In this document: positions 1 through 64,000 of the stretch, piece by piece
How positions within the stretch are numbered: position 1 is the first letter of the stretch
Layout: the number at the start of each line of letters is the position of its first letter
Assembly (NCBI GenBank): GCA_050084515.1
Contig: CM114271.1
Location: 28,520,001-28,584,000, forward strand
From: Blasia pusilla
Taxonomy: Eukaryota
Length of the DNA stretch: 64,000 nt
Direction: 5' to 3'
Position numbers and translations under genes: made by a program
The notes under the pieces: generated by a model
Database searches by the model: none
The model's input: the letters and a program-made list of their open reading frames with translations, nothing else
What the model was told of the DNA's origin: nothing

Positions 1-763
1 AAGACATGCTAAATTAGTTCAATTGAGATCTACTGAAGCTATTGTGAATGTTCCTTCGATGGAAGAATTACAACCACCCATTATCGATGACTCATCTGCC
101 ACAAATAGTAGAAGGTATTTATTTATGTATAACATTTCTACCTTTTCTTATAAATATATTTAGAATTATATTTCCTATTTTGACTTTTCTTATTCTTTGT
201 CCAGGTTGGGAGCAACACCTACCAATGGAAATCTTCATGCTTCAATAGACACTACATCATCTCCCATGTATGTTTCTTCCACTTATTAATTTCTTATTTT
301 TTATTGGTCTTTTTTGAAGTTGAATTTTTTTCTATAATTATTATGACTTGATTTTTATAAATATTTTTTTCTCAGTCTTCCACTTCCGTCCAACCCCCGA
401 GGATTACATGCTATGCTTCAAGTTGCACGAGCACAATGCTAGAGAAGGAGGCACAATCTTCTTCCTACAGAAGAAGTCAAGGCCATGACTACTAATGACT
501 TTCATGCTCAAGCTTATATAAGGTATGCTTAAATTTATAAGGTGGTCTTAAATTTTTATGAATGATTTCTAATAACAACATTTTATGCAGGCCAATATTG
601 GTACATCATGAAGTTGAAGCTATTCCAAACTCTAGGATTGTGGTTGTACCATCTCCAATGTATATTTCCAAATTATATACTCAAATTATAATATAGATAT
701 GTTTGTATGTATATTTATTTTTATTATAATCATATATATTAATTTCTTAACCTCTACTTGCAG

Positions 764-3700
764 TCTTCCAGTTCCTACCAATACTCTACAATTATGTCAC
801 ATGCGTCAAGTAGCTCCAGTTGAGGGCCAAAGAAGAAGACGTGCTCATTTGGATAAAGTACATGAGTTTACAGATGTTGGCGATCCGTTGATAAGGAGTG
901 ATGCCAATGGATCTAATCGTGAAGGCCACATGGAAGTGAATGAAGACAATGTACATGCCTCGATTCCAAATGTGGGATCTTTTTTGGATGAAGTACATGA
1001 GATTGCACATGTTGGCGATCTGCTGATAAGGAGTGATGCCATTGGAGCCAATTGTGAAGGCCACCTGGAAGGAAATGAAGACAATGTACATGTCTCAATT
1101 CCAAATGTGGGATCCAGAAGGGTTGTGAACTTGAAAAAGTTGCTTAATATTGCACGTATTCCTAACTTTGAAGAAAAGCACATTCGAATTCTTAGGTTGG
1201 GAGACCATATTGATAGTATGACTGGCCATTTTAGTGTTGGACTTATGAATGTTATTTGTCCGAGTTGCAATGCTCTACATTGGAAGTGTGAGAGAGTGAA
1301 GTATACTAGGTTTATAAGCTCGCCTTTTGGTATGTGTTGTGGGCATGGTAAGATTTAATTACCATATTTGACAGCTTCACCTTCTACACTAGCAGAATTA
1401 CTTTCTGGTAGGAGTTCAAATAGTCTTCATTTTTTGCGCAATGCACGTGCCTATAATAGTGCTCTTCAATTGGCATCTACTGGCGCCCATGTGACAGAGC
1501 AACGAGGTGGTACAAGAAACTTTAGGATTCAAGGTGGTGTATATCATTCTATTGGACCTCTTCATGCTGAAAGTAGTGCTCCTCCACAATTTGCGCAGAT
1601 TTATATTCATGATGATGAGCATCAGATGGAATATAGAAGAAGGATTATGAGTGGAGATTATCGGGAACAATTGAGGCGAGAGATCTTAAGGGGGTTACAA
1701 GATATGTTACATGCCCATAATCCATATGTGGATCTATTTCGAAATGTGGCTATTGATCCATGTAATTCTGACTTCCATATTGTTCTTAAGGGTAGTAAGC
1801 GAGGTCTCGATGCCAAACGATACACCTTGCCTGTTGCTTCAAAGATTGCAGCTATCTTGCCGGGAGATGGGAGTGAGCCAGTAGAAGGACGTGATATTAT
1901 TGTTCGCTTACATGGAGGAGGGATTCGTCATCTATCAGATCTGGATGAAGCCTATATCCCATTGCACTTTGTTTTGCCTTTTGTTTATGGTGAAGCAGGT
2001 TGGCATCTAGGGATACCTTTGCAAGTGCAACATGATCATAGATATGATGCGCCGTTAAGAGGGGATGCTATCATGGAGGAGGATGAAGATGATATTGTAC
2101 AAGGGGGAATGCAAGGTGAAGTTACCACTCATGAGGCGAGTTCAAAGACCATTACAGCTTTACAATTTGCTTCATTTAGACTTAAAATGCGAGCTAACGC
2201 TATGGATAATAATCGGTTGCTGAGGTTTGGTCGTCTTACTCAAGAATATATGGTGGATATGTATGCGACTATTGAAATGCAACGGCTAACTTGGATACGA
2301 GGTGATTTATACCAAGGTGTCACAGATGCCATGACTCGGCATGATGTGAACGGTCAAGGCTTAGGGAGACGTATTATCTTACCTTCGTCTTTCATAAGAG
2401 GACCCCGTCATATGCATCAATTGTACCATGATGCTATGGCCATTGTGAGACATTTTGGGAAGCCTGATTACTTTTTGACTATGACTTGCAACCCTAAATG
2501 GCCTGAGATTACTTCTGCTCTGCTTCATGGGCAATCATCGTCTGATCGTCCTGACCTGGTTGTACGTGTTTTCCAACAAAAGAAGAAGGAGTTATTGAGA
2601 CTTATATTGGATAAGCATATTTTGGGTCGAGTAGTAGGATCCATTCATGTAGTCGAGTTCAAAAAGAGAGGGCTACCACATGTGCATATCCTAATTATTC
2701 TTGCCTCTGAGGATAAGCCAAGGACAACCTCAGATTTTGACGATATTATATCTGCTGAGATCCCCAATCCTATCACTCATCCTAGGCTACATTCTATTGT
2801 AAGAAATTGTATGATTCATAGTCTGTGTGGAGTAACACATCCAACTGCACCTTGCACGGATAAAACGACAAAAATATGTTCCAAAGGATACCCAATGCCC
2901 TTTGCATCAATGACAATGGAGAATGAGGATGGATATCTTATTTATAAGAGGTAATTCATTGGTTTTGTTGTTTATTTCATGATTTAATGCTCTTTTATTA
3001 GTGTGTTATGTATTTCCTCAACAACTAACAAGCTCTATATGTGTTTATGCAGGCGTGATAATGGCAGATTGATTAATAAGTCAAATCATGACTTCGATAA
3101 TCGTTGGGTGGTTCCATACAATCCAATGTTATGTAGTTTATTTGATTGTCATATAAATTTGGAGATAACACATAGCATCTTGGCTGTAAAGTACTTTTAT
3201 AAGTATGTATACAAGGGATCTGATGCCATATCATATACCTTGGCAAATACTACATCATGCGAGGATACTATTGATGAGACATCATTATATCTTGATGCAA
3301 GGTATTTCGATCCTTCTATCTTTCAAAATCTCCCTATTTTTTCCTATGATATTATGTGGGAGCCTAAGAATATTTATATTATGTGGTATGAAGGTATGTT
3401 TCGTCTTCAGAAGCATGTTGGCGAATCTTCAAGTTTAGTCTACATGCAGAGCAACCAAGTATTGTGAGATTGATTGTTCATCTTCCAGACAGTCAAATGG
3501 TATATTTTCATGGGCAAGATTCATTGGGTAATATTCTGGAGCGAAGTAAGGAAACCTCTCTCACTCAATGGTTTGCAACAAATGTTTCTGATTCGACTAC
3601 GCGACAATATCTTTATTTGGAGTTCCCTTCTCATTACTCTTGGAATAAGAAGCAATGACATCTGCGTAAACGTGCAAGAAAAGGATGTGGACATCCTATT

Positions 3701-4300
3701 GGACGTTTGTATATAACAAACCCAGGAAAAATTTCTATTCTCTGTTAGATTACAATTATTAAGGAAAAATTTTAGTTAAAGTTATAAACACATTCGTGCT
3801 TCCTTCCTCATATTTTTTTTGGCTAATCCTAGCTGAAGGGGAGCGTCATTGGTTACGATTACTTCTCCATCATGTGAGAGGAGCTCAATCATATAAAGAT
3901 TTGAGAACTATCGATGGTGTAGTTTATCCTACCTTCAAAGAGAGTGCTATTCAAATGGGACTTTTGGAGGACGATAGAGAGATCTTTTCTTGCTTTGAAG
4001 AGGCGGTTGTCATTCGCACTGGCTATTCATTACGTCTACTCTTTGCCATCAGTCTTCTATATAATACACCTTCTCTTCCGGCTATAGTGTGGGAATATTT
4101 TTTGGTTCCATTAACTGAAGATCTTCTACATCAAAAGCGTGAGGTAATATGCATGCTTTTTGTTAAGTTCATTTTTCTCTTACGAGTTTTTTAATGTATT
4201 TTATTTATGTTTTAACTTCTATATTTGTTCCTTGTAACAGAGAATTGGTATTCCGACCCTTCCATTGGATGTTCACATTATTAATCTTGCATTATTGGAG
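764..4300 (+). pseudogene. Helitron RepHel, Rep/HUH portion (spliced, disrupted)
   Basis: Motifs: CPSC..CCGHGK Zn motif, FRIQGGVYHSIG, FAQIYIHD, LPSSFIRGPRHM, GKPDYFLTMTCNPKWPEI (motif 1), VVEFKKRGLPHVHILI (HUH) and YFYKYVYKG (Y2). Short AT-rich GT-AG introns and in-frame stops are present. Confidence 0.92.
849..1113 (+). repeat. 135-bp (45-codon) in-frame tandem duplication in the Helitron N-terminal region
   Basis: LDKVHEFTDVGDPLIRSDANG...HASIPNVGS is repeated as LDEVHEIAHVGDLLIRSDAIG...HVSIPNVGS, offset 135 nt. Confidence 0.9.
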
Positions 4301-5387
4301 GTCCATTACCATCCCATATGAAGAAGTAAAGGTTCCACATCCAGCTAAATTTGGTTCCTTCAATCGCTCTTCTGAACTCTTGATCTCTCATCCTCCAGAA
4401 AGTATCCAGCGCCTCCAAGTCCTCTTCCGTCACCAGCGCTTGAGTTCCATGTTCATCGTAAGGCCGAACAAAGAACGGAGGGAAGCTGTTGAGGTAGGAT
4501 GCAGTCGCTGCTGACTGTTTAAGCTTTGCAATGTCCTCCTCCGACTGAATTTTGCGGACGTACTCCATTGTCCGCAGTTGACAGAGTGGAATTCTCGGGG
4601 GGTTCTGGCCCTCCATCAGTGCCATCTGCTTAACAACCTGCCACAATGGGGACCAAGTCAATAAAATACAGTATTTTGCCAATGAATTGCATAATGAGCC
4701 TTCACATAACTCAAAATTTTCTTACCCGCTCAAAGATTGGGTTGGTGTCCATGCCTGCCAACTGCTCTAGGATAGCAGCTGGCAAGTCCAAGGGAAAGTC
4801 ATCGATCCGATAAAGGTCGATTTCTTCCACATGGCTCAAAGACGACGAAGACTCTTCTCTTGCTTCTTCAAAGATGTCCACCATCTCCACACTTGCTGTC
4901 CTTATGACCTCATCGTCCGTCACTTGAACTTCGGCTGTTTCCTCAGCTGATTTTAGATTCATGGTGTTTCTCCGATGAATCTAAAATCTAAAATGCACCT
5001 CATCGGAGACATTTCCTGCATCTCAACACTCTCTGTTGGATGGGCAGGGCTTTCTTCAATGGCGATTGCTTTTTCCCTTCGAGCTTTCGCCAATTCTGCT
5101 CTCCTCACAGAGGCGTCAAGACGCTTCTTCTCGCGTTTTTCATCTGCGACTCTTTTCTTCAAGGCCTTTGATGCCTCAGCCTCGGCGTTTTGCTTAGCGA
5201 GCTCCTCTAGAACACGTTTTGCTATAACCTTCTGCCTGTGCATATCTGCTTCCCTTTCCCGCTCCTATATTCCTTGTTGCCTTATCTCATTCGTCGAACG
5301 AGGACCTGGAGTTGGTGACGCAGGAGTCCTGATGGACTTGGGAGTGATGCTTCCTACCTTGGTTGCTTGTGTTTTCTTTCTCGTCAT
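4301..5387 (-). pseudogene. Accessory gene of copy 1, 5' part: charged N-terminus plus first part of a ParB/Srx-like domain
   Basis: ATG at 5387 (MTRKKTQATK). Predicted intron 4725-4638 (GTAAG...CAG). Exon 2 reads RIPLCQLRTMEYVRKIQSEEDIAKLK..SY...FFV...LYFFIWDGN and is truncated at 4301. Confidence 0.75.
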
Positions 5388-5785
5388 GGTGCACGTTGGG
5401 TCAATTCTTCTTCCTCGATAGTCTAATCTGCTCCTATGCATGATAGCTCCCTCGAATCGTTTCGTGATGAAGCGTCGTGATCCTAAACCCAACTCTCTTA
5501 GAGTTTCGTGATGAAGCGCCCTGACCCTCTAGTGGATGGGCTTGTCGAAGTTGGATGCTGGATTTTTGAAGCCTTCCAGCCAAGTGGTGATGTAACCGAG
5601 TTTGGCAGCAGAAAGATAACGTCATTTGCTGTGAGGAAGAGCACATGAAATCACGAAATGAAAAACGGAGATGATCGAAACCTCAGCCTTTTATACTTTT
5701 TGAGCCGTTGAGCTGACCGATGGATCGTTGGGTCGTACCGACGGCGACGTGTTGGCCGTTATGGAACTTTGCACGTAGGAACTCA

Positions 5786-6140
5786 GGCAACCCATCGGTC
5801 TCCGACGGGTTGCACGCTTCCCTCGTCTTGGGGATGCAAGGCGAGTTACCGAGGCAACCTGTCCGAGATCGACGGGTTGCACGTATCCCTCATCCTCGGG
5901 TTGCATGCGTACAATCCGTCGGTCTCCGACGGGTTGCATGCTTCCCCCATCTTGGGGTAACAAGGCGAGGTACCCGCGCAACCTGTCGGAGACCGACGGG
6001 TTGCACTCTTCCCCCGTCTTGGGATAACAAGACAAGGTACCCGGGCAACCCATCGGAGACCGACGGATTGTACGCTTCCCTCATCTTGGGGTAACAAGGT
6101 GAGGTACCCGGGCAACCCCTTGGAGACCGACAGGTTGCAC
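5786..6140. repeat. Tandem array (about 65-bp units) of a 27-bp palindrome in the copy 1 intergenic region
   Basis: Repeated units of GCAACCCRTCGGNNNCCGACGGGTTGCAC-GCTTCCCTCRTCTTGGG. Confidence 0.9.
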
Positions 6141-6773
6141 GCTTTCCTCGTCCTCGGGTAACCATACGACAAAGCATCGTCCTGAGGCAAGCCGTTGCCC
6201 TTCGACGAGTTACAAGGTCTACCTTGGGTTGGACACTTCCCATCATAGGGAAAAACTGCACTCACGGTTTGCACGGTTCATTGGACAAGAGAAATCAACG
6301 CGAGATCCAAAAGGGAAAGCGAGGTTAGGTGCCTTTCAAACCCATCGTAGTCCCCAACGGGTTGCCGTAGCAAATCCATGCAATGTCTCCTGTCTCGATG
6401 TTAGCAAATCCCGACTCCAATCACACAGGTTAGACAGGCACGGGGTACCAACCCAACGGACTCCGACGGGTTGCAAGTTGCTCTCGGACTCTTATAGATG
6501 ATGGTACTCTGTGGCTTTGCAACGCACGTGTCTGAGTCCCAAATTTTGCAACCCGTCGGACTCCAACAGGTTGCAACAGGATTGAATTCATTCCGTTAGA
6601 CAATCTTACCTACCAAACAACATCTTGTCTGTCGAATTCTGTCAGGACCAAACGGTCTGCTATCACTATTCACTATAAATTAAACATTTTCATTTTCATT
6701 CCCATTCCCATTCTCATTCTTATTCTTATTCTCATTCTCATTCTCATTCTCCACCCGGTGGAATCATCTGGGA

Positions 6774-7531
6774 ATGGATAATTATGTGAAACTCACTTGT
6801 GGTAGTCATCTAGCGGCCCTTCCTCAATCAAGAATAGTTTGACAGCAAGCTCGTGAATCTTTCATACCAGTGGATAAAAATTTCCTCTTAGTGTGATTTC
6901 TTCTCCAAATTGGAACAATCTTTGTTTCCAAGGATGTTAGGGTGGACAGTACGGAGGACATTGTAGGTGAGACAGTCCAGCCAGTGATAGCAGACCGTAA
7001 AGTTTGGAATCTCCTACCCCTAAAAAATGGTCAATACAGAGTTTATGGCTTGCCTCTGAATTCCTCTGTTTCCCAAGTAGACGGTCCAGAATTTCCTAGT
7101 GCACCGAGCTCTACGTTTGCCACTCCAAGCTTAGTAGACTTCACACGTTTGTAACAATGTTGTACTTCTTGAAGACATTTCGGATGTCGTCAACTTCACT
7201 GGAACTGTCGCACACCAACCGGGTCCTCTATCCGCCTACTTGTTCCTCTTGCGAGTATTAGGCAATAGTTTGTTGTCATCTCTGCCCTTTAAAATGTTCA
7301 AGCACATTCTTGTCGAAGAGTTGCCGCCCACGTACGATGGTAATTGCATTTTTGAGTTGCCTCCACTTGCTGGTCTTGCTCAAAAGAAAGATGGAGGACG
7401 CTTGAAGGGTATGGACAAAAAGTATGATTGTCATCGATGGTGCATGCTTCAACGGACTAGTGCTTCAATTCCAAATGGTCCTTGGATTGTTTCTCGCCGC
7501 CAATGCGTTGGAGCCGTGGAGTGTAGAAGTC
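6774..7531 (+). pseudogene. MULE-like transposase of copy 1, 5' part
   Basis: ATG at 6774 (MDNYVKLTCGSHL, as in copy 2). TATAAA at about 6674 and an (ATTCTC)n leader precede it. Contains stops and a deletion, and is cut by the insertion. Confidence 0.88.
7523..7531 (+). other. Left 9-bp target-site duplication GTAGAAGTC
   Basis: Identical 9-mer at 18990-18998. The 9-mer is single at the equivalent position of copy 2's own uninterrupted transposase (GTGTAGAAGTCCAGC near 15384-15398). Confidence 0.95.
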
Positions 7532-9988
7532 GGGGGCTGGTATTCTGGCAAGAGAGAGGAAGAGAGGAGAGTCTCTCTTCAAAAAAAAGGGCCAAATCCG
7601 CCTCCTCTCTTCAAAACTTTTTGACATATTTGAAATTTTTGTTTGCTTTCAAATTCATGAAATCTTTAGAAGAGAGTAGGTAGTGGTCCACGTTCGGGCC
7701 TAAAGAAACCTCCTTTTTTCAGGGGGCGAAAAACTAGTAGACATCATAAGACCACTACAAAAATTTTCCCATCACTCGATCTACATGTGAGCCCAAGTTT
7801 TTTCACATTGCCTGTCTCAGTCTACAGTAAGCTATGCCCAGGGCTATTTTTTTCGGAGGACCATTGGCAAATAATGTGACCAGAAGTAGCAATCTCATCT
7901 CAACACAGGAGACGATAATTAAACCAAAAGATTGTTAGCTATCTGGAGTAAAGAGAAATCGATGTCCCTTTGTTCAGATCCTAAATCTGATAAACTGAGA
8001 TGTTGCACCCCTCCCAATCCGTCGGAATTTTACAGGTTCCAACTCTTGCAACCCGTCAGAATCAGATGGCTTGCACCCCTTGCAAGCAAGCTCACCATAA
8101 CAAAGCAAAGATTTTGAGAAGTGATTCCATTTCACCCTGCACCCATGAAAATTCAACTGTTTGGGATTCCGAAATGGCAATCCGACAGGTTATAGGAATC
8201 CAACACGTCTTAGAGAAGAAAAGAAGCCTAAGACTGGTTTGACGATACTAGGGGAACGAGCCAAAAGTGAAGAAGCCCGCCACAATGCCTCAGAATTTGG
8301 TCTACCAGGGAAAGAGTCCGACCACTCAAGCAGCCAACCTGTCGAAATCCGACAGCTTGCCTGGAAATGGTTGAAAAGTTGCAGTGGTCAAAAAGTGAAA
8401 AGTTGAAACCCGTCGGAATCACACGGGTTGCAAAATAAACATTCTGAGTAGCTAGACGAACACAATCCACAAGTCCAAAAATATTTTCTGCAAACTTTTA
8501 CAAACACCATTATCGGTTGAAAAAATCTCGTCCTTTATTACCTCCGAAGGAACCTCGGAAATGTACATTTGATCTAGTCTATGATTTCTTCAGCCTCATC
8601 ATCCACAAATTTACTCCTAACTCTCCTAGGTTCCTGTACAAAAGGAATGTCCTGGGATACAAGTGGCTCCTCTGGCCGATTGTAGACGGGGATTGAAAAT
8701 ATTGGCGAATTCGAGAGCCTTGGCCCCCCCCTAGGTACCCCATAACGGTCCCATGTAACCTGATTTGAGTCCCACCGCCTTCCTCGGCAGTATATGTTGT
8801 ACGCTCTGCAATGTGACACCCATCCAGTATCAATATGTGCTCCGTCCTTGGAAATACCATGATGGCAATCCCACAGGTAGTAGGAATCCAACACGTCTGA
8901 GAGAAAAGAAGAAGCCTACGCCTTGTTTGACGATACTAGGGGAAGGTGCCAAAGTAAAGAATCCCGCCAGAATGCCTCTAAAGTTGGACCAACACGGAAA
9001 GAGTCCGATCACTCACGCAGCCAACCTGTCGGAATCCGACAGGTTTCCTGGAAGTGGTTAAAAAATAGAATTCCTCGGAGTACATAGATGATCACATTCG
9101 AAAAGACATAAAAGATATTCAGCAAACTTTTAGAAACACCACCATCGTTCGAAAAAATCTTGTCCTTTATTACATCCGAAAGAAGCTCGGAACTGTACAT
9201 TTGATCTTTTCTATGATTTTTTTTGCCCTCGTCATCAAATAAATCCCTACTCCAAACGCTGCAGTCAAGCTGGGTCCTTGAGTTCTTTGAACTCACTCGT
9301 CATTGTCCGATAGCTCTCGCAAAATTACTGTCGGCCTTGCCCTCCCGATTTTTGGAATTGTGGGAAGTGACAATGGTGTCACTACCAGTGGTGGGTCTAG
9401 AACCGGAGCTCTCGGCTTCGGAGGAGAGTTGTACGCCCCAACTAGCCTGTCGTAATCTGCCTTTGCCTCCTTGCAAAGGTCAAACAGTTGCTGCCTTCCC
9501 TCAAGGCAGAGAATGTTCCTACCACTATGCCAGGCGCCTCTGATACTCGCCCCTGAAAGGCCCACTAAGTCGGACATCAGGTCACCCGACCTTGAGCAGA
9601 GCTTGATGAGCGTTTGCATCAGGGCTGGCGACTTTTCCCTTCCTCCAAGTAAGGGGGTACCGTCTTGCATGTAAATTCCCGAGGGGGGAGCGGGGAATTG
9701 TATAAACTATCTAAGGTGTACCCATCGGAGCATGGATCCACAGGATCCATGATCTTAAAAACCTGGAAGTTGTGCTCGGGCCAAACAAAGCAGTAAACAT
9801 AGGAGTGGTCCATCTGTAAGGATGCACGTTGGAAACAATGTCAGCACCAAGAAAGAGCTACTTGACCACTGGTCTACTTTCAGTATGGTGACATAATGTG
9901 CAACACGTCCCCAAAGAACTTCTCTTAACCCCAGAGAACTTCGCTATAATCTTAACATTGGAGCAACCTGTCGGAGTCCGACGGGTTG

Positions 9989-10347
9989 TTTTTGTCCATG
10001 AGCAACCCGTCGGAAGGTGACAGGTTGCTGGCTTAGAGCAGCCCATGGTTGGCTGAGAGCAACCCGTCGCTTTCCGACGGGTTGCATCATTCCAGAAACA
10101 TAGGGAAAATGCATTACCACCTGCAACCCGTCCGGTCGAGGGGGCCCCATAAAAAGCATGCATGAAGGGAATCAAACTCGCAATAGGACCCCCTGCGAGT
10201 TCCGACGGGTTGCAGGTGGTAATGCGTTTTCCCTGTGTTTCTAGAATGATGCAACCCGTTGGAAAGCGACGGCTTGCTCTCAGCCAACCATGGGCTGCTC
10301 TAAGCCAGCAACCTGTCGCCTTTCGATGGGTTGCTCATGGACAAAAA
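9989..10347. repeat. Long inverted repeat (about 160-bp arms, about 40-nt spacer) inside an intron
   Basis: TTTTTGTCCATGAGCAACCC...CATTACCACCTGCAACCCGTC is mirrored by GACGGGTTGCAGGTGGTAATG...GGTTGCTCATGGACAAAAA. Confidence 0.93.
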
Positions 10348-12769
10348 GAATCCGTCGGAGAAATACAATCTAGAGACAGGAATAGAGCCTTACCCGAATT
10401 TGACTCGTCGCAGATTGGAGTGGGTACTCGTTCTTGATGATCCACGATTGCGCCGTCCTCCACTTCAGCGACCTCTTGACCCACTGGAGGTTGAAAAGCT
10501 TGTCCTCGCTCCCTCCAGTCAAAACTAAGAAACAGCCCCTGTCATTGAGATAAGCGTCTGCAAAGGAAACAGGAGTGCGATCTGGTCATAAGAAAGGGGG
10601 ACATTCAAGTCTGGGACCCCGTCGGACGGATTCTCGTCCCACAAGCGCAACCCCGAGGGCAAATCAGCGACCAGCAGATCCACCGCTACCTCTTCGACCA
10701 CCCCATGGACCGTCCAGGGAGCGTGCCCGTTTTGTTGAAGCTTCCGTCCCAGCGTTGTCAATTTCTCGATGGCGGATGTCGACGCTTGGGAACTGAAACT
10801 TTTCAGCTCATCCAGTAGATTCGTGTGGTGAAGGATGACGCTTGTTCAGGTCATTGTTTCTCTATGTCTTCCCAAGGATGATGGACTGTATTCCACATCC
10901 TGGTCTGCTCCCTGGGACAACCCCGGCGCCTCTTCCTTCCGCTTCTCTCGAGTCTGCGGTTGGCTTGTTGGGGTCTCTATGACCTCAGACTCTGGTGGAG
11001 TTTTTTTTGCGGAGGACCTGGTCCGACCCTCTCTCCCCGCTCGCCCGGACGATTCCGGCTCTTGCCTTGAATTTTTAGCCTCTCTTTGGGAAGACTCGGC
11101 CTCGGAATTCTTCAATCCCCTTGCCTTGGCTTTGAGACCCGCTGTAGATTTGTCCTTGGGTGTGACAACCTTGGACTCCAACTCCGTTGTCTCAGGGCTT
11201 GGTCTTCCGCATCTCCTTCGAAAAAGTCTTCAGGTTGCACAAAATTGGGGATGTCGTCCCTACCTGCGGCCACTGCATCATAAAGCAGGCGTAGATCTTT
11301 CTCGGTTATGTTCTCAGGGTCGTTCAAGTCCAGCCAAATCCTCCTAAACAATAAAAATATTTACATGAGGAGGGACGTTCGGGCAATTCTCCACCTCCCA
11401 ATCGGACATGCTTTGAGCCATCTCCGTGTCGTATATGGAAAATGTCTCTCCATCACGCAGAGAAGCCCACAATTTTCAGGCTGCCGGTTATTTTTGCCAT
11501 GTACCTGCATTCTTACAATGGACGAGGTACCTGAACACCATGCGTTGGGCAGCTCTTAGTCGAGATGCATCGTCCGCCTGCTCCTGAAGATCTCGCTTCT
11601 TCTTTGCGAGATCCCTTTTTTTCGCCTCGATTTCTTCGTCAAGGTCTGCCTGAGGGAGGATGCGATCCTTGGACATCGTCCTGAAACCTGGGTTTTTTAT
11701 GGGCTTGTCCCGGATGTCATCCAACCAAAGTTCAAAATCATCAGCACTCTCCAGGTTTGCTTCCTCCGGAAGTGGCTCTATTCTTTTCAGCTCCGCTTGG
11801 AGACCCACGAGCATGGACTTCCCGAAAAGCCGCAACGCGTCCCAGAATGACCATTCCCGGATCCAGTGGGAGATCACTGGAACTGAGACACCTGGAGGAT
11901 GGTGTGCCGCCCTCTTTTGGGCCTATGTGCCCTCGAGACTGATTTTCATTAGTTGTATTCTCCTAAATTTGCTTATTCCAGACAAGGCAAATCGATGCAC
12001 GCGATCGAGAGACACATTCTCCCCAATCCGACCTTACGGATCTTCATCCCTTTTCCTCTGGCGCTTGATTATCGCCTTCAGCTCCTTGTAGAAATCAGGA
12101 CAAAGTTCCGGGTTGAGAATGGCGATGTAGCACTGCATCTTGCTTGCCGTGTACTTTGTAGCTGCAGATACTGCAGCTTGGATGAATTTTGCACGCTCAG
12201 ACACAGACACTTTCTCCCTCCAATGCAGCGCTCTTCTTGGCGGCCTGTATCTTCGACCAGCAAAGGATTGTGACGCCTGCATCTTGGGAAATAAATTTAT
12301 TTGCCCAAGTCTTCTTTTTGATTTGTGCACCCTTTGCCAGCATCTCATTTACAAGGGCATCGCCCAAGAACCCCTTGTACTCTGCCGGGTGCGTCGTTAG
12401 CACTTTCTTCACCCGATCGCAATCCTGGATCCAGCGGCGGGTGACAGTCCCCTCCGATAAAATCTTGCACATCCAAACTCAATATAAGAAATTTTGTAAG
12501 GTACATGGGTTCCAACAACCCGTCGGACTCCGACATGTCGTCACAGCTCATGGTTGGATTGTAGCAACGAGCTAAATTTTGCAAGCCATTGGAGTCTGAC
12601 GGATTGCATTCAGATTTGTGATTGCCTGGTTTCAACCCGTCGGACTCCAACGGGTTGTCAGATAGTCCGTATTTACATAGTGGTTACCGCGAGAAAAGTG
12701 AACATATCAACCCGTCGGAGCCGACAAGTTGCGCGATTTCAATGAAAGCTGCACTTTGACGCCAAAAAT

Positions 12770-13250
12770 GTAGCTCCCAACTTCCGAATGCAACCTGTCG
12801 GACTTTGACCAGTTGCTTTCGGCCAAAAAGATCCAAAAACAGCTTCGAGTCAAGCAACCCGTCGGACTCCGACGAGTTGCTTTCTTCAAAAAACATCCAA
12901 AAAATGCGGCGAGTCGAGCAACTCGTCGGACTCCGAAGAGTTGCTTTCTTCAAAATACATCCAAAGAATGCGGCCAGTCGAGCAACTCGTCGGACTCCGA
13001 CGAGTTGCTTTGGGCCAAAAACATCCTAAACCTGTGGTCAGTCGAACAACTCGTCGGACTCTGACGAGTTGCTTTCGGCCAAAAACATTCTAAACCAATG
13101 ATCAGTCGAGCAACTCGTCGGAGTCCGACGAGTTGCTTTCCGCCAAAAAAATCCTAAACCAGTGATCAGTCGAGCAACTCGTCGGAGTCAACGAGTTGCT
13201 TTCGGCCAAAAACATCCCAAAAAACTTGTCGGAGTTCGACGGTTTGCAGC
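12770..13250. repeat. About 59-bp tandem array carrying the palindrome variant GCAACTCGTCGGACTCCGACGAGTTGC, intronic
   Basis: About 8 consecutive units of CAGTCGAGCAACTCGTCGGA(C/G)TCCGACGAGTTGCTTTCGGCCAAAAACATCC. Confidence 0.92.
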
Positions 13251-13731
13251 AAGAGGAAACTTACGTGTTCATGGCATGCATGGCCATCTCCACCGTCGCC
13301 ATGTGATGAGGGTATGGATGTAGCACCACTGCCTTCACGGAAAAATGTGCCTCCAATGAGTTTGGGCGCTCCTCTTCAAAGTGGGTCCACGCCATGAACC
13401 TATGATTTCCATCCCAGATGAAGAAATACAGGTTCCTCATCCAGCTGAATTCCGTCCCCTCTATCGCCCTTCTGAATTCTTTTTGTCGGCGATCCTTTTC
13501 TTCAAAGCGTGCGAGGCCTCTCCCTCTGCGTTCTGTCTTTTGAGCGCCTCATTTACACGTTTTGCAAGAAGCTCATGCTTGTGCATCTCCGCTTCCCTTT
13601 CCCGCTCCTCGATTTCTTGCTGCCTTATCTCATTGGTCGAACGAGGCCCTGGACATGGTGACGCAGGAGTCCTCATGGACTTGGGAGTGAAGCTCCCAGC
13701 CTTGTTTGCGTGAGATTTTTTTCCTCGTCAT

Positions 13732-14622
13732 TTTTCCCAAAAATGCCTCCTCCTATGTGCACGATGAATCGCTTGATGAGTCGCCTTGCTGATGTCGAGA
13801 TGAGTTGCCTTGATGGGTAGCTCGAATCGTCTTGCGATCGTTCACTCGAATCGTCTTGCGATGACTCGCCGTGTTAAGCACCCCTTGGTATCTGGTCAGC
13901 TGCTGCGCGGGAGAGCAATTGAGATCGCGAAATGAAAAACCGGAAATGAGCGATTTCTCCCCTATTTATACTTTTCGAGCCGTTGGACTGACCGTTGGGT
14001 CGCATCGTCCTTCCGACAGCGACGTGCCTTGACGTGAAAAAAACCAACCCGACGGCTTCGACAGGTTGCACGCTTTTGGAGGGTTCAAGGCATCCGTCCT
14101 TGTGGCAACCCGTCCGAGATGGACAGGTTGCGCGCCTCCGCCATCCTGGGCCGAGAACACGAGGTGCCCGAGAAACCCGTTGGAGACCGTTGGGTTGCAC
14201 GCTTCCCTCGTCTTGGGATAACAACGCAGGCTTCACAAGATGTATCCTGAGTTGGACAATCCCGCAAAAGTCCCCAAAAATTGGTTGCCCTAGCATTAGC
14301 AAGTGATATCTTGTGTTTGATGCTAGCAAAATCGCCTCAGAAGATCTTCGGTCGGCAAGAAGGGGGTACCTACCCAACAGACTCTGACAGGTTCCAACAA
14401 AATGAAGTGTGCTTCGCAACCCACGTCTCTGATTCCCAAATTTTGTAACCCACCTGACTCTGATAGGTTGCAGCAGAATTGAATCCATTGTGTCAGACAT
14501 TTTCACCTACCAAACTTCATCTTGTCAGTCAGATTCTGTAAGGAGAATCTGAGTTCCTATTCACTATAAATTAAACATTCTCATTCTCATTCTCATTCTC
14601 CTCCTGGTGGAATCTTCTGGGA
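13732..14622. promoter_or_regulatory. Putative bidirectional promoter region between the two divergent genes
   Basis: TATAAA at about 14565 (+) and TATAAATA at about 13963-13970 (-). Matching TATA boxes are conserved in copy 1 (about 6674 and about 5690). Palindromes lie between them. Confidence 0.55.
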
Positions 14623-17600
14623 ATGGATAATTATGTGAAGCTCACTTGTGGTAGTCATCTAGTGGCCCTTCCTCAATCAAAAATCGTTCGACCACAAGCT
14701 CGTGAGTCTTTCATAGCAGTGGATGAAAATTTTCTCTCTGTTCGATTTCTTCTCCAAATTGGAACCATCTTTGTATCCAAGGATGTTAGGATGGACGGTA
14801 CGGAGGACATAATAGGTGAGACACTCCATCCAGTGATTGCAGACCGTAAAGTATGGAATCTGCTACCTCTAGCAAATGGTCAATATAGAGTTTACGGCTT
14901 ACCCCTGAATTCCTCTGTTTCCCAAGTAGACGGTCGAGAATTTCCTAGTGCACCGAGCTCTACGTTTGCAACTCCTAGCTCAGTAGATCCGGCTTCGACT
15001 CCAACTTCACACGCTCGTAACAATGTTGTTCTTCTTGAAGAGATTCCGGATGTTATCAACCTCAGTGGATCTGTCAGACACCAACCGGGCCCTCTGTCCG
15101 CCTACTCGTTCCTCTTGCGAGTATCAGGCAATAGTTTGCTATCGTCTCTGGCCTTGAAAATGTTCAAGCACATTCTTGTCGACGAGATTCTGCCCACGTA
15201 CGATGGTAATTGCATTTTTGAGTTGCCTCCACTTGCGCTCTGCTCAAAAGAAAGATGGAGGGCGTCGAAGGGTATGGGACGAAAGTCTAATTGTCATCGA
15301 TGGTGCGAGCTTCAGCGGACTAGTGCTTCAATTCCAGATGGTCCTTGGATTGTCTCCCGCCGCCAATGCGTTGGAGCCTTGGAGTGTAGAAGTCCAGCAT
15401 GCCCGTATGTAGAGCGCAACGGGCGAGTCAATACATCGCAATTTCACCCCAAGAATGCAGAAACTCCATACGAGGTCGGTGCCACCATACCGCCGGGAGG
15501 CCATCGATGTCTGATTGTCGCATCGCCACGATTGGACCGTGTCTGCATACATATTTTTCATTGTCCACGACTTGGGCTCCACGTCGAGTACACAAGGTGG
15601 CAGTTCATGTTGGCTCCCACACTCATCCTGTGACCGATGCAATTCACAGACACATCAAGGAGGATGTGGCGAAGAAAGTTGCCGAGGTCTACAGAAACTC
15701 TCCGGGTTCAAAGCCTGGACTGATCAAGCTCACAACAACATCAAAAATTTGTGAACAATTGCTTGGAATCCCTAGACAGGGCAAGATCACGGCGGCTGAG
15801 GAGAAACAACTCTGGGAAAATCTCGCATTTCTCGCTGATCCTAAATGCTTCCAGAATTTGCTGCGTCAAATACGGGTTCTGGATGGAAAGACGGCCGAAA
15901 TGGATGTCATCGCCAGAATCAAGGCCAACTCCAGATTTCCATTCATTCAGAGATGGCAGTTCATGGGCCAAGGAGGCGAGGGATCCAGGGCCTATGTCTT
16001 CAAAATATCAACCACAGGTCCGTCGAGTGGCCTCGATCTTATAGATCAAATGAAGGAAGGGGAAGATCTTTACGACAGCTGGGTAAGCTTTGATATTTGC
16101 TACAGAGTGCTGAGCGGATGGTTGACAATGGGTGCTCATGTTTATGACCATGTGGAGAAGGGACTCAAAACTATATTTGTCTGTGAAGTAAAAGCAGAAG
16201 ACGTTGGCAGTTTGAAGATGTGCTGGTTACTCTTATTGGAGGTGGTGAAGGAAAACACAAGGCCAACTCCGGAAATTTATGGGTTCATGGCGGACAATGC
16301 ACAACCTGGGTGGATTGCTATCTGGGAAGTGTTTTGGGATGGAGAGGTTCAACCGGAGAGGGAAAGGTCGGATGCTTTCCATTGCATCAAGGAGAATAAG
16401 AGGACAGAGCATGTCACTCTACTCCAACGCTGCAAGGACAACAAAACCTTGAAACAGGCCATGGAATACCAAGAAGAACTTCATGGCTGGTGGAGGAAGC
16501 ATGCGATTGAGGGGAAGTACAAAGAGTTGTGCTCTTGGTTGAGTTGGTGGGCTGTACGTATGAGACAATGGGGAAACTTCATGCGGCAGGTGAGTTCACT
16601 ATTTTGTCTTGTCAAGCTCACGCTGAGAATTGTTTGTAAAGTTGCAGCTCAAGTTGAGAAGCGTGGGAACTATAGGGATTTCAAACCGAAGAAACCAAGC
16701 AAGTTGTCGGATGCGACGGGTTGCCCGAGTGTGCAACCCGTCGGAAACGGACGGGTTTCCTGAGTGTGCAACCAGTCGAAAACCGGCGGGTTGCATCCAG
16801 AATTTTGGTGCAACCCGTATACAAGTATCCAAGTCGCATGTATACAAGGCCTGCAAATAGTTCGACCCGGATGGGTTTCGGATGACTTGCACTTGGATCT
16901 TCCATCCCGGAGTGGCCAAAGGTTCTTGCAACCCGTCGGAATCCAACGGATTGCAGTAGGTGGGTTTAGGGTTGCAACACGTCGGGACCCGACGGGTCGC
17001 AGAGTCGTTTATGGGATGCCTCGGCCTTGCAACCCGTTTGGTTCCGACAGGTAGCTTATTTCTTTGACTCCTGAGCTATTTTCGTTCCCTTCTAACATTG
17101 CCGTCGTTGCAGGGATTGAACATTCATGAAAATGTCCTCTGCCCCAACACAAGTGGAGCAGAAAGTGTTCATTCCTCTTGGAGGTCGTTACAAGCATGCC
17201 AACGAATTTTACTTGTGGAGGCATGCCAAGAAGACCAGGCAAGAGCAATGCTACAGTCTGCAGCATCCCATATCTTCCTCACAAAAGGCATAACAAAAGG
17301 AAGGGGGCCTTCGATCTACGAGCTCTATGTCAGGGCGGCTGTGAGATCTGGTGATGAAAAACTCTATGTGGAAGCCTTCAACCGGTGCGTAGCTGGAACT
17401 CCCCTTGAGCAAGACGTACACATTGGTGGGGATATTCATGGGCGGGTTTCAAGACGTCCCATACAGATGGTGGTAGAGCAGTCCGAGCGAGACTCGTGGA
17501 GACCACATAAGTATATTGACTTCAGGCAGGTGAAGAGGCAGCAACGAGGAACGAATCCGGTGATTGATTTGGATGAGGAAATTACGCCGCCCAGGTTTTC

Positions 17601-18597
17601 GGGGACCCCGGACCGCTCCCAAATCCGTGATGGAGTAACTTCTCCCTCCGTTGCTGGAAGTTCGCAACATCCGATCGGTGGGGTGGTTCAACAATATGGG
17701 ATTCCGGTAATGGAGGTGGATTGCAACCTAAATCGGTGGCATATATCTCGGAGCAACCCAAGACGTGGACCCACCTGCAGGGTAGGATCTGATGGCATTA
17801 GGAGAGCATGCGGCACTTTCCTAAATAAGAATTGTACAAGGACTGGACGACCACTGGCTGGGTTTTGGGGACTCAAAACCTTTGATCGTTTCACGAGGAC
17901 CGGGGATCAATTGAAGTACTTCTTCTGCCCAAATAAATCTTGCGCTTTCCGAAAGTCTTATCCAGCTGCCATTAGAGCTCCAGGGAATACCCCCACCATT
18001 TGGCCCATCGCCGTAGGTACGAACTGCACTCAAGACGAAGTGGACAATCTTACAAGTGCCGGTTTCAGACTCGTAGACGGGGGAAGTTCGGAGCATGTTC
18101 GTATTACAGAGACCTTCGCATTTCGTATTCAACCCAAGATTGATGTCAATATGTACCCGAAGAAAGTGGATGATCTCAATCCACTATTTCTGTTTGAGTC
18201 TAGAAATGGGGTGAAGAGAAACAGAATGTGTAGGCCAACGGTGGAGAGAGCAAAGCGAATTGCATCAGCTCGGGAGGCAAAAATGGAGATCATCGCCACA
18301 AAAGATGTCCTACGTGGCAATGGAATAGGAAGGATGTATTGGGTCAGGAACAACACTGTAAATTCAAGTGTCATAGGAGTGTATTTGGTGCACATCTGTT
18401 GCTTTCCCACATGTTCATGTGATAACTTTGTCCAAAGAGAGACAAGTCGCAAAAGGTATTTCCCTTGTAAGCACATGTACTATGTGTTGTTGGTAGTTTT
18501 AAGAGAGTCGGAGGTAGGAGTAGGAATCCACCAACCAATTCTGTCCCTCAAAGAAGTGCTATTATTTTTAACAAACCATTTTGAGGATGCAAAATGA
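14623..18597 (+). pseudogene. Mutator-like (MULE) transposase with GCM/WRKY-like Zn finger and C-terminal SWIM finger; exons 14623-16589 and 17113-18597
   Basis: Zn motif CVGALECRSPACP...HVGSHTHP. DDE-like motifs WVSFDICYR / GFMADNA / SDAFH / TSGAESVHSSW. SWIM motif CSCDNF..PCKHMYYV. Intron GTGAGT(16590)...TGCAG(17112). Has frameshifts and an 11-codon deletion relative to copy 1. Confidence 0.88.
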
Positions 18598-18989
18598 GGT
18601 TTTAGATTGTATTCATTTTTCAAGAATTGTACTTTCATTTTTCACTTCAGCTTGAACTCTATTCAGCCCAGGGCAAATGATAGATTATTTCCAGACCTTG
18701 GATGGAAAAAGTGATTGGTTCCACACTTATGATTCCACTTATTTTTCAGTTTTGTAAATTTTGTGCAATTTGCAACCGGTCGGACTCAGATGGGTTGCCA
18801 AAATATGGAAGAGAAAAAAAAAACTATGGGACTGCTTAATAACTGAGCAAAAAAGTACAAAAAAATTCACAAAAAAAATTTCCTCTCTTCAACCCAACGG
18901 AAACTCTCTTAAAAAAAAAGTATCTATTCCGGTTGAAGGTAGTTTCCTCTCTCCTCTCTTCCTCTCTTCCTCTCCTCTTACCGCACCTC

Positions 18990-18998
18990 GTAGAAGTC
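18990..18998 (+). other. Right 9-bp target-site duplication GTAGAAGTC
   Basis: Matches 7523-7531 exactly. Confidence 0.95.
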
Positions 18999-21900
18999 CA
19001 GCATGCCCGTATCTTGAGCGCAATGGGCGAGTCAATACGTCGCAATTCCCCCCTAAGAATGCAAAAACTCCATATGAGGTCAGTGAGACCATACCGCCAA
19101 GAGGCCATCGATGTCCTCATTGTCAGGCATCCTCTTTCTGCGTTGGAGCGTGTCCTGAATACATATTTTTCATTGTCCACGACTTCAGTTCTACTTCGGA
19201 GTATACAAGGCTGGAAGTTCAGGTTGGCTCCCACATTTATCTTGTTATCGGTGCAATTCAGAGACATATCAAGGAGGATGTGGCAAAGAAAGTGGTCGAG
19301 GTATATGGATACTCTGTGGGATCAAAGCCCGGAGTGATCAAGTTAACAACAGCATCTCAAATTTGTGAACAATTGCTTGGAATCCTTGGGCAGGGCGAGA
19401 TCACGGTTGCTGAGGAGAAACAACTCTGGGAAAATCTCACATTTCTCGCTGATCCTAAATGCTTCCAGAAGTTGCTACGTCAAATACGGATATTGGATGG
19501 AAAGATGGCCGAAATGTATACCATTGCTAGAATCAAGGCCAACTCCAGATTTCCATTTATTCAGAGATGGCAGTTCATGGGCCAGGGAGGCAAAGGATTA
19601 AGGGCTTATGTCTTCAAAATGTCAACAACAGGGCCCTCGAGTGGCCTCGATCTTATAGATCGAATGAAGGAAGGGGAAGATCTTTACGGCAGCTGGGTAG
19701 GCTTTGATATTTGCTACAGAGTGCTGAATGGATGGTTGACCATGGATGCTCACGTTTATGACCATGTCAAGAAGGGACTCAAAACTATATTTGTCTGTGA
19801 GGTAAAAGCAGAAGACGTTGGTAGTTTGAAGATGTGTTGGTTACTCTTATTGGAGGTGGTGAAGGAAAACAAAAGGCCACCTCCGAAAATTTATGGATGC
19901 ATGGCGGAAAATGCACAACCTGGGTGGATTGCTATCAGGGAAGTGTTCTCGGGTGGAGAGGTTCAACTAGAGAGGGGAAGGTCGGATGCTTTCCATTGGC
20001 AACAGTCTGTGACCCGGTATACCAAATCTTGCATCAAGGAGAAAAAGAGGACAGAGCATGTCACTCTACTCCAACGCTGCAAGGACAGCAAAACCTTGAA
20101 ACAGGCCATGGAATACCAAGAAGAATTTCATGGGTGGTGGAGGAAGCAAGCGATTGGCTCAATTGGTGGACTGTACGAATGAGACAATGGCGAAACGTCA
20201 TGCGGCAGGTGAGTTCAGTATTTCGTCTTGTCGAGCTCATGTTGAGAATTTTTTGAAAAGTTGCAGCTCAAGTTGAGAGTCGTGGGCACTAAAGGGATTT
20301 CAAACGGAAGAAACCAAGCAACCCGTCGGATGCGACGGGTTTTCTGAGTGTGCAACCCGTCGGAAACCGACGGGTTTCGTGAGTGTGCAACCAGTCAAAA
20401 ACCGACGGGTTGCATTAAGAATTTTTGTATTACCCGTCGGAGCACGACATCATGCACGAGGAATGTTTGTGCAACCCGTCGGAATCCGATTGGTTGCATG
20501 AGTGTGCAACCTGTCGAGTCCCGACGGGTTGCAAGTTGCATATATACAAGGCCTGCAAATTGTTTGACTCAGATGGGTTGCAAGCCGCAAGGCTGCGAGT
20601 CCGTCAGATTCCGACAAGTTGCATCTGTCAGCAACATGTGGGATTCCGACTAGTTGCGTCTGTATGCAACTCCTTGCATTCAGACAGGTTGCGGTTGTCT
20701 CCAAGTCGCATCCACACATGTTTTATCAGTTCAAGTTAATTGGAACCCGTCAAATTTCAATAGTTGCAAAGCTTCGTGTGTGGACACTTCTTGCAAGCCA
20801 ACGGAATCCGACAGGTCGCACAAGAATTTTCGAGACTGGACCGGCCTGCTTCTCACAACCCGTCTGATTCCGACGGGTTGTAGTACAACCTTTGAGTGCT
20901 AGGTTGCAGTAAAAGGTTACATGGATATTCCAGGGATGTCTCCGACTTGCAACCCGTTTCAAGTCGGAGGCTGGAAAATCCATGTGCGGTTTGTCGGATT
21001 CCGATGACTTGCACTTGGATCTTCCAGTCTAGAGTGGCCAAAGTTACTTGCAACCAGTTTGAATCCCACGGGTTGCAGTAGGTGGTTCCTGGGTGTTGCA
21101 ACATGTCGGAAACCGACGGATCGTAGAGTCATTCATGGGATGCCTCCGACTTGCAACCTGTCTAGTTCCGACAAGTAGCTTTTTTCTTTGCTCATAGACG
21201 TTCCCTTCTTACATTGTCGTCGTTGCACGGATTGAACATTCATGAAAATGCCCTCTGCCCCAACACAAGTGGAGCAGAAAGTGTTCATTCCTCTTGGAGG
21301 TCGTCACAAGCATATCAAAGAATTTCACTTGTGGAGGCATGCCAACAAGACCAGGCAAGAGCAATGCTACAGTCTGCAGCATCCCATATCTTCCTCACAA
21401 AAGGCATAATAAAAGGAAGGGGTCTTTGATTTACGAGCTCTATGTTAGGGCGGCTATGAGATCTGGTGATGAGAAACTGTATATGGAAGCCTTCAATCGG
21501 TGCGTAGCAAGAACTCCCCTCGAGCAAGATGTACACATTGGTGGGGATATTTGTGGGTGTGTTTCAAGACGTCCCATACAGATGGTGGTAGAGCAGTCCG
21601 AGCAAGACTTGTGGAGACCAGATAAGTATCTTGACTTCAGGCAAGTGAAGAGGCAGCATCGAGGAACGAACCCTGTGATTGATTTGGATGAAGAAATTAC
21701 GCCGCCCAGGTATTTGGAGACCCTAGATTGCTCCAAAATCTATGATGTAGTAACTTCTCCAAAATGAGTGAATATTTTATTTCAAAAGCCCTCCGTTGCT
21801 AGAAGTTTCCAACATCCAGTCGCTGGGGTGGTTCAACAGTATGGGATTCCGTTCATTGAGGTGGATTGCAACCTCAAAAGATGGCATATATCTCAGAGCA

Positions 21901-22724
21901 ACCCTGGACGTCGACCCACTTGCAGGGCAGGATCTGATGGCATTAGGAGAGCATGCGGCACTTTCCTAAATAAGAACTGTACAAGGACTGGACGACCACT
22001 ACCTCGATTTTGGGGACTCAAAACCTTTGATTGTTTCACGAGGATCGGGGATCAATTGAAGTACTTCTTCTGCCCAAATGACTCCTGCGCTTTCTGAAAG
22101 TCTTATCCAGCTGCCATTGGAGCTCCAGGGAATACCCCCCCAGTCTGGCCCATTGCCAAAGGTACAAATTGCACTCAAGAGGAAGTGGACTCAAGTTCCG
22201 GTTTCAGACTCGTAGACGGAGAAAGTTCGGAGCACGTTCGCATTACAGAGACCTTTGTATTTCGGAATCAACCCAAGATTGATGTCAATATGTACCTAGA
22301 GAAGGTGGATGATCTCAATCCACTATTTCTGTTTGAGTCTAGAAATGGGATGAAGAGAAACAGAATGTGTAGGCCAACGGCGGAGAGAGCGAAGCGAATC
22401 GCATCAGCTCGGGAGGCAAACATGAAAATCATCGCCACAAAAGATGTCTAGAGTGGGAATGGAATAGGAAGGATGTATTGGGTGAGGAACAACACTACAA
22501 ATTCAAGTGTCATAGGGGTGTATGTGGTGCACATCTGTTGCTTTCCCACATGTTCCTGTGATGACTTTGTCCAAAGAGAGACAAGTGGGAAAAGGTATTT
22601 TCCTTGTAAGCACATGTACTATGTGTTGCTTGTAGTTTTAAGAGAGTTGGAGGTAAGAGTAGGAATCCACCAACCAATTCTTTCCCTCAGAGAAGTGCAA
22701 AGTATTTTAAACAAACCACTTTGA
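18990..22724 (+). pseudogene. MULE-like transposase of copy 1, 3' part (DDE plus SWIM)
   Basis: Paralogous to 15386-18597. Intron 20209-21228 has a mutated acceptor (CAC). Multiple stops. Confidence 0.9.
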
Positions 22725-23112
22725 GGATGCAAAATGAGGTTCTTCACTTTGAGCTTGAACTCTATTCAGCCCAGGGAAAATGATAGATGTTTTCCAGACC
22801 TTGGATGGAAAAGTGATTTGTTCCACATTTATGATTCCAATGATTTTTCTATTTTTTAAATTTTATGAAAATTGCAACCCGTCGAATTTTGACGGGTTAC
22901 CAAAATGTGGAAGAGGAAAAAAAATGTGTGGGAGTGCCTAAGCACTGAGAATAAAAGTGCAAAAAAATTCACACAAAAATTTTCCTCTCTTCAACCCAAC
23001 AGAAACTCTCTTCAAATCACAGGAAACTCTCTTCAAAAAAATGTATCTCTTTCGGTTGAAGGTAGTTTCCTCTCTCCTCTCTTCCTCTCTTCCTCTCCTC
23101 TTACCGCTCCTC

Positions 23113-24219
23113 AAGTAGTTCCTGCACGCTTACGATATATATTGTGTGGTTCCGCCCGTGGTGCAGCCATGATGCTAGTCTGTGATGAGTGTTCGAGAGG
23201 ATGGCATATGGCATGTCTGACGTCACCTCTCGCTAGGGTTCTTGAGGGACGATGGATGTGTTCCAGATGTACATAAAGTAGATAGTTATAGATTCCGACT
23301 TGTGTCTATGATATGGATGACAAGAAGGCGACTAATGATGGGGCCACATGAGCACCCGGCCTTTATGCTCGTAGCGTCCGAGAGATGTATATAATGGTAA
23401 GTAGGGATATATGGCTATCTGGAGTTAGAGGGACCTAACCACCAATTACGGGGGAAATTGGAGATATTTTGGTACTTCTTGTCTCATTTTTTGGATGCCA
23501 TGAGTTAGCATGGGATCGTGTGTGTTTGTATGTATCTTCGTTGTCAACGATGTATGTTGTGTAGCGATGTGTATGTGCACGATAACTGTCAAGAATTTTA
23601 GGATAGATCGGCAAGATCTAGTAGAGGGCCTTTGGAGATAGTGGAGAAGAGCCTGAGGAGGTCGAGGATGACCTACTGAGGCCACGGGTAACCTGAGAGA
23701 GTAGGTTTTCCCTTTGTTTCGGCTTTGGAGCCATATAGAGAAACTTACTATTTTGGGTAAGTTTCTATCTGGAGTATAGTTGACTTTACACTTTGGGAAG
23801 GGGCCCTTGACCCGCTTCAGCAGGTCAAGAGCCAAGGGAGCTGACCAACAAGCATAGGTTACAGAGGAGAGCGCTTGGGAGAGGGAAGGGGATATACCTC
23901 CAAGAGAGAGAGCTTGAGAGCTCATTCTCTTTTTGTTGAACCTCTTGGCATGAGGCAGTGGAGCTATGGTTTTCCTTGCCTTGTGTGTGTAACCCAAACC
24001 TCTCATTAGGAGAGTGGGGTTGGTTTGACTTGAGAGAGAGTCCACACCATGGAGAGCTTGGTGTGAGATGTGATGAGAGATCTCATTAATTTATTGGAGA
24101 TATTTTGGTACTTCTCGTCTCGTTGTTTGGATGCCATGAGTTAGCATGTGATCATGCGTATTTGTGTGTATGTTTGTTGACAATGATGTATGTTGTGTAG
24201 CGATTTATATGCGTAGACA
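23113..24219 (+). mobile_element. 3' fragment of a PHD-finger Ty3/gypsy element: PHD, PPT and LTR (23459-24219)
   Basis: LCGSARGAAMMLVCDECSRGWHMACLTSPLARVLEGRWMCSRCT is followed by a purine tract, then an LTR with about 125-bp direct repeats at 23459-23584 and 24095-24219. Confidence 0.85.
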
Positions 24220-24589
24220 TACATGCTATGATAGATTTCTTTGATAGTTTCCGACGATCGGGATTACCATGGGATTTTAGTTCTAATATATATGAACAAC
24301 TTCGTATCAGTTTGATGAAGATAACTTATTGAATTAGTAACCGTAGAGACTTCAACCATCAGATCATGGTTTATCATCAAGGACTTGATGCTTTACAAGA
24401 TGATATGTATGGTGAAGATGTGCACAAATCTCTTGAGGGCAACACTGGTTTGGACAAGGTGAGATTGAATTTAAAAAGAGCTAGCTAATTTGGTGACATG
24501 AATTTTTTACTTCATCTTCATCTTAAGTCTAGTTTCTAGAAAATTTAGAAATTTTTGGTATTCATACTCGAAAGTTTCTTTTGTAGGCT

Positions 24590-25378
24590 GTGGAAACTGG
24601 AGTTAATGTGCTATCGAGTCACAAATTTGACTTAAGGATGATTCATTTTGAGGATCATCATCTCCCACTTTTTATTCCGACCCAAATGTTATTGAATGCT
24701 CAACTAGAGTTACAATTGAACTTGCAATCTGCTCTGATAGTATGCATGGCTTATGATGAGGCATTTCCAAAGGTAAAATCTCAAATTAAATGTACTTATG
24801 AAATGTTAGATTATATTCCCCAAAAAATAGTTAACATCTATCTAATTTTTCCATGCGAAGGACTAAGAAGAAATTTCTTTTTCTTTTACCATTTACCATT
24901 TTTTACTGAAGATCATGAATGTCTTGGCAAATCCTTCTGGTCTAGGAGATAGGTTTGGAGATTGGCCTATTTATGTCCGAGCAAGTTATGACTTCTTTAA
25001 CTCGCCTTACTTTAATAATATTGCAATCCAAGTAGAGGGACAAGAAGAGAATGCATTAACTTGGTATGGTCAATTGAGTTTACTTTTTGTGTGTGAAACT
25101 ACTTATCCCATGGGCAATAAATACAAGTGGGAGCTGCTTTGCTAAAAACCTATGAAAAGGTATCTTCCAATAGACTAACTAGACTTACATGATGTAAACT
25201 TTTCACTTGGAAACACGACAACATTCGAAGGAGGAATGTGATAAGTAACACGAGAAGAAATCTATCACTCCCTGATCCTTACATGGTAGTTGAGATAAGT
25301 AACATCCTTAGGGCAGTTCACGGGATCCTGAATTTTCAAGAGAATGATCAGTTTCTCTTAAACAGATTCACATTTTGA
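24590..25378 (+). pseudogene. Degenerate transposon-derived ORF resembling the C-terminal region of Plavaka/EnSpm-like proteins
   Basis: Pattern YVRASYDFFNSPYFNNIAI..WYGQLSLLF..YMVVEISNILRAVH..FLLNRFTF. The assignment is from recalled motifs only. Confidence 0.35.
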
Positions 25379-25419
25379 ATCAATGGATAATCAATACAAT
25401 GGAACTTTTTTTGGAAAAA

Positions 25420-25895
25420 ACATTGTAGTGGTGATGGAAATGCCATAATTGGTCGATATAAAATGGGATATTTAGTAATGGATCAATCTTGGAAAAAGAT
25501 TGAAAAGATATTATTTTAGTGTTAGAAATGCTATTAATAGTCGACTGATGATTTGATGTTGGGATATTTGATAATGGATTAGTGTTGAAAAAAAGTTGGA
25601 AAGACACTATTCGAATGTTGGAATGCCATCATTGGTCGATCAATGATAAAATATTGGGATATTTGATAATGGATTGATGTTGGAAAAAGTTGGAAAGATG
25701 CAACTTTAGTGTTGAGAATATCGTGGATAAGTGTTGGAAGATACTCTTCTAGTGTTGGAAATGCCATTATTAGTCAATTAATGATAAAGTGTTGAGATAT
25801 TTGATAATAGACCAATGTTGAAAACTAGTTGGAAAGACACTATTACAATGTTGGAAATTCAATCAATGATATAATGTTGGGATATTTGATAATGG
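25420..25895. repeat. Degenerate AT-rich tandem repeat, about 95-bp unit
   Basis: GGGATATTTGATAATGG...GTTGGAAAGA recurs at about 25466, 25561, 25656, 25795 and 25879. Confidence 0.8.
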
Positions 25896-25909
25896 TAAAT
25901 GGTATATGG

Positions 25910-27722
25910 TAAATAGATCAAGCCTATGAGACCCAAAGGCTCAAAAGGCTAAAAAACACTTTACAAGTAATACTTTGACTCGGAAAAAGACCCTAAAGGC
26001 CTTCTCTTAGCTAATGCTTATAATACTTGAGCGATGAATAATGATATCCCTAATATAACAACGCACTAGCTGTAGCAAAGAATAGAAATTCTCCGCATCT
26101 ATTTTATGAGCTAGTCTCTTCATACCTTGGACATGTAACAAACGCATGCTCTTCATCCTCAATACTTTCTCCATCACATAACCTACAAATTCGTTCACTT
26201 CTATCAATGTTGAGCCATCGTCCTTCCTCAATTCTTGGTCTATGAGACCCAATTCTATGTCGTGCGATAATATGACGTATGACCATGGAGATCCCCGCAA
26301 GTAGGTACCCTTGTTCTCAATATACAAGCATACGATTAACATGAAGTTGATAAAAATCCATTTTTGTACCCGGGCTCCTCCAAATAATGTTCAGAAACTG
26401 CTTCTGTAGATGCTCGCGGAGTGCCATCGGTATCAAGTCCCAATCACGTTCCGCCACATTCCACTTTGAAGACCAAGCCACCACATCTGCAATCCCCCCT
26501 ATGGAACGTGTGGCTTGCAAAGCTTCATGAGGAAAGCAAGAAATATCAAGAGATCTCACCCTTGCGATATAAGTTTAGGATGGAGGATTTTTTCACAAGG
26601 AGAATATCATAAGGAGTTTGGTTTCTCACACCCAATTCTTCTTGTATGAAGATCTTTTGCACCCTCTCCACACGCTCCCTACTTGTCTTCTTACAACTAG
26701 GATCCCAAACTTGGATCCCATATAAGACCACCGACAACACTAAGCTCCTAAATAAGAACTTCCTAAGATCCCAAGACACACGATGAGATCTTCTACACCA
26801 ATTTAGAAATGAATATAGAGCTTTGTAACGAGCTTCTACTCTCTTTTGCACGCAAAGTGCCCAACTATAGTCATGAGAGAAATCAATGCCTAGATATTGT
26901 GACTCTTCACTTGTTCTAATTGTAGACCTTTGTAAAAACATGAGAACTTGGATCTAGTACCTATTATAATGACTTTAGACTTCTCCATATTAACCTCCAT
27001 CTGATTCTGGGTACAAAAACTTGCCAAAGTGTCGAGGTGTTTTTTTAAACTAATGCCATCACGTGCTAGTAGTATGATATCATCTGCATAGAATAGAGCT
27101 TTAATGACAAAGTCTCCAAGCTTGACGCCTTCACTGTCACATTCCTCCAACCACTTTTTGATATCATCTATGAAAACTCCAAAAAGTGTAGGGGAGAGAG
27201 GGCAACCTTGAATGACTCTGATAGTACTCAAGATCTCTTGAGTTTGTGAATCTTTGATCTTGGCCAAACGGAATGGTACAACGTGGCCACGGCAGCGAGG
27301 AGATTCGGTGGTACCCCAATGGCTTGCAGCCTATCCCATAAGAGCTTACGAGATACAATATCAAAAGCTTTCTTGAAATCAATGTAACCGTAAAACAAAG
27401 CTTTCCCATTGCCCTTAGATTTCTCTCATAAAACACGTAAGACCAAGATATGGTCGATGGTGTTGTACGTTGGGCAAAAACCAGCTTGGACCCGTGCTCT
27501 CTTTTGGAAAGACTCCATCCATGCGCTCATTTTTCACTCCACCAATTTCCCAAACACTTGGGCAAAGACACTACCCACCATGATAGTACGATAGTTTGTC
27601 ACCAAATCCTTCCTTCCTGATTTGTGAATAGGAAAAATCTCCCGTGGCGACCAAGTAGAAGGAAAACCATAAATATCAGCATCACCCAATACTTTGGTGA
27701 GGATCGGTCCAATAGAATCTTT
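25910..27722 (-). mobile_element. Non-LTR retrotransposon (LINE) 3' part, 5'-truncated and disrupted
   Basis: RT motifs PIHKSG..NYRTI, QGCPLSPTLF, LFYADDI and YLGI. C-terminal HRxGIEEGRW..RICRLC..EDEEH..CP zinc motif. Confidence 0.9.
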
Positions 27723-27724
27723 TT

Positions 27725-28218
27725 TTGTACGCCATGTCATCTTCCAAATGTGGATGGTATTGTTGACCCAAGCTTAGCCATGATACGTGCTAGCTTGAAG
27801 TGCATGTTGTGTGGGTCTGCTGGTAACGTAGCCCATATGTTGGTATGTGATCGGTGTTCTAGGGGTTGGCACATGATGTGTTGAGCCCGTATGGATGTTG
27901 TTCCTATTGGAAGGTGGGTTTTTCTCCGATGTACTTAGGAGGGATAGATGACTTGATCTTTGCATGATATGGATTAGAGATGTGCGAGTAACGATGGGGC
28001 AACCTAGCACCCGGCCTTCTGATTCGTACACCCACGAAGGTGTATAACATGTAGTAGATGTATAGGGCTACCTGGGAGTTAGAGGGACCTAACCGCCAGT
28101 TAGAGGGGGCGAGTTGTGGTTCACTTGTATTTGTGTATGCTCTCGTCTATATTATGTATGTATGTGAGAATGGTATGTCAACGATGTATGTTGTATGACG
28201 ATGTAGATTCGCACGACA
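27725..28218 (+). mobile_element. PHD-gypsy 3' fragment with a single short terminal unit (28114-28218)
   Basis: CHLPNVDGIVDPSLA..CMLCGS..LVCDRCSRGWHM. The same GAGTTAGAGGGACCTAACC-PPT junction as at 23420. Ends GCACGACA. Confidence 0.82.
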
Positions 28219-28870
28219 CTCGTCTCCCTCATCAAGCTTTGCGAGCCACACGTTCCATAAGATGGATTACGGATGTGGTGACTCGGTCTTCAAAATGGAA
28301 TGTGGCGGAACGGCATTGGGATTTGAAACCAATGGCACTCCGCGAACATCTACAAAAACAATTTCTCAACATCATTTGGAACAATGCGGGCACCAAAATG
28401 GAGTATTATCAACTTCATGTTAATCTTATGCTTGTATATTGAGAACAAGGATACCTACTTGCGGGGATCTCCACATTCTTACGTTATATTTTCGCACGAC
28501 ATAGAAGTGTGTCTCATAGGTTAGGAATTGAGGAAGGACGATGGCTTAATATTGATAGAAGTGAATGAATCTGTAAGTAATGTGACGGAGAGAATATTCA
28601 GGATGAAGAGCATGTGTTTGTTATATGTCAAAGGTATGAAGGGATTAGACTAGCGTATAAAATAGATGTGGAGAATTTTTATTCTTTACTTCAACTAGTG
28701 CCTTATGATTTAGATTGCTATATTAAGGATGTCATTATTCATCACTCAAGTGCTCTAGGCAATAGTTAGAAGGTCTTTAGGTTCTTTTTCCAGGTCAGTG
28801 AATGAATGACTTGTAATGTGTTTTTTAGCCTTTTGACCCTTTGAATCCCACGGGCTTGATATATTTATCA
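28219..28870 (+). mobile_element. LINE 3'-end fragment, same family as 25910-27722, opposite orientation
   Basis: PHQALRATRSI..SKWNVAERHWDL.PMALREHLQKQFLNIIW matches the minus-strand copy at 26317-26530. Confidence 0.88.
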
Positions 28871-30225
28871 TATACCATGTGGTGTAACGATGTGTATTTG
28901 CAAGATAATAGCAATGACAATCCAAAGAGCTTGACATTCTAGAAGTTGTTAACTCTCACGACCACACTAAACTGGAAATATTCCTCAATCTCCATCTCAT
29001 AACGCCTACATCCAACCTTAACAATAATTGCTAGTATCTATGACTAATTAGAATTCACATTTTCAACCTGAAATATCAAGTTGATGGCCACCATCTGGAA
29101 ATTGCACCCCAAAATTTCATTCTCTTCCTTCAGGCATTCTACCTCAAATATATATTATTGTTAGAGGATACCTTTCTTGATTTGCAAACAACTCTCTAAT
29201 TGACATATTTCAACCGGGCAGCAAAACAAGTTTCTTTTATACGGGCAACAAGAAAGTAATTTCTATTCCAAAAGAAAAACATTTGCATCTAACATGATTA
29301 GTATTCACTCCCATCCATGACACAAGCTTCACACTAGTAATACAGAAGTTAGTGATATAATCATACACACATTTACACCATCCACAATTGTAGGGATGAA
29401 AATCTTCAACACTTGGGCCACAATTGTAGCCCAAGCCTTGCACACAATTGAATAGATGAAAAAAATTGTGATATCATGCATCCATGAAGTTAAGGTCCAT
29501 TTATCATTGTTGCGTCCCCCGAGCAAAAGGACCATTTTCCCTAGATTGCTTTACTTTGTATAGAAGCTTTTTGCCTTCCCATTTATAGTAAGCCCCTTCC
29601 TTCTTTGATAGTAAATTTTTTTGCCATTTTTCTTGAATAGAAAACTTGGCCTAGGCTTCATTGCTTACATAAGCCCACTTCCCACAAGAAGTATCATTGT
29701 GCACAATTTGCAAATCATCATTGCAAAATCTGAAACTGTATCATCAGCAGACCATGCATCTACACAAAAGGGATCGTTAGACAATTGTCAAATTGCGCAA
29801 TCACACTCTAATCACCATTTTGTTTACAAAGGTCATCACCACTTGTTCATGGTGGAGCGCCTAGCATAGCAGCGAGTTGGGATTAACCTGGAGTGTCATA
29901 ACCTAACATATGGACCGCTCAGTCATCTCCAGGAGATCAGAACCCACATTTGATTGATGAATTCAAAGATGTCGCATTTCACCAAATTATTTTTCAAACA
30001 GAATCTATGGGTATTCTTGTCTGCATCCCCATCATGCAGAGCGAAGGGACTTTCGAGTGATATTTCTGTGACCATCTATGGCCTGCGGAGCCTGAGGGGA
30101 AAGTCCCCACTGTGTTGAGGAGCAATGGAAGCTGAGCATTCCACTTCCTCATGAAAATGATGACCGCTGATAGCCAAATCAAACATAAGCTCGCACTAAG
30201 AGGTGAGGTTTTGTATATCTGAGGC

Positions 30226-31909
30226 TTACACTCGAGACCCCTTCCCAAGTTTCGTCTCAAACAGCCGTTGCAATAAATATACTTGCAAAAAACTGCAGGC
30301 CATGATAGCCACTGACTCCAGCAAAGCTTTGTATATAACTCTTTTACTCATTGTTTCATTCACTGCACCAAGTCAACACAACGGTGCTTAAAATCAGGAC
30401 ATGGCTATACTTCAAGTTTTGATTCCAGACTACTATTTCACCGAATCAAATAACATGGGGGTAGCAATAATACGAGATTGGAGTTTGGAAGCATACTGAT
30501 GGCTTGATGATCAGTTTGGGCGGAAAGCCAGTGCTGCTCAAATCGAACTGAATAGAGAGACTCCTCTAGTCTGGCGATCTGTATCATCAACGGATCAAAA
30601 TGTTCTGTACCAAACAGTTTAATCAAGGGTATCAGAAGGCCACATTGGCAGTGGAGTACGAGCACCGAGATACCGTATCTTCCCCAAACACTCTGGGCTG
30701 GCGCGATCTACCTGAACGGAGATACATGAGAGAAACGCACAAAAGAAAAATCTCCGTAGATTTGCAAATTACTCGGCCTTGAAAGAAATTCCTCCCAATA
30801 GACACGAAACAGACGAGCAGACGTATGATCCCCGTGAAAGAAATTCCTCCCAATAGACACGAAACAACCTTTACAACTATATTATGCTGCGTCTATGCGC
30901 AAAAAGTTTTCCATTCGGTGCTAGCAATATAAACACCAAATTTCATGAGTGGGTAGATAGGTTAGCCAAACTATATTTCTCATGCCGAGTACTCCCAAAG
31001 CACCTGATGCTGTGATGATTTTGAGATCACATTGAATACAACTCCTAGGCTCTATCGATACCCCAGACTACAACCCCTTCTGTTACCTGCCAGTTGGCCT
31101 TTTAATGCCAATATGACAAGCGAAGTCCTGAACTGGAAAACCGTATAGACCAAAGGATGAAGTAGCACCATACCAGGTTTGGCACGTTCTTCTCGAGTGG
31201 GAATGTGCCCAACACGGACATCGAAATCGATCGTTTCATGCATAGGAGAGATGTTGCTGAAGCAAAACTTGTAAAATCCTCTAATATTTGCCTCAAAGTC
31301 AAATTTGTCTTCATCCTTTTGCTTTCCAGAGTAGATCAGACGTCCCTTGGGCGACTCCACCTGCATCGGAGTCCCGGCCCACACAGAGCCATCCCATTGA
31401 AATGCAACCTTCAATACCTCTCTGGAGAACTCCATTCTACCTTCACATAAATGGGACAGACAGATCCCGTATCTCTCGAAATTGTATTTCAAAGATTCCA
31501 GTAGATTTCCGAACCAGATGAGGGTCGCCACAAACAGAATTACCAAAAAAAGTGGACAAGTCACAGACATTTACACCCTAATCACACTACTCAACTTCTT
31601 CTCTCTCGCAAACTCTACTTTCAATCGAGACCTCTGAAGCGACCAGTGGCGTCGGTTGAAAGATTCTCTATTTGAAACCCATTAATTGAAAAGTTTACGT
31701 ACCGTCAGATCGACCCCAAGACGATTGAAAGTCCAAGGATTATCAGATTTTATGACAACAAAAGAGACATCAACTTTATCATATTCGTACTGAACTTCGT
31801 GAGAAAAGCACTCCTTCCTGTCAAGAACAAATCGCACTGCCTGCACCTGGACTAACACCATCCACAAAGCCAGCGCCAGGGACAGAACAAGATTCAAATC
31901 CTTTCCCAT
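30226..31909 (-). CDS. Transmembrane emp24/p24 family protein, p24beta2-like (212 aa); exons 31909-31703, 31360-31174, 30604-30497, 30362-30226
   Basis: Signal peptide, then a GOLD domain (VRFVLDRKECFSHEVQYE, YKFCFSNISPMHETIDFDV), coiled coil (EHFDPL..FEQHWL), TM helix and C-terminal LFETKLGKGSRV*. All introns are GT-AG with consistent phases (639 nt). Confidence 0.96.
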
Positions 31910-32354
31910 AGCTTTCACTCGCCTGCTGAATCTTTCTTTCCTATGTTCGCTACGTTTTGGTAACTCTCTCCTGGCGGCAAGGTGGACCGAAGACGATTTC
32001 GTCCTTGTAGTGGATATGTGCGCACTCTACAATGACGGAACAGGACTCCAATATTCTTATTAGCCCTCGCATATTTGACAAGCGGATATTTCCTTTGTGC
32101 GATCGGCATGGCTCGCTACGCCCAAACAAGTTCTCCATGTTTTTTTCATTTAGTCTCCCTATATTAAAAGTTTGATAATTATTTTCTCCCCACCAAGTCA
32201 AGAGCTACAGAGGAGTGCCGACAACCTCATGAGGGAGGCGTGGAGTCATGCCTTCATCTCAGAACAGCGAGAGTCACGTGGCGATCGGGCTCTTGGAGTG
32301 GAGACGTTGACCCCACTGGATACCACACCCGTTGTGTGGCAATGCCCAGAGGAA

Positions 32355-33310
32355 GGTGTTGGGGTGTTAGATCTCTTCGGAGGGAATAGCACCGGATTGG
32401 CTGCAGTATTGCAGGCAGGCATACGGGTGTATCATTACCTTTATGAGGAGAGAAAGGAGACCACGCGGCGAGTATCAATACGTCATGTGGCCAGATTGGT
32501 CTAGAGGTATCTTGAGTTGTTGACGGTATCTGCAGTACAGGGATATCAGCATACACTACCCGTCGACATCTCTTTGGTGGGGGCGCATGATTTGGATAGA
32601 GTTGGCACCATTCATTTGGTGATTTCTGGATGGCCATGTCAAGGTCATTCATCAGCTGGCCGAGGATTTGGATTGCAAGATCCGAGGTCAGGGATGTTTT
32701 GGGAGATGCTGCGAGTAGTACAACATTTGCAGGAGAGTCAGACATGTTCTCCAACGTAAATTTTGGAGAACGTGCCATTGTTGGGACACACTCGTGCACG
32801 TGTGATGACGAGTGTGCATCAGGTGAGGTCCTGGTTGGGACCTGCTGTGTTGTTAGATGCAGCGAGAGTTGGATCACGTGCCCATCGTCCACGACTATGA
32901 TGGAGGAACCTGATACCATCAAGGGTACTAAGTCGAGCATGCGATGGAGTCCAGAGAGCACCACATCTCACAATGGATGCTATCTTGGGCTCAGGGCATT
33001 GATCTCAGGTGGTGACACGGGATGATAGACCACCGTTTGCCATGGCCAATAGGGTGGAGGAGTTGAAGGCAACCTTACCTACGTTGGTGAGCTTCCCAGC
33101 ATCCCATGCCTTTTGTCAGGGAGGGCCAGGCATGATTTGGGATGAGGTGACCGGAGCATTGGAGGAGCCTACAGCAGATGAGCGCAAGCGCGCCATGGGG
33201 TTCGTTACAGGTACTACGGCGGTGCCAAGAATGACTGAGGTATCTTGGAGACAGGTGTTGGGGCAGGCGATGGACCTCAATTGTCTCACATGGATAGTCA
33301 ACCTAGGTAT
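32355..33310 (+). pseudogene. C5-cytosine DNA methyltransferase domain (DNMT3/DRM-like) in a retrotransposon polyprotein
   Basis: One reading frame with a few stops contains motif I VLDLFGG (32370), IV ISGWPCQ (32628), VI ILENV (32766), VIII AHRPRL (32886), IX DERKRAMGF (about 33180) and X VLGQAMD (about 33260). Confidence 0.9.
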
Positions 33311-33687
33311 GGCTGAGGAGAGATGGATGCGAGTGACACCCATGCCGTCACGTCCACGAGATGGACCATTGCCTACAGGGTCTCTACAGGCATTGGCTGG
33401 GGGCAAGACAAGGAGAGATAGGCACCCATGGACTTCCTGGGACATCATTCGAGCGGAGAGTGCGAAGGCGGCCAGAGTAGCACATGTTCATTTTTTGGAT
33501 GTGGAGCATGGTGGAGGAGGTCATAGTGGAGTGGCTCTTGCGGAGGTGGCTAGGGTTGCTACATAACAACCAAAGCCGGAGGTGGCATCCTCTCTGAGTG
33601 AGGTCACGATGGAGACTTGGGAGCCTGTGATAGGACTCAAGTTGACAGGAGGAGAGCCATGGCGAGTTCATAGGTTTCTGAGAGGGC

Positions 33688-36629
33688 ATGCCCTCTCCTG
33701 ACGGGATACGGATTGAGTTGGCTAGTGATACGCCAATCTTTCGTCGATCCTACAGGTATTCTGATATGGAGCGAACCTTGATTCAGAGCAGGAGGCAGGA
33801 CTTGTTGGAAGCAGGACTTATGGAGTTATCACATGGGGAGTATGCATCTGCCACAGTCATGCCGGCGAAGAAGGATATGTATGGCAATTGGACGGATAGA
33901 TGGATGTGTGGAGATTACCGTCCTATCAACCAACACACGAGGTCAGATCAGTACGCCATGCCTACTCCTGAGGAGATCTTTGATGCGGTAGGGCATGCAA
34001 AGATCTTGAGTACTTTAGATCTCCGTGTTGGCTATCATCAGCTTCCTATCAAGTTGGAGGACAGGGAGAAGACAACATTCTGGGGGATAGATCGGTTCGG
34101 GAGAGATTGCTTGTATCAATGGTGGTTCTTACCTTTTGGGTTGAAGAACGTGCCTACAGAGTTTCAGAGAGTGATGGATAGGATTCTAGCTGGCTTGGAG
34201 TTTGTACGATGTTACATAGATAATATTCTTATCTTCAGTTCCACGGTTGAGGAGCATGAGCGACACGTGGAGGAGGTGTTTCGGAAATTGCAGTTACATG
34301 GACTGAAGTTACAACCAGGCAAGTGTAGATTCTTTCAGAAGCAGATTGAGTATTTGGGACACACCATATACCCGAGTGGATTAGGCGTTCAGCAGACAAA
34401 GGTAGAGGCTATTGCGTAGATTCCACGCCCTACAGATGTGAGTCGAGTCCGAGCAATTCTTGGACTGACGAACTTCTATCGACGGTATGTCAAGGGTTTT
34501 AGTGCAATCGCAAAGTCTTTGACCTTGTTGACGAGACTTGATCAGGTTTGGTTGTGGGGAGATGATCAAGAGCGAGCATTTCAGGAGCTCAAGGACAGGT
34601 TGAAGTCCTCACCCATTTTACACAGATCGGTTAGGGATCGCCCATTCCAATTACATACGGATTGGACCATGTTGGGTCTAGGAGCAGTGCTTACTCATAG
34701 GGATGATGAGGAGAGGGATTTCGTTGTGGCTTACGCGAGCCGATCGAACAACATTGCAGAGGCGAAGTACAAATCCTACGAAGGAGAGTGCTTGGCTGCA
34801 GTGTGGGCCATGGCACATTTCAGGTGCTATTTATTCGGCAACCCTTTCACACTTATCATTGATTATCAGCCATTCAGGTGGTTGATGGATTCCAACAAGC
34901 TTACGGGAAAGTTTGCCAGGTGGGCTCTATTACTACAGGAGTATGAGTTTGAGGTGGTTCATAGGCCAGGTTGGCTGAACCAAGATGCGGATGGGTTGAG
35001 TCGTAATCGAGTCAGAGAGACGACAAAGTAGCTCGATGGCACGGAGAGAGTGATGAGGAGATGGTGCCCGGTTGGCATGCATCTGACTATCTTTGTTGGT
35101 TGACTCTGGCAGGTCAGCCATAGGTGATGACTCCAATGGTGGGGTTGGATGATGAGTCTTTGGATGCGGAGGTCAATGAGGAGGCGACAGGTGGTCGTGA
35201 TTTCCATGACGACGTGGAGGTTGTAGAGTTCTTGTGCATTGGCGTCATAGCAAGCACATTGAGTGCTAGGGAGCTGGATCGGATCCTACAGAGAGCCAGG
35301 AGGTTCAGATGGGAGGGGACTCACATTTTTCGGGTATGGGGAGATGGTAGGATACGAGTGGTACCTCATCCTTCATAGCAAGCACGTGTAGTGCGACACG
35401 CCCATGAGGAGTTGGGACATTTTGGAGTGAAGCGTACTTACAGCTTACTCCAGATTCGGAATTGGTGGCGCAGCATGCATACTGGGGTACAGCAGTTTGT
35501 GGTCAGATATATGGAATATGACAGAGTGCGAGCATCCTTCAATGCTCCCACTCCGCAATTACATCCTTTGCCGATTATGGGTTTAGGTTATCGGTGGAGT
35601 TTAGACTTTGCGGGACCTTTGTCATTGACTGGGCGTCATCATAGTTACGTGTTGGTCATGGTGGAGCATTTCTCCAAGTGGATATAGTTGGTGGCACTAC
35701 CGGACAAGGCGAGCGAGGGAATAGCTTATGCATGTCTAGATCGTCTGCTTAGTCACTTTGGTGCACTGTTGGAGATGTTGACTGACCAGGGTATCAAGTT
35801 CATGGGAGAGTTTCAGGCCTTGTGTGATCAGGCACTGATAGATCACCGCACCACGTCCAGAGATCATCCTGAGGCAGATGGGTTGGCGGAGAGAGTGGTA
35901 CAGACGGTGAAGAGAGAATTGCGCAAGTATGGCTTGCAGCGAGGACAGTTGAGGGAGTGGGACCTACAATTGCCATGGTTGGCTATGGGTTATCGCTTTA
36001 GTCGGCAAGCATCCTTGGCGTCATTTTCACCGTACTTTTTGCTCTTTGGGAGAGATCCAGATTTACCTGCATCCATTCGACATGACATGGCGGAGGTGTT
36101 AGATCTTCATGATCCAGATGTGTGGGTACAAGCATGTTCTCAGAGGGCGGAGGTTTTTCGTAGAGTTATGCCTATGGCCTTTGAGAACTTAGCTATTGCT
36201 TAGCATAGAGATACATTGAGGTACGCGACCATTCGTGGAGGAGGTTATCGTCCAGGGATTAGGAGGTTTCATCCTGGAGATTACGTATATTTACAGCATG
36301 GGGCACCCACGACGCTAGATGTCACTACAGGGCGGACGCGAGGTATTACCGACCGGAGTCCTCATGTTGGAGGGACGAGATGGTATGGTTTGGAAGGATC
36401 ATGTGCGCAATTGTACGTCATGTCATCTTCCGAACGTAGACGAGACGGTGGATCCGAGCTTGGCAGTGGTACTTGCAGGCTTGAGGTGTATGTTGTGCGG
36501 ATCTGCGAGGGGTACAACCACCATGTTGGTATGTGATGGTTGTTCTCGAGAGTGCCATATGTCATGTCTAACCCCCCCCCTCTTGATGTGGTTCCCACAA
36601 GACGATGGATGTGTCTGAGATGTGTATAG
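33688..36629 (+). pseudogene. Gypsy pol: RT, RNase H, integrase and C-terminal PHD finger
   Basis: RT: CGDYRPIN, LDLRVGYHQ, LPFGLKN, YIDN. RNase H: LHTDW, YASR, NQDADGLSR. INT: HEELGHFG, WSLDFAGP, LTDQG, GLAERVV. PHD: CMLCGS..VCDGCSRECHMSCL. Confidence 0.93.
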
Positions 36630-36707
36630 GGTAGTAGGTCATGTCACAGAGATATGATACTTTCTATCTGGAGTTGGGAGGATCCAACTGCCAACTAGGG
36701 AGTCGGT

Positions 36708-37464
36708 TGTGTGATCTCCATGTATATGTATGAGTTGATTTTTGTACATGTGTGGATCGACTTGTGTGTGGGGAAGATCGGTGTTGTGTGGTGTAGATAT
36801 GACCAACGATGTATGTTGTGTAGTGATATGTATGCGCATGACAACTGTCACATCTGGGTAGCCGATAGGCCGAGATCTATCGTGGATATGGCGTAGGAGC
36901 CAGCGGATTATCCTGAGTGTAACTTTATCCCACTATGTCGTATGAGGTTGAGGATAGGTCCATTGTGTCAGGAACGTTGTTTCTGACAACTTTCATGTTG
37001 AGATCTTTCACAACCGGGTGACTTGTTGACCAAGTCACCCACCCCTGGTAATCTGTGCGCGCAGGTTACCAAGGGGAGGGCTATTTTTAGGGGAAGAGCT
37101 TTTTGGCTCTTCCCAACCTTATATAAGAGAGGAAGGTGGATTTCCTAAGCCATCTTTCTCATGTTGGGCCGTTAGGGCACCTCTCTTGTATGTGAGTGAG
37201 ATAGGGTTGGGATGCTAGCGTCCGGATTCCTTGATAGCACAGGGTGGACGAGGTTCGATATGCCGATGTAGATTGATGAGTGAAGTTTTAGACCGGGTGT
37301 GTCATTTTTACTACTCTTTATTTTTAGTTATTTGATCTTCATGTATATGTATGAGGTGATTTTTGTACATGTGTGGATCGACCCGTGTGTGGGAAAGATC
37401 GGTGTTGTGAGGTGTAGACGTGACCAACGATGTATGTTGTGTAGCGATATACATGCGCACGACA
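36708..37464 (+). repeat. 3' LTR of the DNMT-PHD gypsy, with about 135-bp direct repeats at both ends
   Basis: 36708-36843 is near-identical to 37333-37464. TATATAA lies at about 37120. Confidence 0.8.
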
Positions 37465-37606
37465 CATATCATATCTAAGCCTCTCTCTTGGTGCAGTTTC
37501 CACATAACAACACTTATGTTCCAAATTTGTACAGGGTAGTAAACCATGTCGTGTTGATGTGTGCTAACTAGAATTAGAGGACCCAAGCACCACTTACGAG
37601 GACGAT

Positions 37607-38267
37607 TGTATAGTTTTATTGTTCATACAAGATTCTATTTTTTGAGTGCATGTAGATCTATCAGAGTGTGAGGAAGACCGATGATGTGTAAATATGATCT
37701 ACGATGTGGATTGTATATCTATGTGTATGCGCACTACAACTAACACATCTTAGTTAGTTAGTAGACAAAATTCTACCAAATCGATGACGTAACGAGTCAA
37801 CATGTTATGTAAGAGGTCTGGAGGTCTCTGATAAGATTGATAACTCTGGTATGTTGAGATTGTCAATGAAGACAATTCTCCTCTTTTGCTATTTTGGATT
37901 AAATGTCTTGCTGACCAAATCAAAAATCACCCTACAACACATGTGCATTTAAGATTAGTTTTTGGGAAAGATCCCTCTAGTACTTTGCACAGATAAAAAG
38001 ATGAGGGGAAAAAATTCATAACCCATATTTCTCATATTGAATTTAGGGTTCACTAGGAGCTTAGAAGCTAGAGTTCAGATATGGATTGATATGCCAATGT
38101 AAACTCAAAAATGAATTTGACCATGTATAATGTTTTCACTTTGATCAATTTACTTCCATGATTATTTTTGGATATGCTCGCAACTACCTATGTGTCAAGA
38201 TGAATGATATTTGATACGTACATATGATCAACAATATGGATTGTAAAATGCATATATGCGAACGATA
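37607..38267 (+). repeat. Older degenerate LTR of the same gypsy family
   Basis: Preceded by a diverged GAATTAGAGGACCCAAGC-PPT junction. Diverged terminal units end GCGCACTACA and GCGAACGATA. Confidence 0.55.
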
Positions 38268-39859
38268 GAGAATACTTACAAATAGAAGCGCAAATGTAGA
38301 TATGGCCTCTCGTCATTACTTATTGCTTTTAGTCATAAATTATCACATTTTTTAGTTTCTGTTTGGTTCAAATAGTGAGTCAATATAAGGATATCTCTTG
38401 TGAAATTCATTTTTCAACACTCGTAAGACTGGTTAAACATTAATGGAAAGAAAAAACTTGAAACCTCATCATCGAACAAGTCCATTGCTTAGCCTCTAGC
38501 TTGAAAGACAATTCCACCTCAAGTCACTTTAGTGCGATTCAATGTAGGACAATCTTTGCAAGTCTAACAAGGAGGGAGTAAAAGATTCTGTTGTCACTAT
38601 TTCAATGACGATAGAATCTTTTACTGACGATAGAATCGTGAATATGGATTTACTTAACTCTGCTACTTCACACAACCTGACTTTTTTTAAGTACAAAAAT
38701 AAATTCGGAACAAGGAAAAATCAATTTGGTAGATCAAATACAAAAAGTTTTTTGAATTTTAACTAAACCACTAATATTACTTTTAATATTTAAACTTATT
38801 GGTGTACCTGCTTGAACTCACTATGTATATCCCCATGGTGTGTTGTACACTCGACTCTTGATATTGTGAAACACGAACAAGTATAGGTTGAGAACCCATT
38901 GACACTAAAGGCAGGGGTTAGTTAGCAAAGGTCTTCCATTCACAATCTCTGAAGTTTTAATGTAACAATGAATCCTCAAAGATCATAGGTATAGAATTCT
39001 CAAGTACCTCTCTCGTATAGGGGATTGTACATGCTATGTGACGTGTAGAAATAGAGATGGGAAGTGGGCAACCATAATGTCTAAAGATTGTAGAATCTCT
39101 GATTGAGGGTTTCCTACAATGTAGTGAAGCCTTCAATCAAGCTTGGAGGCGAGACCCGCTACCCTATTTTCTAATGCAAAACACTAAGGCCCAAACATTC
39201 CTTCCCAAGGTAAATGGCTAATGGACACATTTATGAAATAGTCCTAGGCTGATCAGATTGCGACTCAAAAGCAGGTGGAGAAAACCTAACATTTCTAAGC
39301 AATGCTGTAAAATAGGATAACCATAACAAACATGTCTTTATTTGAGTCATTAAGAAACATAATCCTAGATTACACAAATCCGGAAACATATGGTTCATTG
39401 CAAAATCTGCCACACTTTTGCTAATGTGTCATGTGGCACTACACAGCTGAGAGATTCGATAAATCTCCTCTCTAGTACAACCCACCATCTACATCATGAA
39501 GAGATCGGGCATAGGGTTTACTCTCGTGTTGACAGCTTCAAAATTTTATAAACTGCTGTTTCGATCGTTACTGCACTCCCCGGGTACACATCTTTACAAC
39601 ACTTGGATGATTAGCTTTGATGAAAGATGAGCCCAGCTCAAATTTAGACTTCATGGCCAGGCTGAACGGTCTTCCAGCCTGTGTCACTCATTTCCTCTGT
39701 GCAACCAATTTAAATCATTTTAGATGTAAGTCTCCGAAGGACATCAATAATTCCAGAGAGATCAGTTATATTGCCTTCAGAAAGGATCATGACAATAACA
39801 CTTAGAAATGCATTCCAAGATTGGCTGATAGCCCTTTTAGTTTGCAGGAACTCTCTGAG

Positions 39860-41107
39860 TGTCATCTTGAAACCTAAGGAGAGTCACATCATGATTGTGG
39901 ACCCATTAGACAATTGACCTAGAAACTGATTTGCTGATCGTGAACATGCTGAAATCCTGGATGAAATAGCTGATGCCAGTTCTGATTTTGTACAAGGAGA
40001 TGCATCTGCCGGTCTACTTTATCAACAGGTTATGGGTACACCCCAAACCTTTCTCCTTGGTAATTTCAGTGGTAAACAGAAGTTCAATGGAGGAAACTAT
40101 AGAGAATGGTCCAGAACCATGATGAAACCTCACAAACTGGAAGAGCTCGTGCTAAACTTTGCTTGCAGACAGGAAAATCAGTCAGCAGCCATCTTCTGAC
40201 TGAAGTTATTTGAGGTATTGTTTGCCGAGTTCTCCAGTGCAGTTGTACCAGATATTGGATAATTTACTGGTCAACAAATCACGGGTGCACTACATGGTTC
40301 ACAGTTAGTGCCTTGGAAGCAACTCAGAAGCTGGTGATAATGATGGAGATGTCGATTGGTCGTTACAAAACTTAGAAAAAACATTAAGATACGTCCTGTT
40401 GTGACATTTGCTTGAGAGATGACCTGTCCAAGAACAAATGAAGCAGAAAGTCTCTTTGGTTTTCCCCTAAGGAGTCTTCCTAGAAGGCTGGGTAGCCACA
40501 AAAGGTAAAGAGCACTTCCTACTAGGATCATATGGAGAATTGGAAGAAGGACATTCTCAGAGTTTGGAGGAGGTTTTTCTAATTCAGAATCACTGACAAT
40601 TGCAACTTTAAGGTCCTCAAAAAAAGGTCTATTTCAACATTAAACGTGGATACAGAGCTTGCTACAAGCAATAGTGAAGGTTTGTGAAGATCTGAGGCTG
40701 AATACATGGCCCTCACACATGCCACCAAGAGGTCATATGGTTGAGAAGACTTCTTGGAGAAGTTGGACACAAACAACCAGATCAATTGTTAGATAACATG
40801 GGCAGCATTCACCTCAGCAAAAATGAGGCACACCGACCTTCAATATAATTTCATCAGAAAGCAGATTGGGAAGGAGGTGGATTTGGACTTCATCCCCCCT
40901 GAAGATACCGCTACCGCTGCTCTCACTAAGGCATTAGCTAACAAAAACATAAGAAAAGTTTGCACATGCTTGGCTTGCTTTTGGACATGTCAGGAGTGGG
41001 ATTGTCGAGAATGCAGTACATTTCAAGACAGAAAACATGTCCACTGACTGCATTGGGTAGAGAAATCAGGCAGGTAATATATTGAATTCGTACTGACTAT
41101 TGTTGAT
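39860..41107 (+). mobile_element. Heavily degenerate, internally deleted Ty1/copia relic related to LTR family A
   Basis: The LTR end at about 40027 is similar to 41640-41789. It is followed by a GGTTATGGG PBS, a gag start (KFNGGNYREW), RNase H remnants (EAEYMALTHA, HTDLQYNFIR) and a GGAGTGGGA PPT. Confidence 0.65.
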
Positions 41108-41789
41108 TGTTGAAATTTGTTAATATCTAGTTTAGTCATGCTCTAAAAATAGTTAGTCAAATACTAACTTAGTTGGATACTAATTTAGTTAGCTAGAGAT
41201 AACTTAGTGTTCCTCTATCTTTTAGGGTAACCTTGAATTAGGGCAATTCTCGAGTTAGGGTTAGCCACCATCTGTTATTTAGGGTATGGATCTGTTCAAG
41301 AAGATCTAAGGGCCAGAAGTGCTCACCCTGATGTATATAATGTCTCTGTTTAGAGAGCAGAAGCCAATTCTACAGCATGCACAGTTTTGGTGAGGACTCC
41401 TGAGGCTCTTGGTCCTGCTGCAGAGTGATCAGAGAGTAGGAAGAGGAGATTGAGACTAATTGCTGTGCTTGCTAGAGCCTCACTGGAAGGCAGGTTGTTT
41501 TGTCTAGTATGCTGATGGAGATTGTTTGTGCTCAATGGTGAGCCATGTCTGATCTCTGAGCTGGTGACATGTGAGGACCTGTAGTGTGAGTGCAAGGTGT
41601 GGCTGAGTAGAATCTTTCTTAGTATCTCTTAGATAGTAAGAAGAGTCACATCATGGTAGGGCTCTGATTTGGCAATAGAGATAGGAACTGATTTGCTGAT
41701 TGTGTACAAGCTGAAATCATGGATGGTCTAGCTGATGCTAGCTCCGACTTTGTACAAGGAGATACTTCTGCTGGTCAATCATATTCTCA
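41108..41789 (+). repeat. Copia LTR family A (682 bp, TG...CA) without a matching TSD
   Basis: Near-identical reverse complement of 47574-48255. Flanks are TTGAT and CAAAC. Confidence 0.92.
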
Positions 41790-44038
41790 CAAACTCACTG
41801 TTGAATCTTGCAGATCATCTCGAGATTTTCTGTCACAACTCAAGATTATTGCAAATAATCTTGCATCCGCAGGATCTCCTGTTTCAGACACATCTCTATT
41901 CACTTTTGCTATTAGCAGACTTCCTGCTGAATACAAATCTCTCATTCACGTATTGATGCAGAAAGATAAACCTTCTTTTGACGATCTTCAAACTGGAGTA
42001 CTGTATGATTCTGAACTAGATAAACCTTCCAATTTTGAAAGTATTCTAGTTTCCAATTCTATTGATAATTCTACCAGGAAACGTCCATTTCAGTCTATAT
42101 CTACTCAGTATCAAAGAAACATTCCTCAGAGGAATGGAAAACAGCCTTACTGTTACATTTGTAACGAGAAAGATCACATCTCCAACAAATGTCCTAACAG
42201 AAAATTTCTCAAGAAATTCCGTGAGTACTGCAAAACTCAACCAGAAGATACCTCATCTTTACTACTCAATACTTCACCTATCACTCAAGCATTAACATGC
42301 TCCACATCTGAGGAACTACAACCAGATGAACCACTCTATCTATTCATGATACAAAGATCCTCTACATCTACTTTCCCAGATCTTTCCAAACTTTGGATCC
42401 TTGATTCGGGTTCAAATTCCCATGTTTGCTGTCAAAGAGAACTGTTCTCTAATTTCCTTCCTATTTCTCCAATTCTCATTTCTGGAATAGGCAATGGCAA
42501 AATATATGCTACAGCTACTGGGAATGTTCAATTAAAGCTTTACTACAGGACAGCACAATATTGTTTCTGTGAAGAAACTTGCTGAAAACTCTATAGATAC
42601 CCTTTTCTATTCTCACAATATGTCTTTTGAACTCATCAAGCAAGGTCATTGTTTAGGTACAGGCTTTGCCAGGCATGGCATGTATCTAATTGAATGTCAA
42701 TCTTGTACTCCATCGACAATTTTGATAGCCAGAAGTTCATCCAATCTCTGGCACAATCGTATGGGACATCTCAACAATCAGCATTTATTGCAACTACATC
42801 AAAAGAAAATGGTTCAAGGTCTAGATCATGTCGATGATCTCAATTTCTGTACAAGCTGTGCTAAAGGCAAGCTCATCAGGCAACATATCACAGGAGATGG
42901 ACAAGATCTTCCTGTTCAAAAGGCTCTAGATCTGATTCACAGTGATCTGGCAGGACCAATGAAGACACCCAGTATTGGAAACGCCTACTATTTCTGTACT
43001 TTTCTTGACCAATATACAAAGAAATCCTTTGTCTATATTCTTCACAAGAAGTCAGATGTCTTTTCTACATTCCAGAAGTTCAAAATCATGGTTGAGAAAG
43101 AAACTGGCCTCCAGATTCGTGTTCTCAGAACAGATGGAGGTGGTGAATACATAGACTCTTCTTTCCAAGTCTTTCTGCAGACTTTTGGTATTCTTCATCA
43201 ACGCACAGGAAGAGATTCTCCTATGCAGAATGGATCTGCTGAAAGACTCAACCGCACACTACAGGAAAAGGCAAGATGTATGCTCATTCACATGCGCCTT
43301 CCTATATCATTTTGGGGAGAAGCAATTGTTACAGCTAACTATCTTCGGAACTTGAGTCCTACTCAAACTCTTTCAACAACACCTTCTGAAGCTTGGAGTG
43401 GTCTCAAACCTACTCTCACACATCTTCGAGTGTTTGGATGTCAAGCATTTGCTCTCATTCCAGCTGAGAGAAGAAGAAAGATGGATTCTACGGGTGAAGA
43501 TGTATATTCCTTGGTTATCAGATTGGTTCTAGATGTTATAAACTTTTCGATCCCAATACAAAACGTGTTTTTCTCAGCAAAGATGTTGTCTTCAATGAAG
43601 ATACTCCTTTCTCCTTCTCTCCTGTTTTTCACTCTACTTACTCTCCATTTTTTGATTATTTCCCAGTAGAAAACTCTGAACCGATAACTGTCCCTAAAGC
43701 AGTAAGAAAAACTACAGTTCAGACAAATACTGAAATAGTGGGAGATACTTCAAGAGAAACAGGTGCTGTTGCTTTAGAGAAATCCATGGGACATCTGCCC
43801 ACGTCTTTTCATCCTAGGCGATCATCACGAACATCTGTACCAGTACATATGTATGATGCTGCTTGCTCAAACATTCTTCTCTCTTCTTGTATCCAATCTG
43901 ACCCACTCACTAGAACAGAAGCCCTCTCTAGATCAGATTCTCATGAATGACAAACTGCTATGGAAGCTGAAATTGCCTCTCTTCATGAAAACAAAACCTG
44001 GATTCTTGTGACAAACCCAAAAAAGCACAAGTCATCCA

Positions 44039-44431
44039 TGTTAGATAAATACATTTTAGATAAAGGTGTTCGACTTAAAATGTGTTAAAGGAACTACCTA
44101 AATGCTGCTACTCTTAGCAGTCCGACATCTAAGCTAAAAGGGTCACTTGGCCACTTGGTCAGCTGGCCACTTGGCCACTTAGTCACTTGGCTACTTGGCC
44201 ACTTGGTCACTTGGTCACTTGGCCACTTGGTCAGTTGGCTAGTTGGCCACTTGGTCACTTGGTCACTTGGTCACTTTGCCACTCAGACTATTTTGTCTCT
44301 AGCCAATATCCAGATTAGTATATAATCTGGGGCTTGAATAAACATCAGGTTTGAAGTTCTCCATTAAGCTTAGTCGCAGCTTTACCATTGTATCATTACC
44401 ATTGTGTCTACATCTCTCATATAGTTTAACA
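44039..44431 (+). repeat. Solo LTR of family B (393 bp) inserted in element B pol, with 5-bp TSD ATCCA
   Basis: TGTTAG...TAACA, flanked by ATCCA at 44034-44038 and 44432-44436. Internal 9-bp tandem repeat of CACTTGG(C/T)-type units. Confidence 0.93.
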
Positions 44432-45960
44432 ATCCACAGATACTACCAATATAGTCTCTTGTAAATGGGTTTTTAAGATCAAGCGGTCATCTTCAGGAAG
44501 TATTCTCAAGTACAAAGCCAGGCTGGTAGCCAAAGGTTATTCACAGAAAGAAGGAATTGATTACAAAGAAACATTTTCTCCTGTCATAAATATCACTTCT
44601 CTCCGGATGCTGCTTTCCATTGCTGCTGTTCGCAATGCTGAACTACATCAAATGGACGTCAAGACTGCTTTTCTTCATGGTGATCTACAAGAAATCATAC
44701 ACAAGCATCAACCTCCCGGTTTTGAGGTAACTCATCAAGGTCCACAGGTATGTCTTCTGAAGAAAGCTCTTTATGGCTTGAAGCAATCCTCCCGAGCTTG
44801 GTATCAAAAGATGGATGGATATTTGACTTCTGCAGGTTTTTTCAGAAGTACTTATGATCCTTGTTTGTATCACAAACGATCTTCTACAGATCAATTACTC
44901 ATAATTGCTGTATATGTAGATGATCTTGCTATTCTAGCAGATAATCTCATTCAGCTACAACAATTTAAAATTCATGTTCAGTCCATTTTTAAAATGGTTG
45001 ACATGGGAGAGCTTCATCACTTGTTAGGACTTCAGGTGGTAAGAGACAGGGCACATCACAAGATTTCTTTGCACCAACAAAGGTATATCTGTGAAAAACT
45101 GGTAGAATTCGGTATGAAAGATTGTCATACAGTTTCTACCCCTTCTGTGCCTGGGACAACATTGTCCAAGCCCACATCTGCTCCTACAAGTGATGATCTT
45201 GCTCATTTTCAGCAATATCCATATGCTACGATAGTTGGAAGTCTTATGTATGCTTCAACCATGACTCGTCCTGACATCTCTTTCAGTGTCGGCCAGTTAT
45301 GTAAATACATGTCCAACTATTCTATTGAGCATTGGCAAGCTGCCATGCATGTTCTAAGGTATTTGAAGGGAACTTCGAATATGGGTATCACCTTTGATGG
45401 TTCCACCCATGATTTTACTCTTCAGGCCTATGCAGATGCCAGTTTCGCTTCTTCTAAAGATGATAGAAAATCTATTTCAGGATTTGTTCTTATCATGGCA
45501 GGAGGTGCAGTACATTGGGCCTCAAGGAAGCAGACAGTTACTGCACAGTCTACTACAGAAGCTGAATATATAGCCTTTAATGAGGCCACCAAAGAAATAC
45601 TTTGGATTCGACATTTACTTGCTGAGATTGGTTTTTACAGCAACTCCAACAATTCTTTACGAAGACAATCAAGCTGCAATTCAACTATCAAATAATTTTT
45701 GTTCCAATTCCAAAATCCGACATTTGGAACTAACATTCTTCTTCATATCAGAACACATTCAACAACAAAATATTCGTCTACAAGCATGTAGATCCTCAGT
45801 TCAGGCTGCTGATGTTTTGACTAAAAGTCTATCTAAAGACCAACATTATTTCTTACTCCAAATATTAGGATGTAGGATATGCAACTGAGTGGGAGATACG
45901 ACTCTTTTCGAGTAGACAGCTGCATGTTCTTCCAGCTAGATTATCCTAGCTCAGTGGGAG

Positions 45961-46326
45961 TGTTAGATAAATACATTTTAGATAAAGGTGTTGGACTTAA
46001 AATGTGTTGAAGGAACTACCTAAATGCTGCTACTCTTAGCAGTCCGACATCTAACATAAGACACTTGACCACTTGGCCACTTGGTCAGCTGGCTACTTGG
46101 CCACTTGGACATTTGGCTACTTGGTCACTTGGCCACTTGGCCACTTGGCCACTTGGTCACTTGGCCACTTTGCCACTCAGACTATCTTGTCTCTAGCCAA
46201 TATCCAGATTAGTATATAGTCTGGGGATTGAATAAACATCATACTTGAAGTTCTCCATAAAGTTTAGGCGCAGCTTTACCATTGTATCATTACCATTGTG
46301 TATACATCTCTCATATATTTCTAACA
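45961..46326 (+). repeat. 3' LTR of element B (366 bp)
   Basis: Follows CAGTGGGAG. Homologous to 44039-44431 with a shorter 9-bp repeat tract. Confidence 0.9.
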
Positions 46327-46545
46327 TCCCACCGACCCCTGGCCGAATGGGCTTCAGGATCTACCGGACCTCTTCACCATTGACGATGTCACATCAGGAA
46401 TCAAAGGCTACATAACAAACCAGAGGATGTCCTGGGGTGCCAGGCTCAAATGTTCAAATTCGCAAGTGAGGCAATTGGCCCAACCCTCACCAGAATGTTC
46501 AATACTGCAGTTCAACAGCGCTTCCCACCAGATTTTGCAACTCGG
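46327..46545 (+). pseudogene. Short LINE RT N-terminal fragment
   Basis: FTIDDVTSGIK...QMFKFASEAIGPTLTRMFNTAVQQRFPPDF resembles the region just upstream of the LINE RT domain. Confidence 0.5.
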
Positions 46546-47304
46546 GGCTTGTTGATGATGAACATCACTACCTCTCCGACTGCACCTTTCACGATCACAT
46601 TAGGCTTGACTTCCCGTATCTCTTTGTTCACCGAGCTCCCAGGGTCCTCCCGTTCATGACTAGGCAGAATCAGACTCAGATTGCTAAATTCTTGCATAGT
46701 TGTGTGAAGACCAGGGACACTCACCTGGCTCTGAGGACCCCTTAGGCCCTCGCTGGTGCTTGCTCTCTCTCCAAATTTGTTGTGAAGTGTCAAAACTAAG
46801 TCCCATGGCCCTGTGGGGTCCCCATGGACAATAAATCTATTCATTCATTCTCTCTCCAAAATTGTTGTTAAGTCTCAATACTAAGTCCCATGGCCCTGTG
46901 GGGTCCTCGTGGACAATAAGTCTATTCATTCATTCATTCTCTTCTCTACTTCCCCGGCTCCTGGACCTGCAAACTTCCTGACTGCTGCCCCTCAGCTTGG
47001 GTGGCTGACCTATTGTGATAGAAGGAGTTGATGTTTTGGAGGACCTACTGCTGGAGGAGACAGTGTGCTGCCTGAAGAGGCATCAATAGTGTAGAGAGTC
47101 TCTTCTTCCTATATGGAGGAAGTTTATGAGCAGTAGATCAATCAGATCTCTCTCATTGTTTTGTAAGTACGAAGTTTCCTTTCCTGTTTGACATCTGTGA
47201 AGCTATTCCATGTATCTGTAATCTGCTGTGACTTCTTGGAGCTTGGAGAAACAAATTAGCTCTGTAATCAAAGTCAGTATTTGTTTACTCCTCATTTTGT
47301 TTCA

Positions 47305-47317
47305 GGTTATGGGCCCA
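47305..47317 (+). other. Primer-binding site GGTTATGGGCCCA (internal initiator-Met tRNA type)
   Basis: Directly follows the LTR-terminal CA. Same PBS type as half-tRNA-primed copia elements. Confidence 0.75.
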
Positions 47318-47573
47318 CGAAGTGATATGGATCACTGGGTTAGCAAGAAACTAGATGCTACTAATTGGAGAAAGTGGTCTTTTGAGATGAAGATCCTTTG
47401 TTGTCACGAGGATTGTTGGGAGGTGGTCCACTCTGCACCTACAGCAACACAACTTTTGGATGCAGTATGGATCAAATCAAACAATAGAACAATGGCTGCA
47501 TTGGTTATGAACATGGGAGGCTCTGCTATAGAGATGGGCCGAGACAAACCAAATGCTCATGCCATGTGGGAAA

Positions 47574-48255
47574 TGAGAATATGATTGACCAGCAGAAGTA
47601 TCTCCTTGTACAAAGTCAGAGCTAGCATCAGCTAGACCATCCATGATTTCAGCTTGTACACAATCAGCAAATCAGTTCCTATCTCTATTGCCAAATCAGA
47701 GCCCTACCATGATGTGACTCTTCTTACTATCTAAGAGATACTAAGAAGGATTCTACTCAGCCACACCTTGCACTCACACTACAGGTCCTCACATGTCACC
47801 AGCTCAGAGATCAGACATGGCTCACCATTGAGCACAAACAATCTCCATCAGCATACTAGACAAAACAACCTGCCTTCCAGTGAGGCTCTAGCAAGCACAG
47901 CAATTAGTCTCAATCTCCTCTTCCTACTCTCTGATCACTCTGCAGCAGGACCAAGAGCCTCAGGAGTCCTCACCAAAACTGTGCATGCTGTAGAATTGGC
48001 TTCTGCTCTCTAAACAGAGACATTATATACATCAGGGTGAGCACTTCTGGCCCTTAGATCTTCTTGAACAGATCCATACCCTAAATAACAGATGGTGGCT
48101 AACCCTAACTCGAGAATTGCCCTAATTCAAGGTTACCCTAAAAGATAGAGGAACACTAAGTTATCTCTAGCTAACTAAATTAGTATCCAACTAAGTTAGT
48201 ATTTGACTAACTATTTTTAGAGCATAACTAAACTAGATATTAACAAATTTCAACA
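47574..48255 (-). repeat. Solo LTR of family A (682 bp) inserted antisense in element C gag, with TSD GGAAA
   Basis: GGAAA at 47569-47573 and 48256-48260. Reverse complement of 41108-41789. Confidence 0.95.
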
Positions 48256-51129
48256 GGAAACTGTGAAAGAAGGCTTACAAACTGAATCTGTTGGACACAT
48301 CTTCAGTGTGCAAGTTCCAGAATAACATCTTTTGAATAAAATCCCGTTAAAAAAGGGAAACCAATTAAAGATAAGCTACCTATAAGCATCATAGCATAGG
48401 AACCTTGCTTGCGCCAAGACGAATCTGAGCCCATTGCTTCTCATGTGGCGAGGGTGAAAGGAGCCTATACCTAAGAAGTCCAAAACTAGAGTAGGAGAAA
48501 GCTTGAGCTCATCCACTCTGATGTGTGTGGACCAATGAAAGTAGCATCTCACGGAGGTGCAAAATATTTTGTTTCTTTCACTGATGACAAGTCAAGAAGG
48601 ACGTTTGTCTACTTGATGAAGACAAAGGATGAAGTCTTGGACAGATTTCACCACTTTGTCAATGAGTTTGAGAATGAGCTTGGCCTAAAAGTAAAAGTGC
48701 TTAGAACTGATGGAGGTGGAGAATACATCAACAAACAGTTCAAAGATTTCTTATCTCAAAAGGGAATCAAGAGTCAAGTTACTGCAAGGAGCAGTCCAGA
48801 GCAGAATGGAGCAGCTGAAAGATTGCATAGGACATTGGTTGAAAGAACCAGGTCCATGCTCTCCACAGCAAACCTTGGTCGAGAATTTTGGGGAGAAGCC
48901 CTAACTACTGCCAACTAATTGAAGAATTTGAGCCCTTCAACAGCATTGGACAACTTGACATCAGAGGAAGCATGGAGTGGTAAGAAATCTTATCTCTCTC
49001 ACCTGAAAGTTTTCGGGTGATGTGCTTATGTTTTGATTCCAAAGGAGAAAAGAACAAAACTAGACTCCAAATCGGAGAAATGCATATTCTTAGGGTATGA
49101 ACCTGGATGTAAAGGGTACAGATTCTTCAATCCAAGGACTAAGAAAGAAATCAGAAGTAGGGATGTCTATTTCAATGAGAAAGATCTTGGTAGCAGCATT
49201 ACTAGCATTGCAGAAGTCAATTTTGAAAAGGAGTTGACATTCTTTAAAGATATCAAGGCTGAAGAAAATGATGTTGAGGTTGATGAATCTCCAAGGAGAT
49301 TATCTCCAACCAGATTTTACGTAAGGAGAAAGCCTGTTGTAGAAACATCAGAAGTACAATTAGAGAGTACCGATAGTTACAGGCACAGAGCAACAACCTT
49401 CAGTTCGAAAATCAACAAGGACATCCAAAATTCCAATCAGACTTGGGACAAGTCTTGGGAGAGGTGAGACTAACAAGCAAGAAGAAAGATTCACAGAGGA
49501 ATCGCATCTGGCTGAAGTGTGTTACCAAGCCCTTGATAATGCAGGTTGTACATCAGGAATGTTAGAGGCTGATGAACCGTTAAGTCTTGAAGAAGCTCTC
49601 ACTAGAGATGATGCCATCCAGTGGGAGCAAGCGGTACATGAAGAGATGGGATCTCTCCAAAGCAATCAGACTTTTGAGTTGGTGAATTTGCCCCCCATGA
49701 GGAAGGCAATCGGTTGCAAGTGGGTCTTCAAAGTGAAAAGAGGACCTAACAATGAGGTGGTCAAGTATAAAGCTAGACTAGTTGCCAAAGGCTACAGTCA
49801 GATTGAAGGACTTGACTATGCAGAAACTTTAGCTCCTGTAGCAAAGTTTACTTCCATAAGAAGCTTGCTAGCATTGGCGGCAAAGCATAATTGGGAGATA
49901 CATCAAACGGATGTAAAAACCGCCTTCCTCCATGGAGAATTGCATGAGGAGATTTACATGCAACAGCCAGAAGGTTTCAAGGATGGAGACAAGGTATGGT
50001 TACTGAAGAAAGCCTTATATGGACTCAATCAAGCATCAAGACTCTGGTATGAGAAAATTGACGGTTATTTTTTCAGTAGTTGGGTTTCACAAGAATAGGG
50101 CAGATCCTAGTGTTTATCACATGTTGAAAATTGTGGTTCACATAGCACTGTATGTAGATGATTTGTTACTCCTCTGTGAAGACCTGAAAACTATGCACAG
50201 GCTGAAGCGTGGACTGAGTGAGGCTTTTGAAATGGTTGATCTAGGAGAAGTCAATTATTTACTCGGAATACAAATCACTAGAAATAGAGATGTTGGTTGG
50301 ATCAAGATGAGCCAAACCAAATATGTGAAGAATGTCATCGGTCGTTTTTCTATGGGTGATTGTAATCCAGTAGGAAAACCAATGGAGGTAGGAATCAAGC
50401 TTACCAAGGAAATATGTCCTCAAACTGAATTGGACATGAATGATATGGCTAAGATACCATATCAGAATGGAGTGGGCTGCATTACGCATCCAATGGTTGC
50501 CACAAGGCCAGACCTTGCATACACAGTGGGAGTTTTGAGCAGGTTCATGCACAACCCTGGCTTGCAACAGTGGCAAGCTGTCAAGCGTGTGATGAGATAC
50601 CTGAATGGCACTCACGACTTTTGCCTCACATATAACAAAGAGGCAGAAGTAGATCTATTGGTTGCAGTGACACTAATTGGGCAGGAGATCTAGACAATAG
50701 ACTATCTACTTCTGCATATTGCTACTTGCTGTGTGGAGGAGCTATTAGTTGGAGCAGCAAGAGACAATCCCCCGTGGCACTTTCCACGTGAAGCAGAATA
50801 CATGGCTCTAACACATGCTGCCAAGGAGGCAATATGGCTTAGACGCTTCCTTGATGGTTTTGGATGCCATCAAGCAAGACCTACAAAAGTGTATGCAGAT
50901 AACCCGGGCAGTATTGATCTAAACAAGAATCCGATACACCATGCGAGGACAAAGCACATTGATATACAACGTCACTTTATGCGGGAAAAGGTTGGAGTGG
51001 AAATTGAATTAGAACACTGCGCAACAGAGGACATGACAGCTGACGTATTCACAAAAACTCTTACCAAGGTTAAACATCTAAGGTGCATGGAGTTAATTGG
51101 GATACACCTGAGCTCTCGTTGAGTGGGAG

Positions 51130-52352
51130 TGTTGAAATTGCAACTGTGAGATCAGGAAAAAAAAATCTTATTTTTTTACTTTTTACTATGAAAAGTTACT
51201 TTTATTAGCTGTAGGTGAAGATCTATTTTTAGTGTTGTAAAACATAGTAACTTGGAGTTTACTATAGTGAAAAGTAACTGATATAATTACTATAGTAACT
51301 TAGTGTTTTACCACAGTAAATAGTAATTTCTTGTTACCATAGAGTTAACTTAGTGATTCTGAGAATTACTATGGGCGGCAGGCCCTAACCCTACAACCCT
51401 AAAACCTACAAACTCATTCTCTTGGCTGTATATAACCCTCTGAGGGTGCCCTGCGAATTTACATTTCTCTTACACCTTTCTGAACACAACTCTCAGAGCT
51501 GAGGAGCTGATTGAGAAGCACTGAGTGTGCTTTGCTTACCTGAGTGGATTGTGCTTCTGACCTTAGTAGTTCAGTGTGCTGCTGCTTACAGACTGAGAGG
51601 TCTGCTGACTTGAGGAGTTCAGTGAGTCTTGTGATACAAGTTGTATAGTAGTACTAACCTGAGTGGTTGCTATTGAGATGTCTACTCCTGCTAACCTGAG
51701 TGGTTGCTATTGCACTAAGTGTGCTTGAGAATGCAAGGTAATCTGGTGATGCAGGTTGTCTAGCTCTTTCCTCTACAATCTAACCTGAGTGGTTGCTATT
51801 GCACTAAGTGTGTTTGTAATAGCTAGGTTGTAGAGAAACTCTGATATTCTAAAATTTAGGATTTATAACTAGACCTTTTAGGGTTTCATAATAGCCTCCT
51901 TTTAGTCTTAGTTAAAGACTTTTAGGGTTTAAGATAGCCAGCGGCTATCCTGTAAGAGCAAGAGGCTTACCAGAGCACTCTTATTCTCTTCTCTCCTTTC
52001 CCCAGCTCCTGGACCTGCAAACTTCCTGACTGCTGCCCCTCAGCTTGGGTGGCTGACCTATTGTGATAGAAGGAGTTGATGTTTTGGAGGACCTACTGCT
52101 GGAGGAGATAGTGTGCTGCCTGAAGAGGCATCAATAGTGTAGAGAGTCTCTTCTTCCTACAGGAAGGAAGTTTATGAGCAGTAGATCAATCAGATCTCTC
52201 TCATTGTTTTGTAAGTACAAAGTTTCCTTTCCTATTTGACATCTGTGAAGCTATTCCATGTATCTGTAATCTGCTGTGACTTCTTGGAGCTTGGAGAAAC
52301 AAATTAGCTCTGTAATCAAAGTCAGTATTTGTTTACTCCTCATTTTGTCTTA
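51130..52352 (+). repeat. 3' LTR of element C (about 1.22 kb)
   Basis: Follows the GAGTGGGAG PPT and starts TGTTG. TATATAA at about 51428. End is mutated to TA. Confidence 0.88.
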
Positions 52353-54248
52353 TGATTCATCATCCACCAGGGTCCAAAGGAGCTGCATGAGAAAGACACT
52401 TCCAAACAGTGCATCCGGTAGTCTAATGTGGGCCATGGTTTGTACCAGGCCTGACATTTCTTCTGTAGTAAGCACGATTTCTAGATTATTGGCTGAACCA
52501 GGTCCAGCTCATTGTGTTGCTATGAAAAGGATTCTTAGATATCTAAGAGGGACAGCAGACTAAGAACTGCTACAGAGGAGAAAAAATAATTCAGAACCAT
52601 TGTACTCTGATGTTGATTGGGGAGGTAACCTGGATGATCAACCATCAACCTCTGCTTTCTGTTTCTTATTAGGACAGGCAGCTGTATGCTGGGGACAGAA
52701 GAAGCAGAAATCTGTTGCCCTATCCACTATTGAAGCCAAATAAATACCTTTAGCAATTTCTGCTGCCTGTGTCAAAAATACGTTCACTCGTCGGTGACTA
52801 GGCTACCATGGACGTGAATTGCATTCAATTCAGTTAGAACATGACTGTGTTCAAAGAGACAAGTTTCAGAGGTCTCTGAGTATTTATATGAGCTCCTCTG
52901 ATCAGCTGTAGGCTGCAAACTACATTCCTTACAGATGCAAGTTGTTCTGTCTGCTATATTCATATGTCTACTCCTCTGATTTCTTACAGCCTAAGGGGGT
53001 GTCAGACCTTACTTGTCAAGTATGTAGACAGCACAGGTCCATATATGGACTCGTAGAATTTCAAAGTTCCAAAATTAACACAAATGGAGGATCAGGAAAA
53101 CTTTAGTTCAATTAACCCTGTACATAGATGATGCCAAACTAATCAGCAGTTGTATGGCATTTCTGATAACTGTCAAGGACTCGATGCAGAGGGAGTTCAG
53201 AATGATAGACCTGGGAGAAATCAATCATGTTTTACAGATGGAAGTAACTAGAGAAGAAAGATGGATTAGACTATCACAGATTAGGTGTGCAAATACTGTA
53301 GTTGCAAGTTGGAAATCCCTGACAGCAAACCTGTAGATACACCAGTAGAGTCATATCAGAAGATCTCTAAAAAGGATTCCCCAAGGCTAGATATATGGCT
53401 GATCCAGCCCATCGATTAACCATGAAAAGGATTTGCAGATATCTCAAGCATCGATGGAAAACTTAGGACTAGTATGCAGTAGAATAGAGAGTTTAGAACC
53501 ATTGTATGGTTACTCTGATGCTGACAGGGGAGGTAATCTATATGATTGAACATCAACATCTGGATTTTGTTTCTTATTAGCAAATGAATCTGTATGCTGG
53601 GGCAGCAAGAAGTAGAAATTTGCTCCCCTACCGCACACTGAAGCAATTATATGGCTTTAGCAAGAGCACTCATAGAGGCAATTTTATTAAGACATTTCCT
53701 TGGTGAGGTAGGACATCAGCAAGAGTATTGCGATAATCAAGGTGCTGTTGCTTTGCAAGATAGAAGACCATCTAGTGCTTGCTTGCGGAGAGAGTGCAAA
53801 AAGGATTGACAGATGTAGTAGATTGCACCACAGATGAAATGGTGGCATATATTTTTATGAAGGGATTCACTAGAGAGAGACATAATATTCATAGAGTTAC
53901 TGTCTATGGAGGTAGTCACCAAGTGGGAGTGTAAGAAATCTGCTACATAGATTTGCTGATCGCCAGTGACACGTAGAAATCAAGGTTCATGCAGTCAAAT
54001 AAAGCAGAACTCATGGCATGTGATCAGGAACAGGTGCCACTTGCCAGTGACTAGACTAGCATAGACGTGAATTGAATTCAGATTTGTAAGAAAACGACTC
54101 TATTCAGAGGTCCTTGAGTATAGGTATGGATAAGCAACTCTCATCAGATCAAGGTTGCAGGTCACATTCCTTAACTGTTGCGAGTTGTTCAATTGCCTGC
54201 TCAGTTCTGTCCGCTATATTGATCAGTCTAGTCCTCTGGTTTCCTACA
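52353..54248 (+). mobile_element. Degenerate Ty1/copia RT/RNase H relics with short related LTRs (about 52770-52988 and 53930-54248)
   Basis: GSLMWAMVCTRPDIS..KRILRYLRGT, MIDLGEINHVL, an AAGTGGGAG PPT, and shared LTR-like sequence ending CTTACA/CCTACA. Confidence 0.75.
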
Positions 54249-54656
54249 CAATAGTGTTCAACCTGTACTGAGTGGAGGAGAGCTGCCACAATATGCAATG
54301 AGGGACATGAGCAAAACTAGCGCCTCATTAGTCTAATCACACCATGGGTTTTCCACCGGTAAATGGCTGGATCAGACGAAACTAAGTCTCCAACTTTCTC
54401 ATCTCCATTAGTGTGAAAGGTGATTTCTCTACTCTTCACATTGCCATATACCTGCGTCTGATGAATATTCAGAAAAGCCCGGTACACTCACCTCCCATAG
54501 GTAAGGTGGAGAGGCTACTCTGGTAGAGAAACTGTTTAGTGTATCTTGCTAAGACCCAGACCCTAAGCAGTTCCAGCTAGAAATTGCAGCCTTTTCTCAT
54601 AGTCAACAATCAGAAATTTCACACATTCATAATTCTAGAAAATCAAAACCTTCTAT

Positions 54657-57600
54657 CTAATTTTGAGTTCCATGAAATTTACCTGAAGTAGATAGGTGTT
54701 GGCGATGCTCAGCTACTAGAAATCGAACCAAATTAATGAGTATACGTAGCTCGACAGTTCCTTCAGAGTAAGAATGTCCCGGTCCAGAGTGCCTTTGTTT
54801 CAGTTTCAGATTAGCCAACCCTTTCTTCTTAACTCCTAGCAAAGCTTGCTCGAAGGTGGCTTGTCCTCGGCCTCCTACTGCTCCAATCTGCAACTCATAA
54901 TGAAATTTGACTGCAGTAACATTCACCTGAGATTGCCATATCAAAAGTCATGAGCATTAGAATTATGAAATTCTCTTTCTTGTTACCATCTTATAAATCC
55001 AATTGATTTATTTACCATTTACCAATGTGCACTGGAAGACCTGAGCCACAGTACCACACCAAGATATTCACTTGATGGACCTGTGAGTTCTCCCTGCATT
55101 CATATCTCCCCCCTCTTTGAAACATTCCACAAAAAAATAGTTTTCAGCTAAATACCATCGAAACCTACCAGTCGGATGCCACCCCAAAGAGAAGACTTTC
55201 CACTTTCCCCAAATTGAGTTGAAGATGCTGTCAGCACCAACTGCTCCAAGCCAGTTACATGGGCCAACACCATAGCATGCAGCCGATCTGTTTCATCTGG
55301 AGCTCCACAAAGCTCTTGACTGTTCCCTAAACATGACTCAAGAATTCCAAGAGTCAGCTCGGCCAACTCCGGAATCCCAGGTCTCTGAAATATTTTTGCA
55401 GTTCCACACCTAGTACAGGTCTCAATTAAAGCCTGCCACAGACCAAACCAGTTGATACTGCCTGACAGTAATTGCCACCCTCGAGATCTCAGATGGTTTA
55501 GGGTAATTGGAATTAACAGAGCAGCACGATGAAAGAGATCAGGATCCATGTGAGCTCCATATGGCCTGAGTCCAAGAACACTTATACCCAAATCAGCAAT
55601 CACACAGGAGAGACTTTTGAATTGGAGAACATATGGAATTCCCAACAATCCACTTGCAGGTGTTTCATTGAGAGAAAAGCTCTCAGCATCAGCACAAGAA
55701 AGAAAATTGGCTGACACATGATCTTCAACCATACAGCGTAGCACTGTCAAGCAAAGTTTTCCTCGCATAACTCCTACCACTCCTGTTGTGGACAGACGAG
55801 AAAAGATATTTTTGCACAGTGAGAGGAAAGACTTTAGCACTTCAATCCACAGCAGTGATGCAGTCTGGCTAGATGTGGTAACTCCCCCTTGAACTGCTGA
55901 GAAATCTGAAGATGGCCATATCTGCATCATCCATCACCAATACAAACAATGTCATATCCCACAACACAAAATCCACTGTTTCTTTTCGTGGTTTCAAACA
56001 CTTGTCACTCCATTAATGTAACGAATCAGATAGTAAGGTAACCTTGAAAGGAGAGGAAAACAGGTGTTATCTTTTCTTCTTTGGTAACAAGCTCACCATC
56101 ATAATCTTGTTTTTCACAGGTTTCAAGTTAAAGTACCACTACATTAACAGTGTGGTCAAAATCCAAGTCGACCCATCAAGGCCACCTGCAGTTTCTCTGC
56201 AGTCCATTAAAGGCAGGTCAAGAATTCCAGAAGCCCATTACCTGAGTTGACTTGAGAGCCGGACTCAAGTAGCACAAGAAATAGATAAGGAAAAGTGCAG
56301 CAGTACTATTGCACCACGTAGCATCCACAACCTCTGATCCAAATCCAGACTTTGCTTCTGCAACTCCTGGTTCCGCAGGATCATTACTTTCAGCTGACGA
56401 CCAAAGTCCCAGGAGATTTCCCAAGTAACCAAAAATTCCCTCGCCTTGTAACCAAGTAGAATTTGGAAAAGAGTCTAATATCTCATTTGCAGTTGCCTTT
56501 GGAGGAGCCAAGAGGAGTGAAGAAACTGTGTGGAGGAGAGGAATAACTGGAGTGGTTGTTGATGATAGACATTGTGTGTATGGATTTGCACTCTCTCTCC
56601 ACAAGAGAAGCAAGATGAGAACAAGAGTGGCATCAAGCTCAAGCCGCTTCCGGTCAGCAGAAAGTTTCAAGTTGAATATAGCTAGAAGTGAGTCAAAGAT
56701 GTTGTTCACAAAGAGATAGCTCGCGACTGTGTTGGTGTTAACGTTATCAGTGGCAATCAGAATGGTCAAGTAAACCCTGTATTGCACATAATTAAAAAGA
56801 AACTGCCGAATCAGCAAACATATCAAGTTCATTTCTGCACATATACTCTCTCTATGGATATTAGCATTGTAGCAAAAAACAAAAAATGTAAAGCAATCAT
56901 CATCGAGTGATTGCTTCCGGACCACAACAGCAAATGGTAACTCCTACCAGTGCCAAAATCAGGATTAAAAGGTTACATGCAAACTAGGCAGCAACACAAG
57001 CAGTCAAATCAGTAGTGCAGACACACTCTTCACTCTAAACACATTCGTTTTTTCATGTCATCTGCGCTGTCTCACTTTTCTGGTAAACATACAATGTACT
57101 ATTCCACCTTTTGTAAGCAATAAATTGCAGGGTATACCAAAACCATCTTTAGTGATGAATTCACACCCTGAGATTGTGATGACTGTACTTTTTAAGCAAG
57201 GAATGAGTGAGGAGAGCATAATTTTAATTCCTCTAATGCGGAATTTTGCAAAATAGTAGCATTCATAATCCTGACAGAACATACCTCAATCCCAGAGATT
57301 TCACAAGTACAGGCACATCATCTCTGATTAGGAGACTTGCAACACCAGTCACCAACCGCCTGAAGAAAGAATCTGACAATTCTACAGTTCCAGCAACCAG
57401 TGTGATTATTGTATAGCCCTGGAAACAAACACCCATGCCATCAAGAAAGCTGCTATTGGCAGATCAGCTTAGTAGGCCAACATCAAATCTACGGTTCTAT
57501 AATGTGCCACCTCCCGAAAAAAGTACCTATCACTAGGGAGCAAATATATGCACTCGAAATTTCTCTCTGAGCAGAACCCCACCTGTTCAGTAAAACGCTT

Positions 57601-59083
57601 TCGAAAAATCTCTCTTAAAAGTACTGTCAATGTCTCAAGAGCATGCGCCACCCTTATAAAGTTCCCATCGCTCAAGTAGCTGCAAGCACAAGAGATTCAT
57701 TTCAGTACAGCACAACAGAAGGAAGGATAAGAGTACAAAAAAATTCAGTATGTAAGGGTGAGAAACCACCTGACTGTTCATTCAGTATCACAATCTTGAC
57801 AAAGCCTTTTGTGCACACCCAGCAAACCAAATCGTGAGAATTTTAGTGCAGAGGAACCTCTGTACTCATGGTGATGTCGGTCATTTCGAATCTCATTCCA
57901 TTTCTTCAGGAAGTAAGGTGAATAGCCTGAATGTCTTATTCGCTATATAAGAAAAATCATTGGCAGGAATAATGTCAACATAAAGAAAAGTTCTGGAAAA
58001 TTTTGTGAATTCATTAATTTGAGAGAAGAAAAATACAAGATAGACCACAAAGACACCTTCAATACGTTCATTGATAAGGGTTTGTGATGGAGGTACTTAT
58101 GATTGCATCACTTTTTTAAAAGGTCATAAGAGACCACAATAGAAACACAAGGAAATCACGGAATTAATAACACAAGAAAGGTGATTCTTGTGACCTACTC
58201 GTCTAAAGTAAGAAAAAAAAGTTAGCTAGGGAAGGAACGTGTTAGCCATGAAATACAATCATAGAACCGTACTTTAGAAGTGAACCTATGTCTCCAGAGA
58301 GACATCAAGATGTTGACTAAAAGTCAAGACCTTACACACACCGCATGTGTAAGTTCATATCAATGATAAACTCAATCTAATCAAATCATACCTCAACATT
58401 TCACAAGTTTGAATATTCACGTCTCAAAATTGGAAATAAACACCAAGAGTACACTGGGAAATTGAGCAATCGACAATGAAATATTCTCACTCGAATAGAA
58501 CATGTCCTCAAGTTCCCTCAAAGTCTATAGAATTCAAGGCAAAACATGTAAGGACTAGGTGGACTAAATATTTTACCACACGAGAATGCCGTAGAAGAAG
58601 GCAGATCAAGAATGAACAGAAAAACGACTGGATACATACGTTGAGTACGTGACAAAGAGCTCATTGATAACAGGCCTCAGATCTCCTCTTAGTTCGTCTT
58701 CACTAGCCTTTGCGATGAATTGAGCCAAAAACGTTGCATTAACCTGCACAATAACTGCCCCCATGAGAATGCAACAGGTACTGCTCCACTTATCTGCGTC
58801 ACGTTTCTACGGACGGAACGCAGAAGTAGGTCTGTTTGTTAATGAGGTGATGGGGAACCAACAAAAGAGTTTCATTAACCTTAAGAAGCAGCAACTCATC
58901 CCAAAACCTTGCTAGCGCTGCACGCCCTTGAACTCCTTGACCTTTGGAAGTGTGCATAGGACTTCGGCCTGCAAATATATCCTCATATAGAGAGACAAAC
59001 TTCTCCTTCAGTGATGACTTGTATGCCTCCGCAGATCTGCCAGTCAGATCGTTCCGGCTGACAAATGAAGAATGCTTCTGCAT
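54657..59083 (-). CDS. ARMH3: ARMH3/C10orf76 (UPF0668)-like armadillo-helical protein, about 698 aa; exons 59083-58880, 58743-58640, 57679-57583, 57418-57285, 56776-56242, 55921-55169, 54926-54657
   Basis: LKEKFVSLYEDIF..FWDELLLLKVN, IRVAHALETL, TDNVNTNTVASYL..NIFDSLL and LLLWRESANPY match the recalled ARMH3 N-terminus. Six GT-AG introns have consistent phases (2097 nt). Confidence 0.85.
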
Positions 59084-59420
59084 GCCTATTGAAAGTTACA
59101 ACAAACAAAGAAATGTGTGAGCATGCTTTCAAATTCTCGTCACTGCAATTGGAACTTTCACATCATGCGCCCCTTCAATTCCCAGTTCCTACCACATACG
59201 GAGAGTAGGATTTACGCAACAATATACAACACCTGTATGACGCCAAGTCAGCGATTACAAAACGCGCGTGTCCAGTGGCTGTCAGCAATCTCTGCCTTTT
59301 TCCTCCCATGTAGAAATATTCCCAACGCTAGCTTCAGTGAACCATGAACTTGACAAATCTGTGAAATGCAGAGAGCGTATTTGGCGGGAGGGGCACCACA
59401 CGAGCTAGGAAGATACCCGG

Positions 59421-62400
59421 TGTCCAATAAATAAGTGTGAATGGGGTTACACCAAAGGGTGCGTAAATATTCTACACGAATAGAATTTTTACAGGCCGAA
59501 TGATAGGCTTAATTCCTTGCCACAACACTCCTTCATGGTAAAACTTGCAGCAAGCAAGTTTGCGTCATCTTTTGCCCGCAACGAGTATTAGTCGGCAGCC
59601 CGTGCTATGGACTGAAGTGAAGGGACTAATTACGACCCTAATGAAAGTGCAAAAGTTATTTTGTAGCTCTCCTACCCTTATCAGATGTGAGTTTCATAAA
59701 AAATTTTGGATTCACTCTAATTATTAATAGTCCAAGAGGTTAATCCGTTATTACTATAAAGACAAGAGAGTCTAGTCTTCTTACTCCCTACTATACAAAG
59801 AAACCCTCCAACCCCTCGCAAGAATGTTTATTGTTTACTAGTAAGAATGCATGTGGGATGCTAGGGCATCAAATTTACAATAATAAAAGGTCTGTGGTTA
59901 CGGTGCATAGTTTGGACAACGACGTGGTCAGATTCGGAAGGAGCGTACGTATGTACCCAATAAGTATTGTGCGGACAACTAACGTACCCTAAAATACACA
60001 CCCAGAGGGAGCAAATGTTGAGTACTAATTAGGCAGATTGGGAAGCTTTTTCCCTATTCGAGTGAGACTAGAAGGAATTGAGGGATGCTCGTCATGCATT
60101 AAAAAGAACGGTGTGATCTTAGTGGAATAGTTCATGGAGTTATTGTATGAGAACTCTACTAAGGGTAACAATGAGTCCCATCCTTGTTGATCCTCCAATG
60201 TTAAGGCGCGTAGCATATCCTCAATAGTACGGTTGGCCCTTTCAGTTTGTCCATTAGTTTGAGGGTGATAAGCCATAGACATGGCTAGTTTAGTTTGGAG
60301 CAATCCGAATAAAGCCTTCCAAAATAAACTTGTGAAATGGGTTCCCCTATCAATGATAAGCACTTTAGGAAGACCATGATGGACAAACTGTCTCGATGTA
60401 GATCCTAGCCAACTCTGGTGCAGTCACAATCGTCTTGGTCGGACAAAGGTGTATCATCTTGCTTAGTCTATCCACAAAGACCACAATAGAGTCATATCCC
60501 GTGATCGTACATGGTAGCTCACAAACAAGATCCATAGTGACTTGTTCCCAACGTTTTTGAGATATTGGGATCGGCTACAACAATCCTGCTGGTTTTGTGT
60601 TACTAGCCTTGATTTGTTGACAAATCCTACAAATCCTTACATATATGTCAACATCTTCTCTCATTTTGGGCCAATAGTACGCTCGTTGTAATCCCTCTAA
60701 GGTTTTTTCAGCTCCCATATGACCCGCAATGACTGTGTCGTGAGCTTCAGACAATACTTCAATGCGTAATTGTGGATCTTGTGGGATCCATACTTTACCT
60801 TTACGGAAAACCAATCCTTGAGCCATGTATACTCTGTTGGCATGAATAGCAACTGCAATTTCTTCATCCTCCTTTGTGGCTTTGGATAACTTTTTCCACC
60901 AACTAGAGTGAATCTCCACTTCAGATATGTTATTCATCTGTGGTATACGAGTCAAGGCGTCTGCCAACTACTTCTTTCCTTCCACATAGACAATTTTCAT
61001 CATTGTTGTCGTCATTCTGCCCATCAAATTTGACGTTTGGAGAGCTCCATCTAGGACTCTAAGTAGACCAAGGGCTCGTGATCAATCTCCACCACAAACT
61101 CTTTATCGCCCAAGTAATGTTTCCAATGCTTGGTTGCCAATACAATAGCAAGTTCTTCTCGCTCTGTTGTATGGTAGTTTTTCTCCGCTGGCAATAGCTT
61201 GCGAGAAAAGAAGGCAATAGGATGCCATCCATCCTCCTATTCTTGTTGTAGTACTCCTCCAATGCTAGTACCTGAAGCATCTATGGCCAACTTGATGGGT
61301 CGATTAGGATGATACCATTTCAATATAGGGGCTTTGATCAAGGCATCCTTTAATGATTGAAAAGCAATCTCTTGTGATATGCCCCAATTCCATTTTTTTC
61401 CTTTCCTTAGTAAATCTGTTAAGGATTGTGCAATTTGAGCAAAACCTTTGACAAATCTTCGATAGAATCCTGTTAACCCTAGAAAACTCTTCAATTGAGT
61501 TTTATCCTCAGGTGCACTCTATTTTTGGATCGCTTCTACCTTCTCACTCATCACTTGAATACCTTTTGCGCTTACTCGATGCCCTAGATAATCAACTTCT
61601 GTTTTACCGAACTCACATTTTGACGCTTTAGCATACAACTCATTATCTCTTAGGATTTGAAGGACTTCTCGTAGATGATTTATATGCTCCTTTATCGTTT
61701 TACTATAGACTAAGATATCATCTAAGAATACAATGACAGACTTATCTAAATATGGACGAAAGATATCATTCATTAGGCCCATAAAGGTTGCAGGTGCATT
61801 AGTAAGACCAAATGGCATGACTAAGTATTGAAAGTGTCCATACCTAGTACGAAAAGCAGTCTTTTGCACATCTTCATCCGCAATTCGAATTTGGTTGTAA
61901 CCGCTACGAAGGTCAAGTTTGGTGGAGTATTTTGCTCCTTGTAGTTGGTCCAACAAATCATCCATTCTTGGTAATGGATATTTTTTTTTGACTGTTTGTT
62001 GATTTAGTGCTCGATAGTCGATACACAGTCGCATGCTTCCATCCTTCTTTTTCACAAAAAGGACAGGGGCTCCATATGGCGAGACGTTTGGTTGGTTAAA
62101 GCCTTTCTGCAACATCTCCTCCACTTGGGCTTTGCATTCTTCTAATTCTCTTGGAGCTAAGCGGTAAGGAGCTTAACATGGTGGTGTGCTTCTTGGAAGG
62201 ATCTCAATCTTGTGGTCTACCCTCCGTTTGGGTGCTAACCCTGATGGTAAATCATTTGGGAATACATCTTTGTATTCCTCCAAAACTTCTCTCAATTCGT
62301 CTGGTACCTCTGAATATTTTTTTAAACCATAAACATCTCTTATTAAACCTAGGAAACATACATCTTGATGTTTGATGGCGGTTTTTCCTATTACATATAG

Positions 62401-64000
62401 GGGTAGGGTTCTAGGACATGATCTGACTCTGTCTCCGTTAAGCTTCCACTCTCGGGTCTTCACAATCTTTTTTCTCCAATCTACCTCTGGATTATACTGT
62501 TCCATCCAAGGCATTCCTAAGATAACATCATAACGTGCTAACCTAATGACCTTCATCTCCAACTCTTCCAGATATTTTCCTATCCTCAACTCTACCTTTT
62601 GAGGAAGCTTCTCAATCTTTTCTGTTTGCCCGTTTGGTAATTCTACCTCTTCTTTTTGATCCCTCTCTAAAGCTAAGCCCAATTTCATAGTTATGGCTCT
62701 TGAAAGGAAGTTTTCTGTTGCCCCAGGATCAATCAACACTCTAACTTGGGATCCTTCTACTTCCCCGTCTATAACAATAAGACGTGTTTCTCCTCTCTTC
62801 AAACCATTTACCTCCACATGTTTGTGTCGACCCTCGCCTTTCCTCCTTTTGTTAGAATCCAGATATATCGCGAGGCGCGACATCGTGGTTGGCGTTTCCC
62901 TGAGGTCCGCCTTCTTCGTCATCTTCCTGCATATGCCCTCCTTCAAGATGATTAAGGGGGCGACGATGTGGCCTATTTCCGAGCCTACGAAGACGAAAAT
63001 TCATGGCTATATGACCATATCTACCACACTCAAAACATTGGCGTGTATCTCTTTGGACTTCGAATTCTCTCCCTCCTCTAGGAACCCCGACCCCGTCGGT
63101 TCGAGGAGCAATCCCTTGTATGTTGGGGTTCCGATCTCTCTCCATTGGCACCCTTCCATTATACCTTCGCGGCGCATAACCATCTCGTGCTCGAATGTTA
63201 TCCAACTCCATGGGTGTGGGTCCGTAGTGGTTATCCATGGAAGCAACCACCTCTCCTCCTCCTTCGTACACATTTGCCATACGTTGGGCACATGCGATTG
63301 CTTCATTGATATCTTTTGGGTTGTCTGAATCACCTCTTGACGCACCTTCTTCTTCAAACCTCTCCTAAAGAGATCGAGAGCTTATGGCCCACTCATGTCG
63401 TGGATTTGTATCTGCAAGTCACAAAACTCTTTGATGTAATCCTCCACATTTCCTTTCTGCTCCAATCATCATAATTTCATTCTAGCAGTGAGGATTGGAT
63501 CCACAGCTTGGAAATTTTGCAGCAGCCCTTGCTTCATTCCGCTCCATGTAATTTGTTGAGTTGTTTCAATCAAGGATCTCTCCCATTCTTGATACCATGT
63601 CAATGCTCGATCGATCAACCAAGATCTTACGAACATCCCTGCAATATGATCATCAATGTTGAAAAGGGATAAATGGATTTCCATCCGAGTGATCCAACCC
63701 TCTCATACCCCCATGGCTCGACTTCCTTTGTACGGTTCTACCTTACATGCATTTGTCATTTTCAATATCAATGATGCTTGAGCATTCATCTCCATCACTC
63801 TTTGTGCTGCTTGGGCCTCCAATGCTCGTGCCCTTAAGGTTTCGTCACTCTCCCCAGAAGTCACGATACTCGTGATTTCCGACTCCATCCCACCTATCGG
63901 AAAAACTCTCTCTCTCTCTACTCTCATATTTCTGACCGAAGCAACTTCTTCCGCTAATTCTTGGACTTAGTTTTGACTTTGATCAAATGCAACTCTCAAC
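59421..64000 (-). mobile_element. Ty3/gypsy element (chromovirus/Tf2-like RT), disrupted; runs off the window; 3' boundary approximate
   Basis: gag (ALTWYQ, CFECGRYGHIA), protease [40 protein letters not shown] / FLDD, RNase H IDAS / ADALTR, INT GHMG / DRGTHF / HPQTNGQTER. Confidence 0.93.

Follow-up and report, generated by a model that had tools for sequence, protein, structure and literature searches.

A decayed Mutator-like transposon of Blasia pusilla with a divergent accessory gene and arrays of palindromes that may be binding sites of an element-encoded protein

Are the palindromes that fill the non-coding DNA of a transposon in Blasia pusilla recognized by a protein that the transposon itself encodes, and would such a protein modify the transposon's DNA? 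The locus lies in a stretch of 64,000 nucleotides (GCA_050084515.1 CM114271.1:28520001-28584000), called the window here, and a preliminary description had presented it as an 11.46-kb unit with a perfect 9-bp target-site duplication, a transposase gene and a divergent gene whose protein was proposed to bind the palindromes and to modify or shield the element. The boundaries are borne out: the transposon copy (7532-18989, plus strand; 11,458 bp) has GTAGAAGTC on both sides, at 7523-7531 and 18990-18998, an exact duplication whose 9 bp are within the Mutator range of about 9 bp (8-11). On either side of the copy lies one half of a single paralogous transposase gene, and the copy's own transposase gene holds a single, uninterrupted GTAGAAGTC at the corresponding 'empty' site (15386-15394, plus strand), so the boundaries and the 9-bp duplication are exact and not a product of chance. 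This inner, younger copy was inserted into the transposase gene of an older, outer copy (about 4284-23112) that belongs to the same family. The left part of the outer copy (4284-7531, plus strand) comprises the 5' part of the accessory gene, the promoter with a 67-bp palindrome array and the 5' part of the transposase gene; its right part (18990-23112, plus strand) comprises the remaining transposase gene, an intron with further palindromes and the right terminus. Helitron-type coding sequence abuts the left part, which is cut at about 4300.

The inner copy is a decayed cut-and-paste DNA transposon with what appear to be imperfect terminal inverted repeats. Its left terminus (7532-7571, plus strand) is GA-rich and begins with GGGGGCTGGTA, and the reverse complement of its right terminus (18946-18989, minus strand), which is near-identical to the right end of the outer copy, reads GAGGTGCGGTA...; the two ends align over about 40 nt, followed by a GA-rich tract, and the alignment is imperfect, of low complexity and interrupted by a 7-nt indel. 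The preliminary description had missed both these repeats and the pseudogene state of the two genes.

The transposase gene of the inner copy (14575-18597, plus strand; ORF pieces 14575-15633, 15390-16763 and 17068-18597) is broken by a frame switch between 15513 and 15588, with a loss of 11 residues after SDAFH. Its intron (16590-17067, plus strand; GTGAGT donor at 16590, acceptor end approximate) contains at least five palindromes. The transposase alignment (A1) shows conserved FDI..., FMADNA...AI.EVF and SDAFH blocks, which we tentatively read as the MULE DDE core with its [C/D]xxH signature, and the N-terminus is cysteine-rich with conserved Cys/His clusters. A SWIM-like CxCx15CxH zinc-finger motif at 18406-18495 (plus strand), visible as CSCx15CKH in the translation, matches the SWIM profile (PF04434) below threshold (E=0.05, 13.6 bits versus a cut-off of 19.6). 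No Pfam transposase family, the MULE/Mutator families PF10551, PF00872 and PF03108 included, matched the window ORFs at E<=10, nor did Pfam transposase profiles match three database homologs or six metagenome-locus ORFs at that threshold. The layout of the transposase is Mutator-like; of the 'MULE/SWIM' transposase proposed earlier, the plus-strand gene stands, whereas no Pfam transposase family backs the name and the SWIM match stays under its cut-off.

The accessory gene (9296-13731, minus strand; ATG at 13731-13729) is divergent from the transposase gene, as had been described, and is a pseudogene in the inner copy. It consists of ORF pieces at 13727-13464, 13548-13264, 12478-12200, 12348-12037, 11922-11491, 11360-11115, 11229-10849, 10845-10528, 10585-10373 and 9706-9296 (all minus strand), two of which share a frame and are separated by an in-frame TGA at 10846-10848 (minus strand). 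That the gene has several pieces is evident, whereas its splicing is predicted from these pieces only, and from their colinearity alone we infer that a ParB-like and a methyltransferase-like part belong to one protein. The outer copy retains the 5' part of the gene (4284-5387, minus strand), with exon 1 at 69% amino-acid identity to the inner copy and with a further stretch of about 0.73 kb of coding DNA, lost from the inner copy, that runs in frame into EFRRAIEG...IWDGN. Between the copies, dN/dS is 0.26 for accessory exon 1 (86 codons), and three long aligned stretches of the transposase (127, 369 and 435 codons) give 0.22, 0.44 and 0.38; these values suggest that both genes were once under constraint. 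Because the outer copy keeps the 5' part and exon 1 has this low ratio, the accessory gene is, on the comparison of the two copies, a component of the family and not the one-off capture that the preliminary description had considered. Both genes are broken in the inner and outer copy alike, so nothing at the locus is functional now.

The palindrome measures 27 bp, with 12-nt arms and a 3-nt spacer. Across the window the 27-nt pattern (at most three mismatches) gave 55 strand-matches, against 0.00 expected from shuffles, all within 5787-22900, and the 12-nt half-site (at most two mismatches) occurred 90 times, all within 5787-22885; in this window-wide search palindromes and half-sites were exclusive to the two copies. 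Of the 32 pairs into which half-sites combine, 30 have a spacer of 3 nt. The earlier observation of 27-bp palindromes in non-coding DNA is confirmed: 21 pairs lie inside 7532-18989, where one of 56 half-sites overlaps a putative exon. Clusters occupy the left subterminal region (8014-9047), the last intron of the accessory gene (9963-10359), which includes a 156-nt inverted repeat (9977-10132 and 10204-10359, 94% complementary), the first long intron of that gene (12515-13247), which includes a 64-bp tandem array of 6.8 copies (12790-13223), the divergent intergenic (promoter) region (14044-14471) and the transposase intron (16713-17055). A single palindrome at 18772-18798, about 190 bp from the right end, has an outer counterpart at 22874-22900, whereas the leftmost 480 bp and the terminal repeats contain none. 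The divergent promoter is packed with palindromes in both copies. Our tentative reading is that the palindromes are putative binding sites for a protein that the element encodes, probably its accessory protein in a role that involves no methyl transfer.

Relatives of the element bear on this reading. On a 2,078-bp contig (L002), a transposase gene whose product is 45% identical to that of the element carries, in the same intron, three copies of an unrelated, perfect 26-bp palindrome, a pattern that would fit protein-binding sites specific to each element; the contig shows no accessory gene but is too short to exclude one. Among 15 loci on longer contigs with transposase relatives of 25-40% identity, none has the accessory gene or recurrent palindromes, so the palindrome/accessory system is not general to the transposase clade.

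The transposase could bind the palindromes in place of the accessory protein, for example through its N-terminal cysteine-rich domain, and use them for synapsis or autoregulation as in the subterminal repeats of En/Spm and Ac, with the role of the accessory gene unrelated. Subterminal arrays of transposase-binding motifs are established in CACTA and hAT elements, and the conserved Cys/His clusters, the presence of palindromes in both subterminal regions, each copy having one some 200 bp from its right end, and the occurrence on L002 of a transposase gene with its own palindromes and no visible accessory gene are all consistent with this arrangement. However, most palindromes have an internal location, within introns or the promoter, and the left 480 bp and the terminal repeats are free of them; synapsis sites would not be expected to look like tandem arrays at distances of over 5 kb from either end, and recurrent palindromes are missing in the more distant transposase relatives. 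We regard this possibility as rather unlikely.

Alternatively, the palindromes may have no protein partner and constitute a self-propagating hairpin or satellite that spreads by slippage or recombination, possibly yielding hairpin RNA and small RNAs that lead to silencing; the avoidance of exons would then merely reflect selection against coding disruption. Consistent with this, array lengths are unequal between the copies, the outer intron containing an additional 0.5 kb or so of sequence with palindromes and the array periods being 64 bp and 67 bp, the palindromes build the 156-nt inverted repeat, and 69 of 114 half-site mismatches are C>T or G>A, which points to free decay of the sites here. 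Against it, nearly all pairs keep a 3-nt spacer, the 12-nt arms are well conserved, palindromes are concentrated in the divergent promoter of both copies, and L002 has, in the corresponding place of its intron, an unrelated palindrome of much the same size, which argues for a maintained architecture instead of a chance satellite. We consider a partnerless origin unlikely.

If the accessory protein binds the palindromes, its N-terminal region is the candidate for doing so. The DG(N)HR motif of a ParB/DGQHR-like region, LYFFIWDGNHRFMAW (DGNHR stretch YFFIWDGNHRFMAW), lies at 13387-13431 (minus strand), and the outer copy keeps YFFIWDGN up to its cut-off point. The sole profile match was a weak one to NCBIfam TIGR03187 (DGQHR; E=0.026, 14.2 bits versus a cut-off of 58.85), and the ESM Atlas gave leads to ParB_N on 11% of one cluster and to DUF6551 clusters. 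No ParB-superfamily match to this region was found in Pfam, PADLOC, PHROGs or PDB sequences, two Ceratodon gene models have no DGNHR region, and a single-sequence AlphaFold model of the outer-copy ORF was unusable (pLDDT 38.3). The ParB assignment is weak: from the earlier label 'ParB/Srx-like', the DGNHR motif and the one DGQHR match survive.

The other end of the protein is better placed. A C-terminal AdoMet-binding-type module, EKSPALMQTLIKL...GDLMSDLVGLSGAS...CLE (9500-9637, minus strand), has homology to beta-class N6/N4 DNA methyltransferases. For the last accessory exon, 29 of 30 ESM Atlas matches were PF01555 clusters (best score 0.95), Pfam PF01555 (N6_N4_Mtase) matched at profile positions 165-220 of 221 (E=0.09), and further matches were to a PHROG DNA methyltransferase (E=6e-4) and PADLOC MTase_II (E=0.0035); a four-sequence profile against the PDB found M1.HpyAVI/DpnA (E=4.4e-4), the best 8 of 13 rows being N6/N4 DNA methyltransferases. 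The PF01555 scores of the window exon (13.1 bits) and of the relative P0005 (22.0 bits) are both under the gathering cut-off of 26.7. Along the accessory gene, the match to the Ceratodon purpureus protein P0006 stays colinear from motif IV through the middle part to the C-terminal module. Judged by these similarities, the last accessory exon descends from beta-class N6/N4 DNA methyltransferases.

Beta-class enzymes are recognized by (D/N/S)PP(Y/F/W) at motif IV and FxGxG in AdoMet motif I. At the motif IV position (VAVDLLVADLPSGLRLW, 10639-10689, minus strand) the window encodes DLPS (GAT TTG CCC TCG) in place of DPPY, and Ceratodon P0006 and P0009 have DAPE, in neither case with an aromatic residue. 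Motif I is degenerate in four sequences, reading DLVGLSGAS in the window and DWSANTGAS, DLSASTSAS and DLTSLTGAS in the others, versus DPFMGSGTT in 5hek. The degenerate motifs are common to relatives at 32-39% identity, the moss proteins of C. purpureus included. The N-terminal half of the domain had no match in Pfam, NCBIfam, PADLOC or PHROGs, an AlphaFold2 model covering 279 aa of P0006, built from 6 alignment rows, had too low a confidence (pLDDT 44.6) for the pocket to be assessed, and Foldseek on this model listed 5hfj, 6pbd and 2zig at the top, with E of at least 0.042 and TM of 0.2-0.37. The description 'amino-MTase-like' thus fits the C-terminal module, but motif IV and FxGxG are missing and the Pfam score is sub-threshold. 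With the catalytic and AdoMet motifs missing in the window and the moss relatives, modification of the element's DNA by the accessory protein, as first proposed, is doubtful, although some activity could still be present or every sampled relative could be a decayed copy.

It is very unlikely that the accessory protein is an active ParB-guided N6-adenine/N4-cytosine methyltransferase that would load onto the palindromes and methylate the element for self-marking or anti-silencing. Such an enzyme would fit the descent of the domain from DNA N6/N4 methyltransferases, the frequent occurrence of ParB-methyltransferase fusions in phage and plasmid genomes, the same idea put forward for algal transposon proteins, and a CpG observed/expected of 0.78 and 0.72 in the two copies versus 0.47 elsewhere in the window, a difference to which the palindromes, being CpG-rich, add. 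Against it, DLPS and DAPE depart from motif IV, FxGxG is lost in four of four family members seen, the N-terminal half is unmatched in every library searched, and the P0006 model is poor. A non-catalytic role is favored because the methyltransferase-like domain lacks these motifs. In our preferred reading, with the palindromes bound by a non-methylating accessory protein, the 27-bp palindromes in the shared promoter, introns and subterminal DNA would be element-specific sites, most likely for an accessory-protein dimer that docks through its ParB-like region, and the protein would most likely be a regulator, recruiter or shield of element chromatin or transcription, comparable to KorB, DndB or VANC, and less likely an active methylase.

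KorB of plasmid RK2 and DndB are ParB/DGQHR-superfamily regulators that control the transcription of a mobile element or operon, to whose palindromic operators they bind. The likeness to DndB stems from the DGQHR domain, the only family match of the accessory N-terminal region and a weak one (14.2 bits); both proteins are bacterial and have no methyltransferase-like domain, unlike the product of the Blasia accessory gene. In Arabidopsis VANDAL21, silencing is counteracted by the accessory protein VANC, which recognizes arrays of short motifs in the non-coding DNA of the element; the system is also cited in bioRxiv 10.1101/2025.02.11.637652 and PMC12973397. VANDAL21, a Mutator-superfamily element, shares with the Mutator-like Blasia element an accessory gene and motif arrays in its own non-coding DNA; however, VANC is neither ParB-like nor methyltransferase-like, its motifs are short and not 27-bp palindromes, and VANDALs have no terminal inverted repeats, whereas the Blasia element appears to have imperfect ones.

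Methyltransferase-derived domains occur in other settings. DIRS1 retrotransposons are described as carrying an inactive methyltransferase domain, thought to be non-catalytic, whose catalytic and substrate-binding residues are substituted, in which they resemble the Blasia element, but that domain belongs to a PCIF1-like clade within a retroelement polyprotein, with no ParB-like region or palindromes in the account given; the same source describes methyltransferases encoded in phage ParB-terminase loci (PMC4738411). N4CMT of bdelloid rotifers is likewise reported as an N6_N4 family methyltransferase of bacterial type in a eukaryotic genome, but it is a host gene that deposits 4mC and is not transposon-borne, whereas the Blasia module is carried by a transposon (PMC8885841).

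The closest parallels are algal. The preliminary description did not recognize the combination as a described family, but ParB plus methyltransferase cargo is already reported in Ectocarpus Sola1-1_Ec32, a 21.5-kb DNA transposon with a gene for a 1104-aa ParB-like and DNA methyltransferase (4mC/6mA-type) protein, for which the authors suggest binding to, and epigenetic modification of, the transposon that encodes it (Dinatale et al., 2025, PMC12477816). As in Blasia, the accessory gene lies opposite the transposase gene, and its ParB-like and N4/N6-type methyltransferase parts parallel the putative ParB-like and the methyltransferase-like parts of the Blasia gene; in contrast, the Ectocarpus element is a Sola1 of a brown alga and the Blasia element has a Mutator-like layout with a 9-bp duplication, the relevant passages of the account mention no palindrome arrays, and the catalytic motifs are degenerate in the Blasia family, a comparison made by description only (PMC12477816). 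In red algal Plavaka elements, PAG2 (N6-adenine methylase and SET) and PAG3 (ParB and 2OG oxygenase) are described, homologs of such accessory genes are reported in Mutator elements of Chondrus crispus, accessory genes move between transposon superfamilies, Mutator included, and self-binding with self-modification is proposed (Petroll et al., bioRxiv 10.1101/2025.02.11.637652), so that this idea is not new for either brown or red algal transposons (PMC12477816; bioRxiv 10.1101/2025.02.11.637652). Plavaka elements set a ParB-domain accessory protein beside tandem inverted-repeat arrays within the transposon, much as the Blasia element does with its putative ParB-like protein, but their ParB domain is joined to an oxygenase, and their methylase is a separate protein fused to SET, whereas both putative parts lie in one gene in Blasia, and their hosts are mainly giant EnSpm/Plavaka elements of red algae, compared with 11.5 kb here (bioRxiv 10.1101/2025.02.11.637652). 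In the literature searched we found no land-plant report of such cargo. Compared by description, the Blasia element shares with the algal Sola1, Plavaka and Mutator cargo an accessory gene opposite the transposase gene, in both nested copies, and adjoining inverted-repeat arrays, and it adds a further example to a type of cargo recently reported in algal transposons.

The 9-mer GTAGAAGTC occurs at positions 7523-7531 and again at 18990-18998, at both ends of the younger transposon at 7532-18989 (the inner copy). This match means more than chance, because each flank is one half of a transposase gene that is a paralog of the inner copy's own: blastn of the inner copy against the rest of the window aligned 14411-15394 with 6514-7531 (82.6%), 15386-16818 with 18990-20437 (85.2%), 16874-18989 with 20996-23112 (85.3%) and 13480-13731 with 5137-5387 (79.8%). 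In a three-way alignment, the internal paralog reads ...GGAGTGTAGAAGTCCAGCATGCCC..., with a single 9-mer at 15386-15394, and in the transposase gene of the older family member (the outer copy, ~4284-23112) the inner element lies exactly between the two 9-mer copies. From the paralogous flanks and the single-copy empty site it follows that 7532-18989 is a transposon inserted in the transposase gene of an older family member with a 9-bp duplication, and hence a mobile element nested in its own family. The inner copy ends in imperfect, GA-rich inverted repeats of ~40 nt, and the right end of the outer copy at 23112 is nearly identical to that of the inner copy; the two copies diverge by 11.4% (534 of 4,679 aligned columns, with 299 transitions and 235 transversions). 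The structural observation made in the preliminary description is real, and the exact 9-bp duplication together with the empty site delimits the element well.

ORF calling placed the inner transposase gene on the plus strand in three pieces (14575-15633, 15390-16763 and 17068-18597). None of the transposase ORFs matched a Pfam transposase family at E<=10, the sole match being a sub-threshold SWIM domain (E=0.05), and a PDB sequence search with the transposase gave no meaningful match. A word-indexed search of 5.8 billion proteins returned 2,439 candidates, three of them transposase relatives (39-41% identity), in which no Pfam domains were found. The ORFs of these relatives stop just after ...RQWGNYIRLV, which coincides with a GTGAGT donor at 16590 in the window, so that the intron position is common to both. 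Read by eye, the protein shows Cys/His-rich sequence at its N-terminus, then FDI..., FMADNA..AI.EVF and SDAFH, with CxCx15CxH towards the C-terminus, a set of motifs consistent with Mutator-like transposases. The earlier designation as a MULE/SWIM transposase fits this layout, but formal profile comparison does not bear it out, SWIM staying below threshold. The inner gene is broken by a frame switch between 15513 and 15588 and by deletion of the 11 residues after SDAFH; in the outer gene, which the insertion interrupts, the second acidic position reads MAENA and the frame shifts near 20100.

Opposite the transposase gene lies the accessory gene, whose predicted exon structure comprises ORF pieces on the minus strand from an ATG at 13731 to 9296. 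It is a component of the family and not a one-off capture, since its 5' part is present in the outer copy too: exon 1 is retained at 5378-5121 (69% amino-acid identity), and a further ~0.73 kb of coding sequence (ORFs 4980-4714 and 4721-4284) continues in the same frame to ...EFRRAIEGTKFSWMWNLYFFIWDGN. This ~0.73 kb is missing from the inner copy, which carries three other defects in the gene, an additional base in a run of A residues five codons past the ATG, an in-frame TGA at 10846-10848 and a frame change near 10575, while the outer copy is truncated at ~4300, where Helitron-type coding adjoins. Comparison of the copies gave a dN/dS ratio of 0.26 for accessory exon 1 (86 codons, a small sample); three long transposase segments gave 0.22 over 127 codons, 0.44 over 369 and 0.38 over 435, and the remaining aligned transposase segments 0.39-1.2. 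The low ratios suggest, within the limits of the small accessory sample, that both genes were once under constraint, and therefore that part of the divergence between the copies arose during that time. The locus itself is a fossil, in which a family component is present but dead.

Other features were noted around the two copies. The Helitron-type coding lies on the plus strand at 1359-4296 (Pfam Helitron_like_N, E=8e-51 for 1359-2954), its continuation to ~4296 adjoining the truncated outer copy. Retrotransposon coding was found at 33003-36203 (+; RVT_1 at 33682-34419), 41692-45695 (+; copia-type gag_pre-integrs/rve at 42536-43669 and RVT_2 at 44430-45695) and 61519-63364 (-; RVT_1 at 61519-62172), and a fragment at 49364-50693 (+) looks copia-like in translation. 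The ORF at 31052-31570 (-), with an emp24/GOLD domain (Pfam E=1.4e-9), is probably a host-gene exon. Directly past the right end of the outer copy, 23113-23275 (+) encodes a Cys/His-rich peptide that by eye resembles a PHD finger (...CDECSRGWHMACL...CSRC), and a CATTCT hexanucleotide repeat of 11 copies (6685-6751) lies just upstream of the outer transposase coding region.

Both copies carry palindromes with the consensus GCAACCCGTCGG-NNN-CCGACGGGTTGC. At <=3 mismatches, the 27-mer gave 55 strand-matches against 0.00 expected, all within 5787-22900; at <=2 mismatches, the half-site gave 90 matches, every one of them in the inner or outer copy, the remaining ~45 kb of the window having none. 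The half-sites form 32 pairs (21 in the inner and 11 in the outer copy), with a spacer of 3 nt in 30 pairs and 2 nt in the other two. Of the 56 half-sites in the inner copy, a single one touches a putative exon; with overlaps counted, ORF pieces make up 6,987 of the 11,458 nt of that copy. In the inner copy, palindromes are found in the subterminal DNA at the left end (8014-9047) and in the transposase intron (16713-17055). In the accessory gene they occupy the last intron, where they make up an inverted repeat of 156 nt (9977-10359), and the first long intron, where they include an array with a 64-bp period, 6.8 copies long, at 12790-13223. The divergent promoter carries them in both copies, at 14044-14471 in the inner one and, in the outer one, as an array with a 67-bp period at 5787-6162. 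A single site ~200 bp from the right end is likewise present in both; array sizes differ between the two. Among half-site mismatches, 69 of 114 are C>T or G>A, a pattern that fits decay of methylated DNA. The inner copy has an observed/expected CpG ratio of 0.78 and the outer copy one of 0.72, as against 0.47 in the rest of the window, and the CpG-rich palindromes explain part of the higher ratio in the copies. The arms of the palindrome-built inverted repeat in the last accessory intron (9977-10132 and 10204-10359) are 94% complementary around a 71-nt loop; if transcribed, they could fold into an extended hairpin, from which small RNAs directed at the element might arise.

The C-terminal module of the accessory protein is shown by sequence comparison to descend from beta-class N6/N4 DNA methyltransferases. 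For the last ORF piece (9706-9296), PF01555 was assigned to 29 of the 30 nearest ESM Atlas clusters (best score 0.95), and the piece matched Pfam at E=0.09 (profile positions 165-220 of 221), a PHROGs DNA methyltransferase at E=6e-4 and PADLOC MTase_II at E=0.0035. An exhaustive HMMER search with this last exon recovered five proteins at E<=0.001 among 1.84 billion representatives. Two of them, P0004 and P0008, were discarded as false matches on reading their sequences, which are internally repetitive; the true relatives are P0005, P0006 and P0007 (36-40% identity). Among the database relatives of the methyltransferase-like gene only P0006 and P0009, a pair of near-identical paralogs, are long; both come from the moss Ceratodon purpureus, where they are listed as 'hypothetical proteins' (KAG0605740.1 and KAG0624017.1) and placed on different chromosomes by their locus tags, and they are probably annotated transposon genes. 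Members of the P0007 cluster occur on up to 20 contigs and are therefore multi-copy, as a transposon gene would be. In metagenome and viral contigs, no loci related to the last exon were found. Three segments of P0006 align colinearly with the window gene: residues 433-450 with the piece at the position of the catalytic motif IV (DPPY-type in N6/N4 methyltransferases), residues 473-526 with the ORF at 10585-10373 (E=0.014) and residues 579-647 with the last exon (E=5.6e-11). The motif IV exon row, which MAFFT misplaced in alignment A4, was left out of alignment A5. A four-sequence profile matched M1.HpyAVI/DpnA in the PDB at E=4.4e-4, and the best eight of 13 rows were N6/N4 DNA methyltransferases. 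AlphaFold modeling of a 279-aa part of P0006 from a 6-row alignment gave a low-confidence model (pLDDT 44.6), for which the top Foldseek rows were M1.HpyAVI, CcrM and TTHA0409 at E>=0.042, with none at E<=0.001.

Neither enzymatic motif, motif IV or the AdoMet-binding FxGxG, is present in the window gene or its Ceratodon relative. In the window, DLPS (GAT TTG CCC TCG) stands in place of motif IV, where the Ceratodon protein has DAPE, and at the FxGxG position the four sequences read LVGLSGAS, WSANTGAS, LSASTSAS and LTSLTGAS. An origin of DLPS from DPPY by C>T decay alone was rejected on account of the misfitting Ser codon and the DAPE at the same position in the Ceratodon relative. Because the degenerate motifs are common to relatives at 32-39% identity, they look like a trait of the family and not like decay of one copy, though every sampled relative could be an old copy.

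The ParB label is the least supported part of our reading of the accessory gene, and the similarities weakly suggest it. The piece at 13548-13264 contains YFFIWDGNHRFMAW, a DG(N)HR motif, and its sole profile match is NCBIfam DGQHR (DndB-type) at E=0.026, far under the model cut-off. Its ESM neighbors are mostly unnamed clusters, with DUF6551 and, in one cluster, ParB_N (11% of members). No match was found in Pfam, PADLOC, PHROGs or PDB sequences, nor any relative of this exon in the word-indexed protein search, and the AlphaFold model of the outer-copy ORF was of low confidence (pLDDT 38.3). The annotated Ceratodon proteins P0006 and P0009 contain no DG(N)HR-type motif; either upstream exons were missed by the gene models or the region is absent from that lineage.

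A profile-guided scan of metagenome contigs identified 15 loci with transposase relatives (25-45% identity); none had an accessory-gene relative when queried with 10 window ORF pieces and four database relatives. Only one of the 15, L002 (a 2,078-bp contig with a 45% identical transposase), has recurrent palindromes: three copies of a perfect 26-bp palindrome, TATTGCTAGCGCCGGCGCTAGCAATA, at 1098-1305, unrelated in sequence to that of the window and within the first 230 bp of the homologous transposase intron. The short loci L001 and L008 have no recurrent palindromes; L008 ends before the intron and L001 is without an intron there. The same architecture in the same place with another sequence looks like lineage-specific protein-binding sites, as judged from this one 2,078-bp contig, beyond whose ends an accessory gene may lie.

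The palindromes would then serve as operators or loading sites, to which a protein encoded by the element binds as a dimer, with the accessory protein as putative binder. The transposase may instead be the palindrome binder, but the accessory protein is the better candidate because of its DG(N)HR region, the published parallels of ParB with repeats and the palindromes filling the shared promoter. Once bound, the accessory protein could act without catalysis, through regulation, recruitment or shielding, and we favor such a role over self-methylation because the catalytic and AdoMet motifs are missing. The self-targeting epigenetic system envisaged in the preliminary description, in which the protein binds the element's palindromes and modifies or shields its DNA, is a reasonable hypothesis, the enzymatic half of which is weakened by the degenerate motifs and the ParB half of which has slender support. 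We tentatively propose, while considering it rather unlikely in its entirety, a moss Mutator-like family in which a ParB/DGQHR module fused to a degenerate N6/N4-methyltransferase module would recognize element-specific 27-bp palindromes in promoter, introns and subterminal DNA, protein and palindrome co-evolving with one palindrome per lineage, such that the element controls or shields its own chromatin. If true, such a system would be the equivalent in land plants of VANC and plasmid KorB, and could be tested in mosses that can be transformed.

To our knowledge, how transposons evade or adjust silencing by the host is understood mechanistically for only a handful of elements, VANDAL/VANC being the main plant case. 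The window adds an element with clean boundaries and an exact empty site, a nested pair of copies each with accessory gene and palindromes, a relative in which another palindrome occupies the same place, and named Ceratodon purpureus homologs. The moss homologs and the delimited example make the self-binding idea testable in a land-plant lineage with laboratory genetics, and the main value of the locus is as an entry point to such a system in mosses. The degenerate methyltransferase motifs caution against assuming that such proteins methylate DNA.

Our literature searches on land plants, bryophytes and mosses included, found no report of a Mutator-like element with ParB and DNA methyltransferase; in the accessible text of a survey that covers 1,007 plant genomes for active TIR transposons, ParB does not occur and 'methyltransferase' appears once, for the host gene OsDRM2 (PMC12973397). 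The element, whose combination of features was earlier not recognized as a described plant transposon family, is probably the first of its kind noted in a moss-type land-plant context, but a similar idea is in print for algal elements: according to the available portions of two algal genome papers, ParB-domain accessory proteins have been proposed, without experiments, to bind arrays of inverted repeats within the transposon that carries them and to modify that transposon (PMC12477816; bioRxiv 10.1101/2025.02.11.637652). From excerpts of related work, ParB-HTH-fused Dam-type methyltransferases occur in chlorophytes and chytrids and the methyltransferase domains in DIRS1 are inactive (Iyer et al., 2015; PMC4738411), and a phage ParB homolog activates a DNA-modifying dioxygenase (O'Toole et al., 2026; PMC13229309). 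Ectocarpus Sola1-1_Ec32, as excerpted, has a gene oriented against its transposase that encodes 1104 aa with ParB-like and DNA methyltransferase (4mC/6mA) parts (Dinatale et al., 2025; PMC12477816), an arrangement found likewise here, with a putative ParB part and degenerate motifs. In the portions available of Petroll et al. (bioRxiv 10.1101/2025.02.11.637652), PAG2 combines an N6-adenine methylase with SET and PAG3 combines ParB with a 2OG oxygenase, tandem inverted-repeat arrays adjoin PAG3, and homologs of the accessory genes occur in Mutator elements of Chondrus crispus; a ParB protein stands beside inverted-repeat arrays in those elements, as a gene with putative ParB-like and methyltransferase-like parts stands with palindrome arrays in the element described here.

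Follow-up and report, generated by a model that had tools for sequence, protein, structure and literature searches.

A probable accessory gene of a Mutator-like transposon in Blasia pusilla, derived from a PF01555 DNA methyltransferase

Accessory genes and methylase domains in eukaryotic elements

The closest precedent for the gene described here is PAG2, an accessory gene that red-algal giant Plavaka transposons (EnSpm/CACTA) carry and that has also been described from Mutator, Zisupton and Fanzor-encoding elements; the report on it describes a PF01555 domain, recognised by InterPro and fused to SET, and tandem inverted-repeat arrays that adjoin the accessory genes (10.1101/2025.02.11.637652). 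Plant Mutator-like elements (MULEs) are described as carrying accessory proteins of their own, MURB in maize MuDR and VANB and VANC in Arabidopsis VANDAL, with an expected role as transposase partners or as anti-silencing factors on the element's own repeats (PMC12973397). PF01555-type domains are also found in eukaryotic 4mC enzymes of bacterial origin, namely N4CMT of bdelloid rotifers (8s9m-8s9o; PMC8885841), which has a C-terminal chromodomain, and MpDN4MT1a/b of Marchantia; these are reported as host genes, single or in tandem, whose catalytic motifs are intact (TSPPY in Marchantia) and whose activity is proven (10.1101/2021.02.12.428880). Finally, the DIRS and DAM-LTR retrotransposons carry a prokaryote-type adenine-methylase domain for which the heterologous tests reported showed no activity, and the DAM-LTR elements are reported to be absent from Streptophyta (10.64898/2026.05.21.726589).

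The locus considered here lies in Blasia pusilla (assembly GCA_050084515.1, CM114271.1:28,520,001-28,584,000, forward strand), and by the window we mean this whole stretch of 64,000 nt. With moderate confidence, we favour the reading that its methylase-like gene is one decayed copy of the accessory gene of a Mutator-like DNA transposon, PF01555-derived and probably non-catalytic. PAG2, compared here by description, is alike in that a cut-and-paste DNA transposon carries a PF01555-type domain in an accessory gene, and both elements have tandem inverted-repeat arrays beside such genes. Host and carrier differ (a land plant and a MULE here, red algae and EnSpm/CACTA there), and whereas PAG2 has its recognised domain and SET fusion (10.1101/2025.02.11.637652), the Blasia family has degenerate motifs, and Pfam scans at E<=10 found no SET domain in the relatives P0002, P0003 and P0004 or in the window pieces. 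The likeness to MURB and VANB/VANC would be one of arrangement, in that a MULE carries another gene next to its transposase (PMC12973397).

Kinship to the eukaryotic 4mC enzymes, which a preliminary description of this DNA had mentioned, is not borne out by motif. N4CMT chains do appear among the PDB matches of the family (E 0.04-0.2), but the Blasia family, together with its relatives in the moss Ceratodon purpureus, is multi-copy and motif-degenerate, the Blasia copy is transposon-borne, and the family lacks motifs of the TSPPY type reported in Marchantia (10.1101/2021.02.12.428880); the window pieces and three relatives showed no chromodomain in Pfam scans, and motif IV is not of the SPPY type in the window or in the Ceratodon paralogs. 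The DAM elements differ in being retrotransposons with a Dam-type domain and a conserved Asn-Pro-Pro (10.64898/2026.05.21.726589), where Blasia has a PF01555-type domain in a DNA transposon.

The element and its two genes

Table 1. Features of the inner element, in window coordinates
Feature	Position	Strand	Remarks
Inner Mutator-like element, 11,458 bp	7532-18989		Methylase-like gene (-) and MULE-like transposase gene (+)
Target-site duplication, left, 9 bp	7523-7531		GTAGAAGTC; last bases of outer copy A
Target-site duplication, right, 9 bp	18990-18998		GTAGAAGTC
Putative left terminal inverted repeat, imperfect	7532-7572	+	Starts GGGGGCTGGTA; contains 19-mer AGAGAGGAAGAGAGGAGAG
Putative right terminal inverted repeat	18949-18989	-	Reverse complement starts GAGGTGCGGTA
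27-nt palindrome array	12581-13222		GCAACCCGTCGGA-N-TCCGACGGGTTGC; upstream of methylase-like gene; 64-bp-period tandem repeats 12789-13222
MULE-like transposase gene	14575-18597	+	ORFs 14575-15633, 15390-16763, 17068-18597
Methylase-like gene, reading frame 1	12037-12348	-	Weakly similar to Ceratodon protein N-terminus; closed by in-frame stop 12034-12036
Frame 1, continued	11491-12033	-	Second in-frame stop at 11923-11925
Middle region	10849-11360	-	Basic, low complexity; two frames in window copy
Piece e1	10567-10845	-	Contains motif IV-like VDLLVADLPSG
Frame break e1/e2	10566-10567	-	T run short by one base
Piece e2	10394-10564	-	FADAYLNDRGCFLVL ... SQIR
Intron (predicted), 580 nt, phase 0	9814-10393	-	GT 10393-10392, AG 9815-9814; between both motifs
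Piece e3	9685-9813	-	MDHSYVYCFVW ...
Second discontinuity	9682-9762	-	One-base break near 9682 (C run) or 56-nt GT..AG intron 9762-9707
Piece e4	9296-9682	-	Motif X and motif I region; stop codon 9293-9295
EKSPALMQ to NILCLE (motif X-I)	9637-9500	-	Within stop-to-stop ORF 9293-9706

The inner element sits within an older copy of its own family, of which parts A (5136-7531) and C (18990-23112) flank it. The 9-mer GTAGAAGTC is found three times in the 64 kb, at the two flanks and, undivided, at 15386-15394 in a paralogous copy B; the duplication at both flanks and this empty site together identify 7532-18989 as an insertion. Target-site duplications of 9 bp are typical of Mutator elements. At the putative inverted ends, 7 of the first 11 nt match and are followed by an exact, purine-rich match of 19 nt with an offset of 1 nt, a score that, against the reverse complement of 18870-18989, was reached by none of 500 shuffles and by one of 500 random window segments; because the 19-mer is purine-rich and of low complexity, we regard this evidence as moderate. 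The right terminus agrees base for base with that of the outer copy, down to the same final nucleotide. The palindrome has 39 matches, all within 5787-22900, and none in 20 shuffles of the window. No methylase-like segment was found left of 5136 in the outer copy, so that either some copies are without the gene or the segment falls beyond the window.

The transposase looks MULE-like, judging from its language-model features, a SWIM match that stays under the cut-off and the target-site duplication of 9 bp. By ESM Atlas features the first match scores 0.96, and its members carry PF21056 in 61% and PF10551 MULE in 49% of cases; for the second, likewise at 0.96, the share with MULE is 78%, and 9 of the 10 best matches with a family share family or clan with the best. 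DDE transposases of the MULE type (PF10551) often include a SWIM zinc finger; in Pfam the transposase ORFs matched SWIM at E=0.05, short of the cut-off, and MULE not at all at E<=10, and no PDB relative was found for them; no reverse transcriptase or tyrosine recombinase was found among the ORFs in 7532-18989. The genes of MuDR converge from the ends, whereas the transposase gene and the methylase-like gene of the Blasia element face outward from a central, palindrome-rich region.

The methylase-like gene is broken into several pieces (Table 1). At its start, residues 21-117 of the Ceratodon protein P0003 match window positions 12126-11809 in a single frame that spans both in-frame stops (tblastn, E=0.55). 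Further along, an extra base behind 10566 restores the frame and yields LLF-x-FADAYL, aligning with NLFYFASYHL of Ceratodon. It had been proposed that the motif pieces are split by an intron, and a GT..AG intron (10393-9814) does lie between them; without it the window becomes collinear with the Ceratodon domain in alignment. It contains a 156-nt inverted repeat (9977-10132 / 10204-10359), 94% complementary and made of the element's palindrome. One intron is nevertheless insufficient, in view of the frame break at 10566/10567 and the second discontinuity, which is to be read either as a break or as a 56-nt intron and which is common to most copies, since no indel reached 10% of the X12 DNA reads there.

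Homology to beta-class methyltransferases and loss of motifs

The motif strings of the preliminary description are confirmed as described and beyond chance. VDLLVADLPSG, placed there at 10651-10683, is encoded on the minus strand at 10683-10651, and the motif X-I segment follows at 9637-9500 on the same strand, giving the permuted order, IV before X-I, that had been claimed. M1.HpyAVI/DpnA-type enzymes (5hek, 5hfj), CcrM (6pbd), M.RsrI (1eg2) and phage methylases have this same IV, X, I order, and such beta-class enzymes align with the family over the motif X helix and the strand 1/strand 2 region at 33-40% identity (~57-68 residues).

The proposed beta-class (PF01555) relationship also held up, in searches of several kinds. 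In tblastn, the 129 residues of the 3' ORF matched 100 of 50,697 phage records at E<=1 (best E 2e-4), and among the matches listed all 20 are genes annotated as DNA methylase or methyltransferase. The family profiles A2 and A4, run against PDB sequences at E<=10, gave 8 of 9 and 8 of 12 matches to beta-class DNA methyltransferases, respectively, with N6A/N4C enzymes of this class first (best E 1.9e-4). In hhalign the family aligned with three phage enzymes confirmed as PF01555 at 96.6% probability over 58 columns. The ESM Atlas features of the Ceratodon domain point to PF01555 in 21 of 30 matches, and the rank-2 cluster scores 0.94 with PF01555 in 39% of members. A low-confidence model searched with Foldseek returned beta-class DNA methyltransferases, the family's best PDB matches by profile as well, at all listed ranks 1-27 (best E 5.3e-5, ~190-220 columns); since the TM-scores are only 0.2-0.3, a Rossmann-type methyltransferase fold is not shown by this search.

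The HMM search against PF01555 that the preliminary description had proposed found a match, but not at the strength that Pfam demands. The 3' ORF alone covers profile positions 165-220 of 221 with 13.1 bits (E=0.092), and the three relatives match the same profile end (scores of 22.0, 15.7 and 15.2 bits, E 1.8e-4 to 0.022); none of these four family members scanned reaches the gathering cut-off of 26.7 bits, unlike the three phage enzymes used as positive controls (86.8-146.2 bits). Beyond PF01555, the Pfam scans of window pieces and relatives gave only weak AviRa and GST_N_3 matches. The family is also unlike beta-class enzymes in its long eukaryote-type N-terminal and basic region, its intron and its location in a eukaryotic transposon. 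The evidence for the motif IV half is weaker than that for the 3' half: taken alone, its best hhalign match does place motif IV on motif IV, but with P=0.029 and a probability of 1.7%, while in the greedy full-length alignment it is collinear with phage IDLIATDPPY and the collinearity with the phage enzymes extends from motif IV through the C-terminus.

That the resemblance is convergence or chance, and that the domain has some other fold, we consider very improbable. The scores below the curated cut-off, the non-significance of the N-terminal half alone and the low confidence of the structure models (AlphaFold2 mean pLDDT 28.4 with the full-length Ceratodon protein, 38.1 with the domain alone, both unusable as models) would fit such an account, but phage tblastn, PDB profiles, hhalign, language-model features and Foldseek converge on one family and on the same part of it, and the motifs follow the permuted order of the beta class. 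The reading we favour is descent from a methyltransferase: the ancestor of the gene is a bacterial or phage enzyme, and the last ~270 residues of its product derive from a beta-class amino-methyltransferase (PF01555) with the order IV, V-VIII region, X, I kept.

The residues needed for catalysis, by contrast, appear to be absent. Canonical motif IV of beta-class enzymes is [D/N/S]-P-P-[Y/F/W], and the three phage controls have DPPY or DPPF; the family instead has D-[LA]-P-[SE]-G, as DLPSG in the window and DAPEG in 4 of 4 Ceratodon paralogs. Every member seen keeps the D and one P, while the second proline position and the aromatic are gone, so that the earlier caveat about the absent aromatic and a divergent motif I was well placed, and the comparison of motif IV across copies that had been suggested with it finds the motif degenerate everywhere seen. 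Since 4 of 4 paralogs read DAPEG, this is a trait of the family. The cofactor loop reads DLVGLSGAS in the window, DWSA[NS]TGAS in Ceratodon, DLSASTSAS in P0002 and DLTSLTGAS in P0009, against DPFGGSG, DTFGGSG and DFFMGSG in the phage controls; motif I is TGAS, SGAS or TSAS in 6 of 6 family sequences aligned, and the first glycine of the F-x-G-x-G loop is absent in every member seen. All family members that cover both motifs have a degenerate motif IV together with a degenerate SAM loop. Because these losses are family-wide, we infer, from the motifs, that the protein has lost its methyl-transfer activity.

Copies, relatives and a possible role

In the X12 DNA run, of which 1,966 million letters (~1/100 of the run) were examined, 10,642 reads align to a 3.6-kb stretch, 9,520 of them at only 90-95% alike and 70 at >=99%, and all 30 bins of the stretch are covered. 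Mean depth is ~340, which by arithmetic from the read table corresponds to roughly 170 copy-equivalents per Gb genome; the source organism thus holds the stretch as a repeat of high copy number. Relative to other copies, the window copy is disrupted by two in-frame stops and by one-base deletions: an extra base follows 10566 in 138 of 392 X12 reads, 11193 in 67 of 97 and 11352 in 50 of 50. At one codon it also has a private Ser; 351 of 352 first-mate-plus reads have Phe there (GDLMFDL). The methylase-like gene is thus not a working host gene, and a reading as a host methyltransferase gene gives way to that of a decayed copy of a high-copy repeat within a Mutator-like transposon.

Relatives are few. 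A phmmer search with the 3' ORF against 1.84 billion representatives gave five proteins at E<=0.001, of which three (P0002, P0003 and P0004) were judged real; P0001 and P0005, long proteins with internal repeats, were set aside by eye. The relatives found are only multi-copy hypothetical proteins of Ceratodon purpureus, with at least four copies on four chromosomes and 758-810 residues in length, and two metagenome fragments. It might be argued that the gene belongs to a host family and that the window holds a fragment captured in Pack-MULE style, amplified passively and of no use to the transposon. MULEs are reported to capture host gene fragments (PMC6431247), the window copy is broken, and annotation treats the Ceratodon relatives as ordinary hypothetical proteins. 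We nonetheless find this account distinctly unlikely: the gene is collinear with the Ceratodon proteins over their whole length, with an N-terminus-like beginning at one end and the stop at the other, and is therefore not a fragment; its intron is retained; the Ceratodon copies, two of which (P0003 and P0006, from different chromosomes) do not differ at any aligned column, suit a mobile gene better; and with only three relatives among so many representatives, no widespread host family is visible.

The Ceratodon paralogs may also record selection on the methylase-like domain elsewhere, as P0011 shares with P0003 247 of 267 positions in this part and P0012 shares 242, against 104 and 101 of ~167 in the middle part. 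It is on this conservation, the strongest along the protein, that one could build the case for a still active amino-methyltransferase with an unorthodox motif IV, by which the transposon would tag its own DNA with 6mA or 4mC, for instance on the 27-nt palindromes, and so evade or redirect silencing by the host. Motif IV still has its D and one P, the motif X helix is preserved, as is the acidic residue that follows strand 2, and the PF01555 domain of red-algal PAG2 is taken for a methylase in the account given of it (10.1101/2025.02.11.637652). Absence of the motif IV aromatic and of the first cofactor-loop glycine in every member seen, and PF01555 scores of 13-22 bits, where the three phage enzymes reach 87-146 bits, make an active enzyme unlikely in our view.

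We return, then, to a methyltransferase-derived accessory gene that is probably non-catalytic. The transposon would keep the protein as a DNA-binding or partner protein, with a possible part in transposition or anti-silencing, and the element's own palindromes would be natural candidates for its binding sites. Parallels for such a role may be seen in MURB of MuDR, in VANC of VANDAL elements and in the non-catalytic partner of split methyltransferases.

Gene structure and descent of the protein

The preliminary description had identified two methyltransferase-like strings, and both were recovered exactly, on the minus strand: VDLLVADLPSG is encoded at 10683-10651, and the segment running from EKSPALMQ to NILCLE at 9637-9500, within a stop-to-stop open reading frame (9293-9706). 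The proposal that one intron separates them stands in part. A candidate GT..AG intron of 580 nt in phase 0 (10393-9814), containing a 156-nt inverted repeat with 94% complementarity, does lie between the motifs, and its excision gives a translation collinear with the relatives of the protein; but the intron alone leaves e1 and e2, the first two of four coding pieces (see table), one base out of frame at a T run (10566/10567). Near 9682 there is a one-base overlap between the last two pieces, e3 and e4, which a 56-nt GT..AG intron at 9762-9707 would remove if it is spliced. Since no indel reaching 10% of reads in a genomic run is listed near 9682, most copies of the gene appear to share the state of this site, which is either the 56-nt intron or a break common to most copies.

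Taken alone, the 3' open reading frame matches PF01555, the Pfam family of beta-class amino-methyltransferases (N6_N4_Mtase), at E=0.092, below the Pfam cut-off. Broader searches were more informative. With tblastn, 100 of 50,697 phage records matched at E<=1 (best E 2e-4), and all 20 rows among the matches listed are annotated DNA methylases. A phmmer search of 1.84 billion representatives returned five proteins at E<=0.001; three were taken as relatives, their PF01555 matches (E 1.8e-4 to 0.022) all falling at the same profile end, and two were set aside as internal-repeat proteins. One of these two, P0001 (E 1.8e-25, 22 matched stretches, 1449 residues), was the top match of the search; it is built from many repeats of a single short unit and was rejected, from its sequence alone, as a repeat artefact. 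When family profiles were run against PDB sequences, beta-class DNA methyltransferases accounted for 8 of 9 and 8 of 12 matches at E<=10, the best (E 1.9e-4) being of the DpnA/M1.HpyAVI type; the profile built from the moss Ceratodon purpureus only (A1) gave no PDB match. A metagenome scan with a second family profile (A2) yielded 70 pattern matches with no relative among them, and the sole metagenome locus from a scan with the relative P0009 was dismissed, since its reading frames show a bacterial contig on which a membrane protein had matched by chance.

Profile alignment by hhalign, for which the window sequence was read through with X placed at both breaks, matched the family to three phage enzymes confirmed as PF01555 with 96.6% probability over 58 columns. 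Greedy mode lengthens the alignment collinearly, pairing VDLLVADLPSG with IDLIATDPPY in agreement with the permuted order, motif IV then X-I, that had been proposed. The N-terminal half alone gives the same motif IV match at P=0.029 and 1.7% probability, and the case for this putative motif IV is one of position and collinearity, not of score. As a query for longer homologous proteins, e1 found no match, and when a Ceratodon-only HMM was run against the six-frame reading frames of 8500-14600, e4 alone was significant, with e2 second (E 0.095) and e1 fifth.

Language-model comparison agrees with this assignment: by features, 21 of 30 matches to the Ceratodon domain belong to the PF01555 family set. 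Two AlphaFold2 runs gave low-confidence models (mean pLDDT 28.4 and 38.1), and in a Foldseek search with the latter, ranks 1-27 were all beta-class enzymes (E 5.3e-5), at TM-scores of only 0.2-0.3. That the resemblance to methyltransferases arose by chance is highly improbable given the phage, PDB and hhalign matches, even with a 3' reading frame that falls short of the Pfam cut-off. The beta-class assignment made earlier is thus upheld, and we conclude, on sequence comparison, that the protein derives from a beta-class amino-methyltransferase.

Conservation and motif loss in the family

The relatives comprise four hypothetical proteins of Ceratodon purpureus (758-810 residues, on chromosomes 9, 3, 1 and 6, among them KAG0605740 and KAG0624017), one ENA metagenome protein and a small JGI cluster that includes one member labelled 'DNA modification methylase' by a source. 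Between the window read-through and the Ceratodon paralog P0003, 67 of 228 aligned positions are identical, over the whole domain, and a weak N-terminal match (E=0.55) lies upstream in the right order. Conservation between the Ceratodon paralogs is highest in the methylase-like part, where P0011 and P0012 share 247 and 242 of 267 positions with P0003; across the middle region they share 104 and 101 of about 167. P0006 is identical to P0003 over all aligned columns, though the two are on different chromosomes.

Motif IV reads DAPEG in all four Ceratodon proteins, and the first glycine of the cofactor loop is gone in each of the six family sequences aligned. Key motif residues have therefore, as judged from these alignments, been lost in two distant lineages in which the domain is still conserved. 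The suspicion of inactivity raised in the preliminary description is borne out to this extent, both the aromatic residue position of motif IV and the cofactor-loop glycine being affected. It is conceivable that the family represents an unorthodox but active enzyme, for which conservation of the domain might be cited, but these losses make that reading rather unlikely.

A Mutator-like element and its copies

In self-comparison, the left part of an outer Mutator-like copy (5136-7531) matches 13480-15394, and 15386-18989 matches its right part (18990-23112). The window contains the 9-mer GTAGAAGTC three times: as the last nine bases of the left part, as the first nine of the right part, and undivided within the intact copy, at 15386-15394. 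Its presence at both junctions together with the undivided site identifies 7532-18989 as a single insertion with a 9-bp target duplication, an element of 11,458 bp that landed in an older member of its own family. At their right ends the inner element and the outer copy are alike base for base, down to the same final nucleotide. The putative terminal repeats were recognised only once the target duplication had fixed the element ends; they are imperfect and inverted, GGGGGCTGGTA... and GAGGTGCGGTA..., with a common purine-rich 19-mer behind each, and their score was matched by none of 500 shuffles and by one of 500 random window segments. A search of 3500-24500 for inverted repeats of at least 40 nt found only the 27-nt palindrome described below and the intron hairpin.

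Within the insertion, the methylase-like gene occupies the minus strand and three long open reading frames the plus strand. The latter score 0.96 by features to MULE/ZSWIM transposase clusters, and the last of them has a sub-threshold SWIM finger; a Pfam scan of the transposase frames gave no MULE match, and a comparison of a transposase frame with the PDB nothing relevant. We conclude that the methylase-like gene is carried by a cut-and-paste transposon, beside its predicted transposase. It is not a host methyltransferase; what lies here is probably a transposon accessory gene, in a copy that has decayed. That a host gene was passively captured is distinctly unlikely in our estimation.

The outer copy is split by the inner element inside its transposase reading frame, which makes this a self-nested insertion. 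Left of 5136 the window holds no methylase-like segment, so that the outer copy either was without the gene or was interrupted at that point by a further insertion. All 39 occurrences of a 27-nt palindrome, GCAACCCGTCGGA-N-TCCGACGGGTTGC, fall within 5787-22900, and shuffling the window 20 times produced none; arrays of it stand upstream of the gene (12581-13222) and inside the introns of both the gene and the transposase. Transposons make up most of the window, and an emp24/GOLD reading frame is probably a host-gene exon.

Coordinates of coding pieces, palindrome arrays and neighbouring features in the window
Feature	Position	Strand	Remarks
e1	10567-10845	minus	coding piece, from translation
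e2	10394-10564	minus	ends ...SQIR, then GTAAGG
e3	9685-9813	minus	begins after TTACAG
e4	9296-9682	minus	coding piece, from translation
Palindrome tandem array	5787-6138		period about 67 bp
Palindrome tandem array	12789-13222		period 64 bp
Helitron helicase-like N-terminal domain, PF14214	1359-2954		E 8.4e-51; just left of Mutator-like cluster
LTR retrotransposon genes	33682-36203, 42536-45695, 61519-62172		RVT_1 (E 2.8e-28, 2.8e-40), rve, gag_pre-integrs, RVT_2 (E 2.6e-65)
emp24/GOLD domain reading frame, PF01105	31052-31570	minus	E 1.4e-9; probable host-gene exon

When about one-hundredth of a genomic Illumina run (same species label; 1,966 million letters) was aligned to 9000-12600, 10,642 reads covered all 30 bins; 9,520 of them were only 90-95% alike, and 70 were at least 99% alike. 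The mean depth near 340 computes to roughly 170 copy-equivalents per Gb of genome. Other copies differ from the window copy where it is broken: 138 of 392 reads have one more base behind 10566, which restores e1-e2 as LLF-x-FADAYL and lines up with moss NLFYFASYHL, and extra bases follow 11193 in 67 of 97 reads and 11352 in 50 of 50. Of 587 differing places, 40 were listed, and none of these falls in the motif IV string (10651-10683). The window copy has in-frame stops upstream (12034-12036 and 11923-11925), and at 9573 it has a Ser codon, against the Phe of GDLMFDL in 351 of 352 first-mate-plus reads; among the seven majority differences listed for e4, two are silent and five change a residue. 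The locus is a high-copy repeat, and this copy is dead.

Two RNA runs, of which 6% and 12% were read, placed 68 and 97 reads; none was at least 99% alike, which assigns them to other copies. On the 3' exon their orientation is the one that a minus-strand transcript would give in a stranded library of the usual kind, and no joint across 10393-9814 or 9762-9707 was among those listed for these 68 and 97 reads. In one RNA run (X16), opposite-direction reads pile up at 10694-10935 to a depth of up to 10.5, with loose ends at 10786 and 10917 that continue into unrelated sequence; it seems that a family piece of about 130 nt is embedded in another transcript elsewhere in the genome. Just 3' of the gene's stop lies a direct duplication of about 430 bp (8174-8603 and 8862-9236), aligning in two blocks with 86% and 80% identity. 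Many genomic reads break off at 9062-9064, and copies thus differ in that duplication.

Possible role and relation to known systems

We suggest that the family protein no longer methylates and would act for the element by binding DNA or as a partner protein, for which the 27-nt palindromes of the element are candidate binding sites. Beta-class enzymes act as dimers on DNA. In its full form, which we offer as a tentative possibility, the proposal is that a MULE lineage of bryophyte-grade land plants acquired a beta-class amino-methyltransferase of bacterial or phage origin and made of it a pseudo-enzyme that recognises the element's own palindromes, as a transposition cofactor or an anti-silencing factor; this capture would be separate from that of the red-algal PF01555+SET gene and would give the first PF01555-derived transposon gene in Streptophyta.

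That red-algal gene, PAG2 of Plavaka elements, is the nearest precedent for a transposon-borne PF01555-derived gene; it is an accessory gene combining PF01555 and SET domains, occurs also with Mutator, Zisupton and Fanzor-encoding elements, and adjoins inverted-repeat arrays (10.1101/2025.02.11.637652). In contrast to PAG2, no SET domain appears in Pfam scans of the window pieces or the relatives at E<=10. DIRS and LTR elements carry Dam-type domains, which are of a different family from the PF01555-derived domain considered here, and the DAM-LTR elements are reported to be absent from Streptophyta (10.64898/2026.05.21.726589). The 4mC enzymes of rotifers (PMC8885841) and Marchantia (10.1101/2021.02.12.428880) are host genes with intact motifs, whereas the Blasia gene is motif-degenerate and transposon-borne. 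Plant MULEs carry varied accessory proteins, according to PMC12973397, whose Table S6 (Pfam domains of active plant TIR transposons) may bear on the point; our literature search found no report of a PF01555 domain in a land-plant transposon, nor of the Ceratodon methylase-like family.

Bacterial-type amino-methyltransferases in eukaryotes draw interest in that two examples, from bdelloid rotifers and Marchantia, set the epigenetic mark 4mC. When a plant genome gives a PF01555-like signal, the source is not necessarily a 4mC-writing enzyme; here the signal belongs to a transposon passenger without the catalytic motifs, and a conserved, motif-dead methylase domain in a mobile element provides a testable case of pseudo-enzyme reuse for DNA recognition.

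Follow-up and report, generated by a model that had tools for sequence, protein, structure and literature searches.

Two decayed copies of a candidate transposon accessory gene with a predicted ParB/sulfiredoxin-type domain and a methyltransferase-like domain in Blasia pusilla

Organization of the locus

The window analysed here is a 64,000-nucleotide stretch of the Blasia pusilla genome (contig CM114271.1, positions 28,520,001 to 28,584,000; all coordinates below are those of the window). It contains two copies of a minus-strand gene encoding a ParB/sulfiredoxin (Srx)-like domain, which lies back to back with a partner gene, the pair being repeated within the window.

The upstream coding part of copy 1 (4726..5400, minus strand; frame read) comprises the start codon and a coiled-coil and acidic region, and its reading frame is broken near 5264, by an in-frame TAG, and changes near 4980. 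A phase 0 intron of 88 nt with GT..AG borders, read from the sequence (4638..4725, minus strand), separates it from an exon (4305..4637, minus strand; frame read and phmmer) for the first two thirds of the ParB/Srx-like domain, IPLCQL...FFIWDGN; the exon start at 4637 given by an earlier, sequence-only reading of the window agrees with this intron. The frame at 4281-4721 (minus strand) reads PPRIPLCQLRTMEYVRKIQSEEDIAKLKQSAATASYLNSFPPFFVRPYDEHG and, further on, NLYFFIWDGN, with IPLCQL at 4575-4592 and WDGN at 4305-4316, followed by an unrelated GPPIMQD and a stop codon. Homology ends at 4305, adjoining a truncated Helitron, and copy 1 is indeed cut right after DGN, as that reading had it; the damage to this copy consists of an in-frame stop, a frame change and a lost end.

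Copy 2 begins with a 5' coding part (13480..13731, minus strand) that carries the start codon and a basic and coiled-coil region, is 80% identical to copy 1 at 5137-5387, and differs from it in length by 1 nt immediately after the ATG, which shifts the frame. Approximately 770 bp of copy 1 (~4366-5136) are without counterpart in copy 2, where the gap falls between 13470 and 13480, and the previously proposed loss of the upstream half of the domain is borne out by this deletion. The exon piece that follows (13265..13470, minus strand; tblastn) encodes the C-terminal half of the domain (EFRRAIEG...AMHAMN), with the DGNHR codons exactly at 13399-13413 on the minus strand, where they had been placed before; its stop-to-stop frame (13261-13548, minus strand) contains EFRRAIEGTEFSWMRNLYFFIWDGNHRFMAWTHFEE and ends in VEMAMHAMNT and a stop codon. 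In tblastn comparisons within the window, relatives matched this exon with E-values of 2e-8 to 1e-4, and the matching Riccia proteins align over residues ~258-321 of the relative P0054. A GTAAGT donor at 13264-13259 directly follows AMHAMN, and 22 of 36 aligned homologue open reading frames likewise stop at this point, which, together with the 88-nt GT-AG intron of copy 1, upholds the proposal of a gene with introns; no in-frame acceptor for the intron after the DGNHR exon could be placed by eye near 12457-12478.

Downstream, four further minus-strand blocks of copy 2 were recognised by homology: (i) a block beginning SEGTVTRRWIQDCDR (12236..12457; residues 324-398 of P0054), (ii) a helical middle region with four in-frame stops (11380..12129; residues 436-657), (iii) the start of a methyltransferase-like domain, containing a motif IV-like ADLPSGL, LNDRGCFLVL and one in-frame stop (10421..10950), and (iv) the end of that domain, with an AdoMet motif I-like GDLMSDLVGLSGAS (9416..9673; residues 1095-1175). 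P0054, a protein of 1,207 aa, is matched colinearly by copy 2 from 13452 to 9416. The damage to this copy comprises one frameshift, five or more in-frame stops, and the ~770-bp deletion by which the first half of the domain was lost; both copies in the window are dead pseudogenes. Three raw RNA-seq runs carrying the same species label were compared with 9300-15700 (6-12 in 100 of each run being read), yielding 107 reads, 96 of which lay only partly on the stretch, mostly on a 64-bp repeat array; among them were no reads at least 99% alike and no splice joints, and hence no sign of copy 2 transcription.

The partner gene of copy 2 (14575..18597, plus strand) consists of three long frames of 352, 457 and 509 aa and is a candidate MULE/SWIM-like transposase. 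Copy 1 holds a fragment of it at 6514-7683, and its 3' 3.6 kb (15386-18989) has been duplicated in tandem at 18990..23112 (plus strand; 85% identical). MULE elements are characterised by a MULE transposase domain, a SWIM finger, long terminal inverted repeats, and a 9-10 bp target duplication. Language-model features (Atlas) placed the partner gene with MULE and ZSWIM RNaseH-like clusters (PF10551 and PF21056) at 0.96 with 179-185 shared features, its SWIM match was weak (E 0.05), and a Pfam search gave no match to the MULE transposase (PF10551). No terminal inverted repeats were found at seed 12 and length 40 over 3500-27000, nor inverted termini by short-word blastn of 7500-9600 against 22000-25000, nor target-site duplications of the element. 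Since the partner gene has only three relatives, none of them named as from Riccia, its linkage to the ParB-like gene is known from this window only.

A 27-bp palindrome, GCAACCCGTCGG-N3-CCGACGGGTTGC, fills the introns and the upstream region that the two genes share; 28 copies of it were seen at up to three mismatches (0 expected) and 44, all inside 5787-22874, at up to five. In the intron after the DGNHR exon, a 64-bp unit containing the palindrome is repeated 6.8 times (12790..13223), and arrays of 67-bp units occupy the space between the divergent genes in copy 1 (5787..6162; copy 2 counterpart 13895-14227). Matched changes in both arms were found in 10 of the 44 copies, at five positions. 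We do not take these as a sign of selection on pairing: several of the changes are C>T or G>A at CpG sites, for which symmetric decay would give the same result, and a T/A variant is confined to one tandem array. Given this arrangement, we regard the ParB-like gene as a candidate accessory gene within an element that is large, repeated and DNA-transposon-like.

Conservation and predicted fold of the DGNHR domain

A phmmer search of 1.84 billion proteins with the copy 1 frame recovered 51 relatives at E<=1e-3, four of them at E<=1e-10 (best 6.1e-15), and those that are named come from two liverworts and a fern only. One liverwort genome alone holds dozens of diverged and fragmentary members (15 proteins; many more Riccia rows). 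The two copies in the window are complementary fragments, as previously described; intact natural versions of the domain exist in other genomes, so it need not be reconstructed from both copies. Each residue of the motif is conserved in a 45-row alignment (D 38/44, G 38/44, N 42/44, H 40/44, R 38/43), as is a tryptophan four residues beyond it (40/42). The family signature can be written [VI]PLCR[LM] ... [WF]DGNHR, the motif in full being [WF]-D-G-N-H-R-[LV]-x-[AT]-W.

Profile searches do not place this family with ParB. Pfam ParBc (PF02195) matched none of 45 family members at E<=10, neither of the window frames, and none of ten longer homologues at E<=1, and a profile of the 45-row alignment matched no PDB sequence at E<=10. 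Both window frames, used as single sequences, found nothing relevant in Pfam, PDB sequences or PHROGs, nor did the copy 1 frame in the ESM Atlas. On the DGNHR stretch itself, TIGR03187 (DGQHR) matched 3 of 50 proteins (E 0.001-0.002), none scoring above 18.9 bits where the family cut-off is 58.85, and there were weak matches to Pfam families of the ParB clan (DUF1015 in 3 of 45; DndB, PF14072, in 1 of 45, E 0.066). Annotators should be aware that the ParB-like part carries no Pfam label in family proteins.

The fold was assessed on P0004, a relative that aligns with the window frames, using AlphaFold2 with the 45-row alignment. The model has a mean pLDDT of 81, with blocks from residue 71 onwards at 84-98 and a core above 90. 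In a Foldseek search of the PDB, all listed ranks (1-44) are Srx, ParB, KorB, Noc, SbnI or PadC structures, with probabilities of up to 0.97 and E-values of 0.047 or higher; sulfiredoxins come first (1yzs, E 0.047; 6ky4, probability 0.97), and the ParB structure 7bnr stands at rank 9. A VIA search of 48,161 PDB representative chains gave 13 with Z>=2, led by KorB with CTP-gamma-S (Z 7.8, rmsd 2.8 over 92 residues), PadC (7.0), plant Srx (5.9), pNOB8 ParB-N (5.7), Atu1540 (5.2), a serine kinase (5.1), human Srx (4.8) and SbnI (4.3), and completed by SspE, BrxU, Spo0J, a Dnd entry and Osa; from their titles and general knowledge we take all 13 to be of ParB/Srx type. A best Z of 7.8 and Foldseek E-values no lower than 0.047 are middling scores that unrelated folds can reach, and the assignment is made because every structural match is of one kind. 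On this basis the domain, of ~150 residues, is predicted to have a ParB/sulfiredoxin-type fold. The motif lies at residues 180-184 of P0004, between a strand (176-180) and a helix (182-192), so that a motif of G-x-x-R type is present, as DGNHR, at the turn from the central strand of the model to the next helix; judging by position and general knowledge rather than a residue-level superposition, we take it to be the equivalent of GERR and GGCHR. The ParB/Srx identity originally read from the sequence signature thus holds at the level of predicted fold and finds no counterpart among ParB sequence profiles.

Full-length relatives and the C-terminal domain

Full-length relatives measure about 1,100-1,250 aa (P0054, 1,207; P0072, 1,244; P0015, 1,191), and in all of them the ParB-like N-terminal domain precedes a long region and a methyltransferase-like C-terminal domain within one protein. 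Rather than a stand-alone module, the DGNHR domain is therefore the N-terminal part of a ~1,200-aa protein. PF01555 (N6_N4_Mtase) matches the C-termini with E-values of 5e-5 to 9e-6 (7 of 17 members at E<=0.01, best 9.4e-6), at 23.7-26.2 bits, below the Pfam cut-off of 26.7, and covers the AdoMet motif I end only; P0073 carries a precomputed PF01555 label. PHROG DNA-methyltransferase families match at E-values of 2e-7 to 5e-6, and a PDB search with the family profile found the DpnA-type adenine methylase 5hek/5hfj (E 0.0024). AdoMet motif I (D-x-F-x-G-x-G) follows the catalytic region and stands at the C-terminal end, which is the permuted order; here the family's DIVIDFAGGWGAT aligns with DIVLDPFMGSGTT of 5hek. 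The C-terminus appears from these matches to be a permuted (beta-class) N6/N4 amino-DNA-methyltransferase-like domain.

Where motif IV is expected from position and spacing, the family sequence is LD[LM]P[ST]G and that of the window ADLPSG, a stretch that we take, by spacing and general knowledge, to be motif IV. The canonical (D/S/N)-P-P-(Y/F/W) is absent, and methyl transfer is doubtful because D-[LM]-P-[ST] is without the aromatic residue of DPPY or SPPY. An AlphaFold2 model of this domain (P0055, 17-row alignment) had a mean pLDDT of 44 and was unusable. Some family proteins are called 'trimethylguanosine synthase' in UniRef; matches from Pfam and PHROG searches are of DNA-methylase type only.

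Interpretation and alternative explanations

The reading that we favour, at a probability of roughly three in four, is that the two dead copies derive from a land-plant transposon accessory gene, which encodes a ParB/Srx-fold module followed by a methyltransferase-like C-terminal domain. It builds on the fold, domain order, conservation, decay and gene layout established above; palindrome binding, any nucleotide binding and any methyl transfer are properties that we infer. In intact members the protein would be taken to the palindrome arrays of its element by the ParB-like module, possibly aided by the helical middle part; there the methyltransferase-derived domain might mark or occupy the DNA, and the transposon could benefit, for instance by evading silencing or by gaining control over transposition. 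A more far-reaching version, possible and on balance unlikely, is that giant Mutator-like transposons of liverworts and ferns carry their own parS-like system, in which the ParB/Srx module, recognising the palindrome arrays dispersed over the element, would tether a rewired D-[LM]-P-[ST] domain that either writes an unusual mark (6mA, 4mC or other) or acts as a non-catalytic shield, so that host silencing is escaped or steered. If true, this would bring the algal idea of a 'self-binding, self-modifying transposon' into land plants, where it is genetically testable.

The sequence-only reading had instead proposed a nucleotide-dependent DNA clamp or nuclease module, considered here as a ParB-type (CTP) clamp or a ParB-like nuclease that works by itself. 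The structural matches lend this some credit, given that the best of them include the CTP-binding ParB family (KorB with CTP-gamma-S and PadC by VIA; ParB and Noc by Foldseek), and that the arginine of DGNHR stands at the start of the helix after the strand, as in GERR. The arginine box of the ParB CTPase is GERRxRA, however, and the family has DGNHR-[LV]-x-[AT]-W in its place; there is no ParBc profile match, the sequence echoes are to DGQHR, DndB and DUF1015 and not to partition ParB, and Pfam and PDB profile searches recognised neither an HTH nor a C-terminal dimerisation domain in full-length members. Since the long region and the methyltransferase-like domain always follow, the ParB-like domain is better seen as a module of a larger enzyme-like protein. 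A clamp or nuclease acting alone remains a guess, and an improbable one.

Some features would also suit a host gene that codes for a domesticated epigenetic enzyme in the manner of DN4MT1, the 4mC methylase of Marchantia, the window then containing just two of its decayed paralogues: there are gene models in annotated plant genomes, the element termini were not found, and the partner gene has no named Riccia relatives. Against this, a single genome contains dozens of copies, diverged and in fragments, the locus lies in transposon-rich surroundings, and both pseudogene copies travel with the same neighbour gene and palindrome arrays. DN4MT1, moreover, is described in the available part of one report as having no extra N- or C-terminal domains (PMC8885841), and in that of another as having TSPPY (bioRxiv 10.1101/2021.02.12.428880), compared with D-[LM]-P-[ST] here; domestication seems to us very improbable.

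Sulfiredoxins, whose motif GGCHR contains the catalytic Cys, are the top Foldseek matches; a paralogue of this redox repair enzyme can nevertheless be dismissed almost entirely, with the Cys position being Asn in 42 of 44 rows and the domain, which contains a helical insert, being roughly double the size of Srx and lying inside a 1,200-aa protein, as can a chance motif in a non-coding frame, which is excluded because there are 51 homologues.

Comparison with known systems

Bacterial and phage ParB-methyltransferase fusions place the ParB/Srx module first and a beta-class amino-methyltransferase last, a domain order shared by the present family, which differs in being encoded in plants by genes with introns, in having DGNHR where the usual ParB box would stand and a motif IV of non-canonical form, and in the additional ~600 aa that separate its two domains. 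A BFVD fold search returned many phage ParB/Srx proteins, including a 479-aa 'DNA methylase' of a mycobacteriophage at rank 21; since the best E-value was 4.7e-3, there is no close viral relative among them, and neither this search nor that of the 1.84 billion proteins found close prokaryotic or viral relatives. Searches of metagenome and viral collections for related loci (query P0022) gave 52 pattern matches, none of which was confirmed. A prokaryotic or viral origin, as first suggested, fits the domain pair and is not traced to any close relative in these searches. Methylases at phage ParB-terminase loci are described in the available part of a published report (PMC4738411).

With the DGQHR/DndB and DUF262 (DGQQR) branch, the family shares a D-G-x-H/Q-R motif at a strand-to-helix turn, SspE, BrxU and a Dnd entry are among the VIA matches, and the weak TIGR03187 matches coincide with the DGNHR stretch. 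The Z-scores of this branch are only 2.7-3.3, compared with 5.7-7.8 for KorB, PadC, Srx and pNOB8 ParB.

The closest parallels to the transposon accessory gene that we propose come from algae. Judging by the accessible portions of reports from 2025, the same layout, in which a ParB-like and DNA-methylase accessory gene occurs in giant transposons with inverted-repeat arrays, is present in brown, red and green algae (PMC12477816; bioRxiv 10.1101/2025.02.11.637652). The 21.5-kb Sola1 element of Ectocarpus is described there as carrying, on the strand opposite the transposase, a gene for a 1,104-aa protein with ParB-like and DNA-methyltransferase domains, and this Sola1-1_Ec32 accessory protein was proposed to bind and modify its own element (PMC12477816). 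As far as that description goes, the likeness extends to protein size (1,104 aa versus about 1,100-1,250 here), to the combination of a ParB-like with an N6/N4 methylase domain, and, on the reading favoured here, to coding opposite the transposase (here a candidate) in a DNA transposon larger than 10 kb. The host here is a land plant and not a brown alga, the transposase candidate is MULE/SWIM-like and not Sola1, and the catalytic motif is D-[LM]-P-[ST], the proteins being compared by description only.

Giant Plavaka and Mutator elements carry accessory genes of ParB-like and PF01555 type, and the ParB-like gene adjoins inverted repeats arranged in tandem; in red-algal Plavaka, PAG2 combines PF01555 with SET, and PAG3 a ParB-like domain with a 2OG oxygenase, the best match of this ParB-like domain being ParB 7BNR at E 0.29, according to the part of the preprint available (bioRxiv 10.1101/2025.02.11.637652). 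Within the bounds of that account, three features recur here: a ParB-like N-terminal domain seen by remote or structural comparison only (7bnr being the Foldseek match at rank 9), a PF01555-type methylase as transposon cargo (here a candidate for that role), and inverted-repeat arrays beside the ParB-like gene. Their ParB-like and methylase domains are found in two proteins, joined to the 2OG oxygenase and to SET, respectively, whereas here they are fused, and their elements belong to EnSpm/Plavaka, or to Mutator in Chondrus.

A literature survey limited to main texts outside subscription returned the algal papers only, with no report of a land-plant transposon gene of the ParB plus methylase kind, and 'DGNHR' led to unrelated papers only. 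Transposon proteins that bind and mark their own DNA are described as rare, the VANDAL anti-silencing factor being the only established case named in the text available, and the algal ParB-like and DNA-methylase gene was flagged in 2025, in the accessible part of the source, as a possible new class. For this locus alone, with two dead copies, the result is modest. The family is a land-plant addition to a kind already reported in algae, represented in the window by pseudogenes: the same two-domain design occurs in liverworts and a fern, here accompanied by arrays of a defined 27-bp palindrome, and the protein family, its motif and the candidate DNA site provide concrete reagents for tests in land plants.

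Two Broken Copies of a Probable Transposon Accessory Gene

On the best reading, the feature is a pair of pseudogenes, both copies of one transposon accessory gene whose product fuses a ParB/Srx-like module to a methyltransferase-derived domain. Our analysis confirmed the DGNHR motif and the two incomplete copies of its domain. In copy 2, the stop-to-stop frame 13261-13548 (minus) ends in EFRRAIEGTEFSWMRNLYFFIWDGNHRFMAWTHFEEERPNSLEAHFSVKAVVLHPYPHHMATVEMAMHAMNT followed by a stop, with the DGNHR codons lying at exactly 13399-13413 (minus), where the sequence-only reading had placed them, and a GTAAGT splice donor directly after AMHAMN. The frame of copy 1 (4281-4721, minus) includes IPLCQL (4575-4592, minus) and WDGN (4305-4316, minus), and reads QNPPRIPLCQLRTMEYVRKIQSEEDIAKLKQSAATASYLNSFPPFFVRPYDEHGTQALVTEEDLEALDTFWRMRDQEFRRAIEGTKFSWMWNLYFFIWDGN before passing into unrelated residues and a stop. 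The exon limits proposed earlier were correct, an 88-nt GT..AG intron (4638-4725, minus) immediately preceding the copy 1 exon, and the frames of the two copies bear out the proposal that they are complementary.

DNA self-comparison of the window identified three block pairs between copy 1 and copy 2, all in the same orientation (5137-5387 with 13480-13731, 80%; 5621-5966 with 13895-14227, 67%; 6514-7531 with 14411-15394, 83%). Each copy is part of a larger repeat, and neither is intact. Copy 1 carries an in-frame TAG after IRQQGI and a frame change near 4980, and its homology ends entirely at 4305, beside a truncated Helitron. Copy 2 has a 1-nt length difference just past the ATG, at least five in-frame stops in later exons, and lacks ~770 bp of copy 1, which is why the first half of the domain is gone. 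When RNA-seq data (three runs, same species label) were compared with 9300-15700, 107 reads were recovered, none at 99% identity and none with a splice joint; nothing therefore suggests that copy 2 is expressed.

The Helitron fragment (636-4194, plus; Helitron_like_N matches frame 1359-2954 at E 8e-51) ends before any helicase domain and adjoins the copy 1 break point (~4200-4305); inspection by eye of the 14 frames (at least 90 aa) listed for 22800-32000 showed no obvious helicase remainder. The gap separating two coding blocks of copy 2 contains a pair of 156-nt inverted repeats (9977-10132 and 10204-10359; 94% complementary, 71 nt between), which may represent either a small insertion or an array able to form hairpins.

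Protein Family and Motif Conservation

The DGNHR frames represent a real protein family. When 1.84 billion representative proteins were searched by phmmer with the frame of copy 1, 51 matched at E<=1e-3 (best 6.1e-15, 37% identity), and a profile search of the family gave 49. All named relatives belong to two liverworts, Riccia sorocarpa and Calypogeia fissa, or to the fern Adiantum nelumboides, the others being unnamed. The 45-row family alignment displays the signature [VI]-P-L-C-R-[LM] ... [WF]-D-G-N-H-R-[LV]-x-[AT]-W, and the motif is conserved in homologues (D 38/44, G 38/44, N 42/44, H 40/44, R 38/43), contrary to the outcome that would have counted against the original proposal. Of 36 rows reaching the MHxxN column, 22 stop within 2 residues of it; these row ends coincide with the GTAAGT donor in the window, which fits a shared exon boundary.

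Fold of the DGNHR Domain

Assignment to the ParB/Srx domain held at the level of fold, but not by sequence: Pfam returned nothing relevant for the window frames, Pfam ParBc matched 0/45 family members at E<=10, and a PDB profile search with the family gave 0 matches, so that no sequence method used linked the family to ParB itself. Faint echoes from TIGR03187 "DGQHR domain" (3/50 members, on the DGNHR stretch, E ~1e-3, far under cut-off), Pfam DUF1015 (3/45) and DndB (1/45) agree with the fold. Structure prediction was run on P0004 (231 aa), a naturally occurring intact relative, using the family alignment including both window frames; mean pLDDT was 81, and from position 71 onwards 10-residue blocks scored 84-98. 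Foldseek against PDB returned sulfiredoxins, ParB, KorB, Noc, SbnI and PadC at every rank shown (to 44), with weak E-values (0.047-2) and probabilities of up to 0.97. In a VIA all-against-all search, 13 of 48,161 representative chains reached Z>=2: KorB (7.8), PadC (7.0), Arabidopsis Srx (5.9), pNOB8 ParB-N (5.7), Atu1540 (5.2), free serine kinase (5.1), human Srx (4.8), SbnI (4.3), SspE (3.3), BrxU (3.0), Spo0J (2.8), a Dnd entry (2.7) and Osa (2.2). Judging by their titles, we take all 13 to be ParB/Srx-type. Absolute scores are middling, and the argument rests on uniformity of the match list.

DGNHR occupies residues 180-184 of P0004, at the turn joining strand 176-180 to helix 182-192. The corresponding motif is GERR in ParB and GGCHR in sulfiredoxin, and DGNHR presumably takes their place. 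The narrower proposal, that the domain acts as a CTP-dependent clamp or a nuclease, found no support.

Full-Length Protein and C-Terminal Domain

Full-length Riccia relatives (P0054, 1,207 aa; P0072, 1,244 aa; P0015, 1,191 aa) reveal that the ParB/Srx-like domain forms only the front of the protein, and is followed by ~600 conserved, mostly unannotated residues and a C-terminal domain. By tblastn, copy 2 runs colinear with the entire P0054 protein (all minus): 13452-13267 with residues 258-321, 12457-12236 with 324-398, 12129-11380 with 436-657, 10950-10579 with 873-989, 10549-10421 with 1001-1045, and 9673-9416 with 1095-1175.

The C-terminal domain matches Pfam N6_N4_Mtase just below threshold (E 5e-5 to 9e-6; 7/17 members at E<=0.01), PHROG DNA methyltransferases (E 2e-7 to 5e-6) and, as a profile, the DpnA-type adenine methylase 5hek/5hfj (E 0.0024). 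Its AdoMet motif (DIVIDFAGGWGAT versus DIVLDPFMGSGTT) lies at the extreme C-terminal end, as in permuted beta-class enzymes. Where DPPY/SPPY is expected, ~40 residues before the next conserved strand, LD[LM]P[ST]G stands in the family and ADLPSG in the window; given that the D-[LM]-P-[ST] site is missing the aromatic residue, ordinary amino-methyl transfer is doubtful. An AlphaFold model of this domain was unsuccessful (pLDDT 44). Several Riccia sorocarpa members (P0052, P0054, P0055, P0072) bear the UniRef name "Trimethylguanosine synthase", which looks like an automatic mislabel, as only DNA-methylase-type matches (Pfam, PHROG) were obtained.

Palindrome Arrays and Partner Gene

A 27-bp palindrome, GCAACCCGTCGG-N3-CCGACGGGTTGC, occurs throughout the element, with 28 copies at <=3 mismatches (0 expected) and 44 at <=5, all within 5787-22874 and only in the repeated element. 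Sites occupy the stretch separating the two genes as well as gaps between coding blocks, partly arrayed in units of 35, 64 and 67 bp; the 64-bp-unit array (12790-13223) directly follows the DGNHR exon, in such a gap. Several changes in the palindrome arms affect CpG sites (C>T or G>A), as expected in methylated, silenced DNA. We infer a mode of action in which the ParB-like module would locate the element's own palindrome arrays and the C-terminal domain would then mark or cover them.

Upstream of copy 2, on the opposite strand, a partner gene comprises three long frames (14575-18597, plus); a fragment of it (6514-7683) lies beside copy 1, and its 3' 3.6 kb is duplicated in tandem (15386-18989 and 18990-23112; 85% identical, head-to-tail, no spacer). 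Pfam did not recognize it except for a SWIM finger at E 0.05, and its three relatives are all unnamed. ESM Atlas places the middle frame near MULE and ZSWIM1-3 RNaseH-like clusters (0.96, 179-185 shared features), making the gene a Mutator-like transposase candidate, as a lead rather than proof. No terminal inverted repeats of the element were found. Just beyond the duplicated unit, frame 22893-23276 (plus) has a Cys/His end resembling a PHD finger (CDECSRGWHMAC...CSRC). Long retrotransposon-polyprotein-like frames, judged by eye from Gypsy/Copia-type reverse-transcriptase and integrase-like motifs, lie at 33000-36200, 41700-45700 and 49400-50700 (all plus) and 61500-63400 (minus).

Comparison with Known Systems

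Marchantia sperm 4mC methylases differ from this family in that they carry TSPPY (10.1101/2021.02.12.428880) and are without extra domains (PMC8885841). The 21.5-kb Sola1 element of Ectocarpus encodes, opposite its transposase, a 1,104-aa accessory protein combining ParB-like and DNA-methyltransferase domains, for which binding and modification of its own element was proposed (PMC12477816). The Bostrychia genome preprint reports giant elements of Plavaka and Mutator type that carry a PF01555 methylase gene and a ParB-like one, the latter recognized only via HHpred (E 0.29 to ParB 7BNR) and adjoined by inverted repeats in tandem arrays (10.1101/2025.02.11.637652). No land-plant report of a ParB-like plus methylase transposon class was found in the main texts of openly accessible literature. 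Compared by layout, the window, with its candidate transposase, matches the algal accessory-gene class point by point, and what is new is a probable land-plant member of that class, which came to notice in algae only recently.

Follow-up and report, generated by a model that had tools for sequence, protein, structure and literature searches.

Organization of the element copy

The locus lies in a 64-kb stretch of Blasia pusilla DNA (hereafter the window) and holds the remains of a retroelement on the + strand. ORF1 is represented by a remnant at 32196..33563 (+), which consists of a linker and a DNMT3-type C5-cytosine methyltransferase domain with its core at 32355-33310. The frame from 32154 (+) was translated with X at the stop codons, giving a 470-residue stretch. 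The read-through of this frame contains motif I (..DLFGG..G, about 32367-32396), motif IV with PCQ (32628-32651), motif VI with ENV (32760-32777), motif VIII (RAHRPR.., 32871-32903), motif IX (..ERKRAMGF, 33165-33203) and motif X (GQAMDLN, 33261-33281), all on the + strand. The first-pass annotation, made from the letters alone, had reported six ordered C5-methyltransferase motifs in one frame, PCQ and ENV included, and all six fall within 32355-33310. A Pfam search, set beforehand as a test of that assignment, supports a C5-methyltransferase: PF00145 matches the domain at 37.3 bits (curated cut-off 22; E 2.7e-9). In a BLASTP comparison, the Marchantia polymorpha protein P0077 shows 60% identity over 438 residues (E 8e-167).

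The domain lacks introns and is the only methyltransferase copy in the whole window (n=1). Four in-frame stops lie inside it (32502-32504, 32757-32759, 32898-32900 and 33000-33002), each in a column that is a sense codon in intact relatives according to the P0077 alignment; with these stops the domain has no open frame able to give an enzyme.

The ORF1 terminator is a TAA followed by CAA CCA (stop-CAR-YYN, 33564..33572, +). Behind it lies the N-terminal tail of ORF2 (33573..33700, +), which is still in the ORF1 frame; the frame shifts afterwards, and other copies differ in length by 11-14 nt at 33690-33705. The reverse transcriptase (RVT_1) and RNase H follow at 33682..35031 (+) with in-frame stops at 34417-34419 and 35029-35031, and show 65% identity over 434 residues to ORF2 of the intact relative L032. 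The integrase, with an H2C2 zinc domain and the rve core, lies in a different frame at 35124..36203 (+) and has in-frame stops at 35376, 35685 and 36201. A PHD finger at the integrase C-terminus (36319..36618, +; PF00628, 30.2 bits) needs a further frame change and is cut short at its end, and some DNA reads show a 2-nt length difference at 36572. The Pfam domains RVT_1, RT_RNaseH, Integrase_H2C2 and rve thus stand in gypsy-type order on the + strand. At least three frame changes interrupt this pol region (one near 33690, one in the interval 35031-35124 and one ahead of the PHD finger), while the same region in L032 is a single open frame of 1047 residues.

Reverse transcriptase homology begins near 33700, about 420 bp after motif X, in agreement with the spacing of roughly 400 bp on the same strand given by the first pass. 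Translated in frame 0, the sequence past the stop is still similar to the N-terminal part of L032 ORF2, so this gap is made up of the end of ORF1, its terminator and the start of ORF2.

At the other side, homology to P0077 and P0002 starts at read-through residue 15-18, corresponding to about 32196-32205. A search for the gag-protease part of P0077 in the three + frames of 28154-32153 gave no match (best E 1.7, 2.3 and 12); gag and protease are gone from this copy, yet they are present in relatives. Neither the in-frame stops nor the missing upstream gag and protease had been recorded in the first-pass annotation.

The truncated end is about 240 bp from the transcript start of a divergently oriented emp24/p24 GOLD-domain gene (30400-31960, -), identified by Pfam and found to be expressed and spliced in three RNA runs. 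Its introns, as mapped by RNA reads, span 30605-31173 and 31359-31700, and its transcripts begin near 31960. A word-based search with a p24 exon turned up no matching protein. No other host gene was confirmed in the 64-kb window.

Element termini

No LTR pair was found around the window copy within 24000-44000; its 5' end has been lost, so that neither an LTR nor a 5' copy of the repeat termed A below (A1) can be demonstrated for it. The 3' end retains a set of direct repeats. A purine-rich tract follows the PHD finger directly ahead of repeat B1 (36700..36845, +; the 150-nt unit B at 36706-36855), which is followed by the LTR-like unit A2 (36846..37311, +; ends like those of unit A in the related locus L051, boundaries judged by eye) and by repeat B2 (37312..37476, +; unit B at 37327-37476), 88% identical to B1 over 150 nt. 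The element probably has its 3' end at B2. A junction from 37325 back to 36706 is carried by 37 reads of the DNA run, which makes this A-to-B junction a common one among family members.

L051 has a single unit A on its 5' side and B-A-B on its 3' side. Unit A of this locus opens with TG and closes with CA, and the element as a whole may be flanked by a 4-bp duplication. L010, L031, L045 and L039 have B-B pairs 377-455 nt apart, located 3.4-4.5 kb past the methyltransferase. Altogether, B-A-B was found in five of the 16 related loci searched, with the 5' A copy in L051 only; L043 has a different layout with a tandem unit of about 462 nt, and neither B-A-B nor the tandem unit was found in the other 10 of these 16 loci. 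A third, more diverged post-PHD tract with unit B lies directly past the element end of the window copy (37520-37750, +), which suggests stacked 3'-end remnants.

Sequence and fold of the methyltransferase

The family methyltransferase is of the DNMT3 type as judged by sequence comparison and by its predicted fold. When P0077 was compared with PDB sequences, 25 of 27 matches were DNMT3A/B/C. A family profile built from 18 sequences gave DNMT3 chains as the first 29 of its 57 PDB matches (E 5.7e-26 to 4.7e-20), followed by six plant DRM chains and then by HhaI, HaeIII and DNMT2; no DNMT1 or chromomethylase (CMT) chain appeared at E 0.01 in this profile search. The AlphaFold (AF2) model of the intact domain from L004 has a mean pLDDT of 73.8 and a pTM of 0.74, with a confident core at residues 33-379. 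Foldseek with this model returned DNMT3A/B/C in 34 of 34 cases among the matches listed (best E 1.9e-19), with target-normalised TM values of 0.79-0.83 for catalytic-domain chains. In 19 aligned relatives (28-63% identity), the catalytic Cys-Gln and the Glu-Asn of the ENV motif are invariant, and the Val is nearly so.

Cellular DNMT3A/3B/3C and plant DRM are accordingly the best matches by sequence and fold, and the motif order I-X is that of DNMT3. Unlike the cellular DNMT3 enzymes, the element carries neither a PWWP nor an ADD domain beside the catalytic domain, and the identity to human DNMT3A is about 22% in a structural alignment. DRM is permuted and matches the element domain only in part.

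Relatives and the structure of intact elements

Word-indexed searches yielded 75 near-length and 31 longer relatives. Marchantia polymorpha accounts for 14 of the 31 longer ones; the other named relatives come from Calypogeia fissa, Riccia sorocarpa, three Sphagnum species and Closterium, and also from Scenedesmus. Liverwort proteomes contain family members with intact reading frames, and Sphagnum proteomes contain related predicted proteins that are mostly shorter or partial. P0028, a relative with 45% identity, bears a bacterial MAG label (Candidatus Obscuribacterales), probably because a eukaryotic contig was misbinned. An exhaustive profile-free search gave 2227 cluster representatives at E <=0.001 and 194 at E <=1e-30, many of them 1000-3400 residues long.

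Twenty-nine long relatives, picked by length from the search lists, were scanned for domains. Retroelement domains were present in 26 of them at E <=1e-5. The methyltransferase stands before the reverse transcriptase, or after CCHC and protease, in eight, and between RNase H and integrase in 17; a PHD finger is located at the end of 11. In P0103 an integrase core is the only retroelement domain seen, so that it falls into neither arrangement. The methyltransferase was seen within the element polyprotein in the loci L032, L041 and L071 and in the proteins P0117, P0084, P0096, P0106 and P0107.

From 138 relatives found by a metagenome scan, 80 were retained, and 14 loci were checked for long ORFs. 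Ten of the 14 are degraded. L032 is intact: a 1369-aa ORF1 is followed, after one stop, by a same-frame 1047-aa ORF2 with reverse transcriptase, RNase H, integrase and PHD finger. Its ORF1 contains PF00145 at 51 bits and a weak protease match of 22.4 bits, below the cut-off of 24.3. L041 resembles L032 and has the same ORF2. The first pass had proposed to look for intact copies with gag, protease, methyltransferase and reverse transcriptase in one ORF. P0117 is a single 2188-residue ORF with CCHC, DNMT, RT, RH and INT; in L032 and L041 the parts are spread over two stop-separated ORFs.

The sequence around that stop is conserved. A stop-CAR-YYN arrangement between ORF1 and ORF2 occurs in all seven loci read (L032 at 5083-5091, L041 at 4661-4669, L004 at 11357-11365, and L007, L014, L003 and L061) as well as in the window; the stop is TAG in six of the loci and TAA in L004 and the window. 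UAG-CAR-YYA is the leaky-stop context of the tobamovirus type.

In intact relatives, ORF1 thus codes for a CCHC-containing Gag, for an aspartic protease and for the DNMT3-type methyltransferase; after a stop with CAR-YYN, a same-frame ORF2 codes for reverse transcriptase, RNase H, integrase and a C-terminal PHD finger. Their termini are read as split direct repeats in the order A ... B-A-B.

The second design, RT-RH-DNMT-INT-PHD, is commoner among distant relatives. Its members are P0105, P0113, P0126, P0130, P0131, P0133, P0136, P0137, P0139, P0141 and P0148 and the locus L071; P0131, from Scenedesmus, is annotated as 'pol'. These green-algal and metagenomic elements share the methyltransferase clade (E down to 1e-50) and the PHD-tailed integrase with the family described here, and differ from the window copy in having the methyltransferase between RNase H and integrase instead of before the reverse transcriptase. 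The two designs among relatives indicate that the same methyltransferase clade occupies two places in gypsy polyproteins. A second methyltransferase motif suspected in the tail of P0105 found no Pfam support at E up to 1 and was discarded.

Copy number, transcription and decay

Three RNA runs and one DNA run with the same species label were compared with the window, the DNA run being sampled at about 1 in 100; none of the runs listed as containing the stretch is recorded as RNA, and small shares in runs labelled air metagenome were left aside. In the DNA sample, no reads fell on 1.6 kb of the single-copy p24 region, and the element was covered, in summed depth, at about 5-83 per bin over the methyltransferase and at up to 231 in pol. 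The DNA reads numbered 3455, and 3387 of them are 95-99% alike to the window copy. This depth, together with the likeness of the reads, indicates that many other copies in the same genome include the methyltransferase part, and the copy number of the gypsy-DNMT3 family in this genome is high. The genome itself looks large and repeat-rich, given one expressed host gene confirmed in 64 kb and the absence of DNA reads on that gene in the sample.

RNA depth over 32038-33675 was zero in the three runs, except for about one in a single bin in two of them. The supported loose ends in this interval (8 reads each, run X22) match over a short stretch only. Over the reverse transcriptase and integrase the RNA depth was 0-7; these reads are 95-99% alike to the window copy, show the differences also seen in the DNA reads and run in the direction opposite to the p24 reads, and for these reasons they are assigned to other copies and are sense to the element. 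Thus no transcripts of the window copy itself were seen in the three RNA runs, and the family is partly transcribed in this genome.

Among 265 places at which the window copy differs from the reads, 142 are G-to-A or C-to-T in the window copy and 47 are in the reverse direction. Only one of 20 listed transitions lies in CpG (contexts judged by eye), so the decay is not CpG-specific.

The first-pass reading of the locus as a Ty3/gypsy element with a C5-methyltransferase upstream of the reverse transcriptase agrees with the RT-RH-INT-PHD series on the same strand and with the linkage shared by relatives. We consider it very probable that the region belongs to one dead Ty3/gypsy-type copy of the Gypsy-DNMT3 kind and represents its methyltransferase domain. 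The copy is a fossil with no function of its own. The suggestion that it could methylate its own cDNA or insertion site fails for this copy, which has lost its 5' part, is interrupted by stops and gave no transcripts at the sampled depth, and therefore cannot methylate anything.

Comparison with known systems

Retrotransposon-borne DNMTs are on record for dinoflagellates and for a charophyte alga (PMC5890265, available text), as the first-pass annotation had stated. The nearest described system is KnitGypsy-Dnmt3 of Klebsormidium nitens, reported by de Mendoza et al. 2018, the available text of which makes no mention of liverworts or Marchantia (PMC5890265). According to that text, KnitGypsy-Dnmt3 has, like the family described here, a gypsy-type pol and an intronless, non-rearranged DNMT3-type domain inside the polyprotein (PMC5890265). 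The Fig. 4 legend describes the repeats of the Klebsormidium element as laid out DIRS-style (PMC5890265, available text), and the B-A-B 3' end seen in the window and in five related loci agrees with such DIRS-like repeats. The PHD finger and the leaky-stop context found here do not figure in the KnitGypsy-Dnmt3 description, as far as the available text extends (PMC5890265). KnitGypsy-Dnmt3 comes from a charophyte, while the named relatives found here are from bryophytes and green algae, and no Klebsormidium nitens sequence was among the named search matches. The suggested kinship with KnitGypsy-Dnmt3 is drawn from the common design and the published description, and not from a tree or an identity value.

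SymbioDIRS-Dnmt3 and SymbioLINE-DNMT are dinoflagellate retrotransposons with C5-methyltransferases and are treated in the same available text as independent acquisitions (PMC5890265). Their backbones are unlike that of the present family, the first being a DIRS element with a tyrosine recombinase and the second a LINE (PMC5890265, available text).

Another parallel is provided by the chromoviruses, Ty3/gypsy elements with a chromodomain on the integrase. They have, as here, a histone-reader module at the integrase C-terminus; unlike in the chromoviruses, the reader in the present family is a PHD finger, and the element also carries a methyltransferase.

Proposed role of the methyltransferase in intact elements

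The ORF1 stop of intact elements is presumably leaky, in which case Gag-PR-DNMT would be the main product and readthrough would add reverse transcriptase, RNase H, integrase and PHD finger. On this view, output of the methyltransferase would match that of Gag, and RT-IN would be scarcer. Cleavage by the protease would free the methyltransferase from the polyprotein, leaving an abundant enzyme that could be carried along with the particle proteins. Because it is expected to travel in the polyprotein, we propose that the methyltransferase most likely modifies the double-stranded cDNA of its own element or the newly inserted copy. The PHD finger of the integrase may steer integration by histone state.

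The main rival to self-methylation is that the family methyltransferase acts in trans, on host chromatin or invading DNA viruses, or else is a non-catalytic DNA-binding module. The idea of an element methylase acting on invading DNA viruses has been voiced (PMC6338049, available text), and placement in ORF1 predicts an abundant free protein; the non-catalytic version is at odds with the invariance of the catalytic residues in 19 relatives. We regard this rival as a whole as rather unlikely.

A second alternative concerns the window copy and not the family, namely that the host still makes use of it, through a methyltransferase that has been domesticated or through a contribution to the promoter of the divergent p24 gene. 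The truncated end does lie about 236 bp from the start of an expressed and spliced gene, but four stops interrupt the domain, the RNA runs cover it at a depth of zero or about one, and the 142 GC-to-AT changes among the 265 differing places are as neutral decay predicts, which makes continued host use highly improbable. The third alternative, that a host DNMT3 gene or pseudogene came to stand beside an unrelated gypsy pol by chance, could appeal to the missing gag and protease and to the different frames of methyltransferase and reverse transcriptase in the window copy, but we give it hardly any credence because the same order recurs in single or stop-separated ORFs of relatives, the ORF1 tail, stop context and ORF2 N-terminus are all kept in the window, and the domain is intronless and multi-copy in the same genome.

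The first pass had allowed that the adjacency would be fortuitous if other members lacked the domain; it is present in the same polyprotein in relatives and in other copies in the same genome, and the adjacency is not chance.

Occurrence in land plants

According to the available text of a 2019 opinion paper, land plants such as tracheophytes lack methylase-encoding transposons (PMC6338049). Two later papers (2025 and 2026), citing de Mendoza et al. 2018, speak only of 'streptophytes'. A literature search covering the full text of articles found no description of the family in bryophytes, although supplementary files may list such sequences.

The first-pass annotation had supposed that the phenomenon would be extended if the host were a land plant. 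The family does occur in Marchantia, Calypogeia, Riccia and Sphagnum proteomes, but these were already public and the extension is only in part news from the window. Within a type of element already known, the family forms a land-plant branch; public bryophyte proteomes already contain it, apparently without its having been discussed.

A wider claim is put forward more tentatively: a gypsy lineage whose Gag-protease ORF includes a DNMT3, whose ORF1 stop is leaky, whose integrase ends in a PHD finger and whose direct repeats are split may perhaps persist and multiply in land plants. If so, it would contradict the absence of methylase-encoding transposons from land plants stated in the available text of PMC6338049, and an element-borne DNMT3 could add to plant genome methylation. 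The land-plant members of the family, those of Marchantia above all, offer tractable material for asking what an element gains from methylating DNA itself.

Other features of the window

The window consists almost entirely of repeats, with several unannotated ORFs; Rfam and tRNA scans gave no match. A set of long ORFs occurs in two tandem copies at 14575-23276 (+) and has no Pfam match at 1e-4. One of the ORFs in this interval (17068-18597, +) shows a SWIM-like Cys/His pattern, judged by eye, and a PHD-like ORF that follows the tandem ORFs (22893-23276, +) is 69% like the gypsy PHD region 36465-36634 at the DNA level. The tandem ORFs may represent an unclassified transposon sharing the PHD module.

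A second PHD-finger fragment of this type, at 27621-27884 (+), is 74-76% identical in DNA to 36411-36546 and sits between inverted LINE-like pieces at 26317-26574 (-) and 28104-28442 (+). Other mobile elements in the window include a Helitron helicase-like ORF, a LINE reverse transcriptase, two copia pol regions and another gypsy protease-RT, at 1359-2951, 26893-27330 (-), 41692-45692, 48490-51119 and 61522-63000 (-).
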